Source: a phage. Taken from it: 64,000 bases of DNA. The notes below the pieces were generated by a model that was not told the origin of the DNA, did not search any database, and worked only from the letters and a program-made list of their open reading frames with translations. Numbering within the stretch: the first letter of the stretch is position 1; every line of letters starts with the position of its first letter. The stretch is from NCBI GenBank assembly GCA_032691205.1, contig GCA_032691205.1_4541.1; one strand, given 5' to 3'. Below, in pieces: positions 1-64,000 of this stretch. The position numbers and the translations under genes were made by a program.

Positions 1-45
1 GCGAGCTTTAGTTCACTCTACCGAGGGCAATGACTGGGAAGATTA

Positions 46-249
46 ATGGCTTACAATTATTACTGCATTTATGCACATGAAAAGAAAAAAGGTGACACTG
101 GGACTAACGTTTATGCGGAGTCCGAATCTCATGCAAAAGAGATTGGTGCTATCCTTTTATCACGCTGGACTGGAAATAACTACAGTGCAGAAGATATGTT
201 TGCAGAAGTGGATTCTAGTATCCAAGAAGACAACATAACAACTACGTGA
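46..249 (+). CDS. hypothetical protein (67 aa)
   Basis: ORF track; co-oriented with downstream block; weak RBS. Confidence 0.4.
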   Translation: MAYNYYCIYAHEKKKGDTGTNVYAESESHAKEIGAILLSRWTGNNYSAEDMFAEVDSSIQEDNITTT

Positions 250-294
250 TATACTTATACTCCCTTTTCGGAGGGAGTATTTTAAGGAGGGATT

Positions 295-489
295 ATGCAG
301 AGCGGAGAAGAACTTTTAGAGAAACAATTCTCAACGCGTCAACAAGCTTTAAGTTATATGGTTTTTCTAAGCAATCTTGATGTGAATGAGATACTTTTAC
401 AGCGCGAAGGTAATTTCTGGAGCGTTAAATATCATGCAACAAGGTCTGTAATCTACCTGGAAGAGGCGGAATTCTCTTTGGTAGAATGA
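295..489 (+). CDS. hypothetical protein (64 aa)
   Basis: ORF track; RBS AAGGAGGG upstream of ATG. Confidence 0.55.
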   Translation: MQSGEELLEKQFSTRQQALSYMVFLSNLDVNEILLQREGNFWSVKYHATRSVIYLEEAEFSLVE

Positions 490-1076
490 TCCGAGGAGTA
501 GTTATGCGTTCAACTTTCACTGGCAAAATAAATGCTGGTTTGATTTTTACAGCAGTAAGCATTCTTAGCAAAAAGTTTAAAGTTGTTAACTTACCTGTGT
601 GTGTCGATTTCGATCATGTTTTTGATCCTTCGAACCCCACTCGTTGCATAGTAAGGAGTAATGTTGAAAACCCAACAGAAAATCTTTTTTATGTAACAAA
701 ACCATCTCAAAGCATACTTAACCAGGTTGAGGCGAAATTGATACCTAACGGTAAATATTACTCCTTTTTACCTTGTAAGTCGGTTGAAGTAGAGAATAGC
801 AATACTTTCGCTAATAACTTGTCTGTATTCGTTTTCTTTGTTTCACAGGAAGACGAAACAGATGAAATGGTAGCAACAGTGAGATCACTTTATGACTCTT
901 TAGGGGTTGTTTATAGTCAACAGGTGTGCGAAAATAATAAATCCTGTGTAGATTTCATTATCAACGGTATTTGTGTTTGTAGAGTAGAATCTTTTTGGCT
1001 GCACGATACATATGTGACTGTAGCAGAGGTTATATCTGAACCAAGATTTAGTCATGCGGTTTCGTTAATAATTTGA
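486..1076 (+). CDS. hypothetical protein (196 aa)
   Basis: ORF track; ATGA stop/start overlap with upstream gene. Confidence 0.55.
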   Translation: MIRGVVMRSTFTGKINAGLIFTAVSILSKKFKVVNLPVCVDFDHVFDPSNPTRCIVRSNVENPTENLFYVTKPSQSILNQVEAKLIPNGKYYSFLPCKSVEVENSNTFANNLSVFVFFVSQEDETDEMVATVRSLYDSLGVVYSQQVCENNKSCVDFIINGICVCRVESFWLHDTYVTVAEVISEPRFSHAVSLII

Positions 1077-1086
1077 GGAGGAAGGA

Positions 1087-1416
1087 ATGGAAATTACTAC
1101 AGAACAAGCCCTTATCGACGAGGGTCGTAAAATCTTAGAAAAGTATTTAGAGGAGATTCATAAAACCCCTGGCTATTTGGGTTGGAGAATTGTTGAAGCT
1201 GTAGATTTCCTTCCTCGTAACAGTAAAAGCGTCGAAATGCGATCTCTTTTCTTATTAGTAAAGGTGGATGGGGATACACCTTTTAAAGATGCCGCAGAAC
1301 ATATTGAAAAAGTTGAAGAGAAAGCTTATGCAGAATTTGCCGATCTTGTTTTAGAACAAGAGATTGAAGGAAAGGTGAATATTTTTATTTTCTTAGATTT
1401 TGAGGAGGATAAGTGA
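1087..1416 (+). CDS. hypothetical protein (109 aa)
   Basis: ORF track; RBS GAGGAGG upstream. Confidence 0.6.
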   Translation: MEITTEQALIDEGRKILEKYLEEIHKTPGYLGWRIVEAVDFLPRNSKSVEMRSLFLLVKVDGDTPFKDAAEHIEKVEEKAYAEFADLVLEQEIEGKVNIFIFLDFEEDK

Positions 1417-2156
1417 TCATACACAGAGAAATTACTGTTAAAAGCGATCAAGATCTTTTTATAATTGGAGATCTACACGGTTGTTATAATTTGTATGAAA
1501 AAGGAAAGGCAAAGTTAGGTATCCGAGATACAGATGTGGTTGTATCTCTAGGAGATCTTACTGACCGTGGAAAGCAAAACTTTCGTTGTGTTTTAGAATT
1601 TACTCGTAAACACAATCGCTACGCTATTCGTGGCAATCATGAAGACATGATGATTAAAGGTATGCTGGAAGGAGATCGTAGCTACTACGAGTGTTGGTAT
1701 CAAAATGGAGGATATACGGTCTTTGAAGAATGTGGTGAAGAAGGAGCTACAGCCTTAGCAATGATGACAGAAGATTTACCTGTTGTTCTCATTGTTAACT
1801 ACAGAGGCATGAAACTTGCGTTTATTCATGGTGGGTATCCATCTTCTTTGGAATATCTCCCTGTAACAGATATTCCAGAATACATTTCGAAGATGACAAA
1901 AACACAGGAAAACCGTTTTGCTGAAGCACTTATGTGGGACAGAGATATGGTAGACTGTGCTAAAGAGGGAATGAAACTTCCTGTTGTGATGGGTGTGGAT
2001 TATGTGTTTCATGGACACTCTTATGTAAAAACACCTATTATCAATGCGAATCGTGTTTATATGGATACTGGATCTGTGTTCAATAATAACTTAACATTTG
2101 CTTATTTCGATATGGACGGTGGTCTTCAATTTTATTCAACTCTTGAGGAGGATTAA
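1413..2156 (+). CDS. PPP-family metallophosphatase (Ser/Thr phosphatase or ApaH-like)
   Basis: Motifs GDLHG, GDLTDRG, GNHE in canonical order in the translation. Confidence 0.8.
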   Translation: MIIHREITVKSDQDLFIIGDLHGCYNLYEKGKAKLGIRDTDVVVSLGDLTDRGKQNFRCVLEFTRKHNRYAIRGNHEDMMIKGMLEGDRSYYECWYQNGGYTVFEECGEEGATALAMMTEDLPVVLIVNYRGMKLAFIHGGYPSSLEYLPVTDIPEYISKMTKTQENRFAEALMWDRDMVDCAKEGMKLPVVMGVDYVFHGHSYVKTPIINANRVYMDTGSVFNNNLTFAYFDMDGGLQFYSTLEED

Positions 2157-2464
2157 TGTATAAGATTACAATTATTCAAAGTGTAGGTAATATCCGTAAA
2201 GAAGTTATCTTAGAAACAGAAGATGTTAATCTTGTTCGTAAGATTGTTCTTAAGGAAGATAACCTGCAAGCTGTAGAATCAGATGCACCGAATCTTATGG
2301 TGGATCAAGAATATTCTGAACTTCGTCGTATTTTTGAAGAGATTCAGAAGAAAGAAACACAACCGACCATAAAACCTTTTGGTCCTTATGATCCGAGCAA
2401 TCCTAGCAGTCCTTGGATCATGAGAAATACGGAACCGTATACACCTTTTGAAATTACTTGTTGA
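2156..2464 (+). CDS. hypothetical protein (102 aa)
   Basis: ORF track; start overlaps upstream stop. Confidence 0.55.
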   Translation: MYKITIIQSVGNIRKEVILETEDVNLVRKIVLKEDNLQAVESDAPNLMVDQEYSELRRIFEEIQKKETQPTIKPFGPYDPSNPSSPWIMRNTEPYTPFEITC

Positions 2465-2471
2465 GGTGATT

Positions 2472-3053
2472 ATGGCAGAACTGTTCTATACGGGAGTTGG
2501 AAGTAGAGACATATCCGAAGAAGAGTGGGCTTTGATGGTAGGCATAGGGAAATGGCTTTCAAACCTTGGGTTTAAATTAAGGTCTGGGAAGGCAGAGGGT
2601 AGTGATTCTGCTTTTGAAACAGGTGTCCAAGAGTCTGAAAATCCTACTAACAAGGAGATTTATGTTCCTTGGGAAAATTTCAAAGGTAATCAGATTCCAG
2701 GGGATGTTATTGTTCTTGCAAAACCAGATACAATGAACTATGCTATCTCTGTGCAATGGATCAAAGATGTTCACCCAGCCTATGAAAAGCTTAAGCAGGG
2801 TGCTAGAAAATTGCACCAACGTAATGTGCATCAAGTGTTAGGTAGAGATTTGGAGAATCCTGCTCCATCATGTTTCTTGTTGGCTTGTGCTAATACTGAT
2901 AAACATGGAGATGCAAAAGGTGGAACAGCTACGGCTTGGAAGATAGCTAAAGCCAATAATGTTCCTTGTTTAAACATTCGTGGGAAAACAAAACAAGAGA
3001 TTTACGATTTTCTACGACCTTTGGTAATGAGGGCAATAACAAGTGATTCCTAA
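2472..3053 (+). CDS. SLOG/DprA-like Rossmann-fold protein (putative)
   Basis: Start moved to ATG 2472 (RBS GAGGTGA); motif GVGSR ... SGKAEGSD resembles DprA/LOG-type nucleotide-binding loop. Confidence 0.5.
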   Translation: MAELFYTGVGSRDISEEEWALMVGIGKWLSNLGFKLRSGKAEGSDSAFETGVQESENPTNKEIYVPWENFKGNQIPGDVIVLAKPDTMNYAISVQWIKDVHPAYEKLKQGARKLHQRNVHQVLGRDLENPAPSCFLLACANTDKHGDAKGGTATAWKIAKANNVPCLNIRGKTKQEIYDFLRPLVMRAITSDS

Positions 3054-3555
3054 ACGTAAACGTGGTGAACAAAGAACAAACTTGGCAGAAATCTTAGATT
3101 ACAACATGGTTAATGATGTGACAAAAGAAATTCTGCCTGTTGTAGAAAATATTCTTCAAAGAGGGTTACGATTCTGCTCGGATCGGGTGCATTTCATGTG
3201 GACACATAAAAGTGACTCCGCTTTGAATTTCTATCCTTTGGACTATACTCTGAACAATACGGAGATGAAAGATATCAACAAATACTTAATGGGATATAAA
3301 GATATAACAGAAACTGTTCTTGGAGAATTGGCAGAGATCTTGGCTAATGATATCCTTAGAAATATTAATAAGGCTCTTGACAGAAGTCCAGCAGGAGTAG
3401 TAGTATCTTTTGCTGTGCCAGATATGGTTAAATATGAGTCTACAATACCTAATAAAGCTTATGCCTTTCTTCGGAGAGACGTTCGTGGAAATGTGTTGGA
3501 GATGGAGTCAAACTACAAGATTGAGGAGGTTTTATGGCAGAGTTCGGATCAGTAA
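3043..3555 (+). CDS. hypothetical protein (170 aa)
   Basis: ORF track; GTG start. Confidence 0.5.
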   Translation: MIPKRKRGEQRTNLAEILDYNMVNDVTKEILPVVENILQRGLRFCSDRVHFMWTHKSDSALNFYPLDYTLNNTEMKDINKYLMGYKDITETVLGELAEILANDILRNINKALDRSPAGVVVSFAVPDMVKYESTIPNKAYAFLRRDVRGNVLEMESNYKIEEVLWQSSDQ

Positions 3556-3824
3556 CAAGTTTTGAAAGTAACTTCGTTACCGCTTGGGAAGCTTGGGATG
3601 AAATGGGTGTTGGGGAACTTTATTTTTACAATGTAACACTACGTCCAGAGTATGCTTACCTGGTACCAGAAGGAACAGTTCAAATTGGCATGTATTTGTC
3701 TTCTCAAGACGGTGTTGTTCAATTTGAGTTTTATTCTAACACAACGGACAACGAATTTACATACCGCGCATTTCATGTCAACATGTCTTTAGGAGAGGAG
3801 AAATTTTATGACGACCAAGTTTAA
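3534..3824 (+). CDS. hypothetical protein (96 aa)
   Basis: ORF track. Confidence 0.5.
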   Translation: MAEFGSVTSFESNFVTAWEAWDEMGVGELYFYNVTLRPEYAYLVPEGTVQIGMYLSSQDGVVQFEFYSNTTDNEFTYRAFHVNMSLGEEKFYDDQV

Positions 3825-4005
3825 AACAGTAGAAGAAGCCGTAAAAGCAGCTTATGAGGCTTTAGCGGAAGCAGAGCAGTTAGCAGATGAGACTGGTAAA
3901 GGTTTCCGTTTCTCCCCTGAATATGGGATGGGTGGTTATTATGATCCAGAAGACGAAAATGAGAACACTGGAACAAATTGGCATCCATCTTCTTTAAGTT
4001 GTTAA
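3808..4005 (+). CDS. hypothetical protein (65 aa)
   Basis: ORF track; RBS GGAGAGGAG upstream. Confidence 0.45.
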   Translation: MTTKFKTVEEAVKAAYEALAEAEQLADETGKGFRFSPEYGMGGYYDPEDENENTGTNWHPSSLSC

Positions 4006-4016
4006 TAGGAGGTAAA

Positions 4017-4286
4017 GTGGGAATCGAAGATATCAAAGGTTATAAACCGCATACCGATGACAAAATTGGTAAAGTGAATGCTATTAAAGATGCTGAAGTT
4101 CGATTAGGATTAATCTTTGATGCTCTAATGTCTGAATTGTGGGCTGAACTGGATGATTGTGAAGATTTGGAAGAGTCTACCAATATATCCACCCGCCTTG
4201 ACCAAATTTCAATAGCAAAGACTAAGTTGAAAGAAGCTTCTATGTGGGCCTGTCGTTCCGTTTTCCAACCAGAGGAGAAATACTAA
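4017..4286 (+). CDS. hypothetical protein (89 aa)
   Basis: Track ORF 3978-4286 trimmed to in-frame GTG 4017 preceded by AGGAGG. Confidence 0.5.
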   Translation: MGIEDIKGYKPHTDDKIGKVNAIKDAEVRLGLIFDALMSELWAELDDCEDLEESTNISTRLDQISIAKTKLKEASMWACRSVFQPEEKY

Positions 4287-4504
4287 TGAGTGATCGTAAT
4301 GTTGAAGAATTAACTGAAAAAGCCCAAGCTATTATGGCTTTAGTGGACGAACTTACAAAAGAAGCTGAAGATGCTGGTTTTGGTCTTAGTTTAGAAAATG
4401 ACGCAATCTGTTTTGAAGATTGGCAATCCTCTTCTTGTTATGGTGAAGGTGATGATGGTTTCGTCGTTAATTCTCAAGGCGTTTGGCACAGTAGTAGCTG
4501 TTAA
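4286..4504 (+). CDS. hypothetical protein (72 aa)
   Basis: Track ORF 4244-4504 trimmed to ATG 4286 (RBS GAGGAG; TAATG overlap). Confidence 0.5.
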   Translation: MSDRNVEELTEKAQAIMALVDELTKEAEDAGFGLSLENDAICFEDWQSSSCYGEGDDGFVVNSQGVWHSSSC

Positions 4505-4513
4505 GGAGAGATT

Positions 4514-4786
4514 GTGGAGTCTGAAGGCGAACTGCTGATAAAAAAGAAAGTTAAAGAGATGGAACAAGCACAAAGAAAGTTTCGTAAGGAGATTGAAGAA
4601 CTTTGTGAACAGTTTCAGGAACAAGCTTGGATAGGTGACTACGGTAACGGAGAAACTTATTACCCTACAGGAACGCCAGCCGCAGATCACTATATTGATT
4701 TCATTTGTGAAGATTATGGTGTAGAGTTGGATGAAAATGGTTTAACCACAAGAGGTGTTTGGATCTCTTCTTCCTCAATGTGTTAG
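4514..4786 (+). CDS. hypothetical protein (90 aa)
   Basis: ORF track; GTG start after AAGGAGAG. Confidence 0.5.
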   Translation: MESEGELLIKKKVKEMEQAQRKFRKEIEELCEQFQEQAWIGDYGNGETYYPTGTPAADHYIDFICEDYGVELDENGLTTRGVWISSSSMC

Positions 4787-4796
4787 TAAATAATAA

Positions 4797-4817
4797 CCCG
4801 CTTCGGCGGGTTTTTTA
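4797..4817 (+). terminator. rho-independent terminator
   Basis: cccgcttcggcggg hairpin followed by T7 tract. Confidence 0.7.
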
Positions 4818-4876
4818 TTGACAGGAATCTGGAAGCTTGATAAACTTAACCTATCAACCAATAGAGGAGAAATATT

Positions 4877-5818
4877 ATGGTGTTAATTGGTAGCCGTGCA
4901 TTGCAAATTCATGCTATGGACATGGGAAAAGACTTGTATCGCCCTTGTGTAGATTTAGATTACCTGTGTACAGAACAAGAGTGGGAAGAATTATCAAAAA
5001 TGTTCTCTCAAGACGAGTTTGTTGAACTTGTAGAACGTAAAGGGAACAAAGGCCATGTCAAAATGATAGCTGGCGCACATTTGGAATACGATATTGCTTC
5101 TCAAGGAGATAGCACAGAAGCTTTGATTAGTTATTGTGAAGATTCTGATGATGTTCGTCGAACTTACGCTGGACATGTTGTTGCTCCTTTAGATGTGCTC
5201 TACCTTCTTAAAATGAGTCATCGTTTTAAAAAGGATAGTCCTCACTTCTTTAAAACTATGAAAGATATTCATTTCATGCGGTCACTGGGCGCAAAGATCC
5301 CAGAAAATCTTAAGAGTATTTATGAGTTGCGTGAGAAAGAAACATACACTTACTCTCATCCGAACTTAAACGTAAAAAGTAAAGACTTCTTTAAAGGTGA
5401 TGAGGTTCCGTATGTTTATGATCATGATTCTATCCATGAAGCAATCGCGGTAATGGATGCTCCAGCATATAAATCTTATATGAAAGATGGAAGTGAAGTT
5501 ATGACCAGCAAAGAAAAGTTTTTTGCTCAACCAAAACATGTGCGCCTGTTAGGTGTTTATGAAGAAGCGTGTGTTTTGGCTTTGGAACGTTCACAAATTC
5601 CTTTCGGTGAAGAGATCGGAGGTCCAACCCCTAAGCAAAGTTTTATAATGGCTTTATCTAAAGTCTGCACATCCATCACTAGTGGTTGGTTTAGGGAATA
5701 TGCTTGGGAAAACCTTTATGTTGTTATTAAGCTATATGAAAACATGGGCGAAAACGACTATGTTGAACGTTTTAAAGCTAATCAACATGTAGTAAAGCCT
5801 TTTGAAGGAGGTTATTAA
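4877..5818 (+). CDS. putative nucleotidyltransferase-fold protein (313 aa)
   Basis: RBS GAGGAG; N-terminal GSRA...DLDY resembles Pol-beta-type NTase G[SG]-x-D-x-D motif (weak). Confidence 0.55.
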   Translation: MVLIGSRALQIHAMDMGKDLYRPCVDLDYLCTEQEWEELSKMFSQDEFVELVERKGNKGHVKMIAGAHLEYDIASQGDSTEALISYCEDSDDVRRTYAGHVVAPLDVLYLLKMSHRFKKDSPHFFKTMKDIHFMRSLGAKIPENLKSIYELREKETYTYSHPNLNVKSKDFFKGDEVPYVYDHDSIHEAIAVMDAPAYKSYMKDGSEVMTSKEKFFAQPKHVRLLGVYEEACVLALERSQIPFGEEIGGPTPKQSFIMALSKVCTSITSGWFREYAWENLYVVIKLYENMGENDYVERFKANQHVVKPFEGGY

Positions 5819-5819
5819 T

Positions 5820-6215
5820 ATGTGTGGATATCTTTCAGAAAGTTATTTCAAAGTGACGCATGAGGATTTAGAAAAAGCACGATTGAAACTGACAGCTATT
5901 ATTGAACACTCTAATACTGTTGATCACAGATTAAAGACTACTAAAGTATCTGTTCCTTGTTGGTTAGGTTTACGGCATAAAATAATGTCTCAACATGCCC
6001 ATGTTGTTCGAGAGATGCATGGTTGGTGTTGGTTTCACGATGTGGCTCTGCATTTTGGTTATATTACAGAAGAAGAGCATAGATTCTGTGAACTAACATA
6101 TCGTATTCCAACCCTTCACGATTTAGATTTGTGGAAGAAAGCAAACGAGATTTTTCTTACAGAAAGTGATTGGCGTAAAGTTATGGCTTGTCTTGAATGG
6201 AGGGGTAATGAGTAA
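5820..6215 (+). CDS. hypothetical protein (131 aa)
   Basis: Track ORF trimmed to ATG 5820 after GGAGG. Confidence 0.5.
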   Translation: MCGYLSESYFKVTHEDLEKARLKLTAIIEHSNTVDHRLKTTKVSVPCWLGLRHKIMSQHAHVVREMHGWCWFHDVALHFGYITEEEHRFCELTYRIPTLHDLDLWKKANEIFLTESDWRKVMACLEWRGNE

Positions 6216-6891
6216 AACAGTTTTGTCTATGTTTGACGGATCTGGGATCATGGTGTTACGTTATGCCGAAGCAGGTCACAAGTGTTTTTGTGTAAACGCT
6301 GATGAAGGGGATCACGGTAAATACGAGGTTAGGATGGAGCACCCAAACATAACCTATGTGAATGCCTGGATAGATTCTACATTCAACCCTGAAGATCATG
6401 GGATACCTAAACCCGATATTATTTTTGGATTTCCACCTTGCACTATGTTAGCAGGTAGTGGTAGCAAACACGAACGTAGCACAGAGGAATTAGATGAAGC
6501 TTTAGCTAATATTCGTGTAGTGGAAGCTTTGGGTAACAAATATAATGTTCCTTGGATGATTGAAAACCCAGTAGGTAAACTTTCAACCTTATGGCGTAAA
6601 CCCGATTTTTACTTTGATCCTTATGAGTATGGTGGGTATTTGTTTGAAGAGGAAGGAAGCTTTCATCCTAAAATGCCTACCCGTGATGGGTATACAAAGA
6701 AAACTTGTATTTGGCACGGCAATGGTTTTGTTCAACCAGTGAAGAAACCAGTAGATCATATAGGCTGCTTCTGGGGTTGGAAAAGCTTAGGCGGAGCTAG
6801 TGCAAAAACAAAACAACTCAGATCACTAACCGCACGTGGTTTTGCTCGTGCAGTGTTTTTGTCTAACAATCTTCTAGATAAGGAGAAATAA
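6208..6891 (+). CDS. C5-cytosine DNA methyltransferase-like protein (putative)
   Basis: Start ATG 6208 after GGAGGGG; motifs FDGSG, GFPPCT (PC-type) and ENP (ENV-like). Confidence 0.5.
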   Translation: MSKTVLSMFDGSGIMVLRYAEAGHKCFCVNADEGDHGKYEVRMEHPNITYVNAWIDSTFNPEDHGIPKPDIIFGFPPCTMLAGSGSKHERSTEELDEALANIRVVEALGNKYNVPWMIENPVGKLSTLWRKPDFYFDPYEYGGYLFEEEGSFHPKMPTRDGYTKKTCIWHGNGFVQPVKKPVDHIGCFWGWKSLGGASAKTKQLRSLTARGFARAVFLSNNLLDKEK

Positions 6892-7508
6892 TGTCAAATT
6901 CAAAACCAGTAGTTGCTTATCAAGTAGATCGTAATGATGGTGAAGGTAGTGTTGTAGTTTTTGATACACATGGTCTTGCAGCAAGACGCAAAGGTGCTTG
7001 TCTACTGGACATTGGTGGTGAAGATGAATACTGCACTGTACGTAGAGTAAAAGAATTTGATCAATATGCTGAAAAAGGTTTTGTACCCGTGAAAGCACTA
7101 TTAGAAGCTGGATGGTGGATACCTAGTGCACATGATTATGATATTTTGGAAGATACAGATGAATTCAACAGTGAAGATTTTGTTTTTTCTCTGGATGAAA
7201 AATGCGTTTGGAAGGACTGGGATGAAATGGAACGCCATGCTTATTTTATAAACGAAGCATTAGATCGTAAAACTTGGTTTGAGAATACAGTTAAAGCAGC
7301 GTATCCTCAATTTACTTTTACACAGTTTTGGGGTGGCCCACATCATATTACTCATACAGCATATTTCGAGTTCCCAGGCTCACGTTATAAAGGTACTGTT
7401 TATTGGGATTGGGACGAGGACAAAGAACCTTCTGCTCAAGACTTCCGTTGCTATGTTTGTCAAGGTGATCAAGAAGCCCTTGACAAATACCTACAAAGTC
7501 TGGTATAG
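6891..7508 (+). CDS. hypothetical protein (205 aa)
   Basis: ORF track; RBS AAGGAGA. Confidence 0.6.
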   Translation: MSNSKPVVAYQVDRNDGEGSVVVFDTHGLAARRKGACLLDIGGEDEYCTVRRVKEFDQYAEKGFVPVKALLEAGWWIPSAHDYDILEDTDEFNSEDFVFSLDEKCVWKDWDEMERHAYFINEALDRKTWFENTVKAAYPQFTFTQFWGGPHHITHTAYFEFPGSRYKGTVYWDWDEDKEPSAQDFRCYVCQGDQEALDKYLQSLV

Positions 7509-7525
7509 TGCCAACATCTGAACAA

Positions 7526-7556
7526 AGCCTCCTGTTTCAGGGGGCTTTTCTTTTAT
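7526..7556 (+). terminator. rho-independent terminator (imperfect stem)
   Basis: gcctcctg/cagggggc hairpin followed by T-rich tract. Confidence 0.5.
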
Positions 7557-7566
7557 AGGAGGGAAT

Positions 7567-8052
7567 ATGTTTCAAGTAAATGTCAATGTGCATAATAGTT
7601 ACTCTGATTGTGAAACGTGTGGCTATAATTCATCTAATGTTATTCGTATTAGTGGCGATTTAGGAGAAGCTTCTTTTGGAGAAGAAGCAAGTTGCTTTAG
7701 TGGTATGGATGCAGAATGGAATGATATTGCACATTGGTTAGTGAGCAAACTAAAAGAAAAAGAGAAACCATTTCCTACTCTGCTTGATCGTTCTCTTGTG
7801 GAAGATGCAGGTAAAGCATATGCAGACTATGCGTATGCAGACGGGAAATATTTGGAAGATGATAAGGCTAACCATTTGCTTTATGTTTATTATGAAGCTG
7901 AATCTGCCTACGATAATTATTACAGCATGTCTAACATCCTACGTCTGTTTGCAGAGTTTGATATTTATTTCGAAGTAGAATTTTCAGAAGATGATGTTTA
8001 TGAATATGATTCTTATGATCCATTTGAGGAGGAAGAATGCCAAGACGAGTGA
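7567..8052 (+). CDS. acidic hypothetical protein (161 aa)
   Basis: ORF track; RBS AGGAGGG. Confidence 0.55.
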   Translation: MFQVNVNVHNSYSDCETCGYNSSNVIRISGDLGEASFGEEASCFSGMDAEWNDIAHWLVSKLKEKEKPFPTLLDRSLVEDAGKAYADYAYADGKYLEDDKANHLLYVYYEAESAYDNYYSMSNILRLFAEFDIYFEVEFSEDDVYEYDSYDPFEEEECQDE

Positions 8053-8852
8053 TTTTTGTAAGTGGCGCAGGACTATCTGTGGATAGCGGTATCCCAGCTT
8101 TTAGAACAGATACTTCTTCAGGGGAGGCGTTATGGTCTTCTTATAATCTTTCTGAAGTCTGTGACATTTTCAACTTCCGTGACGGGTATCAGCAAGAACA
8201 AGGTATTCTTGATGCTATGGGCGGTTTAGATGCGGAAGGATATAACCTCTACCGTAAAACTCACGACTTTTACAATAAACGTCGCGCGGAATTAGAGAAA
8301 GTTGACCCGAATCCGGCACATCTTCAGATTGGGGAATGGTTCAAAAAACATGGTGCAGAAAAGATTATTAACATCACTACTAACGTTGATGACCTCCTTG
8401 AACGAGCAGGAGTAGATAGGGAAGAAGTGCTACATGTGCATGGTTTTCTTCCTGAAATTACTTTTCAAAGAAAAGCTGGACAACCTACAATTGTAAAAGA
8501 TGTTGGTTATCAAGCCATAGATGTAGATGACTACCATTATGTAAAACCTAATGTAATCTTCTTTGGGGAAGCTGCTCCACTTTACACAGATATGTATCAT
8601 ATTTTTGATACACTGACGGCTCAAGATATGGTTATCGTTGTAGGCTGCTCTAACCAAGTAATCAACTTCAACTGGGAACTCTTCCCTGCCCTGAATATTG
8701 GGGTTAAGATGGTTGTAGTTAACCCAGGTTTGAATTTTGTAGAACAAACTCTCTACGAAGAACGTGGAGTGCTTGTCTACCGAGAGAAAGCAGGAACAGT
8801 CTTCAGTGATGAAGGCTTTATCAAAATGGTTGAAGACCATTTAAACAAATAA
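8037..8852 (+). CDS. SIR2-family (sirtuin-like) protein lacking zinc ribbon
   Basis: Motifs GAGLSVDSGIPAFR, TTNVDDL..HVHG, IFFGE, VVGCS; no Cys pairs. Confidence 0.75.
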   Translation: MPRRVIFVSGAGLSVDSGIPAFRTDTSSGEALWSSYNLSEVCDIFNFRDGYQQEQGILDAMGGLDAEGYNLYRKTHDFYNKRRAELEKVDPNPAHLQIGEWFKKHGAEKIINITTNVDDLLERAGVDREEVLHVHGFLPEITFQRKAGQPTIVKDVGYQAIDVDDYHYVKPNVIFFGEAAPLYTDMYHIFDTLTAQDMVIVVGCSNQVINFNWELFPALNIGVKMVVVNPGLNFVEQTLYEERGVLVYREKAGTVFSDEGFIKMVEDHLNK

Positions 8853-8860
8853 ACCACTCA

Positions 8861-8883
8861 AGGGGCTTCGGCCCCTTTCTTAT
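8861..8883 (+). terminator. rho-independent terminator (weak T tract)
   Basis: aggggcttcggcccct hairpin then ttctt. Confidence 0.45.
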
Positions 8884-8895
8884 TAGGAGAACAAA

Positions 8896-9168
8896 ATGAC
8901 TGAAGAAATCCGTGATTACTACCTTGCACATTACGTTTACTACTTTGCTAATGCTACACAAAAAGGGGAAGGTAATCTTTACTTGGCAACAGGGCATGGA
9001 ACAGGTGTTAGGAAATCAAATATTGATAATGCCTTGGCTCAAGTGGCTGCTGGGCTAGAAGATAAACTTCAAATACCTGTAGTTGTAGTGATGCAAAACA
9101 TAAGTTACCTAGCAAGTTGTACTGAAACCGAATTTAACGCGTCTGAAACGCAATCTAACGAAGAATAA
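8896..9168 (+). CDS. hypothetical protein (90 aa)
   Basis: ORF track; RBS AGGAGA. Confidence 0.55.
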   Translation: MTEEIRDYYLAHYVYYFANATQKGEGNLYLATGHGTGVRKSNIDNALAQVAAGLEDKLQIPVVVVMQNISYLASCTETEFNASETQSNEE

Positions 9169-9171
9169 AAT

Positions 9172-9204
9172 AAAGGCACCCACTTGGGTGCCTTTTCTAT
9201 TTTA
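9172..9204. terminator. terminator hairpin at convergence of plus and minus blocks
   Basis: aaaggcaccc..gggtgccttt stem with flanking A/T tracts. Confidence 0.6.
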
Positions 9205-9237
9205 GAGCGTCTCTGTTCGATTTAGGTGGGTTCTAGC

Positions 9238-9468
9238 TTACTTGTGTAGTGCTCTCTCGTATAACTCAATGATCAATTCATCCTCTACTGTAATACGCGC
9301 CATTTGATCCGTCTTAAGTATTGTTGGTTGGTAGTGGTGCATTTCACTATTGATACTACAATCCCATTCGTCATAACCTAAATACTCTCCTACATGGACC
9401 TTAACCATAAAGGGAAACGGGTTATCTACCAAAAATGCCATACAACCTTCTTCGATTTTATTTAACAC
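9238..9468 (-). CDS. hypothetical protein (76 aa)
   Basis: ORF track. Confidence 0.5.
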   Translation of the reverse strand: MLNKIEEGCMAFLVDNPFPFMVKVHVGEYLGYDEWDCSINSEMHHYQPTILKTDQMARITVEDELIIELYERALHK

Positions 9469-9493
9469 ACGACCTCCTATTGCTATAGATATG

Positions 9494-9515
9494 AAAAAAC
9501 CCGCCGAAGCGGGTT
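9494..9515 (-). terminator. rho-independent terminator (minus strand)
   Basis: acccgccgaagcgggt hairpin; U6 tract on minus strand. Confidence 0.65.
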
Positions 9516-9559
9516 CTATTGCTACGATAGGATCACTATCCTATAGTATTGTTTCTGTG

Positions 9560-9841
9560 TCAAGCCTTAGCGTAGAAAAACTTCTCATATTCAGATTTTG
9601 TTACGATTGTGGGGCAACCTTTTGTTCCATCCTCGATAACAGGGGCTTCTACCATTCTGGTGTTGAATAAGCAATAAGTTCCACGCATGTAAATACCCAG
9701 TTTTGTTTCTACGATGTGCTCTTTACTTACGCTTGAAAACTTAATCTCACCATCGGAGTCTCTTATAGCAATAAGTGCATGTTCGGGCCAATCTTTTCCT
9801 TTTGCTCCTAAAGCATTATACAATTCTTGAACGAGTTCCAT
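9560..9841 (-). CDS. hypothetical protein (93 aa)
   Basis: ORF track. Confidence 0.55.
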   Translation of the reverse strand: MELVQELYNALGAKGKDWPEHALIAIRDSDGEIKFSSVSKEHIVETKLGIYMRGTYCLFNTRMVEAPVIEDGTKGCPTIVTKSEYEKFFYAKA

Positions 9842-9853
9842 ATGACCTCCTTA

Positions 9854-10027
9854 TTAAATAACAAATTTTTCTTCTTCTGGCTTATCGTAATCTGGAGAAT
9901 AAACATGTGCGGGATTAAAACCTTTAAAATTTCCGCGACCTTTACGTGGACAGTTGAATGTGCGAGCTTGATGATCCCCAAAAGATTTCCCACAATGCAT
10001 ACATTTAAAATCAGTGCGTTTAGTCAT
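9854..10027 (-). CDS. small Cys-rich (zinc-ribbon-like) protein
   Basis: Track ORF trimmed to ATG 10027 after AGGAG; CxxC...C pattern. Confidence 0.5.
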   Translation of the reverse strand: MTKRTDFKCMHCGKSFGDHQARTFNCPRKGRGNFKGFNPAHVYSPDYDKPEEEKFVI

Positions 10028-10190
10028 GCCATATCTCCTTTTAAAAGGCTGCACCTATTGAAGATGCAGCTTTGATAGATTATTTAGATGAGTCTAAAAT
10101 GTCTTTTACTTTTGCCGTGATAACGTCTTGATATTTGTTAATAAGATAGCCTACAACTACACCTACGATAAATGAAACCATTATTTCTCC

Positions 10191-10799
10191 TTATTTAAGT
10201 GGTGAGAGAACAATCTCTCGGTTTTTTAAGAACCAAAGCATGTCATCTTGATCATAGTCTGATCCCTCTGTAGTAGAATTTTTGATAGAATCAAAAAACC
10301 AACGAGGTATACCAAAACAACTTCCAGATGACTGTATGTCTTTCTGCGACATTTTAAATGTGATTGGAAAATCACAATTATCAATCTCTCGGATATCTGC
10401 TGAAGATAAGATTGTAACTTCAACCAGTTCGTCGTTAGATGTAGTATCGTTGTCTTCCTGAATAATGTCAAATGCTTTTTGCACATCTTTTGCATCTAAT
10501 GTTAAACCTGTGGCTTTCTGAAAAGCCGAAACAAAAATTAGAGCTTCTTCAGAGCAAGGGGCTTCCAGCAAATGAGCCATAATAGGTGACAAGCAAATGT
10601 TAAGATCTTTGTCATACCAACGAACAATCCATACAGGCGTTGCTCCGTTTTGTTTGTCACGAGCCAAAATTGTAACGTGCTGACCTTCTTCTGGTATATG
10701 ATACAAACCAGAAAAACCAGGGCCTGTAGTAGATTTTTTGACACGTGCTACGTGTCCAACTTCTAAAGGATCTTTACCATCCCAAATCTTCTCTTCCAT
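10191..10799 (-). CDS. hypothetical protein (202 aa)
   Basis: ORF track. Confidence 0.6.
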   Translation of the reverse strand: MEEKIWDGKDPLEVGHVARVKKSTTGPGFSGLYHIPEEGQHVTILARDKQNGATPVWIVRWYDKDLNICLSPIMAHLLEAPCSEEALIFVSAFQKATGLTLDAKDVQKAFDIIQEDNDTTSNDELVEVTILSSADIREIDNCDFPITFKMSQKDIQSSGSCFGIPRWFFDSIKNSTTEGSDYDQDDMLWFLKNREIVLSPLK

Positions 10800-10807
10800 A
10801 TAACCTC

Positions 10808-11071
10808 CTAAATAACATCTTTGAAATAGTGAATCACTTCAATATTATGGTACAAAGTGCTTCGCTCTTTTGTGTACTCTGTTTTAGTAACAAACACTTT
10901 TGCAATACCGTACTTATGTGCTGGTAGGTTTGGATTGGTTTGCATAATTTCTTTCACTACACTTATAGTTTCGTGCTCGGATTCCCAATAAGTGAAGTAA
11001 CCCTCACTATCAACGATTAAAGACTCGTTTTCAAGATCTACAAAACAGAAAAATATTGACGGATGGCTCAT
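10808..11071 (-). CDS. hypothetical protein (87 aa)
   Basis: ORF track. Confidence 0.55.
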   Translation of the reverse strand: MSHPSIFFCFVDLENESLIVDSEGYFTYWESEHETISVVKEIMQTNPNLPAHKYGIAKVFVTKTEYTKERSTLYHNIEVIHYFKDVI

Positions 11072-11232
11072 TCTTTTTCTTCAACCTTCCTCAAAGCTTT
11101 TTGATCGAATATGGCGTGTTGCAATTCCCCGTTTTCATCGAACCAAGTTACTTTACAGGATTCACCATAACTTTCTATTACTGTCATTTGTTTGTTTGCA
11201 CCTTTAAGGCAAACCACATCACCTACTTGCAT
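11068..11232 (-). CDS. small protein (53 aa), not in ORF track
   Basis: Own translation MQVGDVVCLKGANKQMTVIE...; ATGA overlaps at both ends. Confidence 0.45.
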   Translation of the reverse strand: MQVGDVVCLKGANKQMTVIESYGESCKVTWFDENGELQHAIFDQKALRKVEEKE

Positions 11233-11681
11233 CATGATTGAGTTCCTTTTTGTTTTTCAATAGCTGCACGAATTTCTGCTAAAGGTTCTGCTACCAAATC
11301 TTCAACTTCTTGGATTTGTTCATTCATCACATCACGAACCATTTGAATCCGCTCTTCAAGGGAAACAGCAAGTTCATCTGCATAAGCCATATTAAGAACG
11401 TGGTAGAAATTTTCTTGTGCACTTAAAGCACCAGATAACAAATAATCCTGATCTTCCTCTGGTAAAAGCATGTGTTGCTCATATTCAGCAAAAGTGTTTT
11501 TGTTAATCTCAAGCAAAGCACCCATCATAACATCATACTGATAATCTTTATGACCAGGATTGTTTAAAATAACATCTTCAAAGATATTAAGAAGAATCTT
11601 AGTAACAAAAGCATTGTTTTCGGCACCTTCCATCTGACGGATTACCGTGATTACTTCTTTTTCTTTAACGTTTTGGCTCAT
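11232..11681 (-). CDS. hypothetical protein (149 aa)
   Basis: ORF track. Confidence 0.6.
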   Translation of the reverse strand: MSQNVKEKEVITVIRQMEGAENNAFVTKILLNIFEDVILNNPGHKDYQYDVMMGALLEINKNTFAEYEQHMLLPEEDQDYLLSGALSAQENFYHVLNMAYADELAVSLEERIQMVRDVMNEQIQEVEDLVAEPLAEIRAAIEKQKGTQS

Positions 11682-11871
11682 AGTATTTCTCCTCTGACTC
11701 TGCTTGGATATAACCCGTGGTTTTGCACGGATTACACTCGTAGATTTGACCTACATCCGCCATAACATACCCTGCACCACCACAATAGGGGCAAGGCATA
11801 GGAGGACAAGGTATGGACGTAGTGATTGTTACGACATTATCAATTTTCAACATTTTCGCCATTATTACCAT
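11665..11871 (-). CDS. small Cys-rich protein (68 aa)
   Basis: ORF track; CPPMPCPYCGG and CNPC motifs. Confidence 0.5.
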   Translation of the reverse strand: MVIMAKMLKIDNVVTITTSIPCPPMPCPYCGGAGYVMADVGQIYECNPCKTTGYIQAESEEKYYEPKR

Positions 11872-12113
11872 TCCGCTATTAACGTCAAACCAAGTGCATC
11901 GTTAAAACGCTCAACATTTGAGTATAGGTATGGAGGGGTTATTTGCTCTAAAATTTGTGCTGCTTCCACTTGGTGCTCTATGTTTTGAGAAGTTCGGGCA
12001 TAAACTAAGACACCCATTTTATTCAAAATAAAAACAGAATCAGACCCATCCAGCTTATCAACGGCTGCATACATTTTAGTCATATCTTCTCCTGGATTAC
12101 CATTCAGCAACAA
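11865..12113 (-). CDS. hypothetical protein (82 aa)
   Basis: ORF track. Confidence 0.5.
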   Translation of the reverse strand: MLLNGNPGEDMTKMYAAVDKLDGSDSVFILNKMGVLVYARTSQNIEHQVEAAQILEQITPPYLYSNVERFNDALGLTLIAEW

Positions 12114-12312
12114 GACTAGGATTCATAGCAAAAGCTTTGAAATTTGTTATGTCATGACTAACATTAAAACTAACACCTTTTACTTTCTCTAGTATTTGAA
12201 CTTTTGTCTCTCCGTCCCACGGTAGGATGATAACACCATCTCCTGTGATCAACCACCAATGGTTCTCTCCATCTCGTGAATCTTTTGCTTTGTATAGAAA
12301 ATTGGAACTCAT
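12097..12312 (-). CDS. hypothetical protein (71 aa)
   Basis: ORF track; RBS GGAGGAAG. Confidence 0.5.
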   Translation of the reverse strand: MSSNFLYKAKDSRDGENHWWLITGDGVIILPWDGETKVQILEKVKGVSFNVSHDITNFKAFAMNPSLVAEW

Positions 12313-12349
12313 TCTTCCTCCTGTTCGGTATTATTCACCTGTGAGACAC

Positions 12350-12379
12350 AATGTAACACAAGCTTTGTGAGTTTGTCAA
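12350..12379 (-). promoter_or_regulatory. sigma70-like promoter (TTGACA N18 TACATT)
   Basis: Read on minus strand upstream of gene 12097-12312. Confidence 0.5.
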
Positions 12380-12513
12380 GGATCTAATTACATTCTACAG
12401 AAGAAGAGGGTTAATAACTATAGGAATAGTCTTACTATAGGTGCAATACTAGTTAAGACTTAGATTGATAGGTAAGACTTATCTTAAACAGATAATTGAT
12501 AGGTGAATCAGCA

Positions 12514-12571
12514 TTGACTTTTTCAAAAAAATATGGTACCCTAAACATATGTTTACGAGCGATAGCGAGTA
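12514..12571 (+). promoter_or_regulatory. conserved promoter-leader element, copy A
   Basis: TTGACT N17 (TG)TACCCT then 14 nt then GAGCGATAGCGAGTA; near-identical to copy at 48479. Confidence 0.45.
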
Positions 12572-12672
12572 GTAGATTTCTATATAATAATGTTTCATGT
12601 TACTCACGATAGTGAGGTATGAAACGTAAGTGAAGGTAGATAAACTATGATCATCTATCTACCATCTATTAA

Positions 12673-12882
12673 TCAGTATAGATCCAATGTTAGACTAACA
12701 GTTATCCAACAAACAATAACAGTCCATATAACAAGTAATGATCTACAAACTACATCCCATTCAAATACATTGTATGTTAACCATTCTCCCATCACAACAC
12801 AAGAACCTAACCAACATCCAACAATAACTATAATCCAATAAAAGAATCCTACAGTAGAGTATATAGCAAAAGCTTTTAACAT
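12673..12882 (-). CDS. small hydrophobic membrane protein (69 aa)
   Basis: ORF track; strong RBS GGAGGAAAG; hydrophobic translation. Confidence 0.5.
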   Translation of the reverse strand: MLKAFAIYSTVGFFYWIIVIVGCWLGSCVVMGEWLTYNVFEWDVVCRSLLVIWTVIVCWITVSLTLDLY

Positions 12883-13295
12883 CTTTCCTCCAGAAGTTGT
12901 TCAACAGTTTGACGAGTATGATTGTCCCAGTAAACCTTAGTGAAGTCAAGAGTCCCTTGTTCGTTTCTCTTAGTTTCGAAGAAGTATCCGCCTTCTCTTT
13001 CTACTCTGTCTCTAATGTGCTCTATAAGGTGCTTTTTACAAGATGCTGATAAACAATAGTCATACTCCCCACGAAGCAATGCTATAGCTGCAAGCCTGTT
13101 ATCACCAACTTGAGATATTGTCCAAGAAAGCATACTACCTTTTATACCTAAAGGTGTTTGTCGAATGGAATATCCACCATGCCGACTGATAGAAATTATG
13201 GCAAGTGGTTCTCCTGTTAGGGATCTTCCTAATGCACCTTCTGTTGGACTTCCTTCAATAACACGTTTGAAAAAAGCTTTGATCTTACCTAACAT
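12876..13295 (-). CDS. hypothetical protein (139 aa)
   Basis: ORF track. Confidence 0.6.
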   Translation of the reverse strand: MLGKIKAFFKRVIEGSPTEGALGRSLTGEPLAIISISRHGGYSIRQTPLGIKGSMLSWTISQVGDNRLAAIALLRGEYDYCLSASCKKHLIEHIRDRVEREGGYFFETKRNEQGTLDFTKVYWDNHTRQTVEQLLEERC

Positions 13296-13312
13296 AAGTC
13301 CCCCTTAAAAAC

Positions 13313-13447
13313 TTACTTGTTTAAAGTATCTCTTACTTGTTCTGCTTGACGTTTAGTAATAAAAGTCCCAACCGAAACGTTAAATTCATTGACTACAGAG
13401 AACGATCCATCACGATTCTCACGAATATTAAACAATTTCTTACTCAT
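13313..13447 (-). CDS. small protein (44 aa), not in ORF track
   Basis: Own translation MSKKLFNIRENRDGSF...; RBS AAGGAGGT. Confidence 0.45.
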   Translation of the reverse strand: MSKKLFNIRENRDGSFSVVNEFNVSVGTFITKRQAEQVRDTLNK

Positions 13448-13643
13448 TTCTACCTCCTTCGATGCTTTGTGCCGTACCATCCCAAGCCATTAGAATATTT
13501 GCCAATAGTTCACGAGGCTCTTTAAACCAAACTTCCATTTCATCAAGAATCTCGTCCGTGTCGTAAGTATAACCTGGAACACCAAGTTCGCATTTCTTAA
13601 GATAGCTTTCTAACCAGCGGTGATAATTCTTAACCCCATTCAT
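13440..13643 (-). CDS. hypothetical protein (67 aa)
   Basis: ORF track. Confidence 0.5.
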   Translation of the reverse strand: MNGVKNYHRWLESYLKKCELGVPGYTYDTDEILDEMEVWFKEPRELLANILMAWDGTAQSIEGGRNE

Positions 13644-14016
13644 ACTGTGCTACCTTTTCTTTTACCCAATCTACACGATCTTTATCATAATGTTGAGTGC
13701 CAAGGAAAAGACCATTGTGGAAACTTTCCTCACCGAAAGGATAAATCGGATCTAAACCATCTTCTTCAAATAACATTTTTAGTCTCTGTGATGTAGATTT
13801 CTTAGTCTCTGAGTTGTAGTTTGTGGTTATAAGCCAATCTTCCAAACAACGACACAAACCTTGACGAGAATCCCAAGGAAAAACACAATCTCCAACAGGA
13901 GCTTTTTCCGCCCATTCCAACCAGCCTTTAAAAAAGTTATACAATATGTAGTCTTCAGTGTAATACATTAGCGCCTCCTTTACGTATACAATAACACCCC
14001 GAAGAACGGGGTGCAA
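13630..14016 (-). CDS. paralog family A member (FY..W / GLC / PF / WVxDR)
   Basis: ORF track; shared motifs with 5 other ORFs. Confidence 0.6.
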   Translation of the reverse strand: MHPVLRGVIVYVKEALMYYTEDYILYNFFKGWLEWAEKAPVGDCVFPWDSRQGLCRCLEDWLITTNYNSETKKSTSQRLKMLFEEDGLDPIYPFGEESFHNGLFLGTQHYDKDRVDWVKEKVAQYEWG

Positions 14017-14019
14017 CTG

Positions 14020-14631
14020 TTATTTAATCTGTTTGAAAATTTCGTTTGGAACGGTACCGTTTAAAATACCTTCTACGATCTCCTGTGCAGACGTGTAAGA
14101 GAGTCCAAAAGAAGCTACGCCTAAAATTGCCTCCTTCAAAGGATCTGGCAGGGGTTCAAAATTACCTGCAACAAAGCCACCTGCACAAGCAGCGCCTTCA
14201 TCATCCCAGAAAACAACTGCTACATCGTTACCATGCGAAGTTGTGCGATGTGCAATAACTTCAACTTCTGTTCCTTCTTTAGGAACAGAATAAGAACTGT
14301 CCCAAGAATATCTTTCCAAATCAGGAACAAAGATAACCTTTTCACCTACTGGCGGCAGTTCACAACGATAATACCAAGAATTTTTTTCGTTCATTGTTTT
14401 ATTTTCCTCCACGTCTTCAAAAGTAACGATCCAATCGTAGCCGTAAGAAAACGGATATTTTAGATCTAAAGAATAAGTTTGACCTAGATCGTCCTCAACA
14501 AGAACCATCCTGTCAAAGTTTGCGATGTTAGGATTATGTTTAATGATAGGGTATGTTTCCCCTACAGTAAATTGCCCCAAATGGTAAAGTTCATCTCTCC
14601 AAGTAATTTGGATATGAGTGCATTGAATCAT
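14020..14631 (-). CDS. hypothetical protein (203 aa)
   Basis: ORF track. Confidence 0.6.
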   Translation of the reverse strand: MIQCTHIQITWRDELYHLGQFTVGETYPIIKHNPNIANFDRMVLVEDDLGQTYSLDLKYPFSYGYDWIVTFEDVEENKTMNEKNSWYYRCELPPVGEKVIFVPDLERYSWDSSYSVPKEGTEVEVIAHRTTSHGNDVAVVFWDDEGAACAGGFVAGNFEPLPDPLKEAILGVASFGLSYTSAQEIVEGILNGTVPNEIFKQIK

Positions 14632-14635
14632 AAAA

Positions 14636-14908
14636 TCACCCCCAAGAAATATTTATATATCTTACAATGTTTGCACTGTCTAAAGCCATGTTTGCACCAC
14701 ACCCACGCTCGCGCCAGTAACTAACAATACCTTCACAGATACTCTCTTGTATCTTCTTATCACTTGGCATTTCTAGTATAAGACTTGGGTTGTGGATGTT
14801 TATGTTATAATATCCTTCCTCTGCGGCTTGAGCTACCAATTTACTTACTTTTTCAAAGTACGGGGAATTAGTGGCATCTGCCATTGTTTTTAAGGTTTGT
14901 CTATCCAT
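14636..14908 (-). CDS. hypothetical protein (90 aa)
   Basis: ORF track. Confidence 0.55.
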   Translation of the reverse strand: MDRQTLKTMADATNSPYFEKVSKLVAQAAEEGYYNINIHNPSLILEMPSDKKIQESICEGIVSYWRERGCGANMALDSANIVRYINISWG

Positions 14909-15273
14909 TATTCTGCCTCATCATAGAAGAAATCCAACTCTTGTTCCAGTTGTTTAACTCGATCCTTAACCCACTGTACACGTTTTTCATTAAACATGCA
15001 ACGTTTTTCCTTACACTCTTGCTCAAAAGATTTTGCTGTGTTAAACGGGAAAGTTGTATCTAAACCAGCATTTTCAAAACTGGCTAATTGCATACCATAA
15101 ACAGAATATGCTAAAGAATGATCGGCTCGAAATTCATCACTTATATACATACGTAGACCTCGGCATAAGCCAACATCAGCGTAACCACTTTCTCGTGGAA
15201 AGAGACGGAGGTGTTCTAACCAATTATTATAGAAATCTAAAAGAATCCTCTTACACTTCAAATCAATTGTCAT
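14908..15273 (-). CDS. paralog family A member
   Basis: Track ORF trimmed to ATG 15273 after AAGGAG; GLC, PFN, WVKDR motifs. Confidence 0.6.
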   Translation of the reverse strand: MTIDLKCKRILLDFYNNWLEHLRLFPRESGYADVGLCRGLRMYISDEFRADHSLAYSVYGMQLASFENAGLDTTFPFNTAKSFEQECKEKRCMFNEKRVQWVKDRVKQLEQELDFFYDEAE

Positions 15274-15673
15274 AAAAAGTTTCTCCTTCATCGAACAAGT
15301 TGGCAAGATTGTTCACCGCAATTTGGGTGGAAAGAAGACAACTGTTTGCAGACACATAAGCACGGGCTATTTTGTAAACATAAGCTTTCGTATTGCAATC
15401 TTCTAAAATCGGAAGACTTTCATCGATAGCATCTATAACACTAAACATCACATCTAAAACTTTAATGGTGAGTGTTGTATTTGTATCTTCGTAACCTTTT
15501 TCAATCCGACCTGAATAGAAAGTATAGTCCTCAACAGTTCGTCGTTTAAATTGGCGCATAAAATCAGAACCATCTGTAGCAGAATTGAACAAATTTTCAA
15601 AAAATACCTCCCATCCGGCAAAAAGGGCTGACAGCATGATTAAGTGATCTACAGATTCATTTTCTTGTTTCAT
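15263..15673 (-). CDS. hypothetical protein (136 aa)
   Basis: ORF track. Confidence 0.55.
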   Translation of the reverse strand: MKQENESVDHLIMLSALFAGWEVFFENLFNSATDGSDFMRQFKRRTVEDYTFYSGRIEKGYEDTNTTLTIKVLDVMFSVIDAIDESLPILEDCNTKAYVYKIARAYVSANSCLLSTQIAVNNLANLFDEGETFYDN

Positions 15674-15681
15674 ATCCTCTC

Positions 15682-16359
15682 CTATTTAATGTTCAATCTA
15701 GCACACAAGCGAGAAACAGTTTTAGCATCCCACTTACCACCACGTGCTGTTGCGATTTTCTTACTATTGAATTTTTCAGCAATAGTTTTGTAAGGTGTAT
15801 TTAAATCTCTAAGGATCTCCAAGCGTTCACGGAATGTCTCTGCAAAAGCGTCTGCTTTAACAGAATTGTATTCCATTTTTCCTTTTCTACGTGCAGCGGC
15901 AGTTTTAGGATTAGCACTGCCTAATAAAACACCTTTGCTTTTTGCTACAGCAAGACCCTTTTTAATACGATCAGCAATACCTCTGACTTCTTGTTCAGCC
16001 AGAACAGACAGAAGCTGTATAACCATTTTATCTGCATCTGGCATGATGGCTATCTTAACATCGATCATTTCTAGAAGAGTTGCTACGGAGGCGTTGTTAC
16101 GACCCAAGCGGTCAACTTTAGCTACCAATAAAGTTGCTCCGGTAGCTTTACACATTTCAACCGCTTTGACCAGTTCCTTACGTTGCTTCCAATCGCCCTT
16201 ACCCGAATAGTATTCAGAAAATTGACCAATAACTTCAGCATCAGGCACAGAGTCTAAGAAGTAACGGATATCGTTCTCTTGGCTCTCCATACCATATTGT
16301 GCCTCACCTTTTTTCTGTTTAGAAAGACGACTGTAAACAACAAACTTTTTCATAACCAC
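15682..16359 (-). CDS. small serine recombinase (resolvase/invertase family)
   Basis: N-terminal VYSRLSKQ..GMESQ and RLGRN motifs; C-terminal HTH-like region. Confidence 0.75.
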   Translation of the reverse strand: MVMKKFVVYSRLSKQKKGEAQYGMESQENDIRYFLDSVPDAEVIGQFSEYYSGKGDWKQRKELVKAVEMCKATGATLLVAKVDRLGRNNASVATLLEMIDVKIAIMPDADKMVIQLLSVLAEQEVRGIADRIKKGLAVAKSKGVLLGSANPKTAAARRKGKMEYNSVKADAFAETFRERLEILRDLNTPYKTIAEKFNSKKIATARGGKWDAKTVSRLCARLNIK

Positions 16360-16423
16360 TCCTAAACCATTGCTGTATTCTCACTTTACAAAACGAATAA
16401 ACACTTGTCAAGGTATTTATTAT

Positions 16424-16636
16424 TTACAGCCATTCTACTTTTAAGCAGTATTCTTCGACATGTTGTTTACGCTTGTTTTTGTCTATGTAAGTGTATTCAA
16501 CAAATGTCCCAAGATAATCCTTGTCCACATTGTGTTGGCTATTAATTGGACATTTAGTACGACAAACCCGTTGCCACTGACGAAGAATTACGGTTTTGTT
16601 TTTAGGATCAAAGGGATGAGGGTAATGTGCCTTCAT
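16424..16636 (-). CDS. hypothetical protein (70 aa)
   Basis: ORF track. Confidence 0.5.
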   Translation of the reverse strand: MKAHYPHPFDPKNKTVILRQWQRVCRTKCPINSQHNVDKDYLGTFVEYTYIDKNKRKQHVEEYCLKVEWL

Positions 16637-16960
16637 TCATGCCTCCTGTTTTAGTCGAAAAATATTTTGAATAACGAGAGATGTATAGTTATCACTTAGT
16701 CCCATAAGTTCTACTTCCAAGTTTCGAATATCTTCCACCGTAGGAGGATATGTTGGTAAAAATGCTTGAGCATTACCAGATCCAACCTCATTGCTGTAAG
16801 CAGTTGTAAAATTGTAAGATACAAAACATGAAACACCTTTTTGTCGGTACCCGATTAATCGACGAATACACCAGATAAGAGCCAAACCTATGAGAACACC
16901 TCCTAAACCAGCTAACAAGAAGGATAAGTTCATAATAGCTTCGTTAACAACTGCTTGCAT
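16637..16960 (-). CDS. membrane protein (107 aa, one TM helix)
   Basis: ORF track; hydrophobic stretch LSFLLAGLGGVLIGLALIW. Confidence 0.55.
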   Translation of the reverse strand: MQAVVNEAIMNLSFLLAGLGGVLIGLALIWCIRRLIGYRQKGVSCFVSYNFTTAYSNEVGSGNAQAFLPTYPPTVEDIRNLEVELMGLSDNYTSLVIQNIFRLKQEA

Positions 16961-16970
16961 TCTTTTCTCC

Positions 16971-17270
16971 TTAGTTATGTAAACCCAAATGTGCTACAAC
17001 TTCTCTACGATAAGATAACTGCATAGCGATTTTATAGCCAGGATGAAAACCATTTACATCAATGTCATCAAACCAAACCTCAAATGAACCGTGTTTAAGA
17101 GTCATTAAGTTAATATACCATTCAATAGTATAATGATCGTTAGCAATACCTTCGATGTAAAATTCTCGACAACAGTGAGATAAATCTTCACTTGTTTCAC
17201 GTTTCCAGTCTTTGATAGCACCCTTCTCTTTGGCTTTATTCAGAATGTGGATCAGGTCTTCAACTTGCAT
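16971..17270 (-). CDS. hypothetical protein (99 aa)
   Basis: Track ORF trimmed to ATG 17270 after AGGAGAG. Confidence 0.5.
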   Translation of the reverse strand: MQVEDLIHILNKAKEKGAIKDWKRETSEDLSHCCREFYIEGIANDHYTIEWYINLMTLKHGSFEVWFDDIDVNGFHPGYKIAMQLSYRREVVAHLGLHN

Positions 17271-17280
17271 ATTCTCTCCT

Positions 17281-17835
17281 TTAGTTCCAACTAATAATGA
17301 TGTGTTTGATAATCCCAAAAATACTGTGCTCTGCGGTTGCCAATGTTACATCCAAACCTTTTGCACGTAGTATTGTAGCTACAACATTTGCCCCTCTTTT
17401 CTGTTCACTTATCTGTTCATAAGAAGAAGGGTTATTGCACAAACCAAAACTGGAAGGTTCAAAGTATTTTTCAAACTTCCCTTGTTCCGCACAATCTTCA
17501 ATCTCTAATAGAACGGCGTCTACCATTTCAGTAAAATGGGAATTTGCTTGCAGTGCTTTATTACGCAGTTTATCACGTAAACTTCCCGTAGATTCTTCCT
17601 GCTCTTCTGTCTGTCCCTCTTCACAGAAAGGATGAAGTTCAGCCCAGTCCCAAGCATCTCCTTCTAAAGCAAATGGAGTGTTGTAATTGAAGAAAGTGCA
17701 GCGCGGATATTCCCCGTTGAAAGAATCTTTCAGCAGAATATATTTCTTACCATTTGCATGGAAGAGTTCTCCTTTGATAACCTTACCTACAAGGATATCG
17801 CTGTTAGTGGAACGGGTGCAAATAAACTTTTTCAT
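17281..17835 (-). CDS. hypothetical protein (184 aa)
   Basis: ORF track. Confidence 0.55.
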   Translation of the reverse strand: MKKFICTRSTNSDILVGKVIKGELFHANGKKYILLKDSFNGEYPRCTFFNYNTPFALEGDAWDWAELHPFCEEGQTEEQEESTGSLRDKLRNKALQANSHFTEMVDAVLLEIEDCAEQGKFEKYFEPSSFGLCNNPSSYEQISEQKRGANVVATILRAKGLDVTLATAEHSIFGIIKHIIISWN

Positions 17836-17897
17836 GATTTTCTCCTCTTTGTTTCGATGAGATGATTATGACAAAGACAAATCCTTCTGTCAACGAT

Positions 17898-18119
17898 TTA
17901 TTTCCATTCCCCTTGGTGTTCTTTGATTTCATAAGAGTAGTATTCGAACATGCTCATACAAACCACACCAGACATTTCTAAACAAAGAGGTTTACTATTA
18001 TAAAAGGCACTTATCATTCTTCCAGCTTTATCTGCTGACTCTTTAGTATCACATCCGCAAACTGTTCTCACCCAAGGATCAGGGCCATCATATTTAAGAC
18101 GTACAATCCACATGATCAT
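17898..18119 (-). CDS. hypothetical protein (73 aa)
   Basis: Track ORF trimmed to ATG 18119 overlapping upstream TGA. Confidence 0.45.
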   Translation of the reverse strand: MIMWIVRLKYDGPDPWVRTVCGCDTKESADKAGRMISAFYNSKPLCLEMSGVVCMSMFEYYSYEIKEHQGEWK

Positions 18120-18343
18120 TCTTCCATCTCGAACCATTCAGGGAACACTTTGTGGAAGACACGTGTTGTTTCTAAGAGAAATTCCAACTCTTTTTCCAAG
18201 TCTGGGTTCCAACCATTTATTTTAACACGGATTGCCAATGTACTTGCACGGCGACTCAATTCTTGACAGATTGGATCACGCAGAACTATTGAATCATAAA
18301 ACTGACAAACAGCTTCAAGTTCATACCAGTTATAATCCGACAT
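18116..18343 (-). CDS. hypothetical protein (75 aa)
   Basis: ORF track. Confidence 0.5.
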   Translation of the reverse strand: MSDYNWYELEAVCQFYDSIVLRDPICQELSRRASTLAIRVKINGWNPDLEKELEFLLETTRVFHKVFPEWFEMEE

Positions 18344-18669
18344 TATTCATCCTCCTCTGCAATACGATCTCTTACCCAATTAATTCTGTCCACGTTCAGG
18401 TGACAGGCATCTGTATCTGACTCTAAGACATATGCATCGTAGTTCTCATTGAAAGGGAGTCCTTGATTCAACCCTTTATGGTAAAACTGTGCGTGCATTT
18501 CATCTGACAAGGTTGTTATAATGGGGTTGTAATTACCTCTGTGCACATAATCGAACAAGTTGGCACACAAACCACAATCCCGCCGAAAAGGTTTACCATC
18601 AGGAGCACCAACATCAATCCATGCTAGATAAATTTTATAAAACTCCATCAAATCTTTACTTGTTTTCAT
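18343..18669 (-). CDS. paralog family A member
   Basis: ORF track; FY..W, GLC, PFN, WVRDR motifs. Confidence 0.6.
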   Translation of the reverse strand: MKTSKDLMEFYKIYLAWIDVGAPDGKPFRRDCGLCANLFDYVHRGNYNPIITTLSDEMHAQFYHKGLNQGLPFNENYDAYVLESDTDACHLNVDRINWVRDRIAEEDE

Positions 18670-19013
18670 TATTTTACCTCGATCACGTTGATAAATACAT
18701 CTTCACGACAATCTTTATCGTCCCCGTAGATTTGACCTAATCGTACACATGCGTTAAAGGCGGATTTTGCGGGAATTTGATATTTACGGACAGGACCATT
18801 GTCTTTTGTGTAGGAAACCTCAAAGAGACGAATAGTGTCATCCTCAATTACATGAAACCGACCACAATCCATAATCAAAGAGATACACAGGGTATCCCCT
18901 TCTTCGTCTGTAATATAAAACAAACCTGGATTATCTATAACTTGGGAAGCTAGATACTGCTTACCCTCTTTAAGGAACTCGACAGAAGACTCTGCACATA
19001 AAAGTTTAATCAT
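18669..19013 (-). CDS. hypothetical protein (114 aa)
   Basis: ORF track. Confidence 0.55.
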   Translation of the reverse strand: MIKLLCAESSVEFLKEGKQYLASQVIDNPGLFYITDEEGDTLCISLIMDCGRFHVIEDDTIRLFEVSYTKDNGPVRKYQIPAKSAFNACVRLGQIYGDDKDCREDVFINVIEVK

Positions 19014-19074
19014 TTTTCTCTCCTTATCTGTGTTGATAATGTATGTATACCATACATAAAAGAAATGTCAAGGT

Positions 19075-19275
19075 TTATCGACACAGATAGTTGTAACGAT
19101 CCGCTTTATCCTCTGCTTCAGCAAAGTCAGCAATCAAGGAAGTTTTGAGTTCTTCCAACTCTTTCACCCAAGAGTCGTAATCGTTCTGTGTTTCTCCAAT
19201 AGTTTGGAGAAAACAATCGTCGTAGCCAATAGACATGGCTAACTCGATAATACGTTCCAGTTTTTCTTCCATCAC
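19075..19275 (-). CDS. hypothetical protein (66 aa)
   Basis: ORF track. Confidence 0.5.
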   Translation of the reverse strand: MMEEKLERIIELAMSIGYDDCFLQTIGETQNDYDSWVKELEELKTSLIADFAEAEDKADRYNYLCR

Positions 19276-19634
19276 TTCTCTCCTTCTACAGACTTCTGTT
19301 TAACATAAAAGTAAGCACCACGAGCAAGATACAAATCATGTTCAATATCGCTCACAGGAAAACCATCTGGATTTTTAAAACCGTCTTCTACAGCCAAAAT
19401 GAGAGATCGTAAACTGATAGCTAACAACTCCATTTGATCTTGTAGTTTTCTATTTTCTGCATAAAGGTTTTTGCATTTTTGTTCTGCATTTTTCCATTGT
19501 TCTAATGCATGATCATAGTTTCGCATAAGGATAGCTTTTTCTTGTTCACGTTTAAAAGTTTCTTCACAAATGAAACCCGTGCCTAAACCAGTTTCTTCAT
19601 CTTTGACAAATACTTCAACAAAATCTTTAGACAT
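19272..19634 (-). CDS. hypothetical protein (120 aa)
   Basis: Track ORF 19272-19754 trimmed to ATG 19634 (RBS AGGAG) to avoid overlap with 19636-19899. Confidence 0.5.
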   Translation of the reverse strand: MSKDFVEVFVKDEETGLGTGFICEETFKREQEKAILMRNYDHALEQWKNAEQKCKNLYAENRKLQDQMELLAISLRSLILAVEDGFKNPDGFPVSDIEHDLYLARGAYFYVKQKSVEGEK

Positions 19635-19635
19635 A

Positions 19636-19899
19636 TTATCTCCTATTTGCTTTTGGATACTCCCAGCCCTCTGGGAGATCTTCTTTACACATCCACTCAA
19701 AAGGCCAGCGACAATAACTGTGCCACTTCCCATCGAGATACAAGCAATCTTCATCTACTGGTCCACAAGGATTGATAACTACAACACACCCTTTTGCTCG
19801 CCAATACTGAACTATTTCGGGGTAAAAGCAAGAAACGTCGGTCCACTCCCAAATACGTTCATCATTCAAACGATATGCTGCTGGCAATGTTTCTTTCAT
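19636..19899 (-). CDS. hypothetical Cys/Trp-rich protein (87 aa)
   Basis: ORF track. Confidence 0.5.
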   Translation of the reverse strand: MKETLPAAYRLNDERIWEWTDVSCFYPEIVQYWRAKGCVVVINPCGPVDEDCLYLDGKWHSYCRWPFEWMCKEDLPEGWEYPKANRR

Positions 19900-19903
19900 A
19901 TTG

Positions 19904-20362
19904 TTAAACCTGAATCAAAGAGTCACGCCAATTACGGCTGTCTCCTTCTCCTAAATACCAACAATCTGCAACATTGATTACTTCATAAGGAATACGCCAA
20001 GCATGAACGAAATCTGGAATCTCTGGCTTATGACTGTAACCATAACGATCACCACTTGAATCTGTTGTAATATAATTAACAAATTCAGGAACATCTAGAG
20101 TTTCACCTTGATATTGCACACGCTTAAACCCTTCTTCTACCTCCTTTGGCAAACCTTCTACTAGACAAGCAAGAAGTTGAATGTGAGGACAAGTGAAGTC
20201 TTGTCCTGGATAACGTGAACGAATATCGTCTAACAATGCGATCACAGCATCTAATAATTCTTTATAATCCTCGTATCTTACAAATGTCCCTTCTGTAGGG
20301 TCATCTTTACATAGAGGCCAAGCATCACTCCAATTTACACCATAATGTTTAACTTTAGACAT
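19904..20362 (-). CDS. hypothetical protein (152 aa)
   Basis: ORF track. Confidence 0.6.
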   Translation of the reverse strand: MSKVKHYGVNWSDAWPLCKDDPTEGTFVRYEDYKELLDAVIALLDDIRSRYPGQDFTCPHIQLLACLVEGLPKEVEEGFKRVQYQGETLDVPEFVNYITTDSSGDRYGYSHKPEIPDFVHAWRIPYEVINVADCWYLGEGDSRNWRDSLIQV

Positions 20363-20449
20363 TTAAACTCCTATTCATAAACTAAGCTACCTAAAAGAAA
20401 TATACACACAGTGAAAAATATGATTTCGAACATCTTACGGTGAACTCTC

Positions 20450-20848
20450 TTAGTGTTGAGTACAATCAGCTTCTAGAGTAAGAACATTTGTTATTGTTTT
20501 ATCATTTTTAAGAAATGCAAACCAAGCTAAAGTGTCCCGATATTCTGTGCGTAGCATAACCACTTCAGTAGTGCCAATAAATTGTTGTGAACCGTACATA
20601 GCACTACCATCTTTACTTTTTTCTCCTGTGTATTGCAGAATGCCACTCATCAAAGCACCACCTGAATTTTTAAGGATAAAGGAGTTATCTTTATTAATGA
20701 CAACAGAAGCCATTTTCTTAGGACCAGAAATCACTTCACCTTTCAGATTTTTAACAACCACATCTGACACACACTCATAAACTTGAGACGCATTTGCTGT
20801 TCCAAGTGATGCAATGAGTAACAAGAAACCTACGATGATCTTTTTCAT
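20450..20848 (-). CDS. secreted/periplasmic protein with signal peptide (132 aa)
   Basis: N-terminus MKKIIVGFLLLIASLGTANA. Confidence 0.6.
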   Translation of the reverse strand: MKKIIVGFLLLIASLGTANASQVYECVSDVVVKNLKGEVISGPKKMASVVINKDNSFILKNSGGALMSGILQYTGEKSKDGSAMYGSQQFIGTTEVVMLRTEYRDTLAWFAFLKNDKTITNVLTLEADCTQH

Positions 20849-20943
20849 ATAAACTCTCCTCTTTATTTACCCGACGCGCCCCTGTTGGGCGGAAAGGGTT
20901 GTACGCAAAATTTTTAGCTCCAATCGTCGGGTGTCCCGACTCC

Positions 20944-21150
20944 TTACGCTTTTAATGTTTTAACAGAATGACAAGCTTTGCAAACAATAACCGGAACAAG
21001 TTCATCTCCATTATCCGCATAAATCACTGTTTTCTTCATTTCGCCACCGCATGAACAATACTCTGTATGATCCGCAGGAATATTAAATATTCCGTAATCA
21101 CTTTCATACTGTTTCTTACATATGGACACTGCTTTCGTAAAACAAGACAT
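20944..21150 (-). CDS. small Cys-rich protein (68 aa)
   Basis: ORF track; CSCGG and CKACH. Confidence 0.5.
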   Translation of the reverse strand: MSCFTKAVSICKKQYESDYGIFNIPADHTEYCSCGGEMKKTVIYADNGDELVPVIVCKACHSVKTLKA

Positions 21151-21152
21151 GC

Positions 21153-21374
21153 CTACTCCGCAAGAACATTCACTTCGTCAGAGAAGAATACGTAATCACA
21201 ACCTTCCCAAACATCTTCTTCAAACCACTCCCATCCCTCAACTTTGGACATTTCTTCTATCGTAACAAAGAATGTTGTCATATCATCGCTAACAAGATGT
21301 GCTTCAACAACAAAAGGAATCTGAACATTCTCAAAACCAACATAACCCAATACATCACAAACTCTAATTTTCAT
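21153..21374 (-). CDS. paralog family B member (EWFxE...DYVFF)
   Basis: ORF track; similar to 25461-25691. Confidence 0.5.
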   Translation of the reverse strand: MKIRVCDVLGYVGFENVQIPFVVEAHLVSDDMTTFFVTIEEMSKVEGWEWFEEDVWEGCDYVFFSDEVNVLAE

Positions 21375-21375
21375 A

Positions 21376-21576
21376 TTATGCTCCTTTGTAGATTATGTTG
21401 GTGCGTTCACACTCTGCTACCAGCAAGCGATTAGCAATGTTGTCCATAGGAACATCAATCTCTACGCTCCAGGCATTGATATACACTTCTTCAATCTTTG
21501 CTCCAAGCATTTGTGCGATCAAAGCAACAGCCCCAGCATATTCAAGTTTAATCTCAATTACCATTTTGCACCTCAA
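21376..21576 (-). CDS. hypothetical protein (66 aa)
   Basis: ORF track. Confidence 0.5.
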   Translation of the reverse strand: MRCKMVIEIKLEYAGAVALIAQMLGAKIEEVYINAWSVEIDVPMDNIANRLLVAECERTNIIYKGA

Positions 21577-21578
21577 GG

Positions 21579-21779
21579 TTATTTATCTTGCTTGTATCTT
21601 ACAAGGCGATCACACTCCAGGTCAAGAAATTTCTCCGCATTTCGTTCATGTTTGAGCACAATACATTGTTCTTTCCAGTCTGTAGCTCTTTGCTGCGCTG
21701 CTCCTGGGTCAAAATCCCAAAGCCATGCCGCGAAAAGAACAACCATAACAATTACCAAGAAACTAAACACTATTGGCAT
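21579..21779 (-). CDS. small membrane protein (66 aa)
   Basis: Track ORF trimmed to ATG 21779 after AGGAGG; one hydrophobic helix. Confidence 0.5.
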   Translation of the reverse strand: MPIVFSFLVIVMVVLFAAWLWDFDPGAAQQRATDWKEQCIVLKHERNAEKFLDLECDRLVRYKQDK

Positions 21780-22084
21780 TGCACATCCTCCTGTGTAGCA
21801 TGATCTTTTACCCATTTTATACGGGCAGCATTCAAATGCAATAGCCCGTTTCTTTGTGCAAAATCATATTTAAACCAGTCTCCGTCATCAAACGGGTATT
21901 CTTCAGACAACCCTGCTTCGCGGAATTGCATTTGCATTTCATAATTTAGATCATCATAGCCACCAGACCAAAGATAGAGGCAACTGCACAAACCTTTATC
22001 ATGCCAGAAAGGATTATTATCTGGAGCACCAGCTAACAGCCAATTATGATAGGCTTGATAAAATTCTTTAAGTTCCTCTGACAT
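21770..22084 (-). CDS. paralog family A member
   Basis: ORF track; FY..W, GLC, PF, WVKD motifs. Confidence 0.6.
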   Translation of the reverse strand: MSEELKEFYQAYHNWLLAGAPDNNPFWHDKGLCSCLYLWSGGYDDLNYEMQMQFREAGLSEEYPFDDGDWFKYDFAQRNGLLHLNAARIKWVKDHATQEDVQCQ

Positions 22085-22282
22085 TTAGCCTCCCGTATGC
22101 AGTGTTGAAAGATACACAGCAAAAGCATTCTCGGCTGTTTTCACCTCCTCTTCAAGATCTTCACGCTCTGCTGGCGTTAGCGCATTTCGCACAGCAGCGT
22201 CTGCTTCTCGGATTTTTCTTACTAAACGTGAAACATCTTTCAGTTGTTGAAAAGTAGCCATAATCTTTCTCCTTTTAGTCAA
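22085..22282 (-). CDS. hypothetical protein (65 aa)
   Basis: ORF track. Confidence 0.5.
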   Translation of the reverse strand: MTKRRKIMATFQQLKDVSRLVRKIREADAAVRNALTPAEREDLEEEVKTAENAFAVYLSTLHTGG

Positions 22283-22508
22283 ACCAGTTGTATTCAGAAG
22301 GGTAACGAGCGTAGTTTGGCTTGTACCCCAGCCTTTTCATCTTAACAGACATACGAGTGAAGCCAAAGGTTGTTTTGCCCTTAGACATAAACTTCTTCCC
22401 ACTCTTCATTGGCTTCTTAGGATTTTTGATCGTCTGGTGTAACGCTCGCGCAAGCCACAAAGTGTATGCACTCGGTACCTGATTAACTTTCATCTTGTTA
22501 CCTTTCAT
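22275..22508 (-). CDS. basic hypothetical protein (77 aa)
   Basis: Track ORF trimmed to ATG 22508 after AAGGAGGT. Confidence 0.5.
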   Translation of the reverse strand: MKGNKMKVNQVPSAYTLWLARALHQTIKNPKKPMKSGKKFMSKGKTTFGFTRMSVKMKRLGYKPNYARYPSEYNWFD

Positions 22509-22518
22509 CGATACCTCC

Positions 22519-22746
22519 TTAGTGAACTTCGTGCCAAGTGCCAAACTCTTCTGCTGATACTTTAGGAACGGCATGAGTTTCTCGGTATTTGTTTAAAGCT
22601 TTCTCAACGGCTGTAGCAAAAATATCTTGAGATTTGTGAGGCATATAATAAGCGCGTCCCATATATGCCAGTGCATCACGTAATTCTTCTGCTTGCTCTT
22701 GTGTAACTGTCAATGTGATAGTAACCATTATTTCACCTCCGACCAA
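22519..22746 (-). CDS. hypothetical protein (75 aa)
   Basis: ORF track. Confidence 0.5.
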   Translation of the reverse strand: MVGGEIMVTITLTVTQEQAEELRDALAYMGRAYYMPHKSQDIFATAVEKALNKYRETHAVPKVSAEEFGTWHEVH

Positions 22747-23027
22747 TCAATAGTGATCCACTCGTATGCCCCGTTCAAATCCATTTCTTTATAAACAATA
22801 AGCCCACGCTCACGAAGAATTGCTACTGCTTCATCCATCCATTTCACCTGATTGTAGATTTCCCCTGGGTGGGTAGGGGAATTATCCAGACCAAAATCAG
22901 ATGGCGTGAAATTTCTTGAAGAGTTTCCCGCTCGTGCTTCAGCAAAACATGTCTCGATCACTTCTTCAACAGGGAAGTTGAAGGAAGCTTCTTTTGCAAT
23001 ACGGCGTAACTGTTCGGTCAGATTCAT
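22728..23027 (-). CDS. hypothetical protein (99 aa)
   Basis: ORF track. Confidence 0.55.
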   Translation of the reverse strand: MNLTEQLRRIAKEASFNFPVEEVIETCFAEARAGNSSRNFTPSDFGLDNSPTHPGEIYNQVKWMDEAVAILRERGLIVYKEMDLNGAYEWITIDWSEVK

Positions 23028-23054
23028 TTTATTCTCCTTTCGATGTGCGAAACA

Positions 23055-23492
23055 TTATAACAGATCTAATGCTTTCAACTCTTCTTTCAATGATTCAGGC
23101 AGGTCACATTCAATGTCAATCAGAGATAACAAGTGACCAACAATGCCTTCCAGATGTTGATACTCACTATAACTTATAAATTCAGAATTGTAAACAGAAA
23201 CATCCTTAGTTTCTTTCACAACTTCCCCCGCAGACACGCACATAAAAAAGTTACGCTCTCCGCGAGCTAACAATATCTCCCAACTCCTGAACGGATACTG
23301 TCCAGCTTCAATAATATCCCCGCTGTCCAATAAAGTCAATGAGCAAACAGACCCTGATTCACTAACATCTTCGACGCGGAAACAAGACCCTTCAATCAAA
23401 GCTGCCATTTTGAAATTTTCATCAGAGATCATAGAGAAAGCTTCACATGCAGCTTTGCTTTTGAAACAGTAAACAGCATTAACTTTGAACAT
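23055..23492 (-). CDS. paralog family C member (MFKV..VY.F N-terminus)
   Basis: ORF track; tandem with two related ORFs. Confidence 0.6.
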   Translation of the reverse strand: MFKVNAVYCFKSKAACEAFSMISDENFKMAALIEGSCFRVEDVSESGSVCSLTLLDSGDIIEAGQYPFRSWEILLARGERNFFMCVSAGEVVKETKDVSVYNSEFISYSEYQHLEGIVGHLLSLIDIECDLPESLKEELKALDLL

Positions 23493-23501
23493 AATAGCTC
23501 C

Positions 23502-24287
23502 TTATTTTATTACCGCAGTAGGCTCAATACTAACAACACCAATACGCTCATAGATCTCAACAGTAGAAATTGGGTATTCTTCCTTCATCTTTTTTGCTTC
23601 TGTGGCGATCTCTTCGTAAGAATGTGACACCAGTTGGACATTCATACCTTTAACAATAGCATAGTGTTTAAAATTCTCTGCGGGTTCCTCTTGTTTAGGC
23701 TCAACAGCATCTTTAATATTTTTAAAGTAAGGGTTATCGCTTTTGATTAGCAGTGCACAAGCTTCCTTGAACCAGCCTTCACCTGCTACATGATTTGTAT
23801 TACATACAAGCCTACGGATTGCTGTTACATCTTGTCCAACCATCTTTGTGATCACGAAAGGATCATCGCCAATAAGATCGGAAATTTTTCGGTTTACATT
23901 GTTTGTCGTTTGTCCGCCGTCAATATAATTGGCGAAAAGCTTACGATCTTGTTCACTTGCAAACTTATAGACACCACCTTCTACAAAGACACAGCCTCCT
24001 GTAGGAGAATCTTCATAATCTTCAGGAGTATGTTCTTCAAAACGAGTATAATCCATACAACTTACAAGCTTATAACCTTCAGGGAAAAGCCCAGAACCAG
24101 CTTCGATGATTTTATTTGTGTCTAATACCTTCACCTTAGATACAGAACCAAGAAAATCAACATCCAAAACTTTAAACTTGCTATCTTGAATGCAACCTAC
24201 AAAGAAAGCGTTACCAATACTAGCTTTACCAAAATTCTTTTTGGTATCTTCCGATTTGAAATTATAAACAAAACCTACTTTAAACAT
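23502..24287 (-). CDS. paralog family C member (261 aa)
   Basis: ORF track; N- and C-terminal similarity to 24300-24758. Confidence 0.6.
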   Translation of the reverse strand: MFKVGFVYNFKSEDTKKNFGKASIGNAFFVGCIQDSKFKVLDVDFLGSVSKVKVLDTNKIIEAGSGLFPEGYKLVSCMDYTRFEEHTPEDYEDSPTGGCVFVEGGVYKFASEQDRKLFANYIDGGQTTNNVNRKISDLIGDDPFVITKMVGQDVTAIRRLVCNTNHVAGEGWFKEACALLIKSDNPYFKNIKDAVEPKQEEPAENFKHYAIVKGMNVQLVSHSYEEIATEAKKMKEEYPISTVEIYERIGVVSIEPTAVIK

Positions 24288-24299
24288 AACATTCTCCTT

Positions 24300-24758
24300 T
24301 TAAACAAAAGATACACCGATGGTAGCAACAACCATACGTTTATAAACTTCAACCTCTTCTGTAGGATTAGCCATTTTATGCTCTGCGGCTTCTTTCAAAG
24401 CTTCTTCATAACTTTCAAATCCAGAAATACAGGTGTCATCAGTCATTACAACATACCACTCTTCTTTTGTTGTATCAACAGGTTCTTCTTGGGGTTTTCC
24501 ACGACCACCACGAACACCACCGTCAACAAAATAATCTATATGAGCAGAATTGATTATGTAACGATCCCCTTCACCAGCAGTGATAATACCATCTCTCATA
24601 CCTATTACAACCATTGACAAGATATTACCATTTGCATCAGTGCTCAACACCTCGAAAAAATTCTCTCCAATGATAGCCGCAATACTGCTATCAAAGGTAG
24701 AATATAGTCGCATATAATCCTCATCCTGGAAACGGTAGACATGACCTTCTTTAAACAT
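24300..24758 (-). CDS. paralog family C member (152 aa)
   Basis: ORF track. Confidence 0.6.
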   Translation of the reverse strand: MFKEGHVYRFQDEDYMRLYSTFDSSIAAIIGENFFEVLSTDANGNILSMVVIGMRDGIITAGEGDRYIINSAHIDYFVDGGVRGGRGKPQEEPVDTTKEEWYVVMTDDTCISGFESYEEALKEAAEHKMANPTEEVEVYKRMVVATIGVSFV

Positions 24759-25212
24759 TGCTCTCTCCTCCTAACTCATCATACCATTTCAAAGCGTCTT
24801 TTGGAAGCATACCAAAATCTTCTTTTAGTTCTTTTTCAATCTCTTCTTGCATTTCCATCAGCGTTTTCAGTTGACGGACTTTTTTGTGCATAGCCACATT
24901 CCTTTCATTAAGGTTTGTCACTACATTATTTGTACGACTCGGTGGAAATGACAAAGGTTTCACGGGAAGATAATCTTCGATATTATCTAGTGCGTTACGA
25001 AAATTATGATCCAAGAAACGCACATCTACACGATTGTAATCAGCAGCTACAACAGTGAACACTTTAAACGGCACATTGGATAAAGTATGTTGCACACAGA
25101 CAGTACCCATATTACCTTCAATTTTACTGGTAACTTCCAGCAAACCTGTATGAGCACTAACATAATCGTGAACACATTGCACATAAGCTGCCAGTATAGT
25201 GAATTGTCTCAT
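24751..25212 (-). CDS. hypothetical protein (153 aa)
   Basis: ORF track. Confidence 0.55.
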   Translation of the reverse strand: MRQFTILAAYVQCVHDYVSAHTGLLEVTSKIEGNMGTVCVQHTLSNVPFKVFTVVAADYNRVDVRFLDHNFRNALDNIEDYLPVKPLSFPPSRTNNVVTNLNERNVAMHKKVRQLKTLMEMQEEIEKELKEDFGMLPKDALKWYDELGGESNV

Positions 25213-25457
25213 TTTCTACCTCCCCATAATGCTAACATTTTATTGAAAATGGAAACGCGTCGTGCGCGAGATGCCATATCATAATTCATTCTTTCCGTCT
25301 CTGCAAGAAATTGATCTACTGTAATCAACGCTTCTGTCTTCTCTTTCAGAGTTTGCATATTCATCCATTCACATTCAGAGTACCAATTATCGAAATACAA
25401 ACTATCGAGAAGATCCATTGCTGCTTCATTCTGTTGTGGTGTGATCATTGCACACAA
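25209..25457 (-). CDS. hypothetical protein (82 aa)
   Basis: ORF track. Confidence 0.5.
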   Translation of the reverse strand: MCAMITPQQNEAAMDLLDSLYFDNWYSECEWMNMQTLKEKTEALITVDQFLAETERMNYDMASRARRVSIFNKMLALWGGRK

Positions 25458-25460
25458 CCT

Positions 25461-25691
25461 TTAATAGACAATTTCATATTCGTGAGGAAAGAAAACATAA
25501 TCTTCCCCTTCTCGTGCATCTATCTCGTCCCAAAACCATTCCTGCACTTCCATCATCTTCGAGAATCGCACATGAGCAAGCCCACTGTATTCCACAGTAG
25601 CTTCCAACACAAGTGGAAATTTTGCATGTGCCAATCCTTTATAACCACCATCATTCTCAATACGAATTTTCATGCGTTTCATGTTATGCAT
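25461..25691 (-). CDS. paralog family B member
   Basis: ORF track; EWFWDE..DYVFF. Confidence 0.5.
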   Translation of the reverse strand: MHNMKRMKIRIENDGGYKGLAHAKFPLVLEATVEYSGLAHVRFSKMMEVQEWFWDEIDAREGEDYVFFPHEYEIVY

Positions 25692-25893
25692 CCTTCAGAC
25701 CCTTAATAAAGTAACGACCAACCGGATTCCCTCGGAAGTATTCGTTAATGAAATCGATAACACACGTTTCACTGCCTGTCACAACGGACGGCTTAAAGTT
25801 TTGGAATTCTACAACTACACGGCTGGCTTTAGCCAGTGCTTGCACACGTGTAGGATCAGTCAAGAACATTGTGACAGTTTTCAAATTCTTCAT
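25684..25893 (-). CDS. hypothetical protein (69 aa)
   Basis: ORF track. Confidence 0.5.
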   Translation of the reverse strand: MKNLKTVTMFLTDPTRVQALAKASRVVVEFQNFKPSVVTGSETCVIDFINEYFRGNPVGRYFIKGLKDA

Positions 25894-25942
25894 TTCATCT
25901 CCTCATTGGCTATCTGTTATGTCATCCATTATACAAACATCT

Positions 25943-26311
25943 TTATTCAATGCAAGCATTATTTGCATCTTCAATCCGATCTTTCACCCACTGAAGACGT
26001 AACGTGTTGGTATGACACGCCAAGTTTATACACTCTGAAAGGTAATCCATGCAATCCACATTGAACGGAAGATTGTAGTCCAGCCCTGCACATGTAAATT
26101 GTTTCCTCATTTCATATTTCAAACGGTCCAACAAATGATCACGCCATTTTCTATCTTCTTCTCTAGGTGTATCACCAACAAAATCATCTACATAATCTAC
26201 CAGACAACCACATAAGCCACTCGTTGTGCGATTCATTGCAGGATAGTTGGCAATCCATGCTTTATAGAAGCGAAGCAATGTTGCACTGCTCAACGGAATA
26301 CTATTTGTCAT
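25943..26311 (-). CDS. paralog family A member
   Basis: Track ORF trimmed to ATG 26311 after AAGGAGAG; GLC, PFN, WVKDR. Confidence 0.6.
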   Translation of the reverse strand: MTNSIPLSSATLLRFYKAWIANYPAMNRTTSGLCGCLVDYVDDFVGDTPREEDRKWRDHLLDRLKYEMRKQFTCAGLDYNLPFNVDCMDYLSECINLACHTNTLRLQWVKDRIEDANNACIE

Positions 26312-26645
26312 CTTTCTCTCCTTCATAATCTTGAATTCTATCTAGCACCCATTGTATACGATGTTTGTTTTTATGGCAAATATGTTTTTTATGTTCAAAG
26401 GTGTATTCCTCATAACCACCTTCATTAAACGGGAAATTGTAATCCAATCCTGCACCAATAAACTGTGATTTCATCTCCTGTTGTAGACGAGGTAACAGTT
26501 CATCAGGATATGTTCCCTCTACATACTTAATCAAACATATGCACAAGCCACTCGTTGTGTGACCTTCTACCTCACCAGCAAGCCAAGCTTTGTAAAACTT
26601 CATTAGACGTAAACTACTTAACGGAACATTTTTACTCTCTTGCAT
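26301..26645 (-). CDS. paralog family A member
   Basis: ORF track; FYKAW, GLC, PFN, WVLDR. Confidence 0.6.
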   Translation of the reverse strand: MQESKNVPLSSLRLMKFYKAWLAGEVEGHTTSGLCICLIKYVEGTYPDELLPRLQQEMKSQFIGAGLDYNFPFNEGGYEEYTFEHKKHICHKNKHRIQWVLDRIQDYEGEKDDK

Positions 26646-26985
26646 GACAATCTCCTCTCATCGTTAGCCATCTTTCATGGCAATCATCAATCACCAACAT
26701 CATACGATCAATCTTAAGGAATTACAATCGAATTATCATAGGGGATTCCTATCAATTATCCCATATATACCGATTATTTTTGACACCCCCACTCTTGTAT
26801 AAAAAGTAACCCAAAATATCTACGGGGAGAGATTATTTCGACACACCCTGTTTCATGGCAATCATGGCAAGAATATCTAATAGAATCAATATGATATGGC
26901 AAAAATCATGGCGCATACGTAAGAAGTGCTTAACGCGAATTTTCGGGCCGTCAGGTCCACGCAGCGACAATTCCCAAATATCATG

Positions 26986-27008
26986 CGAATGAGAATAATT
27001 ATCATTCG
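26986..27008. promoter_or_regulatory. Fur-box-like palindrome (candidate operator)
   Basis: cgaatgagaataattatcattcg, near-palindromic. Confidence 0.3.
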
Positions 27009-27338
27009 TATTCAATGACTTATGCAAGGCTCATGCCAACATAGCGACAAGGTGGGCCACCTGATTATAAATCACACAAACACTTATTTATCAATGGCTT
27101 GGCAACTTCATCATATGACGGAACAATGTCAACTGATCCCGCTCATGACAAGCAGACTATTATTTATATGAGAATGATTATTATTTAAACGTTTATTAAC
27201 ATAAAAACTAAAATAAATCAAGATTATTCTGATTTTATTTACGTTTAAGAGAAGGTGCTCAACATATCGCGTAGCGATAGTATTCGCCCCCAAAATTATT
27301 GACTTTTATTCTATTATGTGCATAGTGTGCAATGTATC

Positions 27339-27357
27339 GGAATGATGATAATCATCC
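27339..27357. promoter_or_regulatory. Fur-box-like palindrome (candidate operator)
   Basis: ggaatgatgataatcatcc. Confidence 0.3.
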
Positions 27358-27400
27358 TCCCATTGCCCCCATAATTATTGCCATGCTAATTGTTTCCTTA

Positions 27401-27423
27401 CATAATCATTACAATGATTATTG
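27401..27423. promoter_or_regulatory. inverted repeat ATAATCATT/AATGATTAT
   Basis: cataatcattacaatgattattg. Confidence 0.3.
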
Positions 27424-27901
27424 TTATTGCGCTAATGTTATGATCTTGGTAATTACATATAATGCTAATAATAAGCCAGCGCAATAAGTGTAAGCGTCAT
27501 TACGCTTGCAATTATTGCAAGCTACGCAGTAACAAGAAATAACCGTCACCGATGGTTATGATTGTTGGGGTGTAGTTGGCTTATTATTAGCTCGCTATGT
27601 GTCCGGCATAGCGTGCTAATGATGACTCTGTGAATGATTCGTTTTGTAATGATTTCATTCAGGCACTATTTTGCTAATAGTTATTATTTTAATGGTTTCG
27701 TTTGTTATTGTTCGTTAGTTGGTTGTTTTGTCGTGTTATCGTTATCTTGCTTAGTATTCATCATGGTTCGATTGTTTGTCGTTATCAATCATCTTGCTAT
27801 TATTCCTTTGATTATGATTAGTTTGCTTATTGTTTTATGTTGTTTGTTGGTTAGTTGTTGCGAACTATTATCAACATTATAATTATGCGCTTATATTGCA
27901 T

Positions 27902-27937
27902 AGATAATCATGGGTAGATGATAATGGTTATCATTGC
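27902..27937. promoter_or_regulatory. tandem Fur-box-like sites
   Basis: agataatcatgggtagatgataatggttatcattgc. Confidence 0.3.
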
Positions 27938-28142
27938 ACTAGAAAGGAGGTAAAAGGGTGTTTTTGATGGTTTGTTGTTGGTTGTTGATCGATTTTAACC
28001 GCTCTAAATGGCTCTCTAACAGCCTGTAACCCTGGGAGGTATGGTTATTCGTTTGCTGGTTGATTAGCTCGATACCGCAATTTATTCAGTTTTGTTCTGT
28101 GTCGGTTTTCCATAGGCGGAATCTATCAACATTGTTCGGGGC

Positions 28143-28169
28143 AAAAAGAAAGGGCGCTCGGTGCGCCCC
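28143..28169 (-). terminator. rho-independent terminator (minus strand)
   Basis: gggcgctcggtgcgccc hairpin; U-rich tract on minus strand. Confidence 0.6.
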
Positions 28170-28184
28170 TTGTTTTGTTGTCGA

Positions 28185-28604
28185 TTATAACGCTTCATAG
28201 ATTGAGTAGATCCGGTTTGCCAGGTCATTACGAAAGCGGAATTTTTCATCACGTTTAATCATCAGATCCTTAAAACCGTATTCTTTCAATGCTTCATTAA
28301 CTTTATGGCGGCAAACGTTCATATTATCCTGCGCGTCACCAATAAACTTATTACTGTGATGCATTGCTTTGATCTCTTCCTCTAATACCAGGGCAACTAC
28401 ACGGATCGGATCAAGCTGATATGCGGTAACATCCATGCGGCATTGTAAACGGCTTTTAACATCGTTTACCGGATACACTGCAACCTCTTCCCCGTCAACG
28501 TTCACGATAACCAATTTACCATCAATTTCGAAGCCTTTGGCGGCGCTACCGTGACAAAAAGCGTTATCGAAGGAGTAAGCTGGATTATTTGATTTAATGT
28601 TCAT
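28185..28604 (-). CDS. hypothetical protein (139 aa)
   Basis: ORF track; RBS AAGGA. Confidence 0.6.
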   Translation of the reverse strand: MNIKSNNPAYSFDNAFCHGSAAKGFEIDGKLVIVNVDGEEVAVYPVNDVKSRLQCRMDVTAYQLDPIRVVALVLEEEIKAMHHSNKFIGDAQDNMNVCRHKVNEALKEYGFKDLMIKRDEKFRFRNDLANRIYSIYEAL

Positions 28605-28639
28605 GGTGTTGTCCTTTGTTTCGTTTCGTTGTTTGCTGC

Positions 28640-28672
28640 CAGTGAGTTAAATATAATATAACGCCGATCCCC
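28640..28672 (-). promoter_or_regulatory. promoter with -35 inside a hairpin (TTGACA ... TATTAT)
   Basis: Minus-strand read cccctaTTGACAgggg...TATTAT upstream of 28185-28604. Confidence 0.45.
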
Positions 28673-28715
28673 TGTCAATAGGGGATAGCGCATTATTTAC
28701 ATTTCTTTACGTTAA

Positions 28716-28732
28716 AGGGCGCTTAGTGCGCC
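28716..28732 (-). terminator. GC hairpin downstream of 28746 gene (possible terminator)
   Basis: gggcgcttagtgcgccc. Confidence 0.4.
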
Positions 28733-28745
28733 CCCTTGTATAATC

Positions 28746-29114
28746 TTACTTTGTGCGGTTGTGAACGTTATCGCGTTCAACCATCAGGGCAAGGCGGATC
28801 AGTTGATCAGTTGTATCGCGTAAATTGTCGGGCCATGTTTTACTGTTCCAGCTATCCAGGTTTGATTGTATATAGGTTTCAATGGCTTGATCCATACTAT
28901 CAAACAAGTTTTCCTCCAAGCTCTCGGCTGTTTCACACTGGAAAGCATTAGCGACACTGTTAATCAATAAGCAAGCCAGTAAATCAGCATTACGCCAATT
29001 TTTACGGATAGTTTCATCTGTCAGATAACAAACGAGATTAACCTTTGCGCCAGTGGTTGACGTTGCGATCACTTCTTGTGCTTTTTCAAGTGCTTTAATT
29101 GCTGATTTGCTCAT
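28746..29114 (-). CDS. hypothetical protein (122 aa)
   Basis: Track ORF trimmed to ATG 29114 (RBS AGAGGA) so that it begins downstream of the promoter cassette. Confidence 0.55.
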   Translation of the reverse strand: MSKSAIKALEKAQEVIATSTTGAKVNLVCYLTDETIRKNWRNADLLACLLINSVANAFQCETAESLEENLFDSMDQAIETYIQSNLDSWNSKTWPDNLRDTTDQLIRLALMVERDNVHNRTK

Positions 29115-29131
29115 TTTATTTTCCTCTTTGT

Positions 29132-29192
29132 GGGCTTGCTGTATTGCTCGCCCTACGTGATAAATAATAATGTAAGCGTGATCCGGTGTCAA
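29132..29192 (-). promoter_or_regulatory. PeSL-like cassette (degenerate hairpin + TTGACA promoter)
   Basis: -35 tgtcaa at 29187-29192 (plus-strand spelling); gccctacgtg box. Confidence 0.45.
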
Positions 29193-29321
29193 TAGGTAGG
29201 ATTGTAAAGATTTGATAGTTTATCTCTTTGATGTTTTGTTGTTTGATAGGTATTAGCTATCGATATATAGCGGGATCTTCCGGTGATTATCTTCCCCTGC
29301 TCCCAGGTGCCGCCCGTTCAA

Positions 29322-29355
29322 TAAGTATAACAAAAAACAGGACAAAAACAAGCCC
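29322..29355 (-). terminator. rho-independent terminator (minus strand)
   Basis: aacaggg...ccctgtt hairpin; T-rich after it on minus strand. Confidence 0.45.
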
Positions 29356-29367
29356 TGTTTATTTATC

Positions 29368-29502
29368 TTAAAACCAGGTGCCAACCGTTTCCAATAGGTC
29401 GCTGACTACTAGGACAACATTGATCAGCACATGTTCAACCATGAAGGGGATAAGCGCCAGCGTTGCTACTACGATCCCCATTGTGATGATTACCTTTCTC
29501 AT
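29368..29502 (-). CDS. small membrane peptide (44 aa), not in ORF track
   Basis: Own translation MRKVIITMGIVVATLALIPF...; ATGA overlap with upstream gene. Confidence 0.4.
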   Translation of the reverse strand: MRKVIITMGIVVATLALIPFMVEHVLINVVLVVSDLLETVGTWF

Positions 29503-29789
29503 TGTTGGCGGTTTACGTAAGCTTTACCGTTTACGGTCATCGGTATGGCCTCAAGGTCTGGATCTCCCTTAAGGTCGCGTGCAAGCTCACCGCAGCGGGT
29601 ACCCTCGAATCCGTAGTACTCTGTTGTGCCGTCCTGGAAAGTTTTAGCGGCAAGGCATAGGCGATAATTAACGCCGATCCGGTTTATTGCGTTGATATCG
29701 GTTAGCGCGATGGATTCTGGCAACTCATTAGCCAGTACAGGCGCGTTAATACCAACAACCAGGGCAACTACTGCGATCATCTTTTTCAT
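29499..29789 (-). CDS. small secreted protein with signal peptide (96 aa)
   Basis: N-terminus MKKMIAVVALVVGINAPVLA. Confidence 0.55.
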   Translation of the reverse strand: MKKMIAVVALVVGINAPVLANELPESIALTDINAINRIGVNYRLCLAAKTFQDGTTEYYGFEGTRCGELARDLKGDPDLEAIPMTVNGKAYVNRQQ

Positions 29790-29843
29790 GCGTCTATCCT
29801 CTTCCTATTGCGTTTAATGGGGTGTTACCGCCCCGCTTATGGT

Positions 29844-30080
29844 TTATTGATTGATGTTATGATGAAAGTTATTTTCTTCAATAGCTTTTAAAATAAAAGC
29901 CGTGATCGCTTTCGTGTCTACTTGTTCGAACGTATCAGAATAAGCCCAATAATAATCATCCCCTACTTTCGGCGGGTAAACCTGGACAAGGAGATCGCCA
30001 CCTGGTTGATCTATAAGCTCAACATGCAAGCCGGATGATTCAGCGGTTTTAACGGCGTTTAATACTGTTGCAATACTCAT
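29844..30080 (-). CDS. hypothetical protein (78 aa)
   Basis: ORF track; GC hairpin in 5' leader. Confidence 0.55.
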   Translation of the reverse strand: MSIATVLNAVKTAESSGLHVELIDQPGGDLLVQVYPPKVGDDYYWAYSDTFEQVDTKAITAFILKAIEENNFHHNINQ

Positions 30081-30124
30081 AATCTTTTCCTTTCTGATGT
30101 GGGGCGTTGCCGCCCCTTTGTTGA

Positions 30125-30424
30125 TTAGATCGCTGTTTCCAGTAGTTCGGCTAACGTCTTACCGCCTGATAGTTGGTCTAACGTTTGCTCTTCTGGCAAG
30201 AAATTAGCTGATATTAAACCAACTTGATTTCCTTTGTGCCAGTTAGCCTGGCGGATGATTCCATCCTTTAAAGATTTTACCGCCATTGTGCAACCGTCGC
30301 CAAATGATTCATTTTTATGGTCCATCACTTCATAAGCGCCCAGTTTGCTGCTGTTAGGCACCATTAACGCGAACACATCACCAACAACCAGTTTTTCTAC
30401 GGTAACAATAGCGATAGTTTCCAT
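30125..30424 (-). CDS. hypothetical protein (99 aa)
   Basis: ORF track; RBS GAGGAAAG. Confidence 0.55.
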   Translation of the reverse strand: METIAIVTVEKLVVGDVFALMVPNSSKLGAYEVMDHKNESFGDGCTMAVKSLKDGIIRQANWHKGNQVGLISANFLPEEQTLDQLSGGKTLAELLETAI

Positions 30425-30442
30425 TTTACTTTCCTCATTATC

Positions 30443-30498
30443 GGCGGCACCATTGCCGCCCTACGTGGTAAATATTAGCACACTGCCGATCTGTGTCA
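30443..30498 (-). promoter_or_regulatory. PeSL-like cassette: TTGACA N17 TAATAT promoter + stem-loop ggcggcaccattgccgcc
   Basis: Hairpin 30443-30460; -35 at 30493-30498. Confidence 0.6.
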
Positions 30499-30505
30499 AT
30501 ACTTT

Positions 30506-30892
30506 TTATTCAATATAAATCAAATTATCTTCACCAATGTAAGCCGACACGTTCGGCATAAACTTAGCTGCATTTGTTAGGCGGTTGGCTGTGTTAGTGG
30601 TGTATATTTCAGGGCGATCCCAAAAGCCTACGCCGTGACTGTTACGGGTAAAATGTAAATCATTCCCGATCTGGTTGGCTGTTGCGCCGTCGCTCATTGC
30701 CTCAGAGATAGCGGCAAGATTAGCATTAATAAAGGCTGTTACATCCTGGGCGATCCGTTCGTCCGCGCTAGGAGAAAAATCATAATCAGTCATGTCATCT
30801 ATAAAATTACCTTCATGATCCCTTGCGGATTCAGCAAAAATAAAGGCTTCTTTATAACCGTTGATGATTTCAATAATGATTTCTGTTTTCAT
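30506..30892 (-). CDS. hypothetical protein (128 aa)
   Basis: ORF track. Confidence 0.6.
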   Translation of the reverse strand: MKTEIIIEIINGYKEAFIFAESARDHEGNFIDDMTDYDFSPSADERIAQDVTAFINANLAAISEAMSDGATANQIGNDLHFTRNSHGVGFWDRPEIYTTNTANRLTNAAKFMPNVSAYIGEDNLIYIE

Positions 30893-31104
30893 GCTGTACG
30901 CTCGACAATAATAATAGTTTGCGGGATCTCATTTTCTACTACTAACAAGGCTTTTTTCTGCGTAATAGATATTTTAACACGTTGTAACGTGGCGGTAAAG
31001 TCTTTCATCTCATTATGCGCGGATTTAGTGCAATGCCAGATCTCAGGCTTACCTATTTGCAAGCCGCGTAAAAATTCTGTTTTACCTGTCTTATTCGTGA
31101 TCAT
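30889..31104 (-). CDS. hypothetical protein (71 aa)
   Basis: Track ORF (TTG start) trimmed to ATG 31104 after AAGGTG. Confidence 0.5.
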   Translation of the reverse strand: MITNKTGKTEFLRGLQIGKPEIWHCTKSAHNEMKDFTATLQRVKISITQKKALLVVENEIPQTIIIVERTA

Positions 31105-31114
31105 TTGATTCACC

Positions 31115-31219
31115 TTAACCAATACCGTGGGAAGATAGGATCATATTAGCCATAGTTGCAACCAATCCAACCGATAACGCCAGGCCAACTATTACAACCG
31201 TGAAAATTTTCTCTAACAT
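31115..31219 (-). CDS. small hydrophobic peptide (34 aa), not in ORF track
   Basis: Own translation MLEKIFTVVIVGLALSVGLVATMANMILSSHGIG. Confidence 0.35.
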   Translation of the reverse strand: MLEKIFTVVIVGLALSVGLVATMANMILSSHGIG

Positions 31220-31237
31220 GATTCTACCCTCATTAAT

Positions 31238-31299
31238 GGGCGTTGCCTTATTGCCCCGCCCTACGAAATACATTCTATCAGATAACAAATTATCGTCAA
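31238..31299 (-). promoter_or_regulatory. PeSL-like cassette (variant hairpin gggcgttgcc..gccccgccc)
   Basis: -35 cgtcaa at 31294-31299. Confidence 0.5.
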
Positions 31300-31442
31300 G
31301 ATTTATTTTTTACTTCCCAAACGGAAAATTCGCTGCCTGTTGGGATCATCTTTTTAATCTTGTTTGCTGCCGCTACCAGGTCAACGGCTTGCACTGTAAT
31401 AATATAACCAATTGTCGAGGCTGTTGCGTTGAAAGTTTTCAT
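31296..31442 (-). CDS. small protein (48 aa), not in ORF track
   Basis: Own translation MKTFNATASTIGYIITVQAVDL...; stop lies within the downstream -35. Confidence 0.4.
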   Translation of the reverse strand: MKTFNATASTIGYIITVQAVDLVAAANKIKKMIPTGSEFSVWEVKNKS

Positions 31443-31486
31443 TATATTATCCTTTAATACAGGCGGGATTAATCCCGCCTTATTAA

Positions 31487-31657
31487 TTACTCTTCATCGT
31501 CGCCGTTATAGTATTCAATGCCGTTTTCATCGGTTACAGTGATGTTAACGCCACCGATAGCAACACGATCACGGGCAAACGTCATAGCTTCATTTAAATC
31601 TTCAGACCAAAAAATATTGTGACCTTTGCGCGATACATAAAACATAGTCGGGATCAT
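31487..31657 (-). CDS. hypothetical protein (56 aa)
   Basis: Track ORF trimmed to ATG 31657 because the cassette hairpin lies inside the track ORF. Confidence 0.45.
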   Translation of the reverse strand: MIPTMFYVSRKGHNIFWSEDLNEAMTFARDRVAIGGVNITVTDENGIEYYNGDDEE

Positions 31658-31680
31658 GATTTGTTTCTCTTCTGTTGTGA

Positions 31681-31741
31681 GCGGTGGACCATTCCGCCGC
31701 CCTATGTGGTAAACTTTACTACGTTGTTTGCGTGCTGTCAA
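31681..31741 (-). promoter_or_regulatory. PeSL-like cassette (hairpin gcggtggaccattccgccgc)
   Basis: -35 tgtcaa at 31736-31741. Confidence 0.55.
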
Positions 31742-31742
31742 A

Positions 31743-32078
31743 TTATTTTTTAATGTTTTGCCCTACAAAATTAATCATTTCCTTAAGCTGTCTCTCTGTC
31801 ATGATCGTACCTGGTAACTCTTCTTTAATTTCTTCCGGTAAATAAATATTACCGCGCCAGGTTAACAAACAACCGTTTTGATCTTCGCAGATAGAATAGG
31901 AAAACATCCACTCGCAATCATTTTCAAGCTCCCAAAAACACAAAAAGTCTTCTTTCCCTAAGTTTTCAACGGTTAAACATAATCCGCGACGTGCTGCATA
32001 ATTAGTTAGGCTTTTTGTGATTTTCATGATTTTTCTCTCTTCTTGTGAGCGGCACCATTGCCGCCCTACAAGATACAT
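31743..32078 (-). CDS. hypothetical protein (111 aa)
   Basis: ORF track. Confidence 0.55.
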   Translation of the reverse strand: MYLVGRQWCRSQEERKIMKITKSLTNYAARRGLCLTVENLGKEDFLCFWELENDCEWMFSYSICEDQNGCLLTWRGNIYLPEEIKEELPGTIMTERQLKEMINFVGQNIKK

Positions 32079-32104
32079 ATTACCAGACTAAGCCGACTTG
32101 TCAA
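32049..32104 (-). promoter_or_regulatory. PeSL-like cassette (hairpin gcggcaccattgccgcc)
   Basis: -35 tgtcaa at 32099-32104. Confidence 0.55.
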
Positions 32105-32105
32105 A

Positions 32106-32216
32106 CTATTTTTTCTTTTTCTTTGCTTCCAACCGTCTAAGGTTACGGCTTGACTTATTGCGCAAGGCGCTTAGATCGTCGTACCCTTTCCATGCTTGCA
32201 TATCTTTCGGATTCAT
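32106..32216 (-). CDS. small basic protein (36 aa), not in ORF track
   Basis: Own translation MNPKDMQAWKGYDDLSALRNKSSRNLRRLEAKKKKK; RBS AAGGGG. Confidence 0.35.
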   Translation of the reverse strand: MNPKDMQAWKGYDDLSALRNKSSRNLRRLEAKKKKK

Positions 32217-32225
32217 GTTATCCCC

Positions 32226-32387
32226 TTACTTGTTAGCCGGATTATATGCCAGGACCGCGCCGCTTGCTTTCACGCTTTCCGCTTCATAGTTGCGCAGATC
32301 GTTTTCTGTAAGGTTGAGCGCGATCACTTCCTCGATCTCAACGTCAGCGGCAAGGGCGATCTCTTTGATAATGTCTGTTGTTTTCAT
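32226..32387 (-). CDS. small protein (53 aa), not in ORF track
   Basis: Own translation MKTTDIIKEIALAADVEIEEVIALNL... Confidence 0.4.
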   Translation of the reverse strand: MKTTDIIKEIALAADVEIEEVIALNLTENDLRNYEAESVKASGAVLAYNPANK

Positions 32388-32397
32388 AGTACGCACC

Positions 32398-32517
32398 TTA
32401 TAAGATGATTGATAAGATAGTGATAACGAAAGCGATTATACTGATGGCAAATGTCATCTTTTTACCTTCGGATACTGCCGGATTCTCTACCGTGTATTCT
32501 ACTGTGTACTTGCTCAT
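32398..32517 (-). CDS. small membrane peptide (39 aa), not in ORF track
   Basis: Own translation MSKYTVEYTVENPAVSEGKKMTFAISIIAFVITILSIIL. Confidence 0.4.
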   Translation of the reverse strand: MSKYTVEYTVENPAVSEGKKMTFAISIIAFVITILSIIL

Positions 32518-32537
32518 CGTGTAATCCTCTCGTTTGC

Positions 32538-32597
32538 TTTGGGAACTATTCCCGCCGCCCTATGAATTAAATATACACTATCTCAAAATGATTGCAA
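32538..32597 (-). promoter_or_regulatory. PeSL-like cassette (hairpin gggaactattccc; -35 TTGCAA)
   Basis: -35 at 32592-32597. Confidence 0.5.
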
Positions 32598-32613
32598 GCC
32601 TTTTTCTAAATTT

Positions 32614-32928
32614 TTATGCAGTAAACAAACCATCATTTACAACGGCGGCGATGATCTCCCGCGCCATTGATTCAGGGAAAGGGGCGCTATAGTCCTGGCT
32701 TGTCTCATCGGTATCAGTGATCCAATGATAAGCTAACGAGTAAAAGCCTTTACTAACTGTTTTCAGTGAGATGACGATCACTCGGTCAAGCTTATTGGTG
32801 AATGTTGCCGTTAATGTGTTACCCTCCTGCGTCATGTTGGACAAGTAAGCGGGATCATTAATCAGGGAAAACATTAGCACGGTGTTAGCTTTACTCATGA
32901 TTGCATCCTCAAAGGGGCGCGGCACCAT
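32614..32928 (-). CDS. hypothetical protein (104 aa)
   Basis: ORF track. Confidence 0.55.
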   Translation of the reverse strand: MVPRPFEDAIMSKANTVLMFSLINDPAYLSNMTQEGNTLTATFTNKLDRVIVISLKTVSKGFYSLAYHWITDTDETSQDYSAPFPESMAREIIAAVVNDGLFTA

Positions 32929-32974
32929 TGCCGCCCTACACGATAACTATAACACAATGTAAAACAGGATCAAC
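32917..32974 (-). promoter_or_regulatory. PeSL-like cassette (hairpin gcggcaccattgccgcc; -35 TTGATC)
   Basis: Hairpin about 32919-32935. Confidence 0.45.
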
Positions 32975-33176
32975 CTTTATTTTTCCACGGTGTCAGCTTG
33001 TTAATCATTGGTGATAAATAGCGTTTACCAACGTAAAACAGCACGCCAACTGATGCAACGGCGGCGATCTCATGCATAGCCGACGGGAAACGGGTATCAT
33101 AATAAGATCCAATAATAGCAATAGCGGCAACGGCTGCAACGTCGATAATGATTTTTTCTTGTTTTGCGGTGATCAT
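32970..33176 (-). CDS. small membrane protein (68 aa)
   Basis: Track ORF trimmed to ATG 33176; two hydrophobic segments. Confidence 0.45.
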   Translation of the reverse strand: MITAKQEKIIIDVAAVAAIAIIGSYYDTRFPSAMHEIAAVASVGVLFYVGKRYLSPMINKLTPWKNKG

Positions 33177-33196
33177 AATATTTACCTTTTTGTATG

Positions 33197-33256
33197 GTGG
33201 GGGAACTATTCCCCGCCTGATGTAATACAGTTTAACAGGTCCGGTTATGGTGTCAA
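33197..33256 (-). promoter_or_regulatory. PeSL-like cassette (hairpin gggggaactattcccc)
   Basis: -35 tgtcaa at 33251-33256. Confidence 0.55.
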
Positions 33257-33262
33257 CCACTT

Positions 33263-33448
33263 TTAAAGATATTTTATACTGATAACGTTTTCCGGTTTAA
33301 CCTTGTTGTGATGTGCATCAACATAGATCAAACCATCGTCAGAAAAGCCCAGGATCACGCCCTGCGCAATAAAACCGTATTCGTCACGGTAACGCACGGC
33401 TATTTTTAACGTTGCGTTGTAGGCTGTTTTAAGCTCGCTTAAAGTCAT
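33263..33448 (-). CDS. hypothetical protein (61 aa)
   Basis: ORF track. Confidence 0.5.
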   Translation of the reverse strand: MTLSELKTAYNATLKIAVRYRDEYGFIAQGVILGFSDDGLIYVDAHHNKVKPENVISIKYL

Positions 33449-33465
33449 CTTTGTTTATCCTCTAC

Positions 33466-33496
33466 ATGTAAAAAGAAAGGGCGCTTGGTGCGCCCC
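33466..33496 (-). terminator. rho-independent terminator (minus strand)
   Basis: gggcgcttggtgcgccc hairpin; U tract on minus strand. Confidence 0.6.
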
Positions 33497-33504
33497 TTAT
33501 TATG

Positions 33505-33651
33505 TTAATCCTCTAAATCCATCCAATTATATTTGTCACTCTTCCCGCGCTTTGTTTTATTGCGCTTGTCGCCTTTGCGGATCACTTCCTCGTTCCAGGC
33601 CTTGCGGATCTTGGAAGATTGAATTTTTTCTGCGCGATTAGATGTATTCAT
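33505..33651 (-). CDS. small basic protein (48 aa), not in ORF track
   Basis: Own translation MNTSNRAEKIQSSKIRKAWNEEVIRKGDKRNKTKRGK... Confidence 0.4.
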   Translation of the reverse strand: MNTSNRAEKIQSSKIRKAWNEEVIRKGDKRNKTKRGKSDKYNWMDLED

Positions 33652-33671
33652 TTTGTTTCCTCTTCATATGA

Positions 33672-33724
33672 GCGGCACCATTGCCGCTATATTGTTAATT
33701 TAAGCTGTTTTGTAAAATTGTCAA
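33672..33724 (-). promoter_or_regulatory. PeSL-like cassette (hairpin gcggcaccattgccgc)
   Basis: -35 tgtcaa at 33719-33724. Confidence 0.55.
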
Positions 33725-33730
33725 GGTTTA

Positions 33731-34084
33731 TCATTCATAAGAGCAAGCAAGGATCACGCCTGCAATATAAAGCCAATAATTTTCCCTTTCTCGTTGGATT
33801 TTATCATCGCTGCTATTCTCTTTAATGTATCCCCAGGATGTTAACAAGCGATCAATTTCCCAATATTCGAAAGCGATATTGATATCTGATGGCAAACCTT
33901 GTAACCATGATGCAAGTGCTTTAACAATACTATAATTAAAACGTGATTGGTTATCAGGGTACCAGTACTCGGAATTAAAACGGCGCATCAATTCCGCGAT
34001 CTTCTCTTTTTCGGTTGTAATACCGTAATCATTAAAATCGATAGCGGCAAGTATGTACTCTTTAATTGCATTTTGTGCTTTCAT
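33731..34084 (-). CDS. hypothetical protein (117 aa)
   Basis: ORF track. Confidence 0.55.
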   Translation of the reverse strand: MKAQNAIKEYILAAIDFNDYGITTEKEKIAELMRRFNSEYWYPDNQSRFNYSIVKALASWLQGLPSDINIAFEYWEIDRLLTSWGYIKENSSDDKIQRERENYWLYIAGVILACSYE

Positions 34085-34103
34085 GGTCTTTCTCTCTTTT
34101 TGA

Positions 34104-34160
34104 GCGGGAACTATTCCCGCCCTACGTGTAACAGTTTACTAAAAATTAAATCGGTGTCAA
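34104..34160 (-). promoter_or_regulatory. PeSL-like cassette (hairpin gcgggaactattcccgc)
   Basis: -35 tgtcaa at 34155-34160. Confidence 0.6.
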
Positions 34161-34163
34161 GCT

Positions 34164-34385
34164 TTATTTTGTTACTACCATTTGGTACCCTGTTTCAATG
34201 TTAGTAAATACTGTTATTCCGTCCTGGCGTTCACTCATTAGCATACAAGGCGCTAACATCCTTTCTACTGCCTTGCACTCATTGTAAACGGCGGTTATGT
34301 CTCCTGCGGCCTTGTCTTCTGTGGTGAATGTATCGTTTACGTAAACCTGACCAGCGACAACGGCGACAATAGCGAAAGTGATCAT
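34164..34385 (-). CDS. hypothetical protein (73 aa)
   Basis: ORF track; begins ATGATCACTTT like the next ORF. Confidence 0.5.
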   Translation of the reverse strand: MITFAIVAVVAGQVYVNDTFTTEDKAAGDITAVYNECKAVERMLAPCMLMSERQDGITVFTNIETGYQMVVTK

Positions 34386-34459
34386 GATGTTTCCTTGTTA
34401 GTAGTGGTTTCTCTTCTCTATAGCGCCCATTATAAGGCGCTATAACGAAAAGTCAACGA

Positions 34460-34627
34460 TTATTTTTTAAGGCTTAAAGTACCTAACTTGTCAGCATGAC
34501 GCAGACCAGGGAAGATCCATTTTCCTGATTCATCTTTTACAGGGGCTTTAAGCGTAGCGCCCAGGTTGGCGGCGTTAACTTTACGGGCAACGTTGCGAGC
34601 GGCTTCACGGGTAGTAAAAGTGATCAT
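34460..34627 (-). CDS. small protein (55 aa), not in ORF track
   Basis: Own translation MITFTTREAARNVARKVNAANLGATLKAPVK... Confidence 0.4.
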   Translation of the reverse strand: MITFTTREAARNVARKVNAANLGATLKAPVKDESGKWIFPGLRHADKLGTLSLKK

Positions 34628-34651
34628 GATGTTTTCCTCTTCTCTTTGTTA

Positions 34652-34713
34652 GGCGGTGGACCATTCCGCCGCCTTGATGTAATACAGTTTACTTTATTTT
34701 TGCAGTATTGCAA
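34652..34713 (-). promoter_or_regulatory. PeSL-like cassette (hairpin ggcggtggaccattccgccgcc; -35 TTGCAA)
   Basis: -35 at 34708-34713. Confidence 0.55.
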
Positions 34714-34718
34714 GCGTT

Positions 34719-34931
34719 TTATGAAATAATCGTCAAAGTAAAATTGTAATCACCTGATTGGTACAATACTTTATCACCGAACGTTCCAACACGTTTAACA
34801 TTGCAATATATACCCATAACACTTTTTACATCTTTGATATTCTTCACGCCTGTAATATCTTTATTAAAATGATCGTGATCAGAAAATAAAACTTGACTTG
34901 CATTTTTTAACAGTGTGCGGATATTAGCCAT
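34719..34931 (-). CDS. hypothetical protein (70 aa)
   Basis: ORF track. Confidence 0.5.
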   Translation of the reverse strand: MANIRTLLKNASQVLFSDHDHFNKDITGVKNIKDVKSVMGIYCNVKRVGTFGDKVLYQSGDYNFTLTIIS

Positions 34932-34956
34932 CGTGATAATCTCTCTTCTGTTGTGA

Positions 34957-35012
34957 GCGGCACTATTGCCGCCCTACGTAATACAGTTTACTCTTTTTCT
35001 TTCCCGTGTCAA
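34957..35012 (-). promoter_or_regulatory. PeSL-like cassette (hairpin gcggcactattgccgcc)
   Basis: -35 tgtcaa at 35007-35012. Confidence 0.6.
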
Positions 35013-35021
35013 CAATCTTTT

Positions 35022-35249
35022 TCAGATTAATTCATCCAGGCATAACAGGCGATCAACGTTGAGATCGGTCAGGCTGATGGTTGGCACCTGGTAGGATTCG
35101 ATGTACTCGACGCTTGCATATTCCCCAAAATTAGCAATAGCCCACTTATTCAAGATCTCACATACATCATTAATCTTTTTGTTTGTTACAACTGCAATAA
35201 CCTGGGAAGTGCCAACGGTGCCGGATACGCGAACAATATTGATAGCCAT
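35022..35249 (-). CDS. hypothetical protein (75 aa)
   Basis: ORF track. Confidence 0.5.
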   Translation of the reverse strand: MAINIVRVSGTVGTSQVIAVVTNKKINDVCEILNKWAIANFGEYASVEYIESYQVPTISLTDLNVDRLLCLDELI

Positions 35250-35270
35250 AATCTTTAATCTCTCTGTTGT

Positions 35271-35330
35271 TGGCGGGAAACCACTTCCCGCCCTATGTGA
35301 TACATCTTACACTAATTTTAAACGTTGTCA
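35271..35330 (-). promoter_or_regulatory. PeSL-like cassette (hairpin ggcgggaaaccacttcccgcc)
   Basis: -35 tgtcaa at 35325-35330. Confidence 0.6.
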
Positions 35331-35340
35331 ACTGTTTTTA

Positions 35341-35580
35341 TTACATTCCAACCATCGCGGCGCGGATCGCAGTTTTACTATACTTAAAGCCGTCTGGCGT
35401 TGTAGTGATTCCATCCTGTTTCAAACGGTAGCACATTAAATCAGCCGCCTGATCTTTATTACCGCACTCATTGATCAATCCCAATGCAAACCGATACAAT
35501 CCCTCATCGTTATTAATCCACAGGCTTACATTCCAATGAGTTTTGTTTTTGTGACCGTTGTACATTTTAGATTTAGCCAT
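35341..35580 (-). CDS. hypothetical protein (79 aa)
   Basis: ORF track. Confidence 0.5.
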   Translation of the reverse strand: MAKSKMYNGHKNKTHWNVSLWINNDEGLYRFALGLINECGNKDQAADLMCYRLKQDGITTTPDGFKYSKTAIRAAMVGM

Positions 35581-35604
35581 GATTTTTCTCTCTTTTTCAG
35601 TGAG

Positions 35605-35663
35605 GCGGGAAGTGTTCCCGCTCTCTATGTAATACAGTTTACTCTTTTTATTCGTGCTGTCAA
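35605..35663 (-). promoter_or_regulatory. PeSL-like cassette (hairpin gcgggaagtgttcccgc)
   Basis: -35 tgtcaa at 35658-35663. Confidence 0.6.
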
Positions 35664-35669
35664 TGCTTT

Positions 35670-36023
35670 TTATAAATCTTTTTTACGTTTTACATCGCTT
35701 GCATGACTGTATACAGCGATCCCATTATCACGACAAAAACGGGTAAGGTATGATCCGCGTGAAAACTCTTTCCCTTCCAGGTCAACAACCTTGCTAAATT
35801 CTTCCAGGGCAACGGTATCAAAATGATCACCATAACCATATTGAAACGGCACGTTAACAACTTCAATCAATTTACCGCCGATCTCAACGTCCACGCTTAA
35901 AGAAAAATATGTGTTACCGTAGGACTGTTGAAACCAGCGACGGGCGCTAATGTGAACGGCTTCAATCTCACCAATTTTAAATTGAGTGTTACCCAGGATC
36001 GCAACGTTGATATTTTTAGCCAT
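35670..36023 (-). CDS. hypothetical protein (117 aa)
   Basis: ORF track. Confidence 0.55.
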   Translation of the reverse strand: MAKNINVAILGNTQFKIGEIEAVHISARRWFQQSYGNTYFSLSVDVEIGGKLIEVVNVPFQYGYGDHFDTVALEEFSKVVDLEGKEFSRGSYLTRFCRDNGIAVYSHASDVKRKKDL

Positions 36024-36048
36024 GATTTTTTCTCTCTTTTTGGTTAGT

Positions 36049-36100
36049 GGGAAGTGTTCCCGATAAAAGTTATTATGCTTATACTATCGTTTTTTGTCAA
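36049..36100 (-). promoter_or_regulatory. PeSL-like cassette (short hairpin gggaagtgttccc)
   Basis: -35 tgtcaa at 36095-36100. Confidence 0.5.
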
Positions 36101-36119
36101 TAGTATAAGACTAAAACTT

Positions 36120-36299
36120 TTAACGATAATCGTCGTAGGCTTTATTAACCTGGCGAATATAACATTCGAAAGCGAGATCAATAGAATCATATTCCCGCAC
36201 ATAATCCCCGTAAGAAACTACATACACACCTTTTTGATCCTCAAACGTCATGATGATAGAATCCAGGCCGATGATTTCAGTTTTAGCGATGATAGTCAT
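36120..36299 (-). CDS. small protein (59 aa), not in ORF track
   Basis: Own translation MTIIAKTEIIGLDSIIMTFEDQKGVYVVSYG... Confidence 0.45.
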   Translation of the reverse strand: MTIIAKTEIIGLDSIIMTFEDQKGVYVVSYGDYVREYDSIDLAFECYIRQVNKAYDDYR

Positions 36300-36320
36300 A
36301 ATAATAACCTTTTTATTGTT

Positions 36321-36377
36321 GGCGGCACCATTGCCGCCCTACGTGATAAACTATACCAGAATTTTAAACAGTGTCAA
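36321..36377 (-). promoter_or_regulatory. PeSL-like cassette (hairpin ggcggcaccattgccgcc)
   Basis: -35 tgtcaa at 36372-36377; -10 TATAGT. Confidence 0.6.
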
Positions 36378-36387
36378 ACGTTTTTTC

Positions 36388-36633
36388 TTAGTTTGCGAAA
36401 TATGGCGCGGCGGCTGATGCCGTTAATCTCCAAGTGATTTGGCTATCGATCAAGTATTCTTCATTCTTGATCCGCACGGTATCAATCGAGAAGTTACTGA
36501 AAGGCTTGCTCTTGATTTTACGAACAACCGTTACACGACGGTTATTTTTCATCTCTTTTAACTGAATCCAGGCGTAACCTTTTTCATTGACAAATATTTC
36601 ATTGTGATTGGTGATAGATGATAAGTGTTTCAT
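36388..36633 (-). CDS. hypothetical protein (81 aa)
   Basis: ORF track. Confidence 0.5.
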   Translation of the reverse strand: MKHLSSITNHNEIFVNEKGYAWIQLKEMKNNRRVTVVRKIKSKPFSNFSIDTVRIKNEEYLIDSQITWRLTASAAAPYFAN

Positions 36634-36654
36634 GATTTGTTTCTCTTCTGTTTT

Positions 36655-36714
36655 GAGCGGTGGACCATTCCGCCGCCCTATGTGTTACATCTTACTACTT
36701 TTTTAAACATTGTC
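36655..36714 (-). promoter_or_regulatory. PeSL-like cassette (hairpin gcggtggaccattccgccgc)
   Basis: -35 tgtcaa at 36709-36714. Confidence 0.6.
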
Positions 36715-36724
36715 AAGGATATTT

Positions 36725-37006
36725 TTAACTATATGATCCACATCGTTCGCAGTAGTGATCATCGTCGTCATCTGCTACCTGGCTGATAAAATGATCTACC
36801 TTTGCTTTCAAATTATTATAATTGCTTTCTACTTCCTGTAGTCGTCGTTGGTAGTATTCCAGGGCTTGCACATAGGCCATTTGTTCGGTTTTAGCTTGCA
36901 CAGCTAAATTCATGCCGCGCGTTTCATCGTATAACCAATAACCATCATTACATTCACTAATAGATAGTGTAGGGCTTAGTTTTTCGTGACGGATAACCTT
37001 GCTCAT
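36725..37006 (-). CDS. hypothetical protein (93 aa)
   Basis: ORF track; C-terminal CERCGS. Confidence 0.55.
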   Translation of the reverse strand: MSKVIRHEKLSPTLSISECNDGYWLYDETRGMNLAVQAKTEQMAYVQALEYYQRRLQEVESNYNNLKAKVDHFISQVADDDDDHYCERCGSYS

Positions 37007-37016
37007 GGTGTGCCCC

Positions 37017-37124
37017 TTACTTCAAAATGATTGTTGTGATAACTGCTACGGTGATCCAAAATGGAACGGCTAGAATGATAGCGTTAATCGTTCCAACCGT
37101 CAAACTATTTCCTTTATTAATCAT
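37017..37124 (-). CDS. small membrane peptide (35 aa), not in ORF track
   Basis: Own translation MINKGNSLTVGTINAIILAVPFWITVAVITTIILK; RBS AAGAGG. Confidence 0.4.
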   Translation of the reverse strand: MINKGNSLTVGTINAIILAVPFWITVAVITTIILK

Positions 37125-37153
37125 TGTAAGCCTCTTGCATAATTTCACTATGA

Positions 37154-37210
37154 GCGGCACCATTGCCGCCCTACGTGGTAAATATTATGCCAGTGGCGGC
37201 GATATGTCAA
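37154..37210 (-). promoter_or_regulatory. PeSL-like cassette (hairpin gcggcaccattgccgcc)
   Basis: -35 tgtcaa at 37205-37210 overlaps stop of upstream gene. Confidence 0.6.
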
Positions 37211-37773
37211 AGACTATTTTCAAAGTTTTCTAGTGCGATCCTTTTTTCTTCCTCTGTCGGCTGATAATCAGGAAAAGCATCAACACACAACAACGGCGGG
37301 ATCTCTTCGTACTCTTCCTCTTCCGTTGTCTCCTCGTCTTCCTCCTGGGCTATGGCTGCAATTTTGGCTAATTTTCTTTCAGCTTGAATCAATTTACCAT
37401 CAAGTACGTTTTTTGCCATGTTGTAAGCGGTCCAGGTGATGCGCTTACTTTCCAGGGCCTGATCGAGCGCCGCTATCTTGCTGGGGTATTCATCCAGGAC
37501 ACGAAAAGCCGGATCAACTTTGTACAAAGGATTATCTTTCGCGCCGTCGCTCGCATCTTCCGCACTGGATAAATCAGCGTTACCATTTGCCAGCCAGCCA
37601 GGGCGCACATAACGCGCTTTTACGTTGCCGTTACTACGTGCTAATCTGTTACCTATTTGCTCACCGCTATATCCCGTGGATTCATCGATAAGATGATCGG
37701 GAATGATGCGCGGATCATCTGCTTCATGTTTTACCCAAGACTGGATCACATATTCGCGGCCCATATTAACCAC
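37207..37773 (-). CDS. hypothetical protein (188 aa), acidic C-terminus
   Basis: ORF track. Confidence 0.6.
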   Translation of the reverse strand: MVNMGREYVIQSWVKHEADDPRIIPDHLIDESTGYSGEQIGNRLARSNGNVKARYVRPGWLANGNADLSSAEDASDGAKDNPLYKVDPAFRVLDEYPSKIAALDQALESKRITWTAYNMAKNVLDGKLIQAERKLAKIAAIAQEEDEETTEEEEYEEIPPLLCVDAFPDYQPTEEEKRIALENFENSL

Positions 37774-38023
37774 CTTTTTTCAACAATTGGCATACTTTAA
37801 AAAGACTTGCTGAATCCTTGCAAGGGTAGAAAGATGTACGATAATCACGTACGCCAACCTTGCGGATCTCGATGTTCTCGCATGTTGTTTGATCAAAGAT
37901 ATTTATTTCATCACGCCCCCTTATATAAACATAGTGGGGATGTATTAACGCATATTTTGCTAATCTGTAAAAAGCGTTATCTTTGAACGCGATCACGTGA
38001 CCTTTTAATTTGATGTAAAACAT
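37766..38023 (-). CDS. hypothetical protein (85 aa)
   Basis: ORF track. Confidence 0.5.
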   Translation of the reverse strand: MFYIKLKGHVIAFKDNAFYRLAKYALIHPHYVYIRGRDEINIFDQTTCENIEIRKVGVRDYRTSFYPCKDSASLFKVCQLLKKGG

Positions 38024-38041
38024 TCTACCACCTTACAAATA

Positions 38042-38096
38042 GCGGGAACTATTCCCGCTTTATGTAACATATTAACAAATTATTCGTTAATGTCAA
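38042..38096 (-). promoter_or_regulatory. PeSL-like cassette (hairpin gcgggaactattcccgc)
   Basis: -35 tgtcaa at 38091-38096. Confidence 0.6.
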
Positions 38097-38099
38097 GCC

Positions 38100-38372
38100 T
38101 TAAAGCAAAAACGCTACATCTTGCGCTTTTAGTGTAGTATCAACCATTTTCGGGCTTTTATAATCAACAAAGCGCGCGGTTTTTTCAATAGCGAAACCGA
38201 GATAATCTTGCTTGTTGAAATTACATTCTTTCTTAAATGTTTCCCGTGCAATGGCAATCGCTGCGTCCAGGGATAAACGCCCGTCAATATTGATATTAGC
38301 GAAAGATCCGCCACCGCTCATAGGTTTACCAGTTGTGCCAGCTACGATCATTGTTGCGCTATATGATGCCAT
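38100..38372 (-). CDS. hypothetical protein (90 aa)
   Basis: ORF track. Confidence 0.5.
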   Translation of the reverse strand: MASYSATMIVAGTTGKPMSGGGSFANINIDGRLSLDAAIAIARETFKKECNFNKQDYLGFAIEKTARFVDYKSPKMVDTTLKAQDVAFLL

Positions 38373-38407
38373 GATGATAATCTCTCTTCTGTTACGAGCG
38401 GGAAACC

Positions 38408-38466
38408 ACTTCCCGCCCTATGTGATACATCTTATCAGGTTGTTGTTTGTTGTCAATACTTTTTAT
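38408..38466 (-). promoter_or_regulatory. PeSL-like cassette (hairpin gcgggaaaccacttcccgc)
   Basis: -35 tgtcaa at 38461-38466 overlaps stop of upstream gene. Confidence 0.6.
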
Positions 38467-38660
38467 TCTATCCCTGCAATTTGATTAACGCGCTTGCATT
38501 TTGTAGCGTGCTGGTCTTCTGTAATGACTCCCATTTCTAACAGGGAATCAATGAAAGATAAAACCGTTTCATGATCATCCTGGGGATGACTGAACTCAGT
38601 AAAACCGTTTACTATTACGTTGATTTGTCCAGCTTTCGCCACAATGTGCAATGTTGCCAT
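38463..38660 (-). CDS. hypothetical protein (65 aa)
   Basis: Track ORF trimmed to ATG 38660 (RBS GGAG) because the cassette hairpin lies inside the track ORF. Confidence 0.45.
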   Translation of the reverse strand: MATLHIVAKAGQINVIVNGFTEFSHPQDDHETVLSFIDSLLEMGVITEDQHATKCKRVNQIAGIE

Positions 38661-38681
38661 GATCTTAACTCCAAATAGTGA

Positions 38682-38738
38682 GCGGCACCATTGCCGCGCT
38701 ACGTGGTAAATATTATGCCGCCACCTGGCGAACGTCAA
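38682..38738 (-). promoter_or_regulatory. PeSL-like cassette (hairpin gcggcaccattgccgc; TTGACG N17 TAATAT)
   Basis: -35 at 38733-38738. Confidence 0.6.
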
Positions 38739-38847
38739 CCACTTTTTCAATCTTTTTTATTTTCTTTTTGCTTGCTATATATAAAGGAAAGGGTTATCAT
38801 CTTTCTACCGCGCCAACCAGGGCGCACAACAAAGAAAGGGCGACACC

Positions 38848-39114
38848 ATGACAAATACTACATTACATCTTATGCACTCATTGGGCTGGCAAGGCGGCAC
38901 GGTGCACCAGGTAGCAAGCGCAACGGGCTTAAAGGTTGAAACCGTTCTCAACCTATCAGATTATAAGGTCGAGGATAGTTATCAATTACAAAGTTACACG
39001 GGCGGTTTTACCTGGGCGCGTGAAGGTGGGAAAGAAAGCAATATACCACATTGGGGAAAAGGTGATATTCATTTTTGGCTAGGTGTCCTGACCTGGCAAG
39101 AAAACAAAAAATAA
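38848..39114 (+). CDS. hypothetical protein (88 aa)
   Basis: ORF track; RBS AAGGG; isolated plus-strand ORF between minus blocks. Confidence 0.4.
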   Translation: MTNTTLHLMHSLGWQGGTVHQVASATGLKVETVLNLSDYKVEDSYQLQSYTGGFTWAREGGKESNIPHWGKGDIHFWLGVLTWQENKK

Positions 39115-39116
39115 TC

Positions 39117-39145
39117 TTGACAAGCCCAGGGATAGGGCTTATACT
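39117..39145 (+). promoter_or_regulatory. consensus sigma70 promoter TTGACA N17 TATACT
   Basis: Exact -35 hexamer; 17-nt spacer; -10 TATACT. Confidence 0.6.
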
Positions 39146-39151
39146 GTTTTA

Positions 39152-39370
39152 CATACAGAAGAGGAAGCGCCACCCCACGGCGTAAAGGCGGGGCTAACAT
39201 ACCAGGGGCACTGGTTGGAAGGTTGATCGCCGGTAGGCTGGGCGCTATATATTTGTAAAGAAATGTAAAGATAAAATAATCGCTTGCTTTCCTGGCTGGA
39301 TCTGTTATTCTTATTACATGGCGAGGGGACACGGGAGCGCGAGACAAACACCGCCCCTGCGCGTCATTCT
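39152..39370 (+). ncRNA. candidate structured small RNA (GC-rich island downstream of promoter)
   Basis: GC-rich self-complementary segments (gcgccacc..ggcgc; gaggggac..cgcccctgcgcg) with no convincing ORF. Confidence 0.3.
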
Positions 39371-39394
39371 CTAAATGAGAATGATTATCATTTA
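39365..39394. promoter_or_regulatory. palindrome CATTCTC-taaa-TGAGAATG plus Fur-box-like AATGATTATCATT
   Basis: 16 of 19 positions match the Fur-box consensus as I recall it. Confidence 0.3.
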
Positions 39395-39434
39395 CCTTAT
39401 CAAATAAGAATAAATCTCATTTATAAACTTAAAT

Positions 39435-39478
39435 GCGAATCATTATCATTTGCATTTCCATATGAGAACTCTTCTCAT
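39435..39478. promoter_or_regulatory. Fur-box-like site and ATGAGAA-ctc-TTCTCAT palindrome
   Basis: gcgaatcattatcatttgc ... atgagaactcttctcat. Confidence 0.3.
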
Positions 39479-39501
39479 TCTCACCTGCATAAAAATTTTT
39501 G

Positions 39502-39544
39502 TAAACTTTAAATTTTGCTTTTGTACTTTCATTTTTGTAAAAGC
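39502..39544. repeat. direct repeat copy 1 (about 43 bp)
   Basis: taaactttaaattttgcttttgtactttcatttttgtaaaagc. Confidence 0.55.
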
Positions 39545-39639
39545 AAAAAAACTTTAAATACTGTGGGCGCGCAAAATTTTTAAAATTTTCCTTGACTTTT
39601 GAGTTTTGTTTTGTATCTAACATTTTAAGATAATTTTCC

Positions 39640-39679
39640 TAAACTTTAAATTTTGGTTTTCAACTTTCACTTTTGTAAA
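39640..39679. repeat. direct repeat copy 2
   Basis: taaactttaaattttggttttcaactttcacttttgtaaa. Confidence 0.55.
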
Positions 39680-39921
39680 TTCTTAAAAAGTTTAAATAAT
39701 TTGAGGGATTTTTGAGATAATGGATAGTGGGAATTTGATATAACCTTTAATCTTATTAGTAGACCTTCAGGAACCCACCTAGATCGAATCCTAGTGATGC
39801 AAACTGAAAAAGATAAGTGTTTGTATAGGACAAAATAACAGGCTCTCTACGGTGCTGTAGGAGCCTTATTTCTGTGCTACAAAGTGACACCTTTGTTCTA
39901 AAAATGAAAAAAGTTAAAATA

Positions 39922-40464
39922 TCACAAATATCGTCTTTGCGGTATTTTGTCTGGGAAAAGTATTTCGATCAGTTTATTATGATATTTGCCTAAAAGATTC
40001 TGCCCTTTCCAGGTGGCAGGGTTTAGCACCCCTGGTTCATACATCCCCATTCCAATTCCGTAAACCTTATCGTAGGGGCTTGCTTCAACAAACGTTTTGT
40101 ATTGGTAAAGGTGTAAGTCTGCATACAAATCTGGATTCTGTACATATTTCAAGCATAAACCTCGCATAACAATACGCTCACGGTTCTCTTCCCATACATT
40201 GTTATCAAAATCCGACACTGCCCTACCCATACGTTTGTAATAAGCTTGGATCTTCTCATCTTTCCGTATCAAACTATGAGTCAGAATAGCCTGTGCAGTG
40301 TTGTGGTCATTAAAAAGCAAAGCTTTACGCCACATCATATATTGTTCGACACAATTAAATGTCTGATTGTAACCTGGTTCGGTTTCTGTAAAGGGTGCAA
40401 TATACCAATTACTAAAAACATCTTTATGTGAAAAGAAGAATACATAATCATCAGTTATTCGCAT
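39922..40464 (-). CDS. NADAR/YbiA-like (DUF1768) domain protein
   Basis: FFFSHKDVFSNWY, EQYMMWRKALLF, KRMGRAVSDFDNNVWE and EASPYDKVYGIG match the NADAR pattern as I recall it. Confidence 0.65.
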   Translation of the reverse strand: MRITDDYVFFFSHKDVFSNWYIAPFTETEPGYNQTFNCVEQYMMWRKALLFNDHNTAQAILTHSLIRKDEKIQAYYKRMGRAVSDFDNNVWEENRERIVMRGLCLKYVQNPDLYADLHLYQYKTFVEASPYDKVYGIGMGMYEPGVLNPATWKGQNLLGKYHNKLIEILFPDKIPQRRYL

Positions 40465-40675
40465 TTTTCATGCCTTCTAAAACTTTAGCTTGCCCGTCTT
40501 GAAAAGCTTTCATCAGAACTATCTTAAGATTGATTTCCAAACGTTCTTCATCCTCTCTATAACAATCCAACACTGCTTTAAGTTCATCATAGTGGTTCAG
40601 AATAGGTTTAAAGATTTCATGGTCTGCTAAACGTGCCATAGTTTCTCCTTTGTTAATCCATCCACCAGTAGCCAT
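40451..40675 (-). CDS. hypothetical protein (74 aa)
   Basis: ORF track. Confidence 0.5.
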   Translation of the reverse strand: MATGGWINKGETMARLADHEIFKPILNHYDELKAVLDCYREDEERLEINLKIVLMKAFQDGQAKVLEGMKNANN

Positions 40676-41018
40676 AAACTGCGTCTGCGTCGATGAGTTT
40701 GTGTTTGTTGTTCCGCATGTAGTCTAAGATAAGTAGACGTTTATTGTATCTGGAGAGATTATGACCCTCTTTTCCGCCATAGTCAAAATATTTTGCAAGA
40801 TCTTTACACTCAAACAAAATCAGTTCGGGAGTTTCTTCACACTGGTCTGTCTGGTACACTTGACGAATGATCATGTATACATCGTCGTCTTCCGCTAAAT
40901 GCTCTACTGGTCCACATCCAGCAGGAACAAATTCATAGTCCCATCTGATCAGATGTTTCTCTACTGCTTCAAAGAAGTCCATTCTTTCGTTGCGCATAAT
41001 TTGAACGTCAACTAACAT
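40653..41018 (-). CDS. hypothetical protein (121 aa)
   Basis: ORF track. Confidence 0.55.
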   Translation of the reverse strand: MLVDVQIMRNERMDFFEAVEKHLIRWDYEFVPAGCGPVEHLAEDDDVYMIIRQVYQTDQCEETPELILFECKDLAKYFDYGGKEGHNLSRYNKRLLILDYMRNNKHKLIDADAVYGYWWMD

Positions 41019-42472
41019 GTTTCCTCCTCTCTCATTATTCCACCTGCTTGGTTGATAGCACTTAAGACGATAGCCAAATCCTCGCGCAGGAAGGTTTCAC
41101 TATGACCATCTTTCATGTGCAAGCGTTCTACACAGCCAATAGACGGTAGAATCTGATCAGTCTTAGACTTTAGCTTACTCTCTAACGCCCTGCAAGCTTG
41201 GTAGGACGGCAGATCGAACAATGCTATACGGCGCATAGAGTAATTGTTGTTTGCATTCTGCCCTTTGATCCTGATATCACTGTCCTTTGCAATCCCCAAC
41301 TTGTAAGCTCCCGTGTCTTCTCCGTACTCATCAAGAATAATATTGATGTAAAATTCTTGCATATTTCTGTTCTTACAGCCTGGACAACCTTTCCCATTGA
41401 GATAATCGGTAGGTGTGATCGTTTGCTCTCCATGCTCCCTACATAGATATTTAAACTTGCTGTTATTGCTTACCTTATCAATGAATCCTATAAATTGATC
41501 CCCTCGTTCCTGGCAAGCTTTGGTCATACGGTAGGCCCATTGTTCAGGAGTGTAATGATAATATTTAGAACAACGGCAAGGAAGGCCACCCCTTTTCAAA
41601 TGACTCATCTTCATCTCAAATTTATTATCGCATAAGCCTTCTTTACAATAATCATCCTCTGCACATATAGGACATTCTACAGTCCAGTAAACCTGACGAC
41701 CTAATCTATCTACTCTATCGCTACGATAATATTTACGCTCTACATTATCAGGACAAGCTTTTATAAAATCTTCAACATGTTGTTTATCCTCCATTGTATT
41801 CCTTTGTTTCGTCATTTCTCTTTGACAACTGTAGCATCCAGTCCCTTGTTTAGCACTGTTTACAGTGGTAGTGCACCATTGACCATGAACCTTACACTCA
41901 CAAATCAACTTAGTGCGGGAACCGTTCCACGGTTCCACATAGCCTCTAACAATCCAGGGTTTTTCTTTATAAGCTTCTTCTACTTCTTCTTTATGTTTCT
42001 CCCATGCAATCGATGTTCTTTCTCTGTTTGCTTCTCCCATACACTTCCTGCATCCACTCCCGTTTTTCGCAGAAGATATAGAAGTAGACCTCCACTCCCC
42101 ATGTAAAGCACAACAACAAACCAGTTTAGTATTCCATCCTTTCCATTCTCCGTGCCATCCTGTAACAGTCCAAAACTTACCTGCCTGATTGTAAGTGGTT
42201 TGCACTTCTTCTTTATATTGCTCCCAGGTTTTTGATTTGTTTATAGATACTGCTTTACTTATAATCTCCCTACCGCATTCTGGACAACCCCTCCCTAGTT
42301 TAGCGGTATTTATGCTTGTTGTTTTCCATTCTCCATGCAGAGCACAGATGCATCTAAGTTTAGTTTTATTGCCGTTCCACGGCTCAATATAATCTACAAC
42401 AGTCCAAGACTTACCTTGATAAGCTTGTTTTATATCTGTTTTATATTGTTCCCAAGTGACTATTTTTGGCAC
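41012..42472 (-). CDS. zinc-ribbon tandem-repeat protein with C-terminal T5orf172/GIY-YIG-like domain (putative)
   Basis: Three-plus repeats of W.V..Y.EPWNG..TKL.C.C..HGEW.TT....AK.G.GC..C; C-terminus FYINIILDEYGEDTGAYKLGIAKDSDIR. Confidence 0.6.
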   Translation of the reverse strand: MPKIVTWEQYKTDIKQAYQGKSWTVVDYIEPWNGNKTKLRCICALHGEWKTTSINTAKLGRGCPECGREIISKAVSINKSKTWEQYKEEVQTTYNQAGKFWTVTGWHGEWKGWNTKLVCCCALHGEWRSTSISSAKNGSGCRKCMGEANRERTSIAWEKHKEEVEEAYKEKPWIVRGYVEPWNGSRTKLICECKVHGQWCTTTVNSAKQGTGCYSCQREMTKQRNTMEDKQHVEDFIKACPDNVERKYYRSDRVDRLGRQVYWTVECPICAEDDYCKEGLCDNKFEMKMSHLKRGGLPCRCSKYYHYTPEQWAYRMTKACQERGDQFIGFIDKVSNNSKFKYLCREHGEQTITPTDYLNGKGCPGCKNRNMQEFYINIILDEYGEDTGAYKLGIAKDSDIRIKGQNANNNYSMRRIALFDLPSYQACRALESKLKSKTDQILPSIGCVERLHMKDGHSETFLREDLAIVLSAINQAGGIMREEETC

Positions 42473-42527
42473 ACCTCCCCCTTTAGCTATTAGTGCGAGC
42501 CTACAACAAAAGAATAACTAAAATCCC

Positions 42528-42554
42528 TCCATAACAAATGCCCCTTGCGGGGCA
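42528..42554 (-). terminator. possible terminator hairpin (minus strand)
   Basis: atgccccttgcggggcat. Confidence 0.45.
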
Positions 42555-42560
42555 TCTTTA

Positions 42561-43700
42561 TTAGAACACGCTACCAAGTGTAGTGGAACGTTGTGTTACA
42601 GGCTCCAGCACCACTCGCAGAGTGTTTCCTGGTGTAGTGCTCATCACCAGAATCTTACCACCTTCAATCAGATCACAAGTTAGACCATCAGCAGTTGCAC
42701 ATAGATCAATATGTGGATCGCCATCTTCGTCTAGGATAACATAACTGTTGGTTTCCATTGCTTCCACTTCATCATCTTTCAAGCTTTGCAGATAGATGTT
42801 CAGGGAACAAGCACCCGACAAAAACTTAGTAGGGGTGAAGTCGTGCCAGTTATTGATCCAATTCACCTTCAAGGTTTTGCCATTAGCTACGATAGAAGCC
42901 ACATTCCATTTAGCATCGTTGCCTAAAGAAATACCCATCATTTCAAGACATTCTTTAAAAGTCATTTTTGGATAGAAATTCAATTCTTCTACAATGCCTT
43001 GAATAACATCGAAAGACAACTCTGTGCTAACATCCCATAAACGTTGGAAGTTATCTACGTGCTTTTTATTTACCAAGTTCTTATCCAAGTAATCTAACAT
43101 GGTTTCACTAGACAGTTTATCGTAATTGAAACTGTAATAGATACGACTAGGACGGTTTACAAAATATTCCGAGATATAGCCACTATTTTTAGTGAGGATG
43201 TAAAGTTTATTCCCACTTCCTGTTCCATCCAACAAGGTCAACAGTGCTTCCTGATCTTCTTTTTTAGCGTACACTTTATCAAATTCGTCAAATAAAACAA
43301 CAGCACGATCTGTAATTTTACTCATAAATTCTAAGAATCCAGCATCTGTGTAAGGTTGTGTAACCAAAATGGTTGGAATACCTAAACCTTCTGTGGACAT
43401 TAAAGACATGCTAATCAGTTTAGCTAACATCGTCTTACCACTGCCCTTTGTCCCTGTCAGTAACACCCCAGTATTTTTACCTTCTTTACTACGACGAGCA
43501 AATGTTTTAATAACATGTGCGGCGCGGTCTTTAGTTTCCCCATAAAGAGTGTTCGGAAGAGAGAAACTTTCGCCACGCACTAAAGAGTAGTTACCGTGCG
43601 GATCGCAGTTGACAACCCAAACTCCAGCAGGAAGTTTATTAGCTTCAACGCCATATTCCTTATTTACAACAGCCACATCTCCAAAAATAGTGTATTTCAT
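42561..43700 (-). CDS. P-loop NTPase (AAA-like ATPase)
   Basis: Walker A GTKGSGKT; Walker B-like VVLFDEFD. Confidence 0.7.
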   Translation of the reverse strand: MKYTIFGDVAVVNKEYGVEANKLPAGVWVVNCDPHGNYSLVRGESFSLPNTLYGETKDRAAHVIKTFARRSKEGKNTGVLLTGTKGSGKTMLAKLISMSLMSTEGLGIPTILVTQPYTDAGFLEFMSKITDRAVVLFDEFDKVYAKKEDQEALLTLLDGTGSGNKLYILTKNSGYISEYFVNRPSRIYYSFNYDKLSSETMLDYLDKNLVNKKHVDNFQRLWDVSTELSFDVIQGIVEELNFYPKMTFKECLEMMGISLGNDAKWNVASIVANGKTLKVNWINNWHDFTPTKFLSGACSLNIYLQSLKDDEVEAMETNSYVILDEDGDPHIDLCATADGLTCDLIEGGKILVMSTTPGNTLRVVLEPVTQRSTTLGSVF

Positions 43701-44086
43701 TAGAACGTTTCTCCTTTTAAAATAATTACTGTAAACTTTGCAGTTTTTTCACTCTTAATATTCTTGATTAATAAGTATTCTCCTCCAGGGGCATCTTTAT
43801 ATTGTTTAATAGCTACTATTTCATTTTTGCAAGTGGCTATAATCGAATAAAAAGGACGTTCCGTGTTATCTTCTTTTCCTGTATATGCCTCAACATCTTT
43901 ACACTCTTCTAGAACACCATTTCCAGGTGTATAGTAAAATTTGTTGCCTGTGATCACAACATCTTTACCAATATCCGTTTTAACTGCTACAAATTTTTGA
44001 GCGTAAGTGGTGAAGCTTACGGTAGCCAGCAATGTGGCTAAGATTAATTTTTTCATAAACTTCCCTCCTATTCCCACAACATACAA
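43700..44086 (-). CDS. secreted/periplasmic protein with signal peptide (128 aa)
   Basis: N-terminus MKKLILATLLATVSFTTYA; RBS AGGAGGGAAG. Confidence 0.6.
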   Translation of the reverse strand: MYVVGIGGKFMKKLILATLLATVSFTTYAQKFVAVKTDIGKDVVITGNKFYYTPGNGVLEECKDVEAYTGKEDNTERPFYSIIATCKNEIVAIKQYKDAPGGEYLLIKNIKSEKTAKFTVIILKGETF

Positions 44087-44232
44087 ATCGCAGCGACAAA
44101 CATATTAGCAATAGCCGCACCAAGAACTATAAACATCGCCAGTTCTGAACAATATTCACCAACCAGAGGGGATACTATTGCACAAAGTAGTCCCAATGTC
44201 AAACACAAATTGATGATGAAGTTTAAAATCAT
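44068..44232 (-). CDS. possible small membrane peptide (54 aa), not in ORF track
   Basis: Own translation MILNFIINLCLTLGLLCAIVSPLVGEY...; overlaps next gene by 19 nt. Confidence 0.3.
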   Translation of the reverse strand: MILNFIINLCLTLGLLCAIVSPLVGEYCSELAMFIVLGAAIANMFVAAICMLWE

Positions 44233-44241
44233 ATTCTCTCC

Positions 44242-44433
44242 TTACAACCAACCCTTTGCCCGGTAGCCTTTAGAAAATCCATCTTCCCATTCTTCGAATT
44301 CCTTTTTGTGTGTCTTTGGACAATATGGATTTACTTTATTAAACATACCAAACTTGAACCCTGCGGTATACCCTTTCTTAAAAGCTATTGATTCTAAAGA
44401 GATCATATTCTTTCTCCTCTTAGAACTCGACAA
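44242..44433 (-). CDS. hypothetical protein (63 aa)
   Basis: ORF track. Confidence 0.5.
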   Translation of the reverse strand: MSSSKRRKNMISLESIAFKKGYTAGFKFGMFNKVNPYCPKTHKKEFEEWEDGFSKGYRAKGWL

Positions 44434-44671
44434 TGATTTTGTCTAAGTGTTCTGCTTCAACTTGGGATAATGTTAACACCTGCACCAAACCTCTGTCAAT
44501 GCCTAATTTGATCACTTGCAAATAATCACCGAAAAGATCAGAGATTTCAATCTGGTGTTCAGTAACCACCACGACCTCGTTACCCTTGGTATACTCTCTC
44601 CAGATTCGTCCACACTTGTAAATGAAATCTTTCTGGTCTTCACTGATCATCTTAGGCTTAACGCTTAACAT
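44420..44671 (-). CDS. hypothetical protein (83 aa)
   Basis: ORF track. Confidence 0.5.
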   Translation of the reverse strand: MLSVKPKMISEDQKDFIYKCGRIWREYTKGNEVVVVTEHQIEISDLFGDYLQVIKLGIDRGLVQVLTLSQVEAEHLDKIIVEF

Positions 44672-45027
44672 TACATACTCCCGTATTCTGGTTCAATATT
44701 ATGTTTACGACAAATGGTATCCCAACGTTCATTACCAAAACTTCTTCCATGTAGAGCGTTAAATGCGAAATGCTCTGCCAACCACAATACTACATCATCA
44801 GGATCTGTGTCAAGAGGAATTCTAAACTCTCGATCATAACGCATACGCAGAATAAAATCCTTATCATCTTCAAGGAGATACATGTGACTTTTAGCCCGTG
44901 ATGCCAAATCAAAGAAAGGAGGCTCATCTTTCCAAACGTGACGCTCAACTTCAACACCATGATCAACTACCAGAGTAGCAATCACCTCTCTCATTTCTTT
45001 ACTAAACATATTACCTCCATTAACCAA
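44671..45027 (-). CDS. hypothetical protein (118 aa)
   Basis: ORF track. Confidence 0.55.
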   Translation of the reverse strand: MVNGGNMFSKEMREVIATLVVDHGVEVERHVWKDEPPFFDLASRAKSHMYLLEDDKDFILRMRYDREFRIPLDTDPDDVVLWLAEHFAFNALHGRSFGNERWDTICRKHNIEPEYGSM

Positions 45028-45208
45028 TTAGTTCAACCGATTTGCAAATGTAAATCCAAACTGGAGTGAGCATAAGAGCTATACCGAATACACAATTCCA
45101 CTTAATTCCCATTTCCTCTATTAGAGACATGATTAAGCCAACAGCACTAATAATCAGATAGATCCCTAAGAAAGCCATTGTGAAGAATTCAGACATATTT
45201 AGCTCCAA
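45020..45208 (-). CDS. small membrane protein (62 aa)
   Basis: ORF track; two hydrophobic segments. Confidence 0.5.
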   Translation of the reverse strand: MELNMSEFFTMAFLGIYLIISAVGLIMSLIEEMGIKWNCVFGIALMLTPVWIYICKSVELIG

Positions 45209-45555
45209 AGATTATCAAAATAACTAGCGAATAAAAGACGGCCCTCTAATCGTGCCTTCCTTTGATCTTCAGCATACACGATTTCTGGATTACCACTATC
45301 AATAAAAGCATTCTCCATCTTTTCTAAAATATTTAACCACTCTCTTCTACCTGTCTCCTCTTCTTCATCTGTATACGGCGCACTTCTATTTGGATACAAA
45401 ACACGCATCAGTTTAGTGGGGATCATGACAAACGTGCTATTGTTTGCCTTCTCACGGAAGGCTTTAATTCCTGCATAGATTACCTTCCCCAAAGCTGCAT
45501 CCAAATCCATCAGGTCACTTTCTTCTATTTGAATTTCATCGTGTACAATTTTCAT
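45199..45555 (-). CDS. hypothetical protein (118 aa)
   Basis: ORF track. Confidence 0.55.
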   Translation of the reverse strand: MKIVHDEIQIEESDLMDLDAALGKVIYAGIKAFREKANNSTFVMIPTKLMRVLYPNRSAPYTDEEEETGRREWLNILEKMENAFIDSGNPEIVYAEDQRKARLEGRLLFASYFDNLWS

Positions 45556-45839
45556 CGTGCCTTCTCCCGATCTGCATCTAATTTCAACAAGAAAGCTGTA
45601 TACTCTTCCGAACCTTGGTGTAAAAACATGCGATAAGAGCTTACCAGTTTCTTCGTTGTCGTATAACGTTCCATTTCCCCAACAACACCTCCACCTAGTG
45701 TGTAGAGCACAATACCTTCAACTCCAACATAGGTTACTACTTCAACCAAATCTGTGTTATCCCAATAGTAGTTAGGTGACACAATAAGATCGCCCACTGC
45801 CAGTTTAATGTTTGCTACTTCATCTTGTGAATAATACAT
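45552..45839 (-). CDS. hypothetical protein (95 aa)
   Basis: Track ORF trimmed to ATG 45839 after GAGGAG. Confidence 0.5.
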   Translation of the reverse strand: MYYSQDEVANIKLAVGDLIVSPNYYWDNTDLVEVVTYVGVEGIVLYTLGGGVVGEMERYTTTKKLVSSYRMFLHQGSEEYTAFLLKLDADREKAR

Positions 45840-45876
45840 TTGGTTCTCCTCTCTTAATTGATGGAAATAGTATACC

Positions 45877-46368
45877 TTACCACATAATCTCGCGCAACTC
45901 TTTTTCTTCTTTAAAATTACGCAAGTTTTCCAGTGCACGGTTTAGGTCTTCTTCCGTCTCTGCTTTCTGGACTTTTTCCATCATTTTTGCAACAATATTT
46001 TTCTTAACTTGCAAATCTGGAACAGGCATACGTTTTTCCATTTCATAAACTTCTCGTTTATGGCGTTCCTCCATCTCTGCTTTTTCTTTTACCCAATCCG
46101 CCTCGTCCATTGCACCTTTGCAGACACAAGTGTAACCTTTAATAGTATAATCACCATGTTCAATACCAGGTTGAAGAGCTAAGGCTTCATTACCACAATA
46201 CGCGCACAACGGACGACCTGGCATTTTCAAAGTTTTGGTAGCCTTAGCGCCACATTGACTATCCCAGCTTGTTTTATAACTGGAACCGTTGTCTCCGTGA
46301 GAACGACCAACCAAGAAGTTACGGAAGAAACCCATAGCACGTTCGTCAATGTAATCAGGGTAAGCCAT
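45877..46368 (-). CDS. Cys-rich hypothetical protein (163 aa)
   Basis: ORF track; CAYCG and CVCKG motifs. Confidence 0.55.
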   Translation of the reverse strand: MAYPDYIDERAMGFFRNFLVGRSHGDNGSSYKTSWDSQCGAKATKTLKMPGRPLCAYCGNEALALQPGIEHGDYTIKGYTCVCKGAMDEADWVKEKAEMEERHKREVYEMEKRMPVPDLQVKKNIVAKMMEKVQKAETEEDLNRALENLRNFKEEKELREIMW

Positions 46369-46380
46369 TATATTCTCCTT

Positions 46381-46674
46381 TCACATTAAGACACGTTTTG
46401 TGTCGATGGGTGCATTATCAAACATGTTAAGAACATTGTCAAGCAGTTTTACTAATTCGTTTGTAATTTGTTCCTTTGAACGGGAGGAAGTGAGCACTTT
46501 GCTTTCACCAACAATATGCATAACTTTTATAGGAGCGTCTAAAATGATGTTGTGCTGACGATCCTCTTCAAAAGAAGCCAACCATTTCTCATTGTTACCG
46601 TGCAAGGCTACAATCACACCAAAACCGTTAATTGTTTCAGAAATATTCTTAGTTGCTAAAGTAATGTTCATCAT
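46381..46674 (-). CDS. hypothetical protein (97 aa)
   Basis: ORF track. Confidence 0.55.
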   Translation of the reverse strand: MMNITLATKNISETINGFGVIVALHGNNEKWLASFEEDRQHNIILDAPIKVMHIVGESKVLTSSRSKEQITNELVKLLDNVLNMFDNAPIDTKRVLM

Positions 46675-46729
46675 CTACCTCTCTTGTTAATGTTCATACA
46701 TGATACCTGAAAATAATTTCAGATCAAGT

Positions 46730-46757
46730 ATTGACATACTTTTTAATCTTGTTAAGA
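46730..46757 (+). promoter_or_regulatory. sigma70-like promoter TTGACA N16 TAAGAT in divergent region
   Basis: Upstream of the plus-strand block starting at 46789. Confidence 0.55.
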
Positions 46758-46788
46758 TCAACTCCTACCAAACAAAAGGAGAAAACAA

Positions 46789-47232
46789 ATGCAAAACATC
46801 CAAAACATCAAACTGACTTGGCCCGAAGCTAAAGAAGCAATGAAGGAAGGTAGACGTGTTGAGCACCGCCATTTTTGTGGTGGCGAATGGTTTGAGATGC
46901 GAGATGGTGTTATTCTCGACGAACAAGGTTATAACATGGAAACTTGGTTCAGAGGGGAAGCTTGGCAGGAAGAGGGTTGGTCTGTAATTGAAAAAGAGGA
47001 CAGTAAGGAAGAAGGCGTGTTGTCTAATGTAGAACGCGAGGTGAGGGAAACAAAGACACCTGTTTTGGATTTTGTATACCTGGAAGAACTTGTGGCAGCA
47101 TCTTTTGTAGCAGGAAACCTTTGGAATACACCTGTTAGCCGACTGGAGAACCAAAATAACCCGTCTGCTCGTAATCACAAGCTTTATAAGGGTAAAGGTC
47201 ACAACAAATTAAAGAAAGGAAAGAAGAAATGA
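46789..47232 (+). CDS. hypothetical protein (147 aa)
   Basis: ORF track; RBS AAAAGGAGAA. Confidence 0.6.
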   Translation: MQNIQNIKLTWPEAKEAMKEGRRVEHRHFCGGEWFEMRDGVILDEQGYNMETWFRGEAWQEEGWSVIEKEDSKEEGVLSNVEREVRETKTPVLDFVYLEELVAASFVAGNLWNTPVSRLENQNNPSARNHKLYKGKGHNKLKKGKKK

Positions 47233-47375
47233 TCTACAAAAACAAGTTCACTGGTTGTCTCCGTAAATTTATCGATAAGAAAGGGTTTGTTTCTCTTGAC
47301 AACGGGGTTACATGGACAGAGAATGGCACTTCAGAACAGTTAATCAAAGCTTTGCCTTACTACGAGGAGGTTTAA
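47229..47375 (+). CDS. small protein (48 aa), not in ORF track
   Basis: Own translation MIYKNKFTGCLRKFIDKKGFVSLDNGVTW...; ATGA and TAAATG overlaps. Confidence 0.45.
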   Translation: MIYKNKFTGCLRKFIDKKGFVSLDNGVTWTENGTSEQLIKALPYYEEV

Positions 47376-47699
47376 ATGTCAAACAGTCTGTTTAGCGTGT
47401 CAATTGCACCACGTGTCAATATCCGTTGTCAGTTTGTTACTTTACCTGGTGTAACGCATATCACATTAGAATACGATCCTCGCTCACGAGACAACCCAAT
47501 CACAGGGAAAATTGATTGTGCTTATGGTGATTTTGTTATGGATCACCAAACCATCTTATGCTGTGTGCAACGCTTACAGGCAGGATCTTTATACATCTTT
47601 AAGAAAACTGTGTTCCAAGAGATTGCTCAAGCAGTTGAAAGTGGTATGGAGACTCTTAACGCTATGATTGAAGCAGCCAACAAGAAGGAGGTTTTATGA
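47376..47699 (+). CDS. hypothetical protein (107 aa)
   Basis: ORF track; RBS GAGGAGG. Confidence 0.55.
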   Translation: MSNSLFSVSIAPRVNIRCQFVTLPGVTHITLEYDPRSRDNPITGKIDCAYGDFVMDHQTILCCVQRLQAGSLYIFKKTVFQEIAQAVESGMETLNAMIEAANKKEVL

Positions 47700-47956
47700 C
47701 ACTTTATCACGTAACTACAGAAGGCGACTGTGAAGGCCGCACTACAAAAGATTTGGGGTATGTTGAAGCAGATTCACCTGAACATGCTATCAAATACCTG
47801 CATTCCATCGGGAAGTATGCGGGTTATGAGTATACTATCTACGAGGTTGAAATTATTAACCTTATACAAGTGGCAACTCCTATGGCAGAGTTGAAACATC
47901 TTAAGGCAAAAGTAAGACCTGGTATAGTGTCCGATTACAAAGGGGAAGTAAAGTGA
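47696..47956 (+). CDS. hypothetical protein (86 aa)
   Basis: ORF track; RBS AAGGAGG. Confidence 0.55.
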   Translation: MTLYHVTTEGDCEGRTTKDLGYVEADSPEHAIKYLHSIGKYAGYEYTIYEVEIINLIQVATPMAELKHLKAKVRPGIVSDYKGEVK

Positions 47957-48165
47957 GTGGATGGATTAAAGTATCTGGTACTGAGGATGTTCCTATCGGA
48001 GAGTGGCTTGTAATCATGGCAAACGGCAAGAAGGGATTCTGTGAAGTTAACAAAACACGCAATGGCACGATAGCTGTTATCAATGGTCATTTTTATTTTG
48101 ACTTGGCACCTGTGATCGCATACCATGAACTACCAACATATGAAGAGGAGATTAACAATGGCTAA
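47953..48165 (+). CDS. hypothetical protein (70 aa)
   Basis: ORF track; GTG start. Confidence 0.5.
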   Translation: MSGWIKVSGTEDVPIGEWLVIMANGKKGFCEVNKTRNGTIAVINGHFYFDLAPVIAYHELPTYEEEINNG

Positions 48166-48475
48166 CAAAGAACCACATGTATATACTGCACTGGTAAAAC
48201 ATTTGAACAAAGAACGTAACAGGATCATTGCAGATTATCGTAAATTTAAACGTAGTAGTCTAAATCGTAAATACATGCCACATGCAGCTTTTGACGCTAC
48301 ACGTGCAGTGTTTCGTGCAAAGATTGCGGAAATGGATAATCTGCTTAAGCTTGCACGATTATCTATTCAGGCATCCAAAGTAACAGGGGTCACTCACTTC
48401 TTTGACTTCGATACTAAAGCACTATATGCACCAGAAGCAGGTGAACAATTGATTTATCTACTTACCAAAAAATAA
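48158..48475 (+). CDS. hypothetical protein (105 aa)
   Basis: Track ORF trimmed to ATG 48158 after GAGGAG. Confidence 0.55.
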   Translation: MANKEPHVYTALVKHLNKERNRIIADYRKFKRSSLNRKYMPHAAFDATRAVFRAKIAEMDNLLKLARLSIQASKVTGVTHFFDFDTKALYAPEAGEQLIYLLTKK

Positions 48476-48478
48476 GTG

Positions 48479-48536
48479 TTGACTTTTTTCAAAAAATATG
48501 CTACCCTAACCCCGAAGGGTCGAGCGATAGCGAGTA
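48479..48536 (+). promoter_or_regulatory. conserved promoter-leader element, copy B
   Basis: TTGACT N17 (TG)TACCCT then 14 nt then GAGCGATAGCGAGTA; same spacing as copy A. Confidence 0.5.
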
Positions 48537-48651
48537 TAGATTATGTAATAGATTAATCTCTATCGTTAGATGTTCGAAGAACAGAGATTTAAGTACTTGT
48601 TCTTATCGGTAGATGATCGTAAGATCAAGAACAATAATAGGAGAGTGTGTT

Positions 48652-48849
48652 ATGTTAGTCAGTGAAATACTACCTGACTCTAATGGTAATCAGATCACTA
48701 TTGATTGGTTTCCTGGTACTGGTACGCTAGATCTAACTGCTGAATGGTCTGGTGATATTTATGGAGAAGGTGTATTATCATTGTCTACAGAACAAATGAT
48801 CATCCTTCGTGACTTCTTAATTAGTTTAGATCTAGGAGAAAACAAATGA
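48652..48849 (+). CDS. hypothetical protein (65 aa)
   Basis: Track ORF trimmed to ATG 48652 after AGGAGAG. Confidence 0.5.
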   Translation: MLVSEILPDSNGNQITIDWFPGTGTLDLTAEWSGDIYGEGVLSLSTEQMIILRDFLISLDLGENK

Positions 48850-49115
48850 GTAAAACTTCTGTTGAGTTTATCGAGAAATCCCCTGTTCCAAAGTTATACC
48901 GTTTATCTGAAATTGAACCTATGTCTGTTTTCTACTATTACATTGCAGAAGTAGATGAACAAGAACGGGAATACTATTTGGCTACAGATACAGGTGCAGT
49001 GTGCTTAACAGGTTCTCGTGCAGGAGAATACATTGTGAATAGTCGTTTTAATGAAGCAGACTCCTGTTGGGCTAAGGTTGAAACTAAGATTGTCATCAAC
49101 ATCACCAATCATTAA
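48846..49115 (+). CDS. hypothetical protein (89 aa)
   Basis: ORF track. Confidence 0.55.
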   Translation: MSKTSVEFIEKSPVPKLYRLSEIEPMSVFYYYIAEVDEQEREYYLATDTGAVCLTGSRAGEYIVNSRFNEADSCWAKVETKIVINITNH

Positions 49116-49197
49116 GACTAATCTGACAAAGAGTTACTTGACATGTGCAAAGCTCTTTGTGTAGAATAAAGATTCACTTACTAAGGAGATTTTATAA

Positions 49198-49395
49198 ATG
49201 GCTACAAAGAAACAGAAAATGAAATGTCTTACTCTCACTGAACTGGGTCAAGCTTCCAACTGCGTTACTGTTGGTAAGATTTATTCTACAGTTCTTGATA
49301 AAGACAACAACAGTTTTACTTTCAAAGATGATAACGGAAACCCTCAAGTTGGAATCTACCCTTCCTGTGCTTTTGGTACTTGGGAAAAAGTTTAA
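49198..49395 (+). CDS. hypothetical protein (65 aa)
   Basis: ORF track; RBS AAGGAG. Confidence 0.55.
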   Translation: MATKKQKMKCLTLTELGQASNCVTVGKIYSTVLDKDNNSFTFKDDNGNPQVGIYPSCAFGTWEKV

Positions 49396-49414
49396 TTAAC
49401 TGATCGGAGGGAGT

Positions 49415-49588
49415 ATGCAAGACAAGAAAAACAATGTTCGTTATGCTTTGTACGGACGTATGGGCGTAGATTGTGAATGGAGACTTCTGTTACAGCGTAT
49501 TCCCTCTTATCAAGAAGCTATGACGAAGCGAGAACATTATAAGAAGACGTGGAGACACGTTGTTTGCAAACATTACGAGGAGGCATAA
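49415..49588 (+). CDS. small protein (57 aa), not in ORF track
   Basis: Own translation MQDKKNNVRYALYGRMGVDCEWRLLLQ...; RBS GGAGGGAG. Confidence 0.45.
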   Translation: MQDKKNNVRYALYGRMGVDCEWRLLLQRIPSYQEAMTKREHYKKTWRHVVCKHYEEA

Positions 49589-49896
49589 TGAGCACATTAT
49601 CAACAGCAGTCAAGTTCCACCAAGATTATGAAGAAGCTGTCAAAGATGCTGACAATCCTTCCTCATTAGTGTTTGAGGATCGTACAGGTTTGAAGTGGGT
49701 TAAATCTTTCGATGAGATCTATTTCTGGTATCCGCAGGGAGCCACAAGCGATAGTTCTCTGTATAGCTACGAACTGGAATACCGTGGCCCTGTAGACGAA
49801 GATGAAAACTTTATCATGTATTTCGTAAATAATGGTTGCGGTGAAACGTTTAATGTTGTATTCTCTAAAGCAGATGAGTCTGACGAGGAGGTGTAA
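49588..49896 (+). CDS. paralog family D member
   Basis: Track ORF trimmed to ATG 49588; FIMYFVNNGCGETFNVVF similar to next gene. Confidence 0.55.
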   Translation: MSTLSTAVKFHQDYEEAVKDADNPSSLVFEDRTGLKWVKSFDEIYFWYPQGATSDSSLYSYELEYRGPVDEDENFIMYFVNNGCGETFNVVFSKADESDEEV

Positions 49897-50201
49897 TGTT
49901 GTATAACCCGACTTTAAGCTTGGCAGTTGCAGCCCACATGCTGTACAATGATTCTGTGAAGGATGAGTTGTCGCCTGTGAGTTTAGCTTTCTATCTGATA
50001 GACAGGGATTGGATGTTCTCTGGCGAGGATGAAATCTACTACGTAAATTCACGCGGTTTTATTGAAAGTTTTGAACTTGAACATCGCGCACCAACAGCAG
50101 AAGATGATCGTTTTATTATGTTCTGTGTAAATGATGGTTACGGAGAGGTATATGACGTAGTATTCTTCAAAAACCGACAGAAGACTGAAGAGGAATTCTA
50201 A
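49896..50201 (+). CDS. paralog family D member
   Basis: ORF track; FIMFCVNDGYGEVYDVVF. Confidence 0.55.
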   Translation: MLYNPTLSLAVAAHMLYNDSVKDELSPVSLAFYLIDRDWMFSGEDEIYYVNSRGFIESFELEHRAPTAEDDRFIMFCVNDGYGEVYDVVFFKNRQKTEEEF

Positions 50202-50564
50202 ATGAAAAGGCTACTTTGTGTCCTGATGTTGATGATTGCCACCAATGCTACAGCCGCCCGTGATGGTTTCAAGATTGGGGTGGAAGGTAGCCAATTCTTC
50301 ACTTGGTATGGTGGGGAGGCTGTCTACCAAGTGGATGATAAAAAGTATAACTGCAAGTTTGATCGTATAGATCGTGGAGTGGATAATTGGGGTGACGCTT
50401 ACAAAGCCACAGGTTTCTATTGCACAAAAGATTTATATATTACAGTCAAAGAACCACAAGACAACAGAAAGGTGTTGTTCATTGTGGTAAACCCTGCTAA
50501 ATTTGAAGAACGTAAAGCTTACTATGCAGATATGTTCATTGAATACAAAAAGGAGGAAAAATGA
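50202..50564 (+). CDS. secreted protein with signal peptide (120 aa)
   Basis: N-terminus MKRLLCVLMLMIATNATA. Confidence 0.6.
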   Translation: MKRLLCVLMLMIATNATAARDGFKIGVEGSQFFTWYGGEAVYQVDDKKYNCKFDRIDRGVDNWGDAYKATGFYCTKDLYITVKEPQDNRKVLFIVVNPAKFEERKAYYADMFIEYKKEEK

Positions 50565-50923
50565 GAGAAACAATCGTAGATGTTGTTATTAATGGTCAAC
50601 GTTATGTGCCTGTTGTAGAGAAAGCTGAACCAGATGCTTTAGATGTTGTTTTTGAAGACGATGATCTTGGCACTGTTACTGTGCGTGAATATTTCAGACG
50701 ACTGCTCTCTACGCTTTGGGAAGAAGAAGATAGTTTCAGTGGAAAACGCCCTTTCGGTAACTCTTGCTGGCAGTTCGATTTGATTATTGGTTTGATCGAT
50801 GCTGGGTACCTGGAAGGTAAAGTTTATCGTGACGAAGATGGTGGTATAGAAGATACCGACTATGATCGTGAAGAAGCAGATAAACTCATCCAGGGTCTGA
50901 TCGCACGTATGTGTTTAGGTTAA
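50561..50923 (+). CDS. acidic hypothetical protein (120 aa)
   Basis: ORF track. Confidence 0.55.
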   Translation: MRETIVDVVINGQRYVPVVEKAEPDALDVVFEDDDLGTVTVREYFRRLLSTLWEEEDSFSGKRPFGNSCWQFDLIIGLIDAGYLEGKVYRDEDGGIEDTDYDREEADKLIQGLIARMCLG

Positions 50924-50924
50924 T

Positions 50925-51293
50925 ATGAAGGTATTAAACTTTTACCATTTAGGCAAAACAATCCCAGAAGGTGCTGTTTATATTGGTAGAGCAATGCCAC
51001 ACATGGGGCTAAAAGCCTCCAAGTTTGCAAACCCTTTTAAGTTAAAAGATGATGAACCACGAGGATCAACTATACAAAGGTATAAAGAGTGGTTGTGGGA
51101 GCAAATTCGTTGTGGTAAGATCACTCTTGAAGATTTATTAGGGTTAGAAGGGAAAGATTTAGTTTGTTTCTGCTCACCTCAACCTTGTCATGGAGATGTA
51201 TTGGTAGCAGCCGTAGCTTGGGCTAGAAAAGAGTGGGACAAAAGGCATCCTACTTATGTAGACAATTATTGGATTTGGGAGGAGAATTTTTGA
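50925..51293 (+). CDS. DUF4326-like protein (putative; CFCSPQPCHGDVL motif)
   Basis: ORF track; motifs YIGR, SKFANPF, CFCSPQPCHGDVL. Confidence 0.5.
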   Translation: MKVLNFYHLGKTIPEGAVYIGRAMPHMGLKASKFANPFKLKDDEPRGSTIQRYKEWLWEQIRCGKITLEDLLGLEGKDLVCFCSPQPCHGDVLVAAVAWARKEWDKRHPTYVDNYWIWEENF

Positions 51294-51643
51294 AAAATAT
51301 TATTGATGTGGATGTGTTTGGTATCACAACACTACAAGACAAACAAGCAACATTGTATTATCATAAAAAAGAGGACCAAGCTTACATCTACATCGGGGCA
51401 GAAAAGTTTGGTGTCGGAGATATGGTTTTAAATGTTGAAGGAGATCTTCCTTTAGAACAAAAGTTGAAAGTTTTTCGTTTCACAGGAGATGTTAAACTAG
51501 ATGGCGTTATCGCAATCCTACAAGAAGACCATTATTATATGGTAACTTTCGTTACTCCTGCTTTCTCTGGCCTTAATGGAGAAGAAGCTCTTAATGATGT
51601 TATTATCTTAAAGATTGGTAATGCTCTAAACGATGTAAACTAA
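51290..51643 (+). CDS. hypothetical protein (117 aa)
   Basis: Track ORF trimmed to TTG 51290 after GGAGGAG. Confidence 0.45.
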   Translation: MKNIIDVDVFGITTLQDKQATLYYHKKEDQAYIYIGAEKFGVGDMVLNVEGDLPLEQKLKVFRFTGDVKLDGVIAILQEDHYYMVTFVTPAFSGLNGEEALNDVIILKIGNALNDVN

Positions 51644-51650
51644 AGGGGGA

Positions 51651-52166
51651 GTGAGTATGTTCTTTGATGCAAATTCTCTTTTTGTATCTACAGCAGGGCA
51701 GTCTGCTGTTAATGCAGAATTTGAGGAAAGAGAAGAATGGATTGATAATCACAACTACGATCCAAGTAATTTAAACTGGTGCAGTTTGGATGTTGGTAAT
51801 CTTAGTAGAGATAATGCACTTAGAGCATACTACTCTGTATATACTGTTGACAATCTTTATCAATACTACGTGTTTCGTAGTCTTATTGTTAATCTTAATT
51901 TAGCTGGACGTTTAAAGAACAATAAGGCATTCACATTGGGACATTATATTCCCTTCCGTAAAGGTGGTGTGCATTTTCCATGCAATTGGATTATTCAAAC
52001 ACGAAAAGAAAACAGTTTAGCAGGAGACACCATGCCAAGATTTAAAGATAAGTGGACATGGGAAAAACAAATGGGGTACATTAATGCACATTTGCCACCT
52101 AATCTAAAAGAACCTTACGCCAGCAGAGCTAAGGAAATGATGAGGATTGTCAAGAGTTTTTATTAA
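51651..52166 (+). CDS. HNH-type nuclease-like protein (putative)
   Basis: HYIPFRKGGVHFPCNWIIQTRKEN resembles the His-Me finger pattern. Confidence 0.5.
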   Translation: MSMFFDANSLFVSTAGQSAVNAEFEEREEWIDNHNYDPSNLNWCSLDVGNLSRDNALRAYYSVYTVDNLYQYYVFRSLIVNLNLAGRLKNNKAFTLGHYIPFRKGGVHFPCNWIIQTRKENSLAGDTMPRFKDKWTWEKQMGYINAHLPPNLKEPYASRAKEMMRIVKSFY

Positions 52167-52180
52167 GAGAGGAGAAATAC

Positions 52181-54811
52181 GTGTCTACACAATTGAGTTT
52201 TACACCTACTGATGAACAATACGCTATTGAAAGCGGGTATAAAGAAAATCGTTTCGTTACAATTCAAGCTAAATCTGGATCAGGTAAAACGTCAACACTG
52301 TATATGTTGGCTAATGGCACAAATGATAGTATTCTATATTTGGCATTTAACAAAAGTATGGCAGAGGAAGCTCGACGTAAAATGCCGCCCAATGTTATGT
52401 GCCGAACGCTACATTCAATCTGTTACCAACGTCTTCCACAAAACCTTCGACACAAATTGTCTCGTCCAGAAGGTCAATATGTTAACGTAGCTGGAACTGG
52501 TAGTGAGATTGCCAAAAAATTCAAGATTCAGAATTTGATTGATAAGAATGGTAAAGTGCTACTGACTCGTGCAATGATCGGGTTAATGGTAAAACAAACT
52601 TTAGCTAAATATGAGTTTTCTGACGATGAACATATTGGACATAAACATTTTCCTAAAGTGCATATGTCAGATCTTAAACGTAAGAACATCAACGAACAAA
52701 AACTTATTAACGAAGTTGTTAAATATGCGAAGCAACTTTGGCGTGAGCGTATTGATCCTAAATCAGAAACCATTATGACTCATGACACCTATGTGAAACT
52801 CTTTGAATTGAGTAAAGAAGATTTAGGATACGATATTATTTTTGGAGATGAATTCCAGGATGTTAACCCTGCATTCCTGTCTATCCTTCGCAATGCTAAA
52901 TCGGCTAAACGTATTGTTGTTGTGGGTGATGAGTTTCAGTGTGTGTCTGAGAACACTTTGCTTAACACTGAACAAGGGAAAGTTTTAATGAAAGATCTTC
53001 AGGTCGGGGATAAAGTAGAGTCTTACTTAAACGGTAAAGTGGTGTTTAAAACAGTCACAAACAAAACTTTATCTACTCGAACAGAAGGCAGAAACATTAT
53101 TACATCCAAAGGGAATACGTTAGACATGACTCACAATCATCGCATATGGGCTTCTTCTTACACTTTAAAAGAAGACCAAATGATTGTTTACCTTATGTGG
53201 AGAAAAGATTTAGGCTTTCGTGTAGGAATTACTAACAAATTCGATGATAAAGAAGGTTTTTCTAAACTGGGGCAACGTACACGTTCTGAAAAAGCACAGA
53301 AATTGTGGGTGTTGGATATTGTTGAAAACCGTGAAGCTGCTATGGAAAAAGAAATGGCATACAGTTTACAATATGGCATTCCTACTTGTGTATTTGAAGC
53401 AAGTTCACGCAGTATTAATCAAGAAAGGGTCAATAACATTTTTGAACAATTCGGACAAAACGGTTTTAAACTTTTAGAGGATAAAGATTATCATTTTGAC
53501 TATCCTCATTGGCACAGTATTAACTCTTCAACAGAGAATCGCAAAATGCTTACTGTCTCACTGCGTGCTCAAGGTAAGAAAGGGACTGAGGTGCACTTTG
53601 AATGGACAGAAGAAGAGATGCAGATTTTCGATACTTTGGTAGAGGCAGGTGTTAAGATAAGTAATGCTAAAAATGCAGGTCGTTTCCGTGTTCGTAAGTA
53701 TTTTGCATCTTATAGTGAAGCTTTAACTTTCGCAGAAGAAATTTTAACTATTATTCCTTTCGCCTCTTTGAAAGAGTCTATGGCATCTGTAGATGGTGTA
53801 AAGTATAACTTAATACCTGCCGCAGGATTGTTTAAAGGAATGTCTGTGCTTGTTAAAAACGGGGATACTGTTGTTGCTGAAGAGATTGTAGAGATTGAAG
53901 ATACTCAAGGTTTCTACTATGATGTAGAGATTGAAGATACTGCAAACTTCTTTGGGAATAACATTTTAAGTCATAATTGTATCTACCAGTTCCGAGGTAG
54001 TTCTAATATGATGGTTGAGACTGCCACATATGGGGTTGAGTTGCCTCTGACAGCTTGTTTTCGCTTTGGTCCTAAAGTTGCGGACATTGCTAATGCGATC
54101 CTTTCTGATCGCTCACCTCTGAAGCATCCGCTGGTAGGGAAAGGTTATGATACTGTCACTGGAAGTTTTCATTCTGATGTGGTAGATTATAGTAAACCTT
54201 ACACCATTATTTTCCGTAAGAATTTGACCCTGTTGCTCGAAGCTATGGATCGAATCGCTAACGGAGAAGAGATTATTATTAACGTAGATACCAAAGATTT
54301 CATTTCTATGGTTGATAGTGTTAATGCTTTACGTAGAGGTGATTTGGACAAAGTTAAGCATGAGACAGTTCTACCTTACACTTCTTGGGAAGAATTTGTA
54401 GAGTGTGCAGAATCAGATCCTGATGCAAAACGACTTTTAAACATCGTTGTTTCTGGTAAAGCTAATAATATTGCATACACTTTACGTATGCACCGTAACT
54501 CTCCAACGGCTAAAGTTACTTTAACTACAGCCCACAAATCAAAAGGTTTGGAATGGGATCAGGTTATTGTTGCAAATGACTTCCCTTCTAATTATGATAA
54601 GAAGGGTGAGTGGGTAGGTCTTGAAGAATCAGAACGAAATCTTCTGTATGTTGCACATACACGTTGTATTAAATGTCTGCAATGGAACCGAACTGTTCAA
54701 GAGATTTTAGACATGCATCGTTTAGGTAAGAGCACGGCTCCTGTATCTGAAGAAGATAAGCTTATAGCTGCCCTTGCTCGTAAGATTAATCAAATCAGAG
54801 AGGATCGTTAA
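52181..54811 (+). CDS. UvrD/Rep-like SF1 helicase interrupted by an intein
   Basis: Walker A SGSGKTST; VVGDEFQ then intein then CIYQFRGSS (motif III); TAHKSKGLEWD; YVAHTRC. Confidence 0.8.
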   Translation: MSTQLSFTPTDEQYAIESGYKENRFVTIQAKSGSGKTSTLYMLANGTNDSILYLAFNKSMAEEARRKMPPNVMCRTLHSICYQRLPQNLRHKLSRPEGQYVNVAGTGSEIAKKFKIQNLIDKNGKVLLTRAMIGLMVKQTLAKYEFSDDEHIGHKHFPKVHMSDLKRKNINEQKLINEVVKYAKQLWRERIDPKSETIMTHDTYVKLFELSKEDLGYDIIFGDEFQDVNPAFLSILRNAKSAKRIVVVGDEFQCVSENTLLNTEQGKVLMKDLQVGDKVESYLNGKVVFKTVTNKTLSTRTEGRNIITSKGNTLDMTHNHRIWASSYTLKEDQMIVYLMWRKDLGFRVGITNKFDDKEGFSKLGQRTRSEKAQKLWVLDIVENREAAMEKEMAYSLQYGIPTCVFEASSRSINQERVNNIFEQFGQNGFKLLEDKDYHFDYPHWHSINSSTENRKMLTVSLRAQGKKGTEVHFEWTEEEMQIFDTLVEAGVKISNAKNAGRFRVRKYFASYSEALTFAEEILTIIPFASLKESMASVDGVKYNLIPAAGLFKGMSVLVKNGDTVVAEEIVEIEDTQGFYYDVEIEDTANFFGNNILSHNCIYQFRGSSNMMVETATYGVELPLTACFRFGPKVADIANAILSDRSPLKHPLVGKGYDTVTGSFHSDVVDYSKPYTIIFRKNLTLLLEAMDRIANGEEIIINVDTKDFISMVDSVNALRRGDLDKVKHETVLPYTSWEEFVECAESDPDAKRLLNIVVSGKANNIAYTLRMHRNSPTAKVTLTTAHKSKGLEWDQVIVANDFPSNYDKKGEWVGLEESERNLLYVAHTRCIKCLQWNRTVQEILDMHRLGKSTAPVSEEDKLIAALARKINQIREDR
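52940..53977 (+). other. intein (346 aa) within helicase motif III, possibly with a homing-endonuclease domain
   Basis: Starts Cys (CVSENTLL), internal TLDMTHNH block, ends ...NNILSHN followed by Cys. Confidence 0.7.
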
Positions 54812-55063
54812 ATGGCAGGGTATCACATAACAGACATTAAGAAACAATCTTACGGAAGCATAGAAAAGATTAAAGAGGAAGTGGAAGAACTTTTCGATGC
54901 TGTTGAACAGGATTGCAAAATAATGCAACTTGTTGAACTATCTGATATTATAGGTGCTGTCGAGGGAGTGTTAGAACAACAGTTCCCAGGTACGACTTTA
55001 CAAGATTTGATCATTATGTCAAACATTACTAAACGTGCGTTTCGCACAGGAGGAAGGTCATGA
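54812..55063 (+). CDS. MazG/HisE-like NTP pyrophosphohydrolase (putative, 83 aa)
   Basis: EE/ExxD-rich helices IEKIKEEVEELFDAVEQD ... VELSDIIGAVEGV. Confidence 0.45.
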   Translation: MAGYHITDIKKQSYGSIEKIKEEVEELFDAVEQDCKIMQLVELSDIIGAVEGVLEQQFPGTTLQDLIIMSNITKRAFRTGGRS

Positions 55064-55617
55064 ACACAGGTGTGATTGCCGAAGCCATCCAGAGTTATGG
55101 ACGCTTTGCTGAAATGTTAGATGTTCCTTATTTAGTGGATGCAGATATTTTGGCATTCACACTGCCACCTGGCAAAGAAGATGCTCCTTTGGGGCATCCT
55201 AATGGGAAGTTTTATGTTGCCAGTGCCGAGCAATCATTCTTGCAAATGGAAAAGGATGGCTACGAGTTTATCGCTGGTCATCCCTACATGGCCCTGACAC
55301 CATGTTACCGCACAGAGGAAGTGTTGGATGATTCTCACTTCAACATCTTCTTGAAGCTGGAGTTGATTGAGTTCTATCCCAGCTTTGGTGAAGTGAAAGA
55401 GTATGCCGAAGAAATGCGATACTTCTTCTGGACCTACTACAAAGTCCAAACAAGAATTGTAGAAACAGAAATAGGGCTTGACGTGGAAGACATGAATGGT
55501 TTAGAATTAGGGTCATTCGGAACAAGATTGTCCCCACAAGGTCATCCATATATTTATGCAACAGCCATAGCCGAACCTCGTGCATCTATGGCAATTAACA
55601 GGAGGAATCATGATTAA
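55060..55617 (+). CDS. hypothetical protein (185 aa)
   Basis: ORF track. Confidence 0.55.
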   Translation: MNTGVIAEAIQSYGRFAEMLDVPYLVDADILAFTLPPGKEDAPLGHPNGKFYVASAEQSFLQMEKDGYEFIAGHPYMALTPCYRTEEVLDDSHFNIFLKLELIEFYPSFGEVKEYAEEMRYFFWTYYKVQTRIVETEIGLDVEDMNGLELGSFGTRLSPQGHPYIYATAIAEPRASMAINRRNHD

Positions 55618-56995
55618 TAAATTTGCCCGTAAACAGGAAGTTGCTGAAGCAGCACGTCGCGCTGGTGTGTATGACAAATTGTGTGAAGGTATTGTGAAGG
55701 TGTATGGCTGGGAGGGAGAAGATGATCCAACCTGTTCAGGTGATTTTGCAATGAACGATATGACCTTCCCATATATTTCCTACAATGCCTCCACTGGTGA
55801 AATAAACGGTGTAACCAGCACCAGTGTTGATCGTTATCCAGACGCAGAACAAACCACAGGAGGTTACATGTTAGATCTGATTCTTAAGAAATCAGGGTTA
55901 TTGGGAATCGAAGACGTTTTCGTAGATGCAGATAGTTTATCATTAGGAGATGTTGTTAAACTACTGGTAGACTTTAGATTTGCAACAGGTAAAAGCTTCT
56001 GGAAGCCAGAAGATGCTGAACGTTTGAAGACAATCGATCCAAGTATGTATGAACTGCCACAATATAAAGATAAACAATTCCGCAAGGTTATCTTCTTTGA
56101 TCGTCAAGCAGGCTTAGATGCAATGCATATTGAAGTTGGGGATTTACCACGCCCACACTCTGCTGCTACTGGTGATCGCGGCCTTGTAGAAGTCACGGCT
56201 CAAGAATTTAAAAATATGTTTGCTGCGAAATACGATGAAGCTGCGCCTGTGCCAAGTATTGAAGAGCAAGAGGAAGAACAGTTTGTAGCGGAAGATACTG
56301 CATTTGAATATCTGCCGAACACAGGTGTTATGCCTTCAGAAGATTTCGTGCAGGTTCGCTTCAACAATGGTCAAACAGATGTTGCTAAGGGAACAGTATT
56401 CACTTGGAATATCGACAATCTGGAAGAGTGGGCGATTAAAGAATACTTCATTCTCCCGCGCACGGCAAAATACAACTATAATAATGGTGGACACCGCCCT
56501 TGTGGTGGTCACGTAGAAGTTCTCTTTCGTGACGGAACTACGGATAGTGGATCGGCTACGCATTTCACTTGGGGTCATGTTGGATATGATCGGGATATTG
56601 TTGGTTGGCTTCCAACTAACAACCCTAAACCACGTTACCGTAAGCCTCGTAAGAAGCCTCCGGTAGGTAAGAAGAGTGTCGTTCGTGTCCTCTACACTAC
56701 GCAACAGACCTACACATTTAAAAATGTGGTAGACGTGCAAGTAACCGAGGAGCGAGTTTATATCCAATATGATCGTGAAGTTACAGAGGGTATCAAAGAA
56801 TCGGTTACTACCGAAATTGAAAATAAGCTTGTTATGGCAATCATTGTGGAAGAAAGTAAAGTAGAGAACGGTAAAGCCTATACTGTTCGTGATAGCTTCT
56901 TGCGTAATATCGATGGAACCTGGGATTACAATGGACACGATGGGACCGCTGTGAAGAACGGTAAGATCATGGGAAGACAATTCCTCTCCAAATGA
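55610..56995 (+). CDS. hypothetical protein (461 aa)
   Basis: Track ORF trimmed to ATG 55610 after AGGAGGAA. Confidence 0.6.
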   Translation: MINKFARKQEVAEAARRAGVYDKLCEGIVKVYGWEGEDDPTCSGDFAMNDMTFPYISYNASTGEINGVTSTSVDRYPDAEQTTGGYMLDLILKKSGLLGIEDVFVDADSLSLGDVVKLLVDFRFATGKSFWKPEDAERLKTIDPSMYELPQYKDKQFRKVIFFDRQAGLDAMHIEVGDLPRPHSAATGDRGLVEVTAQEFKNMFAAKYDEAAPVPSIEEQEEEQFVAEDTAFEYLPNTGVMPSEDFVQVRFNNGQTDVAKGTVFTWNIDNLEEWAIKEYFILPRTAKYNYNNGGHRPCGGHVEVLFRDGTTDSGSATHFTWGHVGYDRDIVGWLPTNNPKPRYRKPRKKPPVGKKSVVRVLYTTQQTYTFKNVVDVQVTEERVYIQYDREVTEGIKESVTTEIENKLVMAIIVEESKVENGKAYTVRDSFLRNIDGTWDYNGHDGTAVKNGKIMGRQFLSK

Positions 56996-57004
56996 TAAAA
57001 CTTA

Positions 57005-57028
57005 AAGGCGCACTTTGCGCCTTTTTTG
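57005..57028 (+). terminator. rho-independent terminator
   Basis: aaggcgcactttgcgcctt hairpin followed by T6. Confidence 0.7.
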
Positions 57029-57098
57029 ATTTCCCTCAAAGCTTTTTTCGGTTGAAAGAGGTAGAATAATAGTTCTACTCACAAAATAAGGATTAATA

Positions 57099-57971
57099 AT
57101 GAAAGATTTGTACCAAGATGTTTTTTCTTTTTTAGATCGCACTTCAGAAACATACACTAGAGAGAATGCAAACAAACCTTCCCACCTTGTTAACACGCAC
57201 AGGGATCTCTTGGCGGGGATTTTAAGCAAACATATGGCAATGACACAGATACTGCCAAAAAACTTGTCAGAGTGGCATACAGAAGGTTTTGGACATATTC
57301 ACGACTTGGATTATCTGCTCTCTCCTCTTACAAACTGTTGTCTTGTTAATTATCAAGATATGTTAGAGAATGGTTTTAAGATCGGTGCTGCACAGATAGA
57401 AAAACCAAAATCTATTGGAGTAGCTACTACAGTGCTAACTCAAATCATCCAAGCTGTTGCCTCCAGTCAGTATGGAGGTCAGACGTGTGCTCACATTGAT
57501 AAAGGTCTTAGTCCTTATGTTGAAGCCAGTTTCCTTAAAAACATGGAGATAACCAAACGTCGCTACGGTTGTTATGCAAGGAAAGAAGCCCTAGAAATGA
57601 CCGAACAAGATGTATATGACGCTATGCAAACTCTCTTGTATCAGGTTAACACTTTAATGAGTGTTAATGGACAATCTCCTTTTATTACAATCAGTATGGG
57701 TCTGGATACCTCTGTTTTTGGCAGAATGATCACAGCTAACTATCTTAAAGTGCATAGTAACGGTCTAGGCAAAGATCATGTAACGCCTGTATTCCCTAAA
57801 GTTATTTTCTTTTTACAAGAAGGTGTTAACATGAAACCTAGTGATCCTAACTACGACCTTAAGCAACAAGCTTTGGCATGTTGTGCTGATCGTATTTATC
57901 CAGATTTTATTTCTGTTCCTTTGAACAAAGAAGTTACGGGATCAGCAGATGGTACCGTTACGAGTATGGGT
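57099..57971 (+). CDS. nrdD: anaerobic ribonucleoside-triphosphate reductase, exon 1
   Basis: NrdD-like N-terminal translation; exon ends at ...VTSMG (codon ggt ending in T) before the in-frame stop. Confidence 0.8.
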
Positions 57972-58740
57972 AAACTATAACTGCTCATGTAAAATCTGCC
58001 TAAACGGGGGAACTCTCAACGAGACAATCCCGTGCTAAACGTAACAGAACTCCCAACACAGAAGAAGGGGGTACTGATATGAGAAAACAAATTCGTGATT
58101 TTGAAGGGTATGAAATTGACGAGCTTGGAAATGTTTATTGTACCAGGTATAAGGATGAAAGAATCCTTCGCTCGTGGGAAGAAATAAACACAGGATACCA
58201 ACTTGTCAGAATACGTAAAAACAAGAAAACTGTTTGCTTTCGGGTGCACAGACTTGTAGCTGAAGCGTTTTTACCCAATCCAGACAATTTACCTTATGTG
58301 AAGCATAAAGGTGACAATAGGAAAGACAACAGTGTATACAATCTTGAGTGGGGATCTTGTCCAGACAACACGCAAGAGGGTTACGATAATAACTGTTATG
58401 CTTTCTATACAAGGTGTCACAGTGTAAAAGCTACTCATAAGGCTACTGGTGAAGTTTTTTACTTTAAAAGTCTGAGATGTTGTGCTGACGCTTTAGGGTT
58501 GGACAGAAAAAGAATATCTGCAATCTTAAAGCGAGGAGCACCAAATAATTATGATTATGAGTTCTGTTACGAAATGCCTAACGACTAGCTGTGATGAATG
58601 TAGCAGCGTAGGGTGTAAGCCTATGACACCCCAAATGGTAGACATGCTTTAAGCATGAAGATATAGTCTGATCTGCATGGTGACATGCAGCAGCACGTAA
58701 TGGTGCGGGAGCGGCCTTGCGAGCCACTTTGAACATAATG
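57972..58740 (+). mobile_element. group I intron in nrdD (boundaries inferred)
   Basis: Splits the conserved ...TSMG/CRSFL... junction; ends in G; contains an HNH endonuclease ORF. Confidence 0.6.
58079..58588 (+). CDS. intron-encoded HNH homing endonuclease
   Basis: YEIDELGNVY (NUMOD4-like) and HRLVAEAF..VKHKGDNRKDN..NLEW (HNH_3-like). Confidence 0.8.
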   Translation: MRKQIRDFEGYEIDELGNVYCTRYKDERILRSWEEINTGYQLVRIRKNKKTVCFRVHRLVAEAFLPNPDNLPYVKHKGDNRKDNSVYNLEWGSCPDNTQEGYDNNCYAFYTRCHSVKATHKATGEVFYFKSLRCCADALGLDRKRISAILKRGAPNNYDYEFCYEMPND

Positions 58741-59682
58741 TGTAGAAGTTTCTTGTCGTACTATGCCACCGAACAAGGAGAAAAATATGATGGACGATTC
58801 AACCTTGGAGTAGTTTCTATCAACTTGCCTCTGATTGCTGCGGAAGCGAGAAGTAAAGGAGAATCTTTCACCGATCTTCTTAATAAACATATGGAGATAG
58901 CCTACGATGCTCACATGTTACGTGTAAACCGTATCAGACATACCAAAGCATCGGAAAACCCTATTCTTTTCATGGAAGGGGCTTTAGCGCGTTTAAATGC
59001 CAACGATGAAATTGGTGCTTTGTTTGAAGGTGGTTATGCTTCTATTAGTATTGGTTATGTAGGTCTTGCCGAAGCTTTGGAAATCCTTTATCCAGAGGAA
59101 AAAGATAAAAAGGAACTAGGTAAAAACATTCTGCAACATATGAAAGATGTGTGTGCTGTGTTTAAAGAACGATCTAAGTTGGCATTTAGTCTTTATGGAA
59201 CTCCAGCAGAATCCTTGTGCTATAAATTTGCAACAGCTTTAAATGAAAAATATCCAGGTCTGGTAGAAAGAGACTATCTTACTAATTCTTTTCATCAACC
59301 TGTAGGGTTGGTAACAAATCCTTTTGAAAAATGGGATTATGAAGCAGGTTTTGCACAGATTAGCAATGGTGGTAACATAAGTTATGTCGAAACACCAAAC
59401 TTAAAGAATAACTTAGAAGCTTTGGAGACTTTAGTAGACTACGCTTATGAACATATTCACTATTTTGGTATTAATCAGCCCGTGGATCAATGCTTTAAGT
59501 GTGGTTTTCATGGAGAATTTAAGGCAACGGCTAAAGGGTTTGAGTGTCCTGATTGTGGCAACCATGAAGAAGAAACTATTTCTGTAGTTAGACGTGTATC
59601 AGGGTATCTTTCTGCCCCTAATTCACGGCCTTATAACAAAGGTAAAATGCAGGAAGTTTTGCAAAGGGAGAAACATCTTTGA
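58741..59682 (+). CDS. nrdD: anaerobic ribonucleoside-triphosphate reductase, exon 2
   Basis: C-terminal Cys cluster CFKCGFHG..CPDCG and glycyl-radical motif RVSGYL. Confidence 0.8.
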   Translation, partial: CRSFLSYYATEQGEKYDGRFNLGVVSINLPLIAAEARSKGESFTDLLNKHMEIAYDAHMLRVNRIRHTKASENPILFMEGALARLNANDEIGALFEGGYASISIGYVGLAEALEILYPEEKDKKELGKNILQHMKDVCAVFKERSKLAFSLYGTPAESLCYKFATALNEKYPGLVERDYLTNSFHQPVGLVTNPFEKWDYEAGFAQISNGGNISYVETPNLKNNLEALETLVDYAYEHIHYFGINQPVDQCFKCGFHGEFKATAKGFECPDCGNHEEETISVVRRVSGYLSAPNSRPYNKGKMQEVLQREKHL

Positions 59683-60149
59683 ATTTTGCAGGATATGAAC
59701 CTGTAGATCTTATTAATGGTGAGGGAGTTAGGTGCTCCCTCTGGGTTAGTGGTTGTAGCCACGGTTGTCGTGGCTGTTTTAACCAGAAAGCCTGGTCTTA
59801 TTCTTATGGGAAACCGTTCACTAACGAAAATGTAGAGCAAGTTTTAAAAGATTTGTCAAGACCATTTGTAAAAGGTTTAACAATTTTAGGAGGAGAACCA
59901 TTAGATCCGCAGAATATTTACAATGTTAAAAACCTTATAGAAAAGGTTAGAGACGTTTATGGGTCAAGCAAAGATATAATGGTGTATACAGGATATACTT
60001 TTGAGGAAGTGCCTTTGTATATTAAAAATCTTGTTGACATTATTGTAGACGGAAAGTATGAAATAAACAATCCAACCACAAAACCTTTCAGAGGGTCAGA
60101 TAATCAAAGATTATGGACCAAAACGGCAAGTGGTTGGCAATCAGATTAA
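59679..60149 (+). CDS. nrdG: anaerobic RNR activating protein (radical SAM)
   Basis: CSLWVSGCSHGCRGC motif; immediately downstream of nrdD. Confidence 0.8.
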   Translation: MNFAGYEPVDLINGEGVRCSLWVSGCSHGCRGCFNQKAWSYSYGKPFTNENVEQVLKDLSRPFVKGLTILGGEPLDPQNIYNVKNLIEKVRDVYGSSKDIMVYTGYTFEEVPLYIKNLVDIIVDGKYEINNPTTKPFRGSDNQRLWTKTASGWQSD

Positions 60150-60162
60150 CTTAGGAGGTTTC

Positions 60163-60354
60163 ATGGTTACATATTTTGCTGTAGGAGATAGAGTAGGGAC
60201 GGCAGGAGAACTTTTGAAGAACAGTGATCGGGACGTTAAGGACATTCTTGCAACCCTTGCGGATATTTTACAAAGAAAAGAGTTGCTTTCTGATCGAGAT
60301 GTTGCTAAATTACTTGATATCGGAGGAGATGAACTTCAAAGACTTCCATTTTAA
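60163..60354 (+). CDS. hypothetical protein (63 aa)
   Basis: Track ORF trimmed to ATG 60163 after AGGAGG. Confidence 0.45.
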   Translation: MVTYFAVGDRVGTAGELLKNSDRDVKDILATLADILQRKELLSDRDVAKLLDIGGDELQRLPF

Positions 60355-60369
60355 GTGAGGAGATAAGTA

Positions 60370-60975
60370 ATGCAACATAGTGTAGTAGTCAATATGCCGA
60401 ATAGTGGGGATAAATCTTTTGGTGTCCCTGCTAAAAAAGTGTGGAAAGCCCATTTTCATCTTACTTTATCTAACGTTAGTTCTGAAGAGTTGATGAAAGC
60501 AGCTAAGATTATTGGTGCCAAATGCACAACAATTGATTTACATCGGGATACAAAGTCTCAACGTGATCGTATGTTAACAAAGTATCAAAGCGATCTCGAC
60601 ACTACTTTAATGTTGCAGTGTGTAGAAAAACTTGAGAATGCAGGTTTCAATGTTGTTCGTTACAAACTGGAACGAATGTTTAAACATGTTGCCTGTGTTC
60701 TTTTCATGGATCTAAGTAAAGAAAATTATGGAGAAGTTCACATTAAGACTTCAGCAAGTGATCCCGAAGTAGAAACAAACTTCTTCCGTATTTCTTCTAA
60801 TGCTGAAGAAATTGATTACCGATTTTATAATGCTCGCTTATATTCCGCAGAAGATAAGTTGCGTTTCAATGAAGCGTATGATATGCTCTTGAACAGTGGG
60901 ATACAGATAAAAGGCTACCACATAGAACAAGTTGTGGTAGACAGTAACTTAAATCTTGATGCGTGGTGGGCCTAG
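60370..60975 (+). CDS. hypothetical protein (201 aa); one HxTx motif
   Basis: RBS GAGGAG; FHLTL resembles a 2H-phosphoesterase motif but no clear second copy. Confidence 0.55.
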   Translation: MQHSVVVNMPNSGDKSFGVPAKKVWKAHFHLTLSNVSSEELMKAAKIIGAKCTTIDLHRDTKSQRDRMLTKYQSDLDTTLMLQCVEKLENAGFNVVRYKLERMFKHVACVLFMDLSKENYGEVHIKTSASDPEVETNFFRISSNAEEIDYRFYNARLYSAEDKLRFNEAYDMLLNSGIQIKGYHIEQVVVDSNLNLDAWWA

Positions 60976-60976
60976 T

Positions 60977-61633
60977 ATGACAATAAAACATATTTCTTTT
61001 GATGTATGGAATACTCTTATTTCTGCCAATCAAAACTATGCAGATGCACGTACGCACACTATTGCTACATATGGTAGAATGTCTGAACGTGCGGCAAAAG
61101 AAGCATATAAAGATGCCAAAGAAATTATGGATAATGCTGCACTAAATGGGTGTGCAGAAGGTGTAGCATATGCATGGAATATGTTGGGAAGAAAGATAGG
61201 TTTAACCCCTGTAGAATCTGCACAAATGCGTTTTGAGTGTGAGCAATGGTTTCTTAAATTTCCTCCACATATCGCTTTAGATTTGCCAGTTTGTTTGCTA
61301 TACTTGTCTGGTAAATATGATCTTAGTATTAAAAGCAATACTAATTTTATATCTGGGGATATTTTGCGTCGTGCTTGTATGTTCGACAGTTGGAATTGTT
61401 TTGAATTTATGCATTTTTCAGACGAACATCTGTTATGTAAACCAGATCCTAGATTCTTTGTTAGGACCGCCACATATTCAAGCATTCCTTTGAAGGCTGA
61501 AGAGATTTTACATGTTGGGGACAGCGAAGAATTTGATGGTAAATGTGTTGACATAGGGATTAACTTCTGTCATATTAAGAACCCTAACGATTTACTAGAG
61601 AAACTTAAAAGAGGAGAAATTGTAAATGCGTAA
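60977..61633 (+). CDS. HAD-like hydrolase with non-canonical motif I
   Basis: FDVWNTL (second Asp replaced by Trp), KPDP, GDS. Confidence 0.55.
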   Translation: MTIKHISFDVWNTLISANQNYADARTHTIATYGRMSERAAKEAYKDAKEIMDNAALNGCAEGVAYAWNMLGRKIGLTPVESAQMRFECEQWFLKFPPHIALDLPVCLLYLSGKYDLSIKSNTNFISGDILRRACMFDSWNCFEFMHFSDEHLLCKPDPRFFVRTATYSSIPLKAEEILHVGDSEEFDGKCVDIGINFCHIKNPNDLLEKLKRGEIVNA

Positions 61634-62453
61634 TCAAACTCAAATTTTTGCAAATAAATTTGATGACCTGGAAACTGCTACTTTTGATATCAAAGACTAT
61701 TCAAAATTGAAATTTGGTTGTAACCAAGCTGCGCGTCGTATGGGTAAAGAATTGGCACTTCAGTTTTTTGCTCAAGTGGCAATGAAACATATTGGGGAAC
61801 AATTTGTTATCATCCCTTCTCCTTATAACCATGTGCACAATGCTGCAACAATGATGACAGATCATTTTATTAATTACTTTAATATGTTGCAAGCACAATA
61901 TGATCAAGGTCGTTCAGCAGAACTGGATATTATTCATCGTAAAGTTAGCTATATCAACGATTATGGTTTCTTGGATAAAGCTAGTCGTAAGAAACTTATT
62001 GATGGGGATACATTCTACTGCAACAAAGAATTCTGGGGTGATAAGAAGCTTGTGTTCATTGATGATGTAAATATCACCGGAACTCATGAAGACAAACTGA
62101 TTGAGATTCTTGATGAAAATCAAGTTAAAAATGATGTTTACTTCTTGTATTTTGCAAAATATGAAGGTAATCAAGCAGATACTGAAGCTAAACTGAATTT
62201 TAACTACATCAATACACCAGAAGCGTTTGTTAAAATGATTAATGAAGAACGTGATGCACAGTGTCTTGTTCGTCCTATTAAGTATCTTATGGGCCAAAAT
62301 CACGAAGACTTCAAAATCATTCTTAGCCAATTGCCACACTACTATGTAGAGCAACTTTTCTTCGGATGTTTGGGAGAAGGTTACAACCGAATTTCAAAGT
62401 ATGCTGAAAACTTTGAATTCTTGGATCGTTACACAAAACAACACATTCTGTAA
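61626..62453 (+). CDS. type I phosphoribosyltransferase-fold protein (putative)
   Basis: KKLVFIDDVNITGTHEDKL resembles the PRPP-binding loop. Confidence 0.55.
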   Translation: MRNQTQIFANKFDDLETATFDIKDYSKLKFGCNQAARRMGKELALQFFAQVAMKHIGEQFVIIPSPYNHVHNAATMMTDHFINYFNMLQAQYDQGRSAELDIIHRKVSYINDYGFLDKASRKKLIDGDTFYCNKEFWGDKKLVFIDDVNITGTHEDKLIEILDENQVKNDVYFLYFAKYEGNQADTEAKLNFNYINTPEAFVKMINEERDAQCLVRPIKYLMGQNHEDFKIILSQLPHYYVEQLFFGCLGEGYNRISKYAENFEFLDRYTKQHIL

Positions 62454-62466
62454 TAAGGAGCTAAAA

Positions 62467-62940
62467 ATGCTTAAAATGAAAACAGGTAATCTTATTGATG
62501 CCGCTAAAGCAGGTGAAGTAACTGTTATTGCTCATTGTTGCAATTGTATGTGTAATATGGGAGCAGGAATTGCTCCGCAAATTAAACGAGCATTCCCTTA
62601 TGCATATGCGGCAGATTTAGACACAATGGCTGGTGATCAAAGTAAGTTAGGTTCTTTTAGTTTAGGGGTGCCAGACGAACAATCAGACCCTTTGGTATAT
62701 AATCTATACGGGCAATACCGTTACGGATACAATGCTAAAGGTCGTCAGTTGGACTATGATGCACTTTACGATGCACTAATAGCTATGGCTAATGATTTGC
62801 TTCTCCGTGACCAAAAATGTAAGATAGGTTTACCTATGATTGGAGCGGGACATGCCGGAGGTAATTGGGCTATCATCCAAGTGATGATTGAAGAAACTTT
62901 AGTAAAAACAGGTCACGATGTGACTATTTATAAACTTTAA
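62467..62940 (+). CDS. macro domain protein (ADP-ribose binding/processing)
   Basis: Start ATG 62467 after AAGGAG; VIAHCCNCMCNMGAGIA and GLPMIGAGHAGG. Confidence 0.7.
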   Translation: MLKMKTGNLIDAAKAGEVTVIAHCCNCMCNMGAGIAPQIKRAFPYAYAADLDTMAGDQSKLGSFSLGVPDEQSDPLVYNLYGQYRYGYNAKGRQLDYDALYDALIAMANDLLLRDQKCKIGLPMIGAGHAGGNWAIIQVMIEETLVKTGHDVTIYKL

Positions 62941-62952
62941 GAGGAGATTAGT

Positions 62953-63174
62953 ATGGGTGTTTTTGCAGGTATTGTTGCAGTGGTAAGCTTTTTTGTTATT
63001 GCTTTTATGCTTAGTTTGATTCCAGCTTGGTTACTGTTGCTGGCTTACAACTATGTTGCTGAAGTTATGGGTCATGCAGATATCACTGTCCCAGTAACCT
63101 TCTGGACCGTGGTTTGTGTTTCGTTTATTTTGGCGGTATTACGAGGAATCTTTTCCTCTCATTCAACAAAATAA
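62953..63174 (+). CDS. small membrane protein (73 aa, two TM)
   Basis: ORF track; RBS AAGAGGAG. Confidence 0.55.
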   Translation: MGVFAGIVAVVSFFVIAFMLSLIPAWLLLLAYNYVAEVMGHADITVPVTFWTVVCVSFILAVLRGIFSSHSTK

Positions 63175-63177
63175 GTG

Positions 63178-63236
63178 TTGACATAGTTCTTAAAAAGAGT
63201 AAGATATATCACATGAAGCGGGGAATAGTTCCCCGC
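63178..63236 (+). promoter_or_regulatory. PeSL-like cassette on plus strand: TTGACA N16 TAAGAT + stem-loop gcggggaatagttccccgc
   Basis: Hairpin 63218-63236 is the same family as the minus-strand cassettes (reverse complement of gcgggaactattcccgc type). Confidence 0.55.
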
Positions 63237-63252
63237 AAAGAGAGGAGAAAAG

Positions 63253-64000
63253 AATGCAACTCGGTTTCCCAATTATTGATGTAGTTGTTTTAGTTGGTAT
63301 TTTAGCATTGTCTATTGGTATCGATTTCTTTGGTCATAAAGAGAATAAAGAAATTGGAATTAAATCTGCTTTGCTTTGGTCTGTTTTTTGGATTGCTTTA
63401 GCTTTAGGGTATTACGCATTCATTTGGGTAGAACATGGTAAAGAGTTTGCCGCGCTTTTCCTAAGTGGCTATGTGTTGGAAAAGAGTCTTTCTGTAGATA
63501 ACCTAATGGTGTTCATGGCAATTTTTGCAAGCTTTGGAATTAAGAGCACACATCTCCAACATAAGATTCTACTTTGGGGGATTGCAGGAGCCATTGTCTT
63601 CCGAGGTATTTTTGTTGCAGCAGGGACCGCTTTGTTTAACCTTCATTGGTCGGTCCAAGTGTTGTTCGGTTTGATTGTAGCTTGGTCTGCCGTGGCTATC
63701 ATCAAAGGTGGTGACGAAGAAGAGGATATTGATTACTCTAAACATTGGGCTGTTCGTTTAGTAGGTAAAGTTCTGCCTGTGCACAATGCACTGGATGGTG
63801 AAAAGTTCATCACCATTAAGAATGGTATTAAATATGCAACTCCTGCTCTTCTTTGTGTGTTTGTTATTGAGCTTACAGATATTGTCTTCTCTTTTGATTC
63901 AGTTCCGGCTGTGATCGGTGTGACACAAGAACCTCTGCTAGTTTATTCTGCAATGCTGATGGCTGTTCTTGGTTTACGTGCACTTTTCTTTGTGTTAAGT
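63253..64000 (+). CDS. TerC-family integral membrane protein (partial, runs off window end)
   Basis: Own translation from ATG 63253 (RBS AGAGGAGAA): multiple TM helices; not in ORF track because no stop. Confidence 0.6.

Follow-up and report, generated by a model that had tools for sequence, protein, structure and literature searches.

PeSL (promoter-early stem-loop) elements, a concept introduced with phage RB49 by Arbiol et al. 2010 (PMC2839356), are known from the T4-type systems RB49/phi1, PST/T4 and nt-1/KVP40 (Arbiol et al. 2010; Comeau et al. 2014). They are repeated intergenic units, each with an AT-rich tract, an early promoter of sigma-70-like type, a stem-loop with G-then-C arms, an SD and a start codon; the units cluster among small ORFan genes, and the ends of indels and replacements between close relatives lie in them. 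The RB49 stem-loops lie in the -35/-10 spacer or across the -10, a position reported to vary, and a terminator or attenuator role was proposed and assayed for them (PMC2839356). The array described here is like PeSLs in this composition, clustering and placement of differences, but it differs in lineage (Stephanstirmvirinae and Vequintavirinae), in a hairpin fixed after the predicted start and in having no U-rich sequence after the stem.

Stabilising stem-loops at the 5' terminus are known from the E. coli ompA and papA mRNAs and, as the 5' hairpin of the gene 10 leader, from phage T7. The present element resembles them in a stable hairpin a few nucleotides from the predicted 5' end with an open ribosome site downstream, whereas it recurs on about 20 promoters in a single genome and doubles as a recombination unit. 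Repeated arrays of sigma-70-like early promoters have been reported for Certrevirus (CB7, CR3, CR8, CR9), rV5 and PAK_P1-like phages, also with strong host-type promoters, a UP-like A-tract and a region of short hypothetical ORFs; these reports describe the promoter only, and their accessible texts are silent on cassette shuffling and on any hairpin past the -10. Integron arrays (attC) likewise consist of small, mostly unknown ORFs with a repeated hairpin-forming unit between them and vary cassette by cassette. Here, however, each unit has its own promoter, the relatives examined have no annotated integrase gene, and the junctions are consistent with homologous exchange rather than with site-specific attC x attI recombination.

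We analysed a 64,000-nt stretch of DNA (the window) from an E. coli phage that carries such an array in 10 kb. The phage is a Phapecoctavirus (phAPEC8-like, Stephanstirmvirinae) and not of the T4 type. On balance we lean towards the reading that its main early-gene region is built of expression cassettes, with the hairpin as a stabilising or insulating element of the 5' leader and the repeats as recombination substrates.

Layout of the array

Reading of the minus strand, together with a scan of the whole window on both strands, gave 21 copies of one promoter-hairpin module, where about 20 had been predicted; all are on the minus strand and fall in the interval from 29.1 to 38.75 kb. One more, a match of the covariance model described below, lies outside this block at 63.2 kb on the plus strand. 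Each module comprises, in order, an A-rich tract, TTGACA, 16-17 nt, TAnnnT, 8 nt, (R)TAGGGCGG, the GC hairpin, a purine-rich leader, an SD and ATG. The intergenic units are ~90 nt long, with one or two tiny genes behind each, and the direct-repeat families found in a repeat search (up to 75 nt, 91% identity) are these modules. Two strong promoters (-35 at 34456 and 28678) have no hairpin downstream. In the list of features that follows, the -35 hexamer of each minus-strand module starts at the higher coordinate.

38661..38738, minus: module 1, TTGACG-17-TAATAT, hairpin 38697-38682 (GCGGCA/ATGG/TGCCGC), ATG 38660
38373..38456, minus: module 2, TTGACA-16-TAAGAT, hairpin 38418-38396, ATG 38372
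38024..38096, minus: module 3, TTGACA-16-TAATAT, hairpin 38059-38041, ATG 38023
37125..37210, minus: module 4, TTGACA-17-TAATAT, hairpin 37171-37152, ATG 37124
36634..36716, minus: module 5, TTGACA-16-TAAGAT, hairpin 36678-36655 (GGGCGGCGGA/ATGG/TCCACCGCTC), ATG 36633
36300..36377, minus: module 6, TTGACA-16-TATAGT, hairpin 36338-36321, ATG 36299
36024..36100, minus: module 7, TTGACA-17-CATAAT, short hairpin 36061-36049 (GGGAA/CAC/TTCCC), ATG 36023
35581..35663, minus: module 8, TTGACA-16-TAAACT, hairpin 35625-35602, ATG 35580
35250..35331, minus: module 9, TTGACA-16-TAAGAT, hairpin 35292-35272, ATG 35249
34932..35012, minus: module 10, TTGACA-16-TAAACT, hairpin 34974-34955, ATG 34931
34628..34713, minus: module 11, TTGCAA-16-TAAACT, hairpin 34674-34651, ATG 34627
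34386..34456, minus: promoter TTGACT-16-TATAAT, no 5' leader hairpin; -10 in the loop of a 9-bp inverted repeat, 34445-34418
34085..34160, minus: module 12, TTGACA-16-TAAACT, hairpin 34122-34102, ATG 34084
33652..33724, minus: module 13, TTGACA-16-TAAATT, hairpin 33688-33671, ATG 33651 (T7 gene 1.1-like, 48 aa)
33177..33256, minus: module 14, TTGACA-16-TAAACT, hairpin 33217-33196, ATG 33176
32899..32973, minus: module 15, TTGATC-16-TATAGT, hairpin 32934-32919, ATG 32898
32518..32597, minus: module 16, TTGCAA-16-TATATT, hairpin 32553-32541, ATG 32517
32028..32104, minus: module 17, TTGACA-16-TAATAT, hairpin 32066-32047, ATG 32027
31658..31741, minus: module 18, TTGACA-17-TAAAGT, hairpin 31702-31679, ATG 31657
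31220..31299, minus: module 19, TTGACG-16-TAGAAT, hairpin 31261-31238, ATG 31219
30425..30499, minus: module 20, TTGACA-16-TAATAT, hairpin 30460-30443, ATG 30424
29115..29192, minus: module 21, TTGACA-17-TATTAT, hairpin 29156-29130, ATG 29114
28605..28678, minus: promoter TTGACA-17-TATATT, no hairpin, ATG 28604
28185..38660, minus: about 34 small ORFs, module-driven
33476..33498, minus: canonical intrinsic terminator (hairpin and T-run) within the array
29335..29360, minus: canonical intrinsic terminator
63178..63253, plus: isolated module TTGACA-16-TAAGAT, hairpin 63218-63236, before a TerC-like membrane protein gene

Modules 5 and 18 are 91% identical over 75 nt. The spacer of module 1 holds an extra 5-bp hairpin (38731-38718). 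The terminator unit of 33476-33498 is repeated at 28149-28171 and, without its T-run, at 28714-28736.

On the gene strand 20 sites match at least 10 of 12 sigma-70 consensus positions, versus 2.3 +/- 1.5 (maximum 8) in 200 dinucleotide shuffles. The motif TAGGGCGG is present in 13 exact copies, all on the minus strand (30456-38420), where 0.47 would be expected; in most copies (R)TAGGGCGG begins 8 nt past the -10, with a purine at position 8, the expected +1. A covariance model of the hairpin, suggested along with the original prediction, was trained on the 21 window copies, which it scores at 41-87 bits; its 22 window matches at E<1e-4 are the 21 modules and 63168-63251 (+). Rfam has no family for the hairpin.

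Two further parts of the prediction held: in most units the stop codon of the upstream gene lies 1-10 nt ahead of the -35, in three it overlaps TTGACA, and GC content is higher in the block (0.40-0.44) than in its flanks (about 0.34-0.40). The overlap is seen at module 4, whose downstream product is a 35-aa hydrophobic peptide. The claim that a module precedes every gene was too strong, since 11 of the about 34 small ORFs have none of their own and are either coupled to the preceding gene or located after terminators. These ORFs are small, as predicted, with the range corrected at its upper end to 34-185 aa from 34-190 aa. All 34 products belong to PHROG families of unknown function; Pfam matches among them are limited to the T7 gene 1.1 family, DUF7249, DUF1033 and a weak Gp58, and no relative was found for the four proteins compared with solved structures. 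Five products are short and hydrophobic, as judged by reading their sequences.

Position, stability and conservation of the hairpin

The hairpin begins 9-13 nt past the -10; in the predicted transcript its first nucleotide is +1 to +5 and its last about +28, a placement in the RNA deduced from sigma-70 geometry alone. Every copy is oriented with transcription, at a constant distance from the -10. The MFE lies between -5.5 and -15.8 kcal/mol (mean z relative to shuffles, -3.3). Leaders measure 38-51 nt, and in centroid folds of 72-82-nt leaders the hairpin is retained and the SD is unpaired. Most copies have 3-4 unpaired nucleotides at the predicted 5' end, which for 5' stem-loops is borderline for full protection.

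The original prediction had allowed that the hairpins might prove to be terminators of the upstream genes. As PeSL-type terminators or attenuators they would stop or damp upstream transcription and leave each gene to its own promoter. An RB49 stem-loop lowered lacZ expression to the same extent as the rrnB T1 terminator did (PMC2839356), and the hairpins here equal the true terminators of the block in GC-richness and share with them the G-then-C arm pattern. Promoter-less hairpins are also present between cistrons (three cases), and the RB49 geometry is found at 34456 and in the spacer of the module at 38738. The sequence nevertheless speaks against this role: on the gene strand a T-run is missing after all 21 hairpins, the stretch 3' of the stem being purine-rich (TCACAACAGAAGAGAGA), and a PeSL-type terminator role is therefore unlikely here. 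The classical design is used separately in the block, where two (33498 and 29360) of six terminator-type hairpins, defined by a stop codon, a GC hairpin and no promoter directly upstream, have a gene-strand T-run. Furthermore, a terminator 1-5 nt from the predicted start of its own transcript would also affect the RNA of its own cassette.

Among relatives we collected 71 distinct hairpin sequences. Pairing reached 84% versus 78% in shuffles and the covariation score 0.208 versus 0.096 (0/500 shuffles reach 0.208; slid controls 0.005-0.10), where many copies are recent duplicates, so that the counts are not independent, and fixed-column covariation comes mostly from one base pair. Unrelated stems at an equal distance from the -10 were noticed in Vequintavirus, Justusliebigvirus and Seunavirus (GGGGAG/CTCCCC, GGGGCAA/TTGCCCC and GGCGGGG/CCCCGCC), the architecture extending over four genera in two subfamilies. 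This recurrence weighs against a functionless passenger hairpin spread by duplication of whole promoter units, which we regard as highly improbable even though many copies are near-identical and most stem positions never vary. Very strong promoters would moreover be an unexpected place for a neutral GC-rich transcript start, and the stability of the hairpin lies well above that of shuffles.

It is distinctly improbable, somewhat more so than the terminator role, that the hairpin and the conserved (R)UAGGGCGG form a recognition tag for a phage or host protein. That protein would single out early transcripts to be shut off at a set time, processed, protected or controlled in translation, as T4 RegA/RegB do with early mRNAs. 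Such a tag would fit the conservation of TAGGGCGG far beyond pairing needs and the distribution of the module, which almost every early promoter carries and which is all but absent from the rest of the genome. Loops and inner stems, however, vary freely, and the lack of loop conservation argues against a loop-specific binding protein; the flanking motif is lost in Vequintavirus and Seunavirus, and the analysis yielded no candidate RNA-binding protein and no Rfam family.

The strong conservation of TAGGGCGG, together with a G-rich 5' arm and a C-rich 3' arm, is not accounted for by a purely structural role.

Exchange of cassettes among relatives

Outside the region corresponding to this window, a 95%-identical relative has only two modules in 100 kb. 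The comparison with related phages that the original prediction called for showed that content varies by whole cassettes and that modules mark the differences, presence/absence and identity forming a gene-by-gene mosaic. Modules make up 18% of the sequence and contain 27 of 54 alignment breakpoints against five relatives, a figure inflated by breakpoints shared through descent; all three junctions examined at sequence level fall in modules. Phage nieznany lacks the g12 cassette and retains a single chimeric module, whose -35 and spacer come from module 10 and whose hairpin and leader come from module 11, the two parts meeting in a shared 15-nt stretch. Extra cassettes are inserted at module 20 in ZCKP1 and at module 21 in ESCO13, bordered by modules bearing GTAGGGCG(G/A).

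The inverted repeat could also work at the DNA level, whether as cruciform, recombination hotspot or operator just after the start site, with the RNA hairpin as a by-product. The extra-cassette junctions at GTAGGGCG(G/A) would agree with this, as would the RB49 crossovers mapped to the stem-loop (PMC2839356) and the weak asymmetry between strands, the gene-strand RNA being only slightly favoured over the antisense (52 vs 27, p 0.035). In addition, the inverted repeat around the -10 at 34456 and the three promoter-less intercistronic hairpins hint at a read-through or DNA-level role for which a 5' end is not needed. Yet the crossover in nieznany, a clean one, maps to the -10 and the first transcribed nucleotides and not to the hairpin, stems of 6-10 bp extrude poorly, and all copies face the direction of transcription at their fixed distance from the -10. 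The arms differ among copies while complementarity is kept, which rules out a single sequence-specific operator protein. We consider a DNA-level element very unlikely.

The match to PeSLs put forward originally stands in part. Composite cassettes of a sigma-70-type promoter and a GC stem-loop before small ORFs, and their whole-cassette variation, are common to both; hairpin position is not. The present model gives RB49 PeSLs no more than 18.8 bits, so that sequence homology ends at the promoter. The array is a PeSL-like variant in a new lineage.

Proposed role in early expression

The hairpin is most likely an mRNA stabiliser or insulator. According to this proposal, an A-rich UP-like tract would open each unit, followed by a near-consensus sigma-70 promoter used by the unmodified host polymerase, with the start point probably about 8 nt past the -10; an unstructured purine-rich leader with the ribosome site would end it. 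The hairpin in between may keep the 5' end base-paired. Both RppH and RNase E require a single-stranded 5' end, and this accounts for the stabilising effect of 5' structures (review PMC3997798); manipulation of RNase E is known in phages (PMC4980113). A paired 5' end would hinder attack by RppH and 5'-end-dependent RNase E, the effect expected of ompA, papA and T7 gene 10-type leaders (principle: PMC3997798), and the hairpin may insulate the ribosome site from any upstream sequence. With both in place, unrelated small genes would all be expressed strongly and, as we infer, early. On read-through transcripts the hairpin could act as a 3' barrier for the upstream cistron.

The units lie in direct orientation and share long identical stretches, so that recombination between them removes, adds or replaces whole cassettes. 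The gene-by-gene mosaic among relatives is produced in this way.

Anatomy and number of the promoter-hairpin modules

Read along the minus strand, each unit of the small-gene block (28.6-38.75 kb) is composed of an A-rich tract, TTGACA, a 16-17-nt spacer, TAnnnT, 8 nt that are typically GTATCACR, TAGGGCGG leading into a GC hairpin, a purine-rich leader (for example TCACAACAGAAGAGAGA), a Shine-Dalgarno (SD) sequence and ATG. When both strands of the whole window were scanned for a promoter-like site plus hairpin, 21 such modules were obtained, all on the minus strand at 29192-38738, together with two strong promoters, at 34456 and 28678, without a downstream hairpin; TTGACA is exact in 18 of these 23 promoters. 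The repeated array described in the original prediction was thereby confirmed, and it exceeds chance by several counts. TAGGGCGG occurs 13 times, each time on the minus strand within 30456-38420, where 0.47 occurrences are expected, and the block has, on its gene strand, 20 sites that match the promoter consensus at 10 or more of 12 positions, versus 2.3 +/- 1.5 in dinucleotide shuffles, with a tool-based promoter scan being concordant. The direct-repeat families returned by a repeat search are the modules themselves, two pairs of which are 91% identical, over 75 nt and 47 nt. The covariance model R1, built from the 21 module copies, matched the window 22 times at E<1e-4 (copies scoring 41-87 bits), namely at the 21 modules and at one further place, 63168-63251 (+), which corresponds to the following feature:

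Isolated module outside the block
63178-63253, plus strand, TTGACA-16-TAAGAT with hairpin GCGGGGAA/tag/TTCCCCGC at 63218-63236, before a gene for a TerC-like integral membrane protein (ATG 63254)

Since this copy drives a TerC-like gene, the unit is not confined to tiny ORFan genes. In a relative of 95% identity, 100 kb lying largely outside the window yielded just two modules, the TerC copy and a second one, hence the block holds nearly all of them. No Rfam 15 family, lambdoid nut/boxB included, was obtained for the hairpin at 27-41 kb (E <= 1), the sole match being a chance miRNA (E 0.095, far under the gathering score), and the window carries no tRNA or tmRNA genes.

As had been stated, the stop codon of the preceding gene lies close to the -35 hexamer (1-10 nt upstream in most units, overlapping TTGACA in three), and the GC content of the block is raised, albeit slightly. 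The claim that every gene is preceded by a module holds for most of them, whereas 11 of about 34 ORFs (34-185 aa) lack one. For all 34 products the PHROG matches are to families of unknown function, and Pfam gave four matches, two of which are listed below, the others being DUF1033 and a weak Gp58 match, neither assigned to a gene. For the four proteins compared by sequence search with solved structures, no relative was found.

Small genes of the block
33651-33505, minus strand, g16, phage T7 gene 1.1 family (PF08200, E 5e-13)
35580-35341, minus strand, g10, DUF7249 (E 8e-12)
37124-37017, minus strand, tiny ORF, hydrophobic
33176-32970, minus strand, tiny ORF, hydrophobic
32517-32398, minus strand, tiny ORF, hydrophobic
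31219-31115, minus strand, tiny ORF, hydrophobic
29502-29368, minus strand, tiny ORF, hydrophobic

The five tiny ORFs (34-68 aa) were classed as hydrophobic by reading their sequences, and because these look like single hydrophobic helices, the products may be small membrane peptides. The most frequent hairpin has an AUG in its AUGG tetraloop, which in two cassettes (37163 and 32928, minus strand) shares the reading frame of the true start farther downstream, and mechanical ORF lists therefore over-extend those two genes.

Adjoining the array is a non-coding stretch of about 800 bp (39150-39920) with iteron-like repeats, i.e. three copies of a unit of about 22 nt at intervals of 29 nt (39372-39479) and two copies of a 72-nt unit (39494, 39632). 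The stretch may serve as an origin of replication or in regulation; its homologous counterpart in phage alia carries no annotation other than 'repeat_region'. An ORF of 88 aa (38848-39114, plus strand), hypothetical in relatives, is situated directly upstream of module 1 and transcribed away from the array.

The hairpin in the predicted transcript

Transcription starts were predicted as a purine 8 nt past the -10 element, where the base is G in nine, A in nine and T in three of the 21 modules. The hairpin begins 9-13 nt past the -10 in every copy, so that with the start placed in this way the stem would span +1 to +5 through about +28 of the RNA. For the first 36 nt the minimum free energies (MFE) range between -5.5 and -15.8 kcal/mol, and the mean z of the 21 hairpins relative to shuffles is -3.3, while the predicted leader of the two hairpin-less promoters folds to 0 kcal/mol. 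The 5' arm is G-rich and the 3' arm C-rich, and in the predicted folds of several copies the first two nucleotides pair with CUCAC behind the stem, giving an almost blunt 5' end. Leaders are 38-51 nt long; when longer leader sequences (72-82 nt in the centroid folds) were folded, the hairpin was retained and the SD/ribosome site was unpaired, in both MFE and centroid folds.

According to a rival explanation the hairpin is an attenuator of the PeSL type (promoter-early stem-loop, known from T4-type phages such as RB49) and damps transcription; a PeSL stem-loop behaved as a terminator in a lacZ assay (PMC2839356). Against this stands the observation that a gene-strand T-run follows none of the 21 stems, which also speaks against terminators of the upstream genes, one of the outcomes under which the original prediction was to be given up. 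The true terminators of the block, at 33498, 29360 and 28171, were flagged with a T-run. Judged by sequence, a terminator or attenuator role of the 21 stem-loops is unlikely.

Other GC-rich elements were noted in the neighbourhood. A terminator-like unit, AAGGGGCGCACyrAGCGCCCTTT, occurs three times on the minus strand (28149-28171, 28714-28736 and 33476-33498), with a T-run in two copies and none in one; on account of this recurrence the terminators look modular too. Three GC hairpins (31461-31480, 30101-30116 and 29818-29835) are located between cistrons, each preceded by a stop codon and followed by SD and ATG; none has a promoter, and their T-run is on the opposite, gene-free strand, not on the gene strand.

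RNAalifold applied to a plain MAFFT alignment of the 21 modules returned only 3 pairs, because hairpins of unequal length were misaligned, and the structure was then set by hand and the copies re-aligned by the covariance model. In a set of 111-117 different module sequences, taken from the window and from relatives, pairing at the eight modelled pairs is 80-84%, compared with 73-78% in shuffles, and the covariation score is 0.20-0.21 versus 0.10 in shuffles (none of 500 reached the score; slid controls gave 0.005-0.10). Most of this signal comes from one pair (CG 56, GC 35, GU 20). Taken alone, the covariation is moderate evidence for structure, since the sequences had been aligned to the model itself and recent duplication accounts for many of the copies. 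The stability of sense and antisense folds was compared in place of counts of G-U against A-C oppositions, which register shifts in fixed columns had spoiled, and it favoured the gene-strand RNA weakly.

Stronger than covariation in fixed columns is the evidence from independent folding, in which nearly all of 71 distinct hairpin sequences are stable, and from other genera, in which the stems are unrelated. The latter include GGCGGGAAA/TTTCCCGCC and GGGGC/GCCCC in Justusliebigvirus alia, GGGGAG/CTCCCC and GGGGCAA/TTGCCCC in Vequintavirus FV3, and GGCGGGG/CCCCGCC in Seunavirus FENT2. The architecture is kept in all three, with the stem starting 6-14 nt, mostly 9-11 nt, past the -10, and hairpins are enriched at promoter-like sites over a background of sampled positions.

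Hairpins at promoter-like sites in phages of other genera
alia, 13 of 39 sites, random positions 2%, Fisher p 8e-13
FV3, 5 of 29 sites, random positions 2.2%, Fisher p 5e-4
FENT2, 3 of 18 sites, random positions 2%, Fisher p 6e-3

Cassette exchange and relation to PeSLs

The block region shares 92-96% identity with Phapecoctavirus genomes of about 150 kb (Ro121c4YLVW, REC, tuntematon, ESCO13, ZCKP1 and others; subfamily Stephanstirmvirinae), in the records of which every block gene is a 'hypothetical protein' and neither promoters nor stem-loops are annotated. Over this region, 95-96% identity to E. coli phapecoctaviruses was also seen for records named as Campylobacter phage (B15 and others), Acinetobacter phage ABPW7 and Klebsiella phage ZCKP1, whose host labels may deserve checking. 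With a 75-nt module as query, blastn retrieved 144 phage GenBank records. A scan of IMG/VR for the promoter with TAGGGCGG yielded 63 loci, full modules being confined to contigs of this phage group 97-153 kb in length; single matches, numerous on contigs of about 40 kb, were rejected as modules.

In alignments with five phapecoctaviruses, 27 of 54 breakpoints fell inside modules, which make up 18% of the block, a count inflated by shared ancestry. Gene content differs cassette by cassette among the relatives, and identities are mosaic. Of the small ORFs, g6 and g7 were found only in phiWec179, at 99-100% identity, next to g3 and g4, for which the identity to that phage is 48-71%; two relatives lack g23 and g24, and three lack g25. 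Three junctions were examined at the sequence level. Phage nieznany lacks g12 and has a single chimeric module, in which their common AGTAAACTGTATTAC links the -35 and spacer of module 10 with the hairpin and leader of module 11, while ZCKP1 and ESCO13 each carry an additional cassette between two modules that have GTAGGGCGGCAATGGTGCCGC and CGTAGGGCG in common, respectively. Breakpoints, cassette-wise gene content and these junctions together indicate that exchanges happen at the units and that the block is not uniformly conserved, which bears out the expectation of content varying unit by unit; the variable content also agrees with the genes being called accessory. An integron-like reading was dropped, as the relatives' records contain no annotated integrase gene and the junctions are homologous.

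PeSLs are described as composites that pair a sigma-70-like early promoter with a GC stem-loop and occur in hyperplastic regions of T4-like phages; the stem-loop position is variable, the most common places being the -35/-10 spacer and the -10 itself, and recombination between units leads to indels and mini-circles (Arbiol et al. 2010, PMC2839356; Comeau et al. 2014). Our modules resemble them in the sigma-70-like early promoter with an upstream AT-rich tract (16-17-nt spacer, TAnnnT), in the adjacent stable GC stem-loop, G-rich then C-rich, on all 21 modules, and in indels or replacements between close relatives that end within units and leave chimeric and duplicated modules at junctions. They differ in the hairpin position, which is uniformly inside the predicted transcript here, whereas in the RB49 region that we inspected hairpins (GGGGATC...GATCCCC) are in the spacer or over the -10, and after the -10 at ORF207 only. 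The stems here have no U-tract behind them, RB49 PeSLs reach at most 18.8 bits (E >= 0.04) under R1 versus 41-87 bits for the window copies, and the lineage is another one, the closest records being Phapecoctavirus and not T4-like Straboviridae. As recombination modules the units therefore behave like PeSLs, whose design idea they share, but they are outside the PeSL sequence family. From the proposal of PeSL shuffling in a T4-type region, the cassette design and the breakpoints within units were retained, while the lineage, hairpin position and sequence kinship were not.

Two sites display the RB49 geometry. The promoter at 34456 has a 9-bp inverted repeat (34418-34445, minus strand) with the -10 hexamer in its loop, and module 38738 has a 5-bp hairpin within the -35/-10 spacer (38718-38731, minus strand); the other 20 units differ.

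Proposed role and significance of the cassettes

The best-supported interpretation is that each unit would be an early expression cassette, that the hairpin would act as a 5'-leader RNA element protecting and insulating the message, and that the repeated units double as substrates for homologous recombination. A protective role is suggested by the constant placement of the hairpin at the predicted 5' end, by a ribosome site left open and by the rule that RppH and RNase E require single-stranded 5' ends, for which reason 5' structures stabilise mRNAs (PMC3997798). The accessible ribosome site is a likeness to the 5'-terminal mRNA-stabilising stem-loops, and the stem here would begin at +1 to +5 as counted from the predicted start. 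Interference with RNA decay is known in other phages: T4 Srd stimulates RNase E on host mRNA, T7 gp0.7 and phiKZ Dip inhibit RNA degradation (PMC4980113), and gp11 of rV5 is a probable Srd homologue according to the rV5 paper (PMC3606486).

Among the rivals, an element working at the DNA level was set aside in its operator form, as the arms differ between copies. Less probably, the hairpin is a tag recognised by a protein or a functionless passenger of the unit; its loops are not conserved among the modules compared. The protective reading does not account for the strict G-rich 5' and C-rich 3' arms, the conservation of TAGGGCGG and the promoter-less intercistronic hairpins. We consider it improbable that the hairpin with its conserved (R)UAGGGCGG flank is a 'self' mark on phage early transcripts or, alternatively, that the units give rise to excised promoter-plus-gene mini-circles. 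With such a mark, a phage-encoded or hijacked factor could read the hairpin and spare phage RNAs amid the destruction of host mRNA, or early transcripts could be jointly switched off at the early-to-middle transition; mini-circles could pass accessory genes from one phage to another when members of two subfamilies co-infect a cell.

For rV5, Certrevirus and PAK_P1-like phages, published accounts describe sigma-70-like early promoters arrayed in small-ORF regions, with no mention of the hairpin. In the literature searched we found no description of the unit in rV5-, phi92- or phAPEC8-like phages; the PVP-SE1, phAPEC8 and phi92 genome papers lie outside that literature and may contain an earlier mention.

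The module is a conserved, unannotated RNA/regulatory element with about 20 copies per genome in a widely isolated phage group, and its function is testable. It offers a ready annotation rule for early promoters and for tiny genes overlooked by gene callers, as well as an explicit map of the sites of accessory-gene exchange in these phages, and the units are natural, compact and strong expression cassettes that could be reused for engineering. The principle of the promoter-plus-stem-loop cassette is extended past T4-type phages to a second large group, the therapeutic-candidate coliphages related to phAPEC8, phi92 and rV5, in which the hairpin belongs invariably to the predicted 5' leader and not to the promoter, providing a cleaner natural system for testing the roles of such hairpins in mRNA protection, insulation, termination or recognition.

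Follow-up and report, generated by a model that had tools for sequence, protein, structure and literature searches.

The window, a stretch of 64,000 nucleotides, belongs to a Phapecoctavirus-like (phAPEC8-like) coliphage with about 95% identity to phage Mt1B1_P17. Its variable early-gene region holds ten micro-ORFs (m01 to m10), all on the minus strand, and each was found at the coordinates claimed in an earlier note, with an ATG start, a length that is a multiple of three and a terminal stop codon. The equivalent region of phage rV5 was described as containing 88 ORFs, mainly small, and sigma-70-type promoters (PMC3606486). We compared the micro-ORFs with 18 related genomes and rV5 (19 in all); the relatives are close kin, with about 85-95% nucleotide identity, and several ORFs thus have few substitutions.

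The micro-ORFs had been taken to fill gaps between cassettes; they turned out to be cassette cargo like their larger neighbours. Six come first, or stand alone, behind a leader made of a promoter, a GC-rich 5' hairpin and a Shine-Dalgarno (SD) sequence, and four are co-cistronic, at junctions of 0-10 nt or behind an intra-operon hairpin spacer. The region has 15 such stereotyped leaders. Hairpin energies range from -7.8 to -15.8 kcal/mol, and the SD stays unpaired. A promoter scan gave 18 intergenic minus-strand matches scoring 9/12 or better and 42 sites in total, against 21.8±5.5 expected; the promoters (near-consensus sigma-70) and terminators reported here are consensus matches only. No known RNA families were found in the region.

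The gene m10 (37017-37124, 35 aa) is the first of a bicistron with 36725-37006 and follows a leader (37125-37210) with the promoter TTGACA-17-TAATAT, the 5' hairpin GGGCGGCAATGGTGCCGCTC (-14.7 kcal/mol) and an unpaired SD (-5.8 kcal/mol). Fourteen relatives have it, at 31-35 aa and with a conserved NSL.VGTINAII..VP.W motif (dN/dS 0.23), and it is a 96-nt CDS in the annotation of Mt1B1_P17 and ESCO13; it had no PHROG family match, and its exact sequence was absent from public protein collections. Three solo cassettes come next. The acidic m09 (36120-36299, 59 aa, net charge -5) has a leader (36300-36377) with TTGACA-16-TATAGT, a hairpin of -14.6 kcal/mol (z -3.2) and an SD, and it is intact in 10 relatives and in rV5 as ORF174 at 76% (dN/dS 0.15, phrog_9374). 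The basic m08 (34460-34627, 55 aa, net +7) has a leader (34628-34713) with TTGCAA...TAAACT, a hairpin of -15.8 kcal/mol (z -3.6) and an SD. It shows 91-100% identity across 17 relatives from two genera, whereas its neighbours show 65-80% between genera (dN/dS 0.10, variable sites by codon position 5/5/28, phrog_13689); only 20 representative clusters were found for it in 1.84 billion proteins, all of 53-85 aa and stand-alone, and its AlphaFold model (pLDDT 72) gave no fold match. The basic m07 (33505-33651, 48 aa, net +6), a member of the T7 gene 1.1 family, lies between a leader (33652-33724) with TTGACA-16-TAAATT, a hairpin of -11.4 kcal/mol and an SD, and a terminator-like hairpin with T-run directly after it (33476-33498, minus strand); it is present in 17 relatives (dN/dS 0.23).

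The genes m06, m05 and m04 form a tricistron of micro-genes only, behind a leader (32518-32597) with TTGCAA-16-TATATT, a weak hairpin of -7.8 kcal/mol (z -0.7) and an SD. The first, m06 (32398-32517, 39 aa), was found in 17 relatives; across genera its N-terminal V.Y...NPA..EG.K motif is conserved and its span divergent, and it matches phrog_10979 'membrane protein', the label that it also carries in RefSeq relatives. It is followed by the acidic m05 (32226-32387, 53 aa, net -5; SD -6.2 kcal/mol, dN/dS 0.39, phrog_35944) and the very basic m04 (32106-32216, 36 aa, net +8; SD -8.3 kcal/mol, phrog_31652, dN/dS 0.05 from just 5 variable sites), each intact in 10 relatives. An eleventh small gene (31487-31657, minus strand, 56 aa), masked in the ORF track by a TTG-extended ORF of 84 aa, starts at the ATG at 31657 after a promoter/hairpin leader, matches phrog_20874 over 56/56 residues and is a 171-nt CDS in the annotation of relatives. 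The gene m03 (31296-31442, 48 aa; SD -5.4 kcal/mol, phrog_29854), itself the second of a cassette, ends with a stop codon inside the next promoter's -35 hexamer; it occurs in 5/18 relatives at 45 or 48 aa and as a remnant in ZCKP1, with a dN/dS of 0.03 from 9 variable sites (1/0/8 by codon position). The first gene of a three-gene cassette, m02 (31115-31219, 34 aa), has a leader (31220-31299) with TTGACG-16-TAGAAT, a hairpin of -14.9 kcal/mol (z -3.9) and an SD (-6.1 kcal/mol). It is intact in 17/18 relatives and occurs in 229 phage records, among them rV5-likes (59% identity), with an invariant C-terminal ATMxNMILSSxGIG (dN/dS 0.23, phrog_14631 over 34/34 residues); it is not annotated in Mt1B1_P17 and tuntematon.

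A four-gene operon ends with m01 (29368-29502, 44 aa) and is closed by a terminator-like hairpin with T-run (29335-29360, minus strand) that is kept after m01 in several relatives. The ATG of m01 overlaps the stop codon of its upstream neighbour (29499-29789, minus strand; ATGA), the one true case of the stop/start overlaps that had been reported for the micro-ORFs; none of the other nine has one, and at the m06/m05/m04 and m02/next-gene junctions there are spacers of 8-10 nt in which the stop codon forms part of the SD (TAAGGTG, TAAGGGG). m01 is intact (ATG, 44 aa) in 10 relatives and has a counterpart in rV5 ORF170 at 61% identity (dN/dS 0.25, phrog_16005 over 44/44 residues). The upstream gene encodes a 96-aa protein (phrog_9845) with a Sec-type signal peptide, MKKMIAVVALVVG(I/L)NAPV(M/L)A|(N/K)E, and two cysteines (C45 and C66), all conserved in 23 homologues; a structural model of it (pLDDT 48) was unusable. 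The two genes co-occur: all 11 genomes with either have both, and both are missing in the 8 others. Their junction is 0-5 nt without an SD in 12 genomes, and translation of m01 would be coupled, through termination and reinitiation, to that of the secreted protein.

The good SD sequences claimed for the micro-ORFs are present in all but m01: the other nine pair with the 16S 3' end at -3.8 to -8.3 kcal/mol, compared to a mean of -2.3 kcal/mol for 160 other ATGs of the region. Three of the micro-ORFs (31115-31219, 32226-32387 and 37017-37124) are the ATG-initiated portions of longer mechanical ORFs whose first codon is a TTG, GTG or ATG further upstream, within the promoter/leader; the starts in the earlier note are the ones that have the SD and are kept by relatives. 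That the micro-ORFs are unannotated holds only against the 60-aa cut-off of the ORF track, as related phages list them as hypothetical proteins. In the RefSeq record of Mt1B1_P17 nine of the ten are annotated with the same start codons (one as 'membrane protein'), rV5 lists three (ORF170, ORF173 and ORF174), and nine have full-length PHROG family matches and nine an exact sequence in public protein collections. Annotation is patchy (m01, m02 and m10 are absent from many records).

The reading frames could be products of chance in DNA that serves as non-coding spacer or regulatory sequence, conserved merely because the genomes are so closely related, and ORFs this short do occur randomly. Counting ATG-ORFs of 34 aa or more, the seven oversized gaps (282-535 nt) have 11 on the coding strand and 5 on the other; 1000 dinucleotide shuffles gave 2.8±1.5, with a maximum of 8 and none that reached 11. 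Once the micro-ORFs are placed, ordinary regulatory spacers remain, i.e. promoter/leader stretches of 74-96 nt (the usual inter-cassette gap is 79-91 nt), shorter hairpin/terminator spacers and one terminator-plus-next-promoter stretch of 168 nt after m01. The frames are kept without gaps in the 18 relatives and rV5, in two phage genera and, in the case of three micro-genes, in a second subfamily too. All homologues but two (one with a shifted start, the other a deletion remnant) retain the ATG, and the stops lie within a few codons despite an amino-acid divergence of up to 40-60% across genera and subfamilies. Variable sites cluster at third codon positions (98/65/203, p=3e-18, pooled; individually below 0.05 in nine of the ten, the exception being m05 with p=0.079), and dN/dS is 0.03-0.43 in the claimed frame and mostly 0.5-8 in the two others. 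This frame-specificity indicates purifying selection on the amino-acid sequence. An alternative-frame ORF that overlaps m09 (36044-36202), taken as negative control, carries stop codons in four relatives. Together with the SDs, these data leave chance frames a next to negligible probability. Another explanation holds that the first-position genes m10, m02 and m06 are regulatory leader ORFs, whose translation opens or couples the downstream genes and whose peptide has no function. All three are the first cistron after a 5' hairpin with the next gene within 8-10 nt, and the gene downstream of m10 varies between relatives. Nevertheless, their dN/dS (0.23-0.43) points to selection on the peptides, the motifs given above (in m06 NPA..EG.K) are invariant across genera or subfamilies, m02 survives the loss of its downstream gene in arall and SD2, and four micro-genes cannot act as leaders because they are solo or last cistrons. 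We therefore consider a mere leader role very improbable.

The reading of the micro-ORFs as real genes is thus supported, judged from sequence: they have an SD or a translationally coupled start, their frames are conserved and they are under purifying selection. For none of the relatives did a literature search yield ribosome-profiling, transcript-mapping or proteomics data. Our best explanation is that the ten are genuine, conserved small protein-coding genes of the early region and that 31487-31657 belongs with them (probability about 0.87, a joint figure for the explanation as a whole). They are real, ordinary and already known. They would be transcribed by the host RNA polymerase right after infection and, except for m01, translated from their own SD. 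The products are probably heterogeneous, four being membrane peptides, three very basic (m04, m07 and m08, probable binders of nucleic acid or of nucleoprotein machines) and two acidic (m05 and m09). The claim that several are single-TM peptides was borne out by hydropathy: four of the ten are strongly hydrophobic and of single-pass type, with Kyte-Doolittle 19-residue maxima of 2.59 (m01, which has two adjacent hydrophobic stretches), 2.46 (m02), 2.71 (m06, at residues 21-39, suggesting a tail anchor) and 2.58 (m10). The usual threshold for a membrane span is 1.6, and values of 2.46-2.71 occur only in these four among the region's 29 genes. They are predicted to be inner-membrane microproteins with a probably cytoplasmic N-terminus (insertion and topology both predicted from hydropathy), and the polar or proline motifs that they conserve suggest contacts with particular proteins instead of generic hydrophobicity.

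The presence or absence of micro-genes is mosaic among the relatives, which fits a dispensable accessory role, and the likeliest collective role would be host-directed (takeover, counter-defence or exclusion). A part in superinfection exclusion or host takeover, as proposed in the earlier note, is plausible from the sequences. The narrower proposal that the membrane peptides are exclusion factors, which from the inner membrane keep incoming related phages from delivering their DNA, likens them to T4 Imm, which binds the tape-measure channel. The peptides appear to be early-expressed from sigma-70-type promoters and are predicted to be in the inner membrane, their motifs are kept mainly within phages of common virion architecture, and in its coupling to a secreted, periplasmic-type protein m01 resembles the T4 proteins Imm and Spackle with their localisation to membrane plus periplasm (PMC7677548; bioRxiv 10.64898/2026.03.06.709160). 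However, searches of Pfam, PHROGs, NCBIfam and PDB showed no similarity to Imm, Spackle or exclusion families, one single role is unlikely for four different peptides and small membrane proteins are known in many other roles, so that we regard this proposal as doubtful. It is still less probable that the peptides are toxin- or holin-like and depolarise or permeabilise the inner membrane for host shut-off or lysis timing. They are very hydrophobic and, at 34-44 aa, of the size class of type I toxins, and the paired stretches of m01 would suit this activity, but there was no match to Hok, Ldr, TisB, Ibs, ShoB or holin families, and the region showed no antisense RNA family. Moreover, the genes lie in the early region, away from any lysis cassette, the conserved motifs suggest specific contacts, and with promoters that look strong and constitutive an early depolariser would be costly for the phage.

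Comparison of all micro-ORFs with known exclusion proteins, toxins and holins revealed no homology, and searches of Pfam, NCBIfam and PDB gave no relatives except for m07, which matches PF08200 (Phage_1_1) at 49.8 bits (cut-off 21). The sole functional lead is thus the family assignment, made from sequence similarity, of a protein that is not among the membrane peptides. m07 shows 52% identity to g004 of the T7-like Yersinia phage fPS-59, a gene that sits between those for RNA polymerase and ligase, the canonical locus of T7 gene 1.1.

The ten micro-ORFs that had been picked out from the sequence alone (m01, 29368-29502; m02, 31115-31219; m03, 31296-31442; m04, 32106-32216; m05, 32226-32387; m06, 32398-32517; m07, 33505-33651; m08, 34460-34627; m09, 36120-36299; m10, 37017-37124) are all present, start with an ATG and are open through to the stop, and they lie on the minus strand, which codes the entire 29.2-37.3 kb. 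The good Shine-Dalgarno (SD) sequences ascribed to them were recovered for nine, with a predicted pairing of -3.8 to -8.3 kcal/mol against a mean of -2.3 kcal/mol for 160 other ATGs of the region; m01 lacks an SD, but its start codon overlaps with the stop codon of the gene upstream. With an ORF track restricted to at least 60 aa, the gaps that hold the micro-ORFs measure 282-535 nt versus 79-91 nt for ordinary intergenic spaces, and with the micro-ORFs placed, only spacers of the usual promoter/leader or terminator kind are left of the large gaps. In these seven gaps there are 11 coding-strand ATG-ORFs of at least 34 aa, versus 2.8±1.5 (maximum 8) in 1000 dinucleotide-preserving shuffles. The surrounding 8.5 kb matched 281 phage records, the best being from Phapecoctavirus (Stephanstirmvirinae), e.g. 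Mt1B1_P17 with ~95% identity over 93% of the query, and the more distant ones from Justusliebigvirus and the rV5-like Vequintavirus.

Conservation of the reading frames was evident from the homologous region of 18 relatives (two genera) and of rV5, where all ten micro-ORFs have ungapped homologues with lengths within a few codons. The position of the ATG is identical in all homologues, except for a shifted start of m05 in phiWec179 and a deletion remnant of m03 in ZCKP1. The dN/dS ratio (Nei-Gojobori) was 0.03-0.43 in the claimed frame and mostly 0.5-8 in the other two frames, and the variable sites of the ten micro-ORFs were distributed over the codon positions as 98/65/203 (binomial p=3e-18). 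The third-position bias was individually significant in nine of the ten, and the evidence is thinnest for m04 (5 variable sites), m03 (9 variable sites) and the exception m05 (p=0.079). A 52-aa alternative-frame ORF (36044-36202), overlapping m09 and a promoter, was discarded: it carries stops in four relatives in which the m09 frame stays open. An RNA family as the cause of the conservation was searched for with Rfam over 28.5-38 kb and none reached the threshold. That the micro-ORFs are chance ORFs or purely regulatory is essentially excluded, and we conclude that all ten are protein-coding genes under purifying selection.

The description of these genes as unannotated did not hold. The RefSeq record of Mt1B1_P17 contains nine of the ten with identical starts (gp004, 010, 013, 015, 016, 020, 024, 029 and 031, with m06 named 'membrane protein') and lacks only m02. 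Identities of 76-100%, shared start codons and synteny identify these as the same genes, and the same applies to ORF170, ORF173 and ORF174 of the Vequintavirus rV5, which correspond to m01, m02 and m09 (59-76% identity, with starts and synteny shared). Such counterparts are annotated as hypothetical or 'membrane' proteins in Phapecoctavirus, Justusliebigvirus and Vequintavirus genomes. Whole-profile matches to PHROG families of unknown function were obtained for nine micro-ORFs (E 1e-15 to 2e-39) and no PHROG family was found for m10. Likewise, nine occur with their exact sequence in public protein collections, where they go by names such as 'hypothetical protein'; the 35-aa variant of m10 is absent verbatim from these collections and shares 91% identity with the forms of phiWec179 and phAPEC8. 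The micro-ORFs are largely already known, as ordinary and already catalogued members of the small early phage ORFans. In the early region of the closest relative 10 of the 33 annotated CDS (about a third) are shorter than 60 aa, so that a cut-off of 60 aa conceals a substantial portion of the early programme that is under selection.

Public annotation of the smallest genes is inconsistent: m01, m02 and m10 frequently go unrecorded (many of the annotated records sampled from tblastn hits lack a feature over them), and antisense ORF calls and spurious enzyme names occur. For instance, Klebsiella phage ZCKP1 has a 204-nt CDS at 8766-8969 (+) opposite its m10 homologue at 8865-8951 (-), probably a wrong-strand call; the antisense ORF is shared with the window (37027-37233, 68 aa), and its apparent hydrophobicity stems from its being complementary to a gene for a membrane peptide. 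Homologues of 34719-34931 (70-aa product) are labelled 'phosphoribosylpyrophosphate synthetase', with no Pfam match, and in phage SKA64 the homologue of m07 bears the name 'TDP-4-keto-6-deoxy-D-glucose transaminase' because of a 16-bit NCBIfam match (cut-off 375 bits); both are probable mis-annotations. Several records with 85-100% identity to these coliphage genes name a different host ('Campylobacter phage' (MG0656xx series), 'Acinetobacter phage vB_AbaM_ABPW7', 'Pseudomonas phage PsgM04F' and 'Serratia phage KKP_3264'), and these labels look doubtful, unless the isolation hosts were unusual.

A scan for promoters yielded 42 promoter-like sites, versus 21.8±5.5 expected, and the strong matches (9-11 of 12) are minus-strand TTGACA-N16/17-TAnnnT elements in intergenic spacers. 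By pattern search we identified 15 stereotyped minus-strand units between 30437 and 38738, in which a leader consisting of a promoter, a GC hairpin and a purine-rich SD precedes the ATG. The hairpin sequence is GGGCGGCAATGGTGCCGC or a self-complementary variant such as GGCGGGAAGTGGTTTCCCGCC or GGCGGCGGAATGGTCCACCGCC, and no T-run follows it. In the six leaders ahead of micro-ORFs the 5' hairpins have folding energies of -7.8 to -15.8 kcal/mol and the SD is unpaired; single-sequence folds were used, since a consensus fold of 17 leader hairpins was unusable because the stems differ in length and misalign. The earlier note placed the micro-ORFs in gaps between cassettes. Their operon positions make them cassette cargo instead: m10 is the first gene of a bicistron, m09 and m08 are solo cassettes, m07 is the sole gene in its promoter-hairpin cassette and is followed by a terminator-like hairpin, m06-m05-m04 form a tricistron consisting only of micro-genes, m03 is the second gene of its cassette, m02 is first in a three-gene unit and m01 is last in a four-gene unit, with a terminator after it. 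Besides coding potential and selection, the analysis demonstrates an SD or coupling and a position behind host-type promoter/hairpin leaders. Host RNA polymerase would transcribe the micro-genes immediate-early, and accessory host-directed roles may be envisaged, which fits with the mosaic presence and absence of the genes.

An ATG within the leader hairpin (GGCGGCAATGGTGCCGC) at 37163, 32928 and 32078 (-) opens spurious N-terminal extensions downstream, which lengthen m10 to 48 aa and the genes that end at 32614 and 31743 to 104 aa and 111 aa; public records contain the long form (e.g. a 315-nt CDS) of the former of these two genes and the short 285-nt form of the latter. Extended versions of m02 (from 31273) and m10 (from 37163) were rejected because they would begin within the -10 element or the leader hairpin. 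We also found an eleventh small gene at 31487-31657 (-), encoding 56 aa with a 56/56 match to phrog_20874, which had not been counted before because the ORF track listed it as an ORF of 84 aa that opens at a TTG and extends across the promoter and hairpin. Further micro-ORF candidates are located at 10080-10181, 11068-11235 and 44068-44232 (-), with SD pairing of -9.3, -5.6 and -9.2 kcal/mol, respectively; the first has a hydrophobic N-terminus, and the last (54 aa, Kyte-Doolittle 19-residue maximum (KD19) 2.45) resembles a membrane peptide with two spans. Downstream of m10 the window carries genes 36725-37006 and 36388-36633. Of the relatives fetched, phiWec179 has both of these genes at 99-100%, ECO340P2 and PD06 have the first (81%), and in most Phapecoctavirus genomes a 363-nt 'membrane protein' gene is found there instead. 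The stretch 36388-37124 is thus a case of local mosaicism at cassette boundaries.

Among the micro-gene products, that of m07 (48 aa, net charge +6) was assigned to Pfam PF08200 Phage_1_1 (T7 gene 1.1 protein), with 49.8 bits against a cut-off of 21 and residues 5-44 aligned to model positions 2-40 of 40. The peptide is 52% identical to g004 of the T7-like Yersinia phage fPS-59, a gene that sits between those for RNA polymerase and ligase. It resembles T7-type gene 1.1 proteins in size and strong basic charge, with KG.K.NKTKR...K..W invariant with fPS-59 g004. Unlike T7 gene 1.1, m07 is not located downstream of a phage RNA polymerase gene; it forms a solo cassette in a myovirus early region, with its own sigma-70-type promoter and unrelated small genes around it. 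Synteny is outside the Pfam definition, and membership of PF08200 therefore stands; the function of gp1.1 is unknown (PMC7064336). The product of m08 is 91-100% identical in 17 relatives from both genera, with neighbours that are 65-80% identical between genera, and a profile search of 1.84 billion representatives gave a narrow family of 20 stand-alone relatives (53-85 aa) and no larger protein carrying the domain. An AlphaFold2 model from a 21-sequence alignment (pLDDT 72) was compared with the PDB by Foldseek and gave nothing below E=1.8, and a fold-based function for m08 was dropped. The products of m04 and m08 are strongly basic and those of m05 and m09 acidic, and PDB sequence searches with m05, m07, m08 and m09 gave no match. 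Pfam detected only DUF7249 and DUF1033 in 18 neighbouring genes, so that no functional lead comes from context.

Several micro-ORFs indeed encode hydrophobic peptides of the single-span type, as the earlier note had observed: m01, m02, m06 and m10 have a KD19 >2.4, and they are the only ones to do so among the 29 genes of the region. Membrane-type products are encoded by four of the ten micro-genes versus one of the 19 larger genes (Fisher p=0.036). Conservation of the four peptides is sequence-specific: m02 keeps ATMxNMILSSxGIG as far as rV5, m10 keeps NSL.VGTINAII..VP.W, m06 keeps an N-terminal V.Y...NPA..EG.K with a diverging span, and m01 keeps a proline within the span and LVVSDL. All four products would insert into the inner membrane. 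Bacterial small membrane-protein regulators (e.g. MgrB and AcrZ) and type I toxins bind larger membrane proteins or perturb the membrane, and the window peptides are like these in being single-span peptides of ~30-50 aa; unlike these, they are phage-encoded, predicted to be early-expressed and without a family match. NCBIfam gave sub-threshold matches only for the ten peptides (the best being YkgR, E=0.42, 10 bits vs a cut-off of 40).

No type I toxin or holin profile of NCBIfam or Pfam matched the micro-ORF peptides, no antisense RNA family of Rfam reached the threshold in 28.5-38 kb, and a lysis-cassette context was not seen, the neighbours being early genes without assigned function; we regard a toxin-like action of the membrane peptides as improbable. 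The earlier guess that small membrane peptides of this kind serve in superinfection exclusion or host takeover is plausible, and the sigma-70-type promoters, the hydropathy and the signal peptide of the 96-aa gene directly upstream of m01 (g29789, 29499-29789 (-)), all of them predicted, are consistent with early expression and envelope localisation. Specific support for it was not obtained, however: homology to exclusion proteins (T4 Imm/Spackle) was found in none of the Pfam, PHROG, NCBIfam and PDB-sequence searches for the four membrane peptides and g29789, and that the membrane peptides are exclusion factors seems doubtful to us.

Another finding was the association of m01 with g29789, in whose product a Sec-type signal peptide and two cysteines are conserved. 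Co-occurrence of the two genes is perfect in 19 genomes (both present in 11, including rV5, and both absent in 8), and the pair is kept across two subfamilies. In 12 of 12 genomes the ATG of m01 lies 0-5 nt from the stop of g29789 without an SD, and this junction implies that m01 is probably translationally coupled to g29789. Exclusion proteins of a contractile-tailed phage include the periplasmic Spackle and the inner-membrane protein Imm of T4, both small and made early in infection (PMC7677548; bioRxiv 10.64898/2026.03.06.709160). The m01 peptide (44 aa, membrane) and g29789 (signal peptide) share the size class and predicted localisation of these proteins and differ from them in having no detectable sequence similarity; a structure model of g29789 was unusable (pLDDT 48), and a PDB sequence-profile search gave chance-level matches only. 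The likeness may serve as a lead, not as a result.

We propose, with a probability of roughly 0.2, that m01 and g29789 form a conserved envelope module of an inner-membrane peptide and a periplasmic protein, and that the four membrane microproteins each have a specific target. The two proteins of the module would be made in a fixed ratio via termination-reinitiation coupling and would act at the cell envelope; the module is retained from Phapecoctavirus to the rV5-like Vequintavirus. It might, for example, act in superinfection exclusion, taking the role of T4 Spackle and Imm without homology to them, or alternatively modulate a host envelope or defence protein. The invariant polar motifs of each membrane microprotein would define which membrane protein, of the host or of the phage, it targets.

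No transcriptomics, proteomics or Ribo-seq was found in the literature for phAPEC8-like or rV5-like phages, a 'proteomics' paper on the closest relatives being in silico only. The micro-ORFs bring neither a new type of element nor a function. The micro-genes are candidates for host takeover, counter-defence or exclusion in therapy and biocontrol phages, and in practice they are of use as a compact and well-supported set of small proteins to take into tagging, toxicity and exclusion assays. Of the by-products, the most useful are the myovirus homologue of gene 1.1 (m07) and the pair of a secreted protein and a membrane peptide (g29789 and m01).

The arrangement of the cassettes has precedents. 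The rV5 genome paper described 88 mainly small ORFs in the equivalent region, and also sigma-70-type promoters (PMC3606486). The T4-type phages RB49 and phi1 have hyperplastic regions in which ORFans are preceded by a strong sigma-70-like early promoter combined with a stem-loop (PeSL; Arbiol et al. 2010; PMC2839356), and in the definition of these mobile regulatory cassettes the stem-loop serves for termination or attenuation and inter-cassette recombination yields mini-circles. Like PeSL regions, the window has many copies of one arrangement, in which a sigma-70-like promoter with a GC-rich stem-loop next to it is followed by an SD and a small ORFan, and the presence or absence of genes varies between the relatives of the phage. 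The window differs in its lineage, which is Stephanstirmvirinae-like and not T4-type (Tevenvirinae-like), and in having the hairpin uniformly downstream of the -10 element, and therefore probably where the transcript begins. The cassettes of the window thus have an architecture analogous to that of PeSL and do not belong to the described family.
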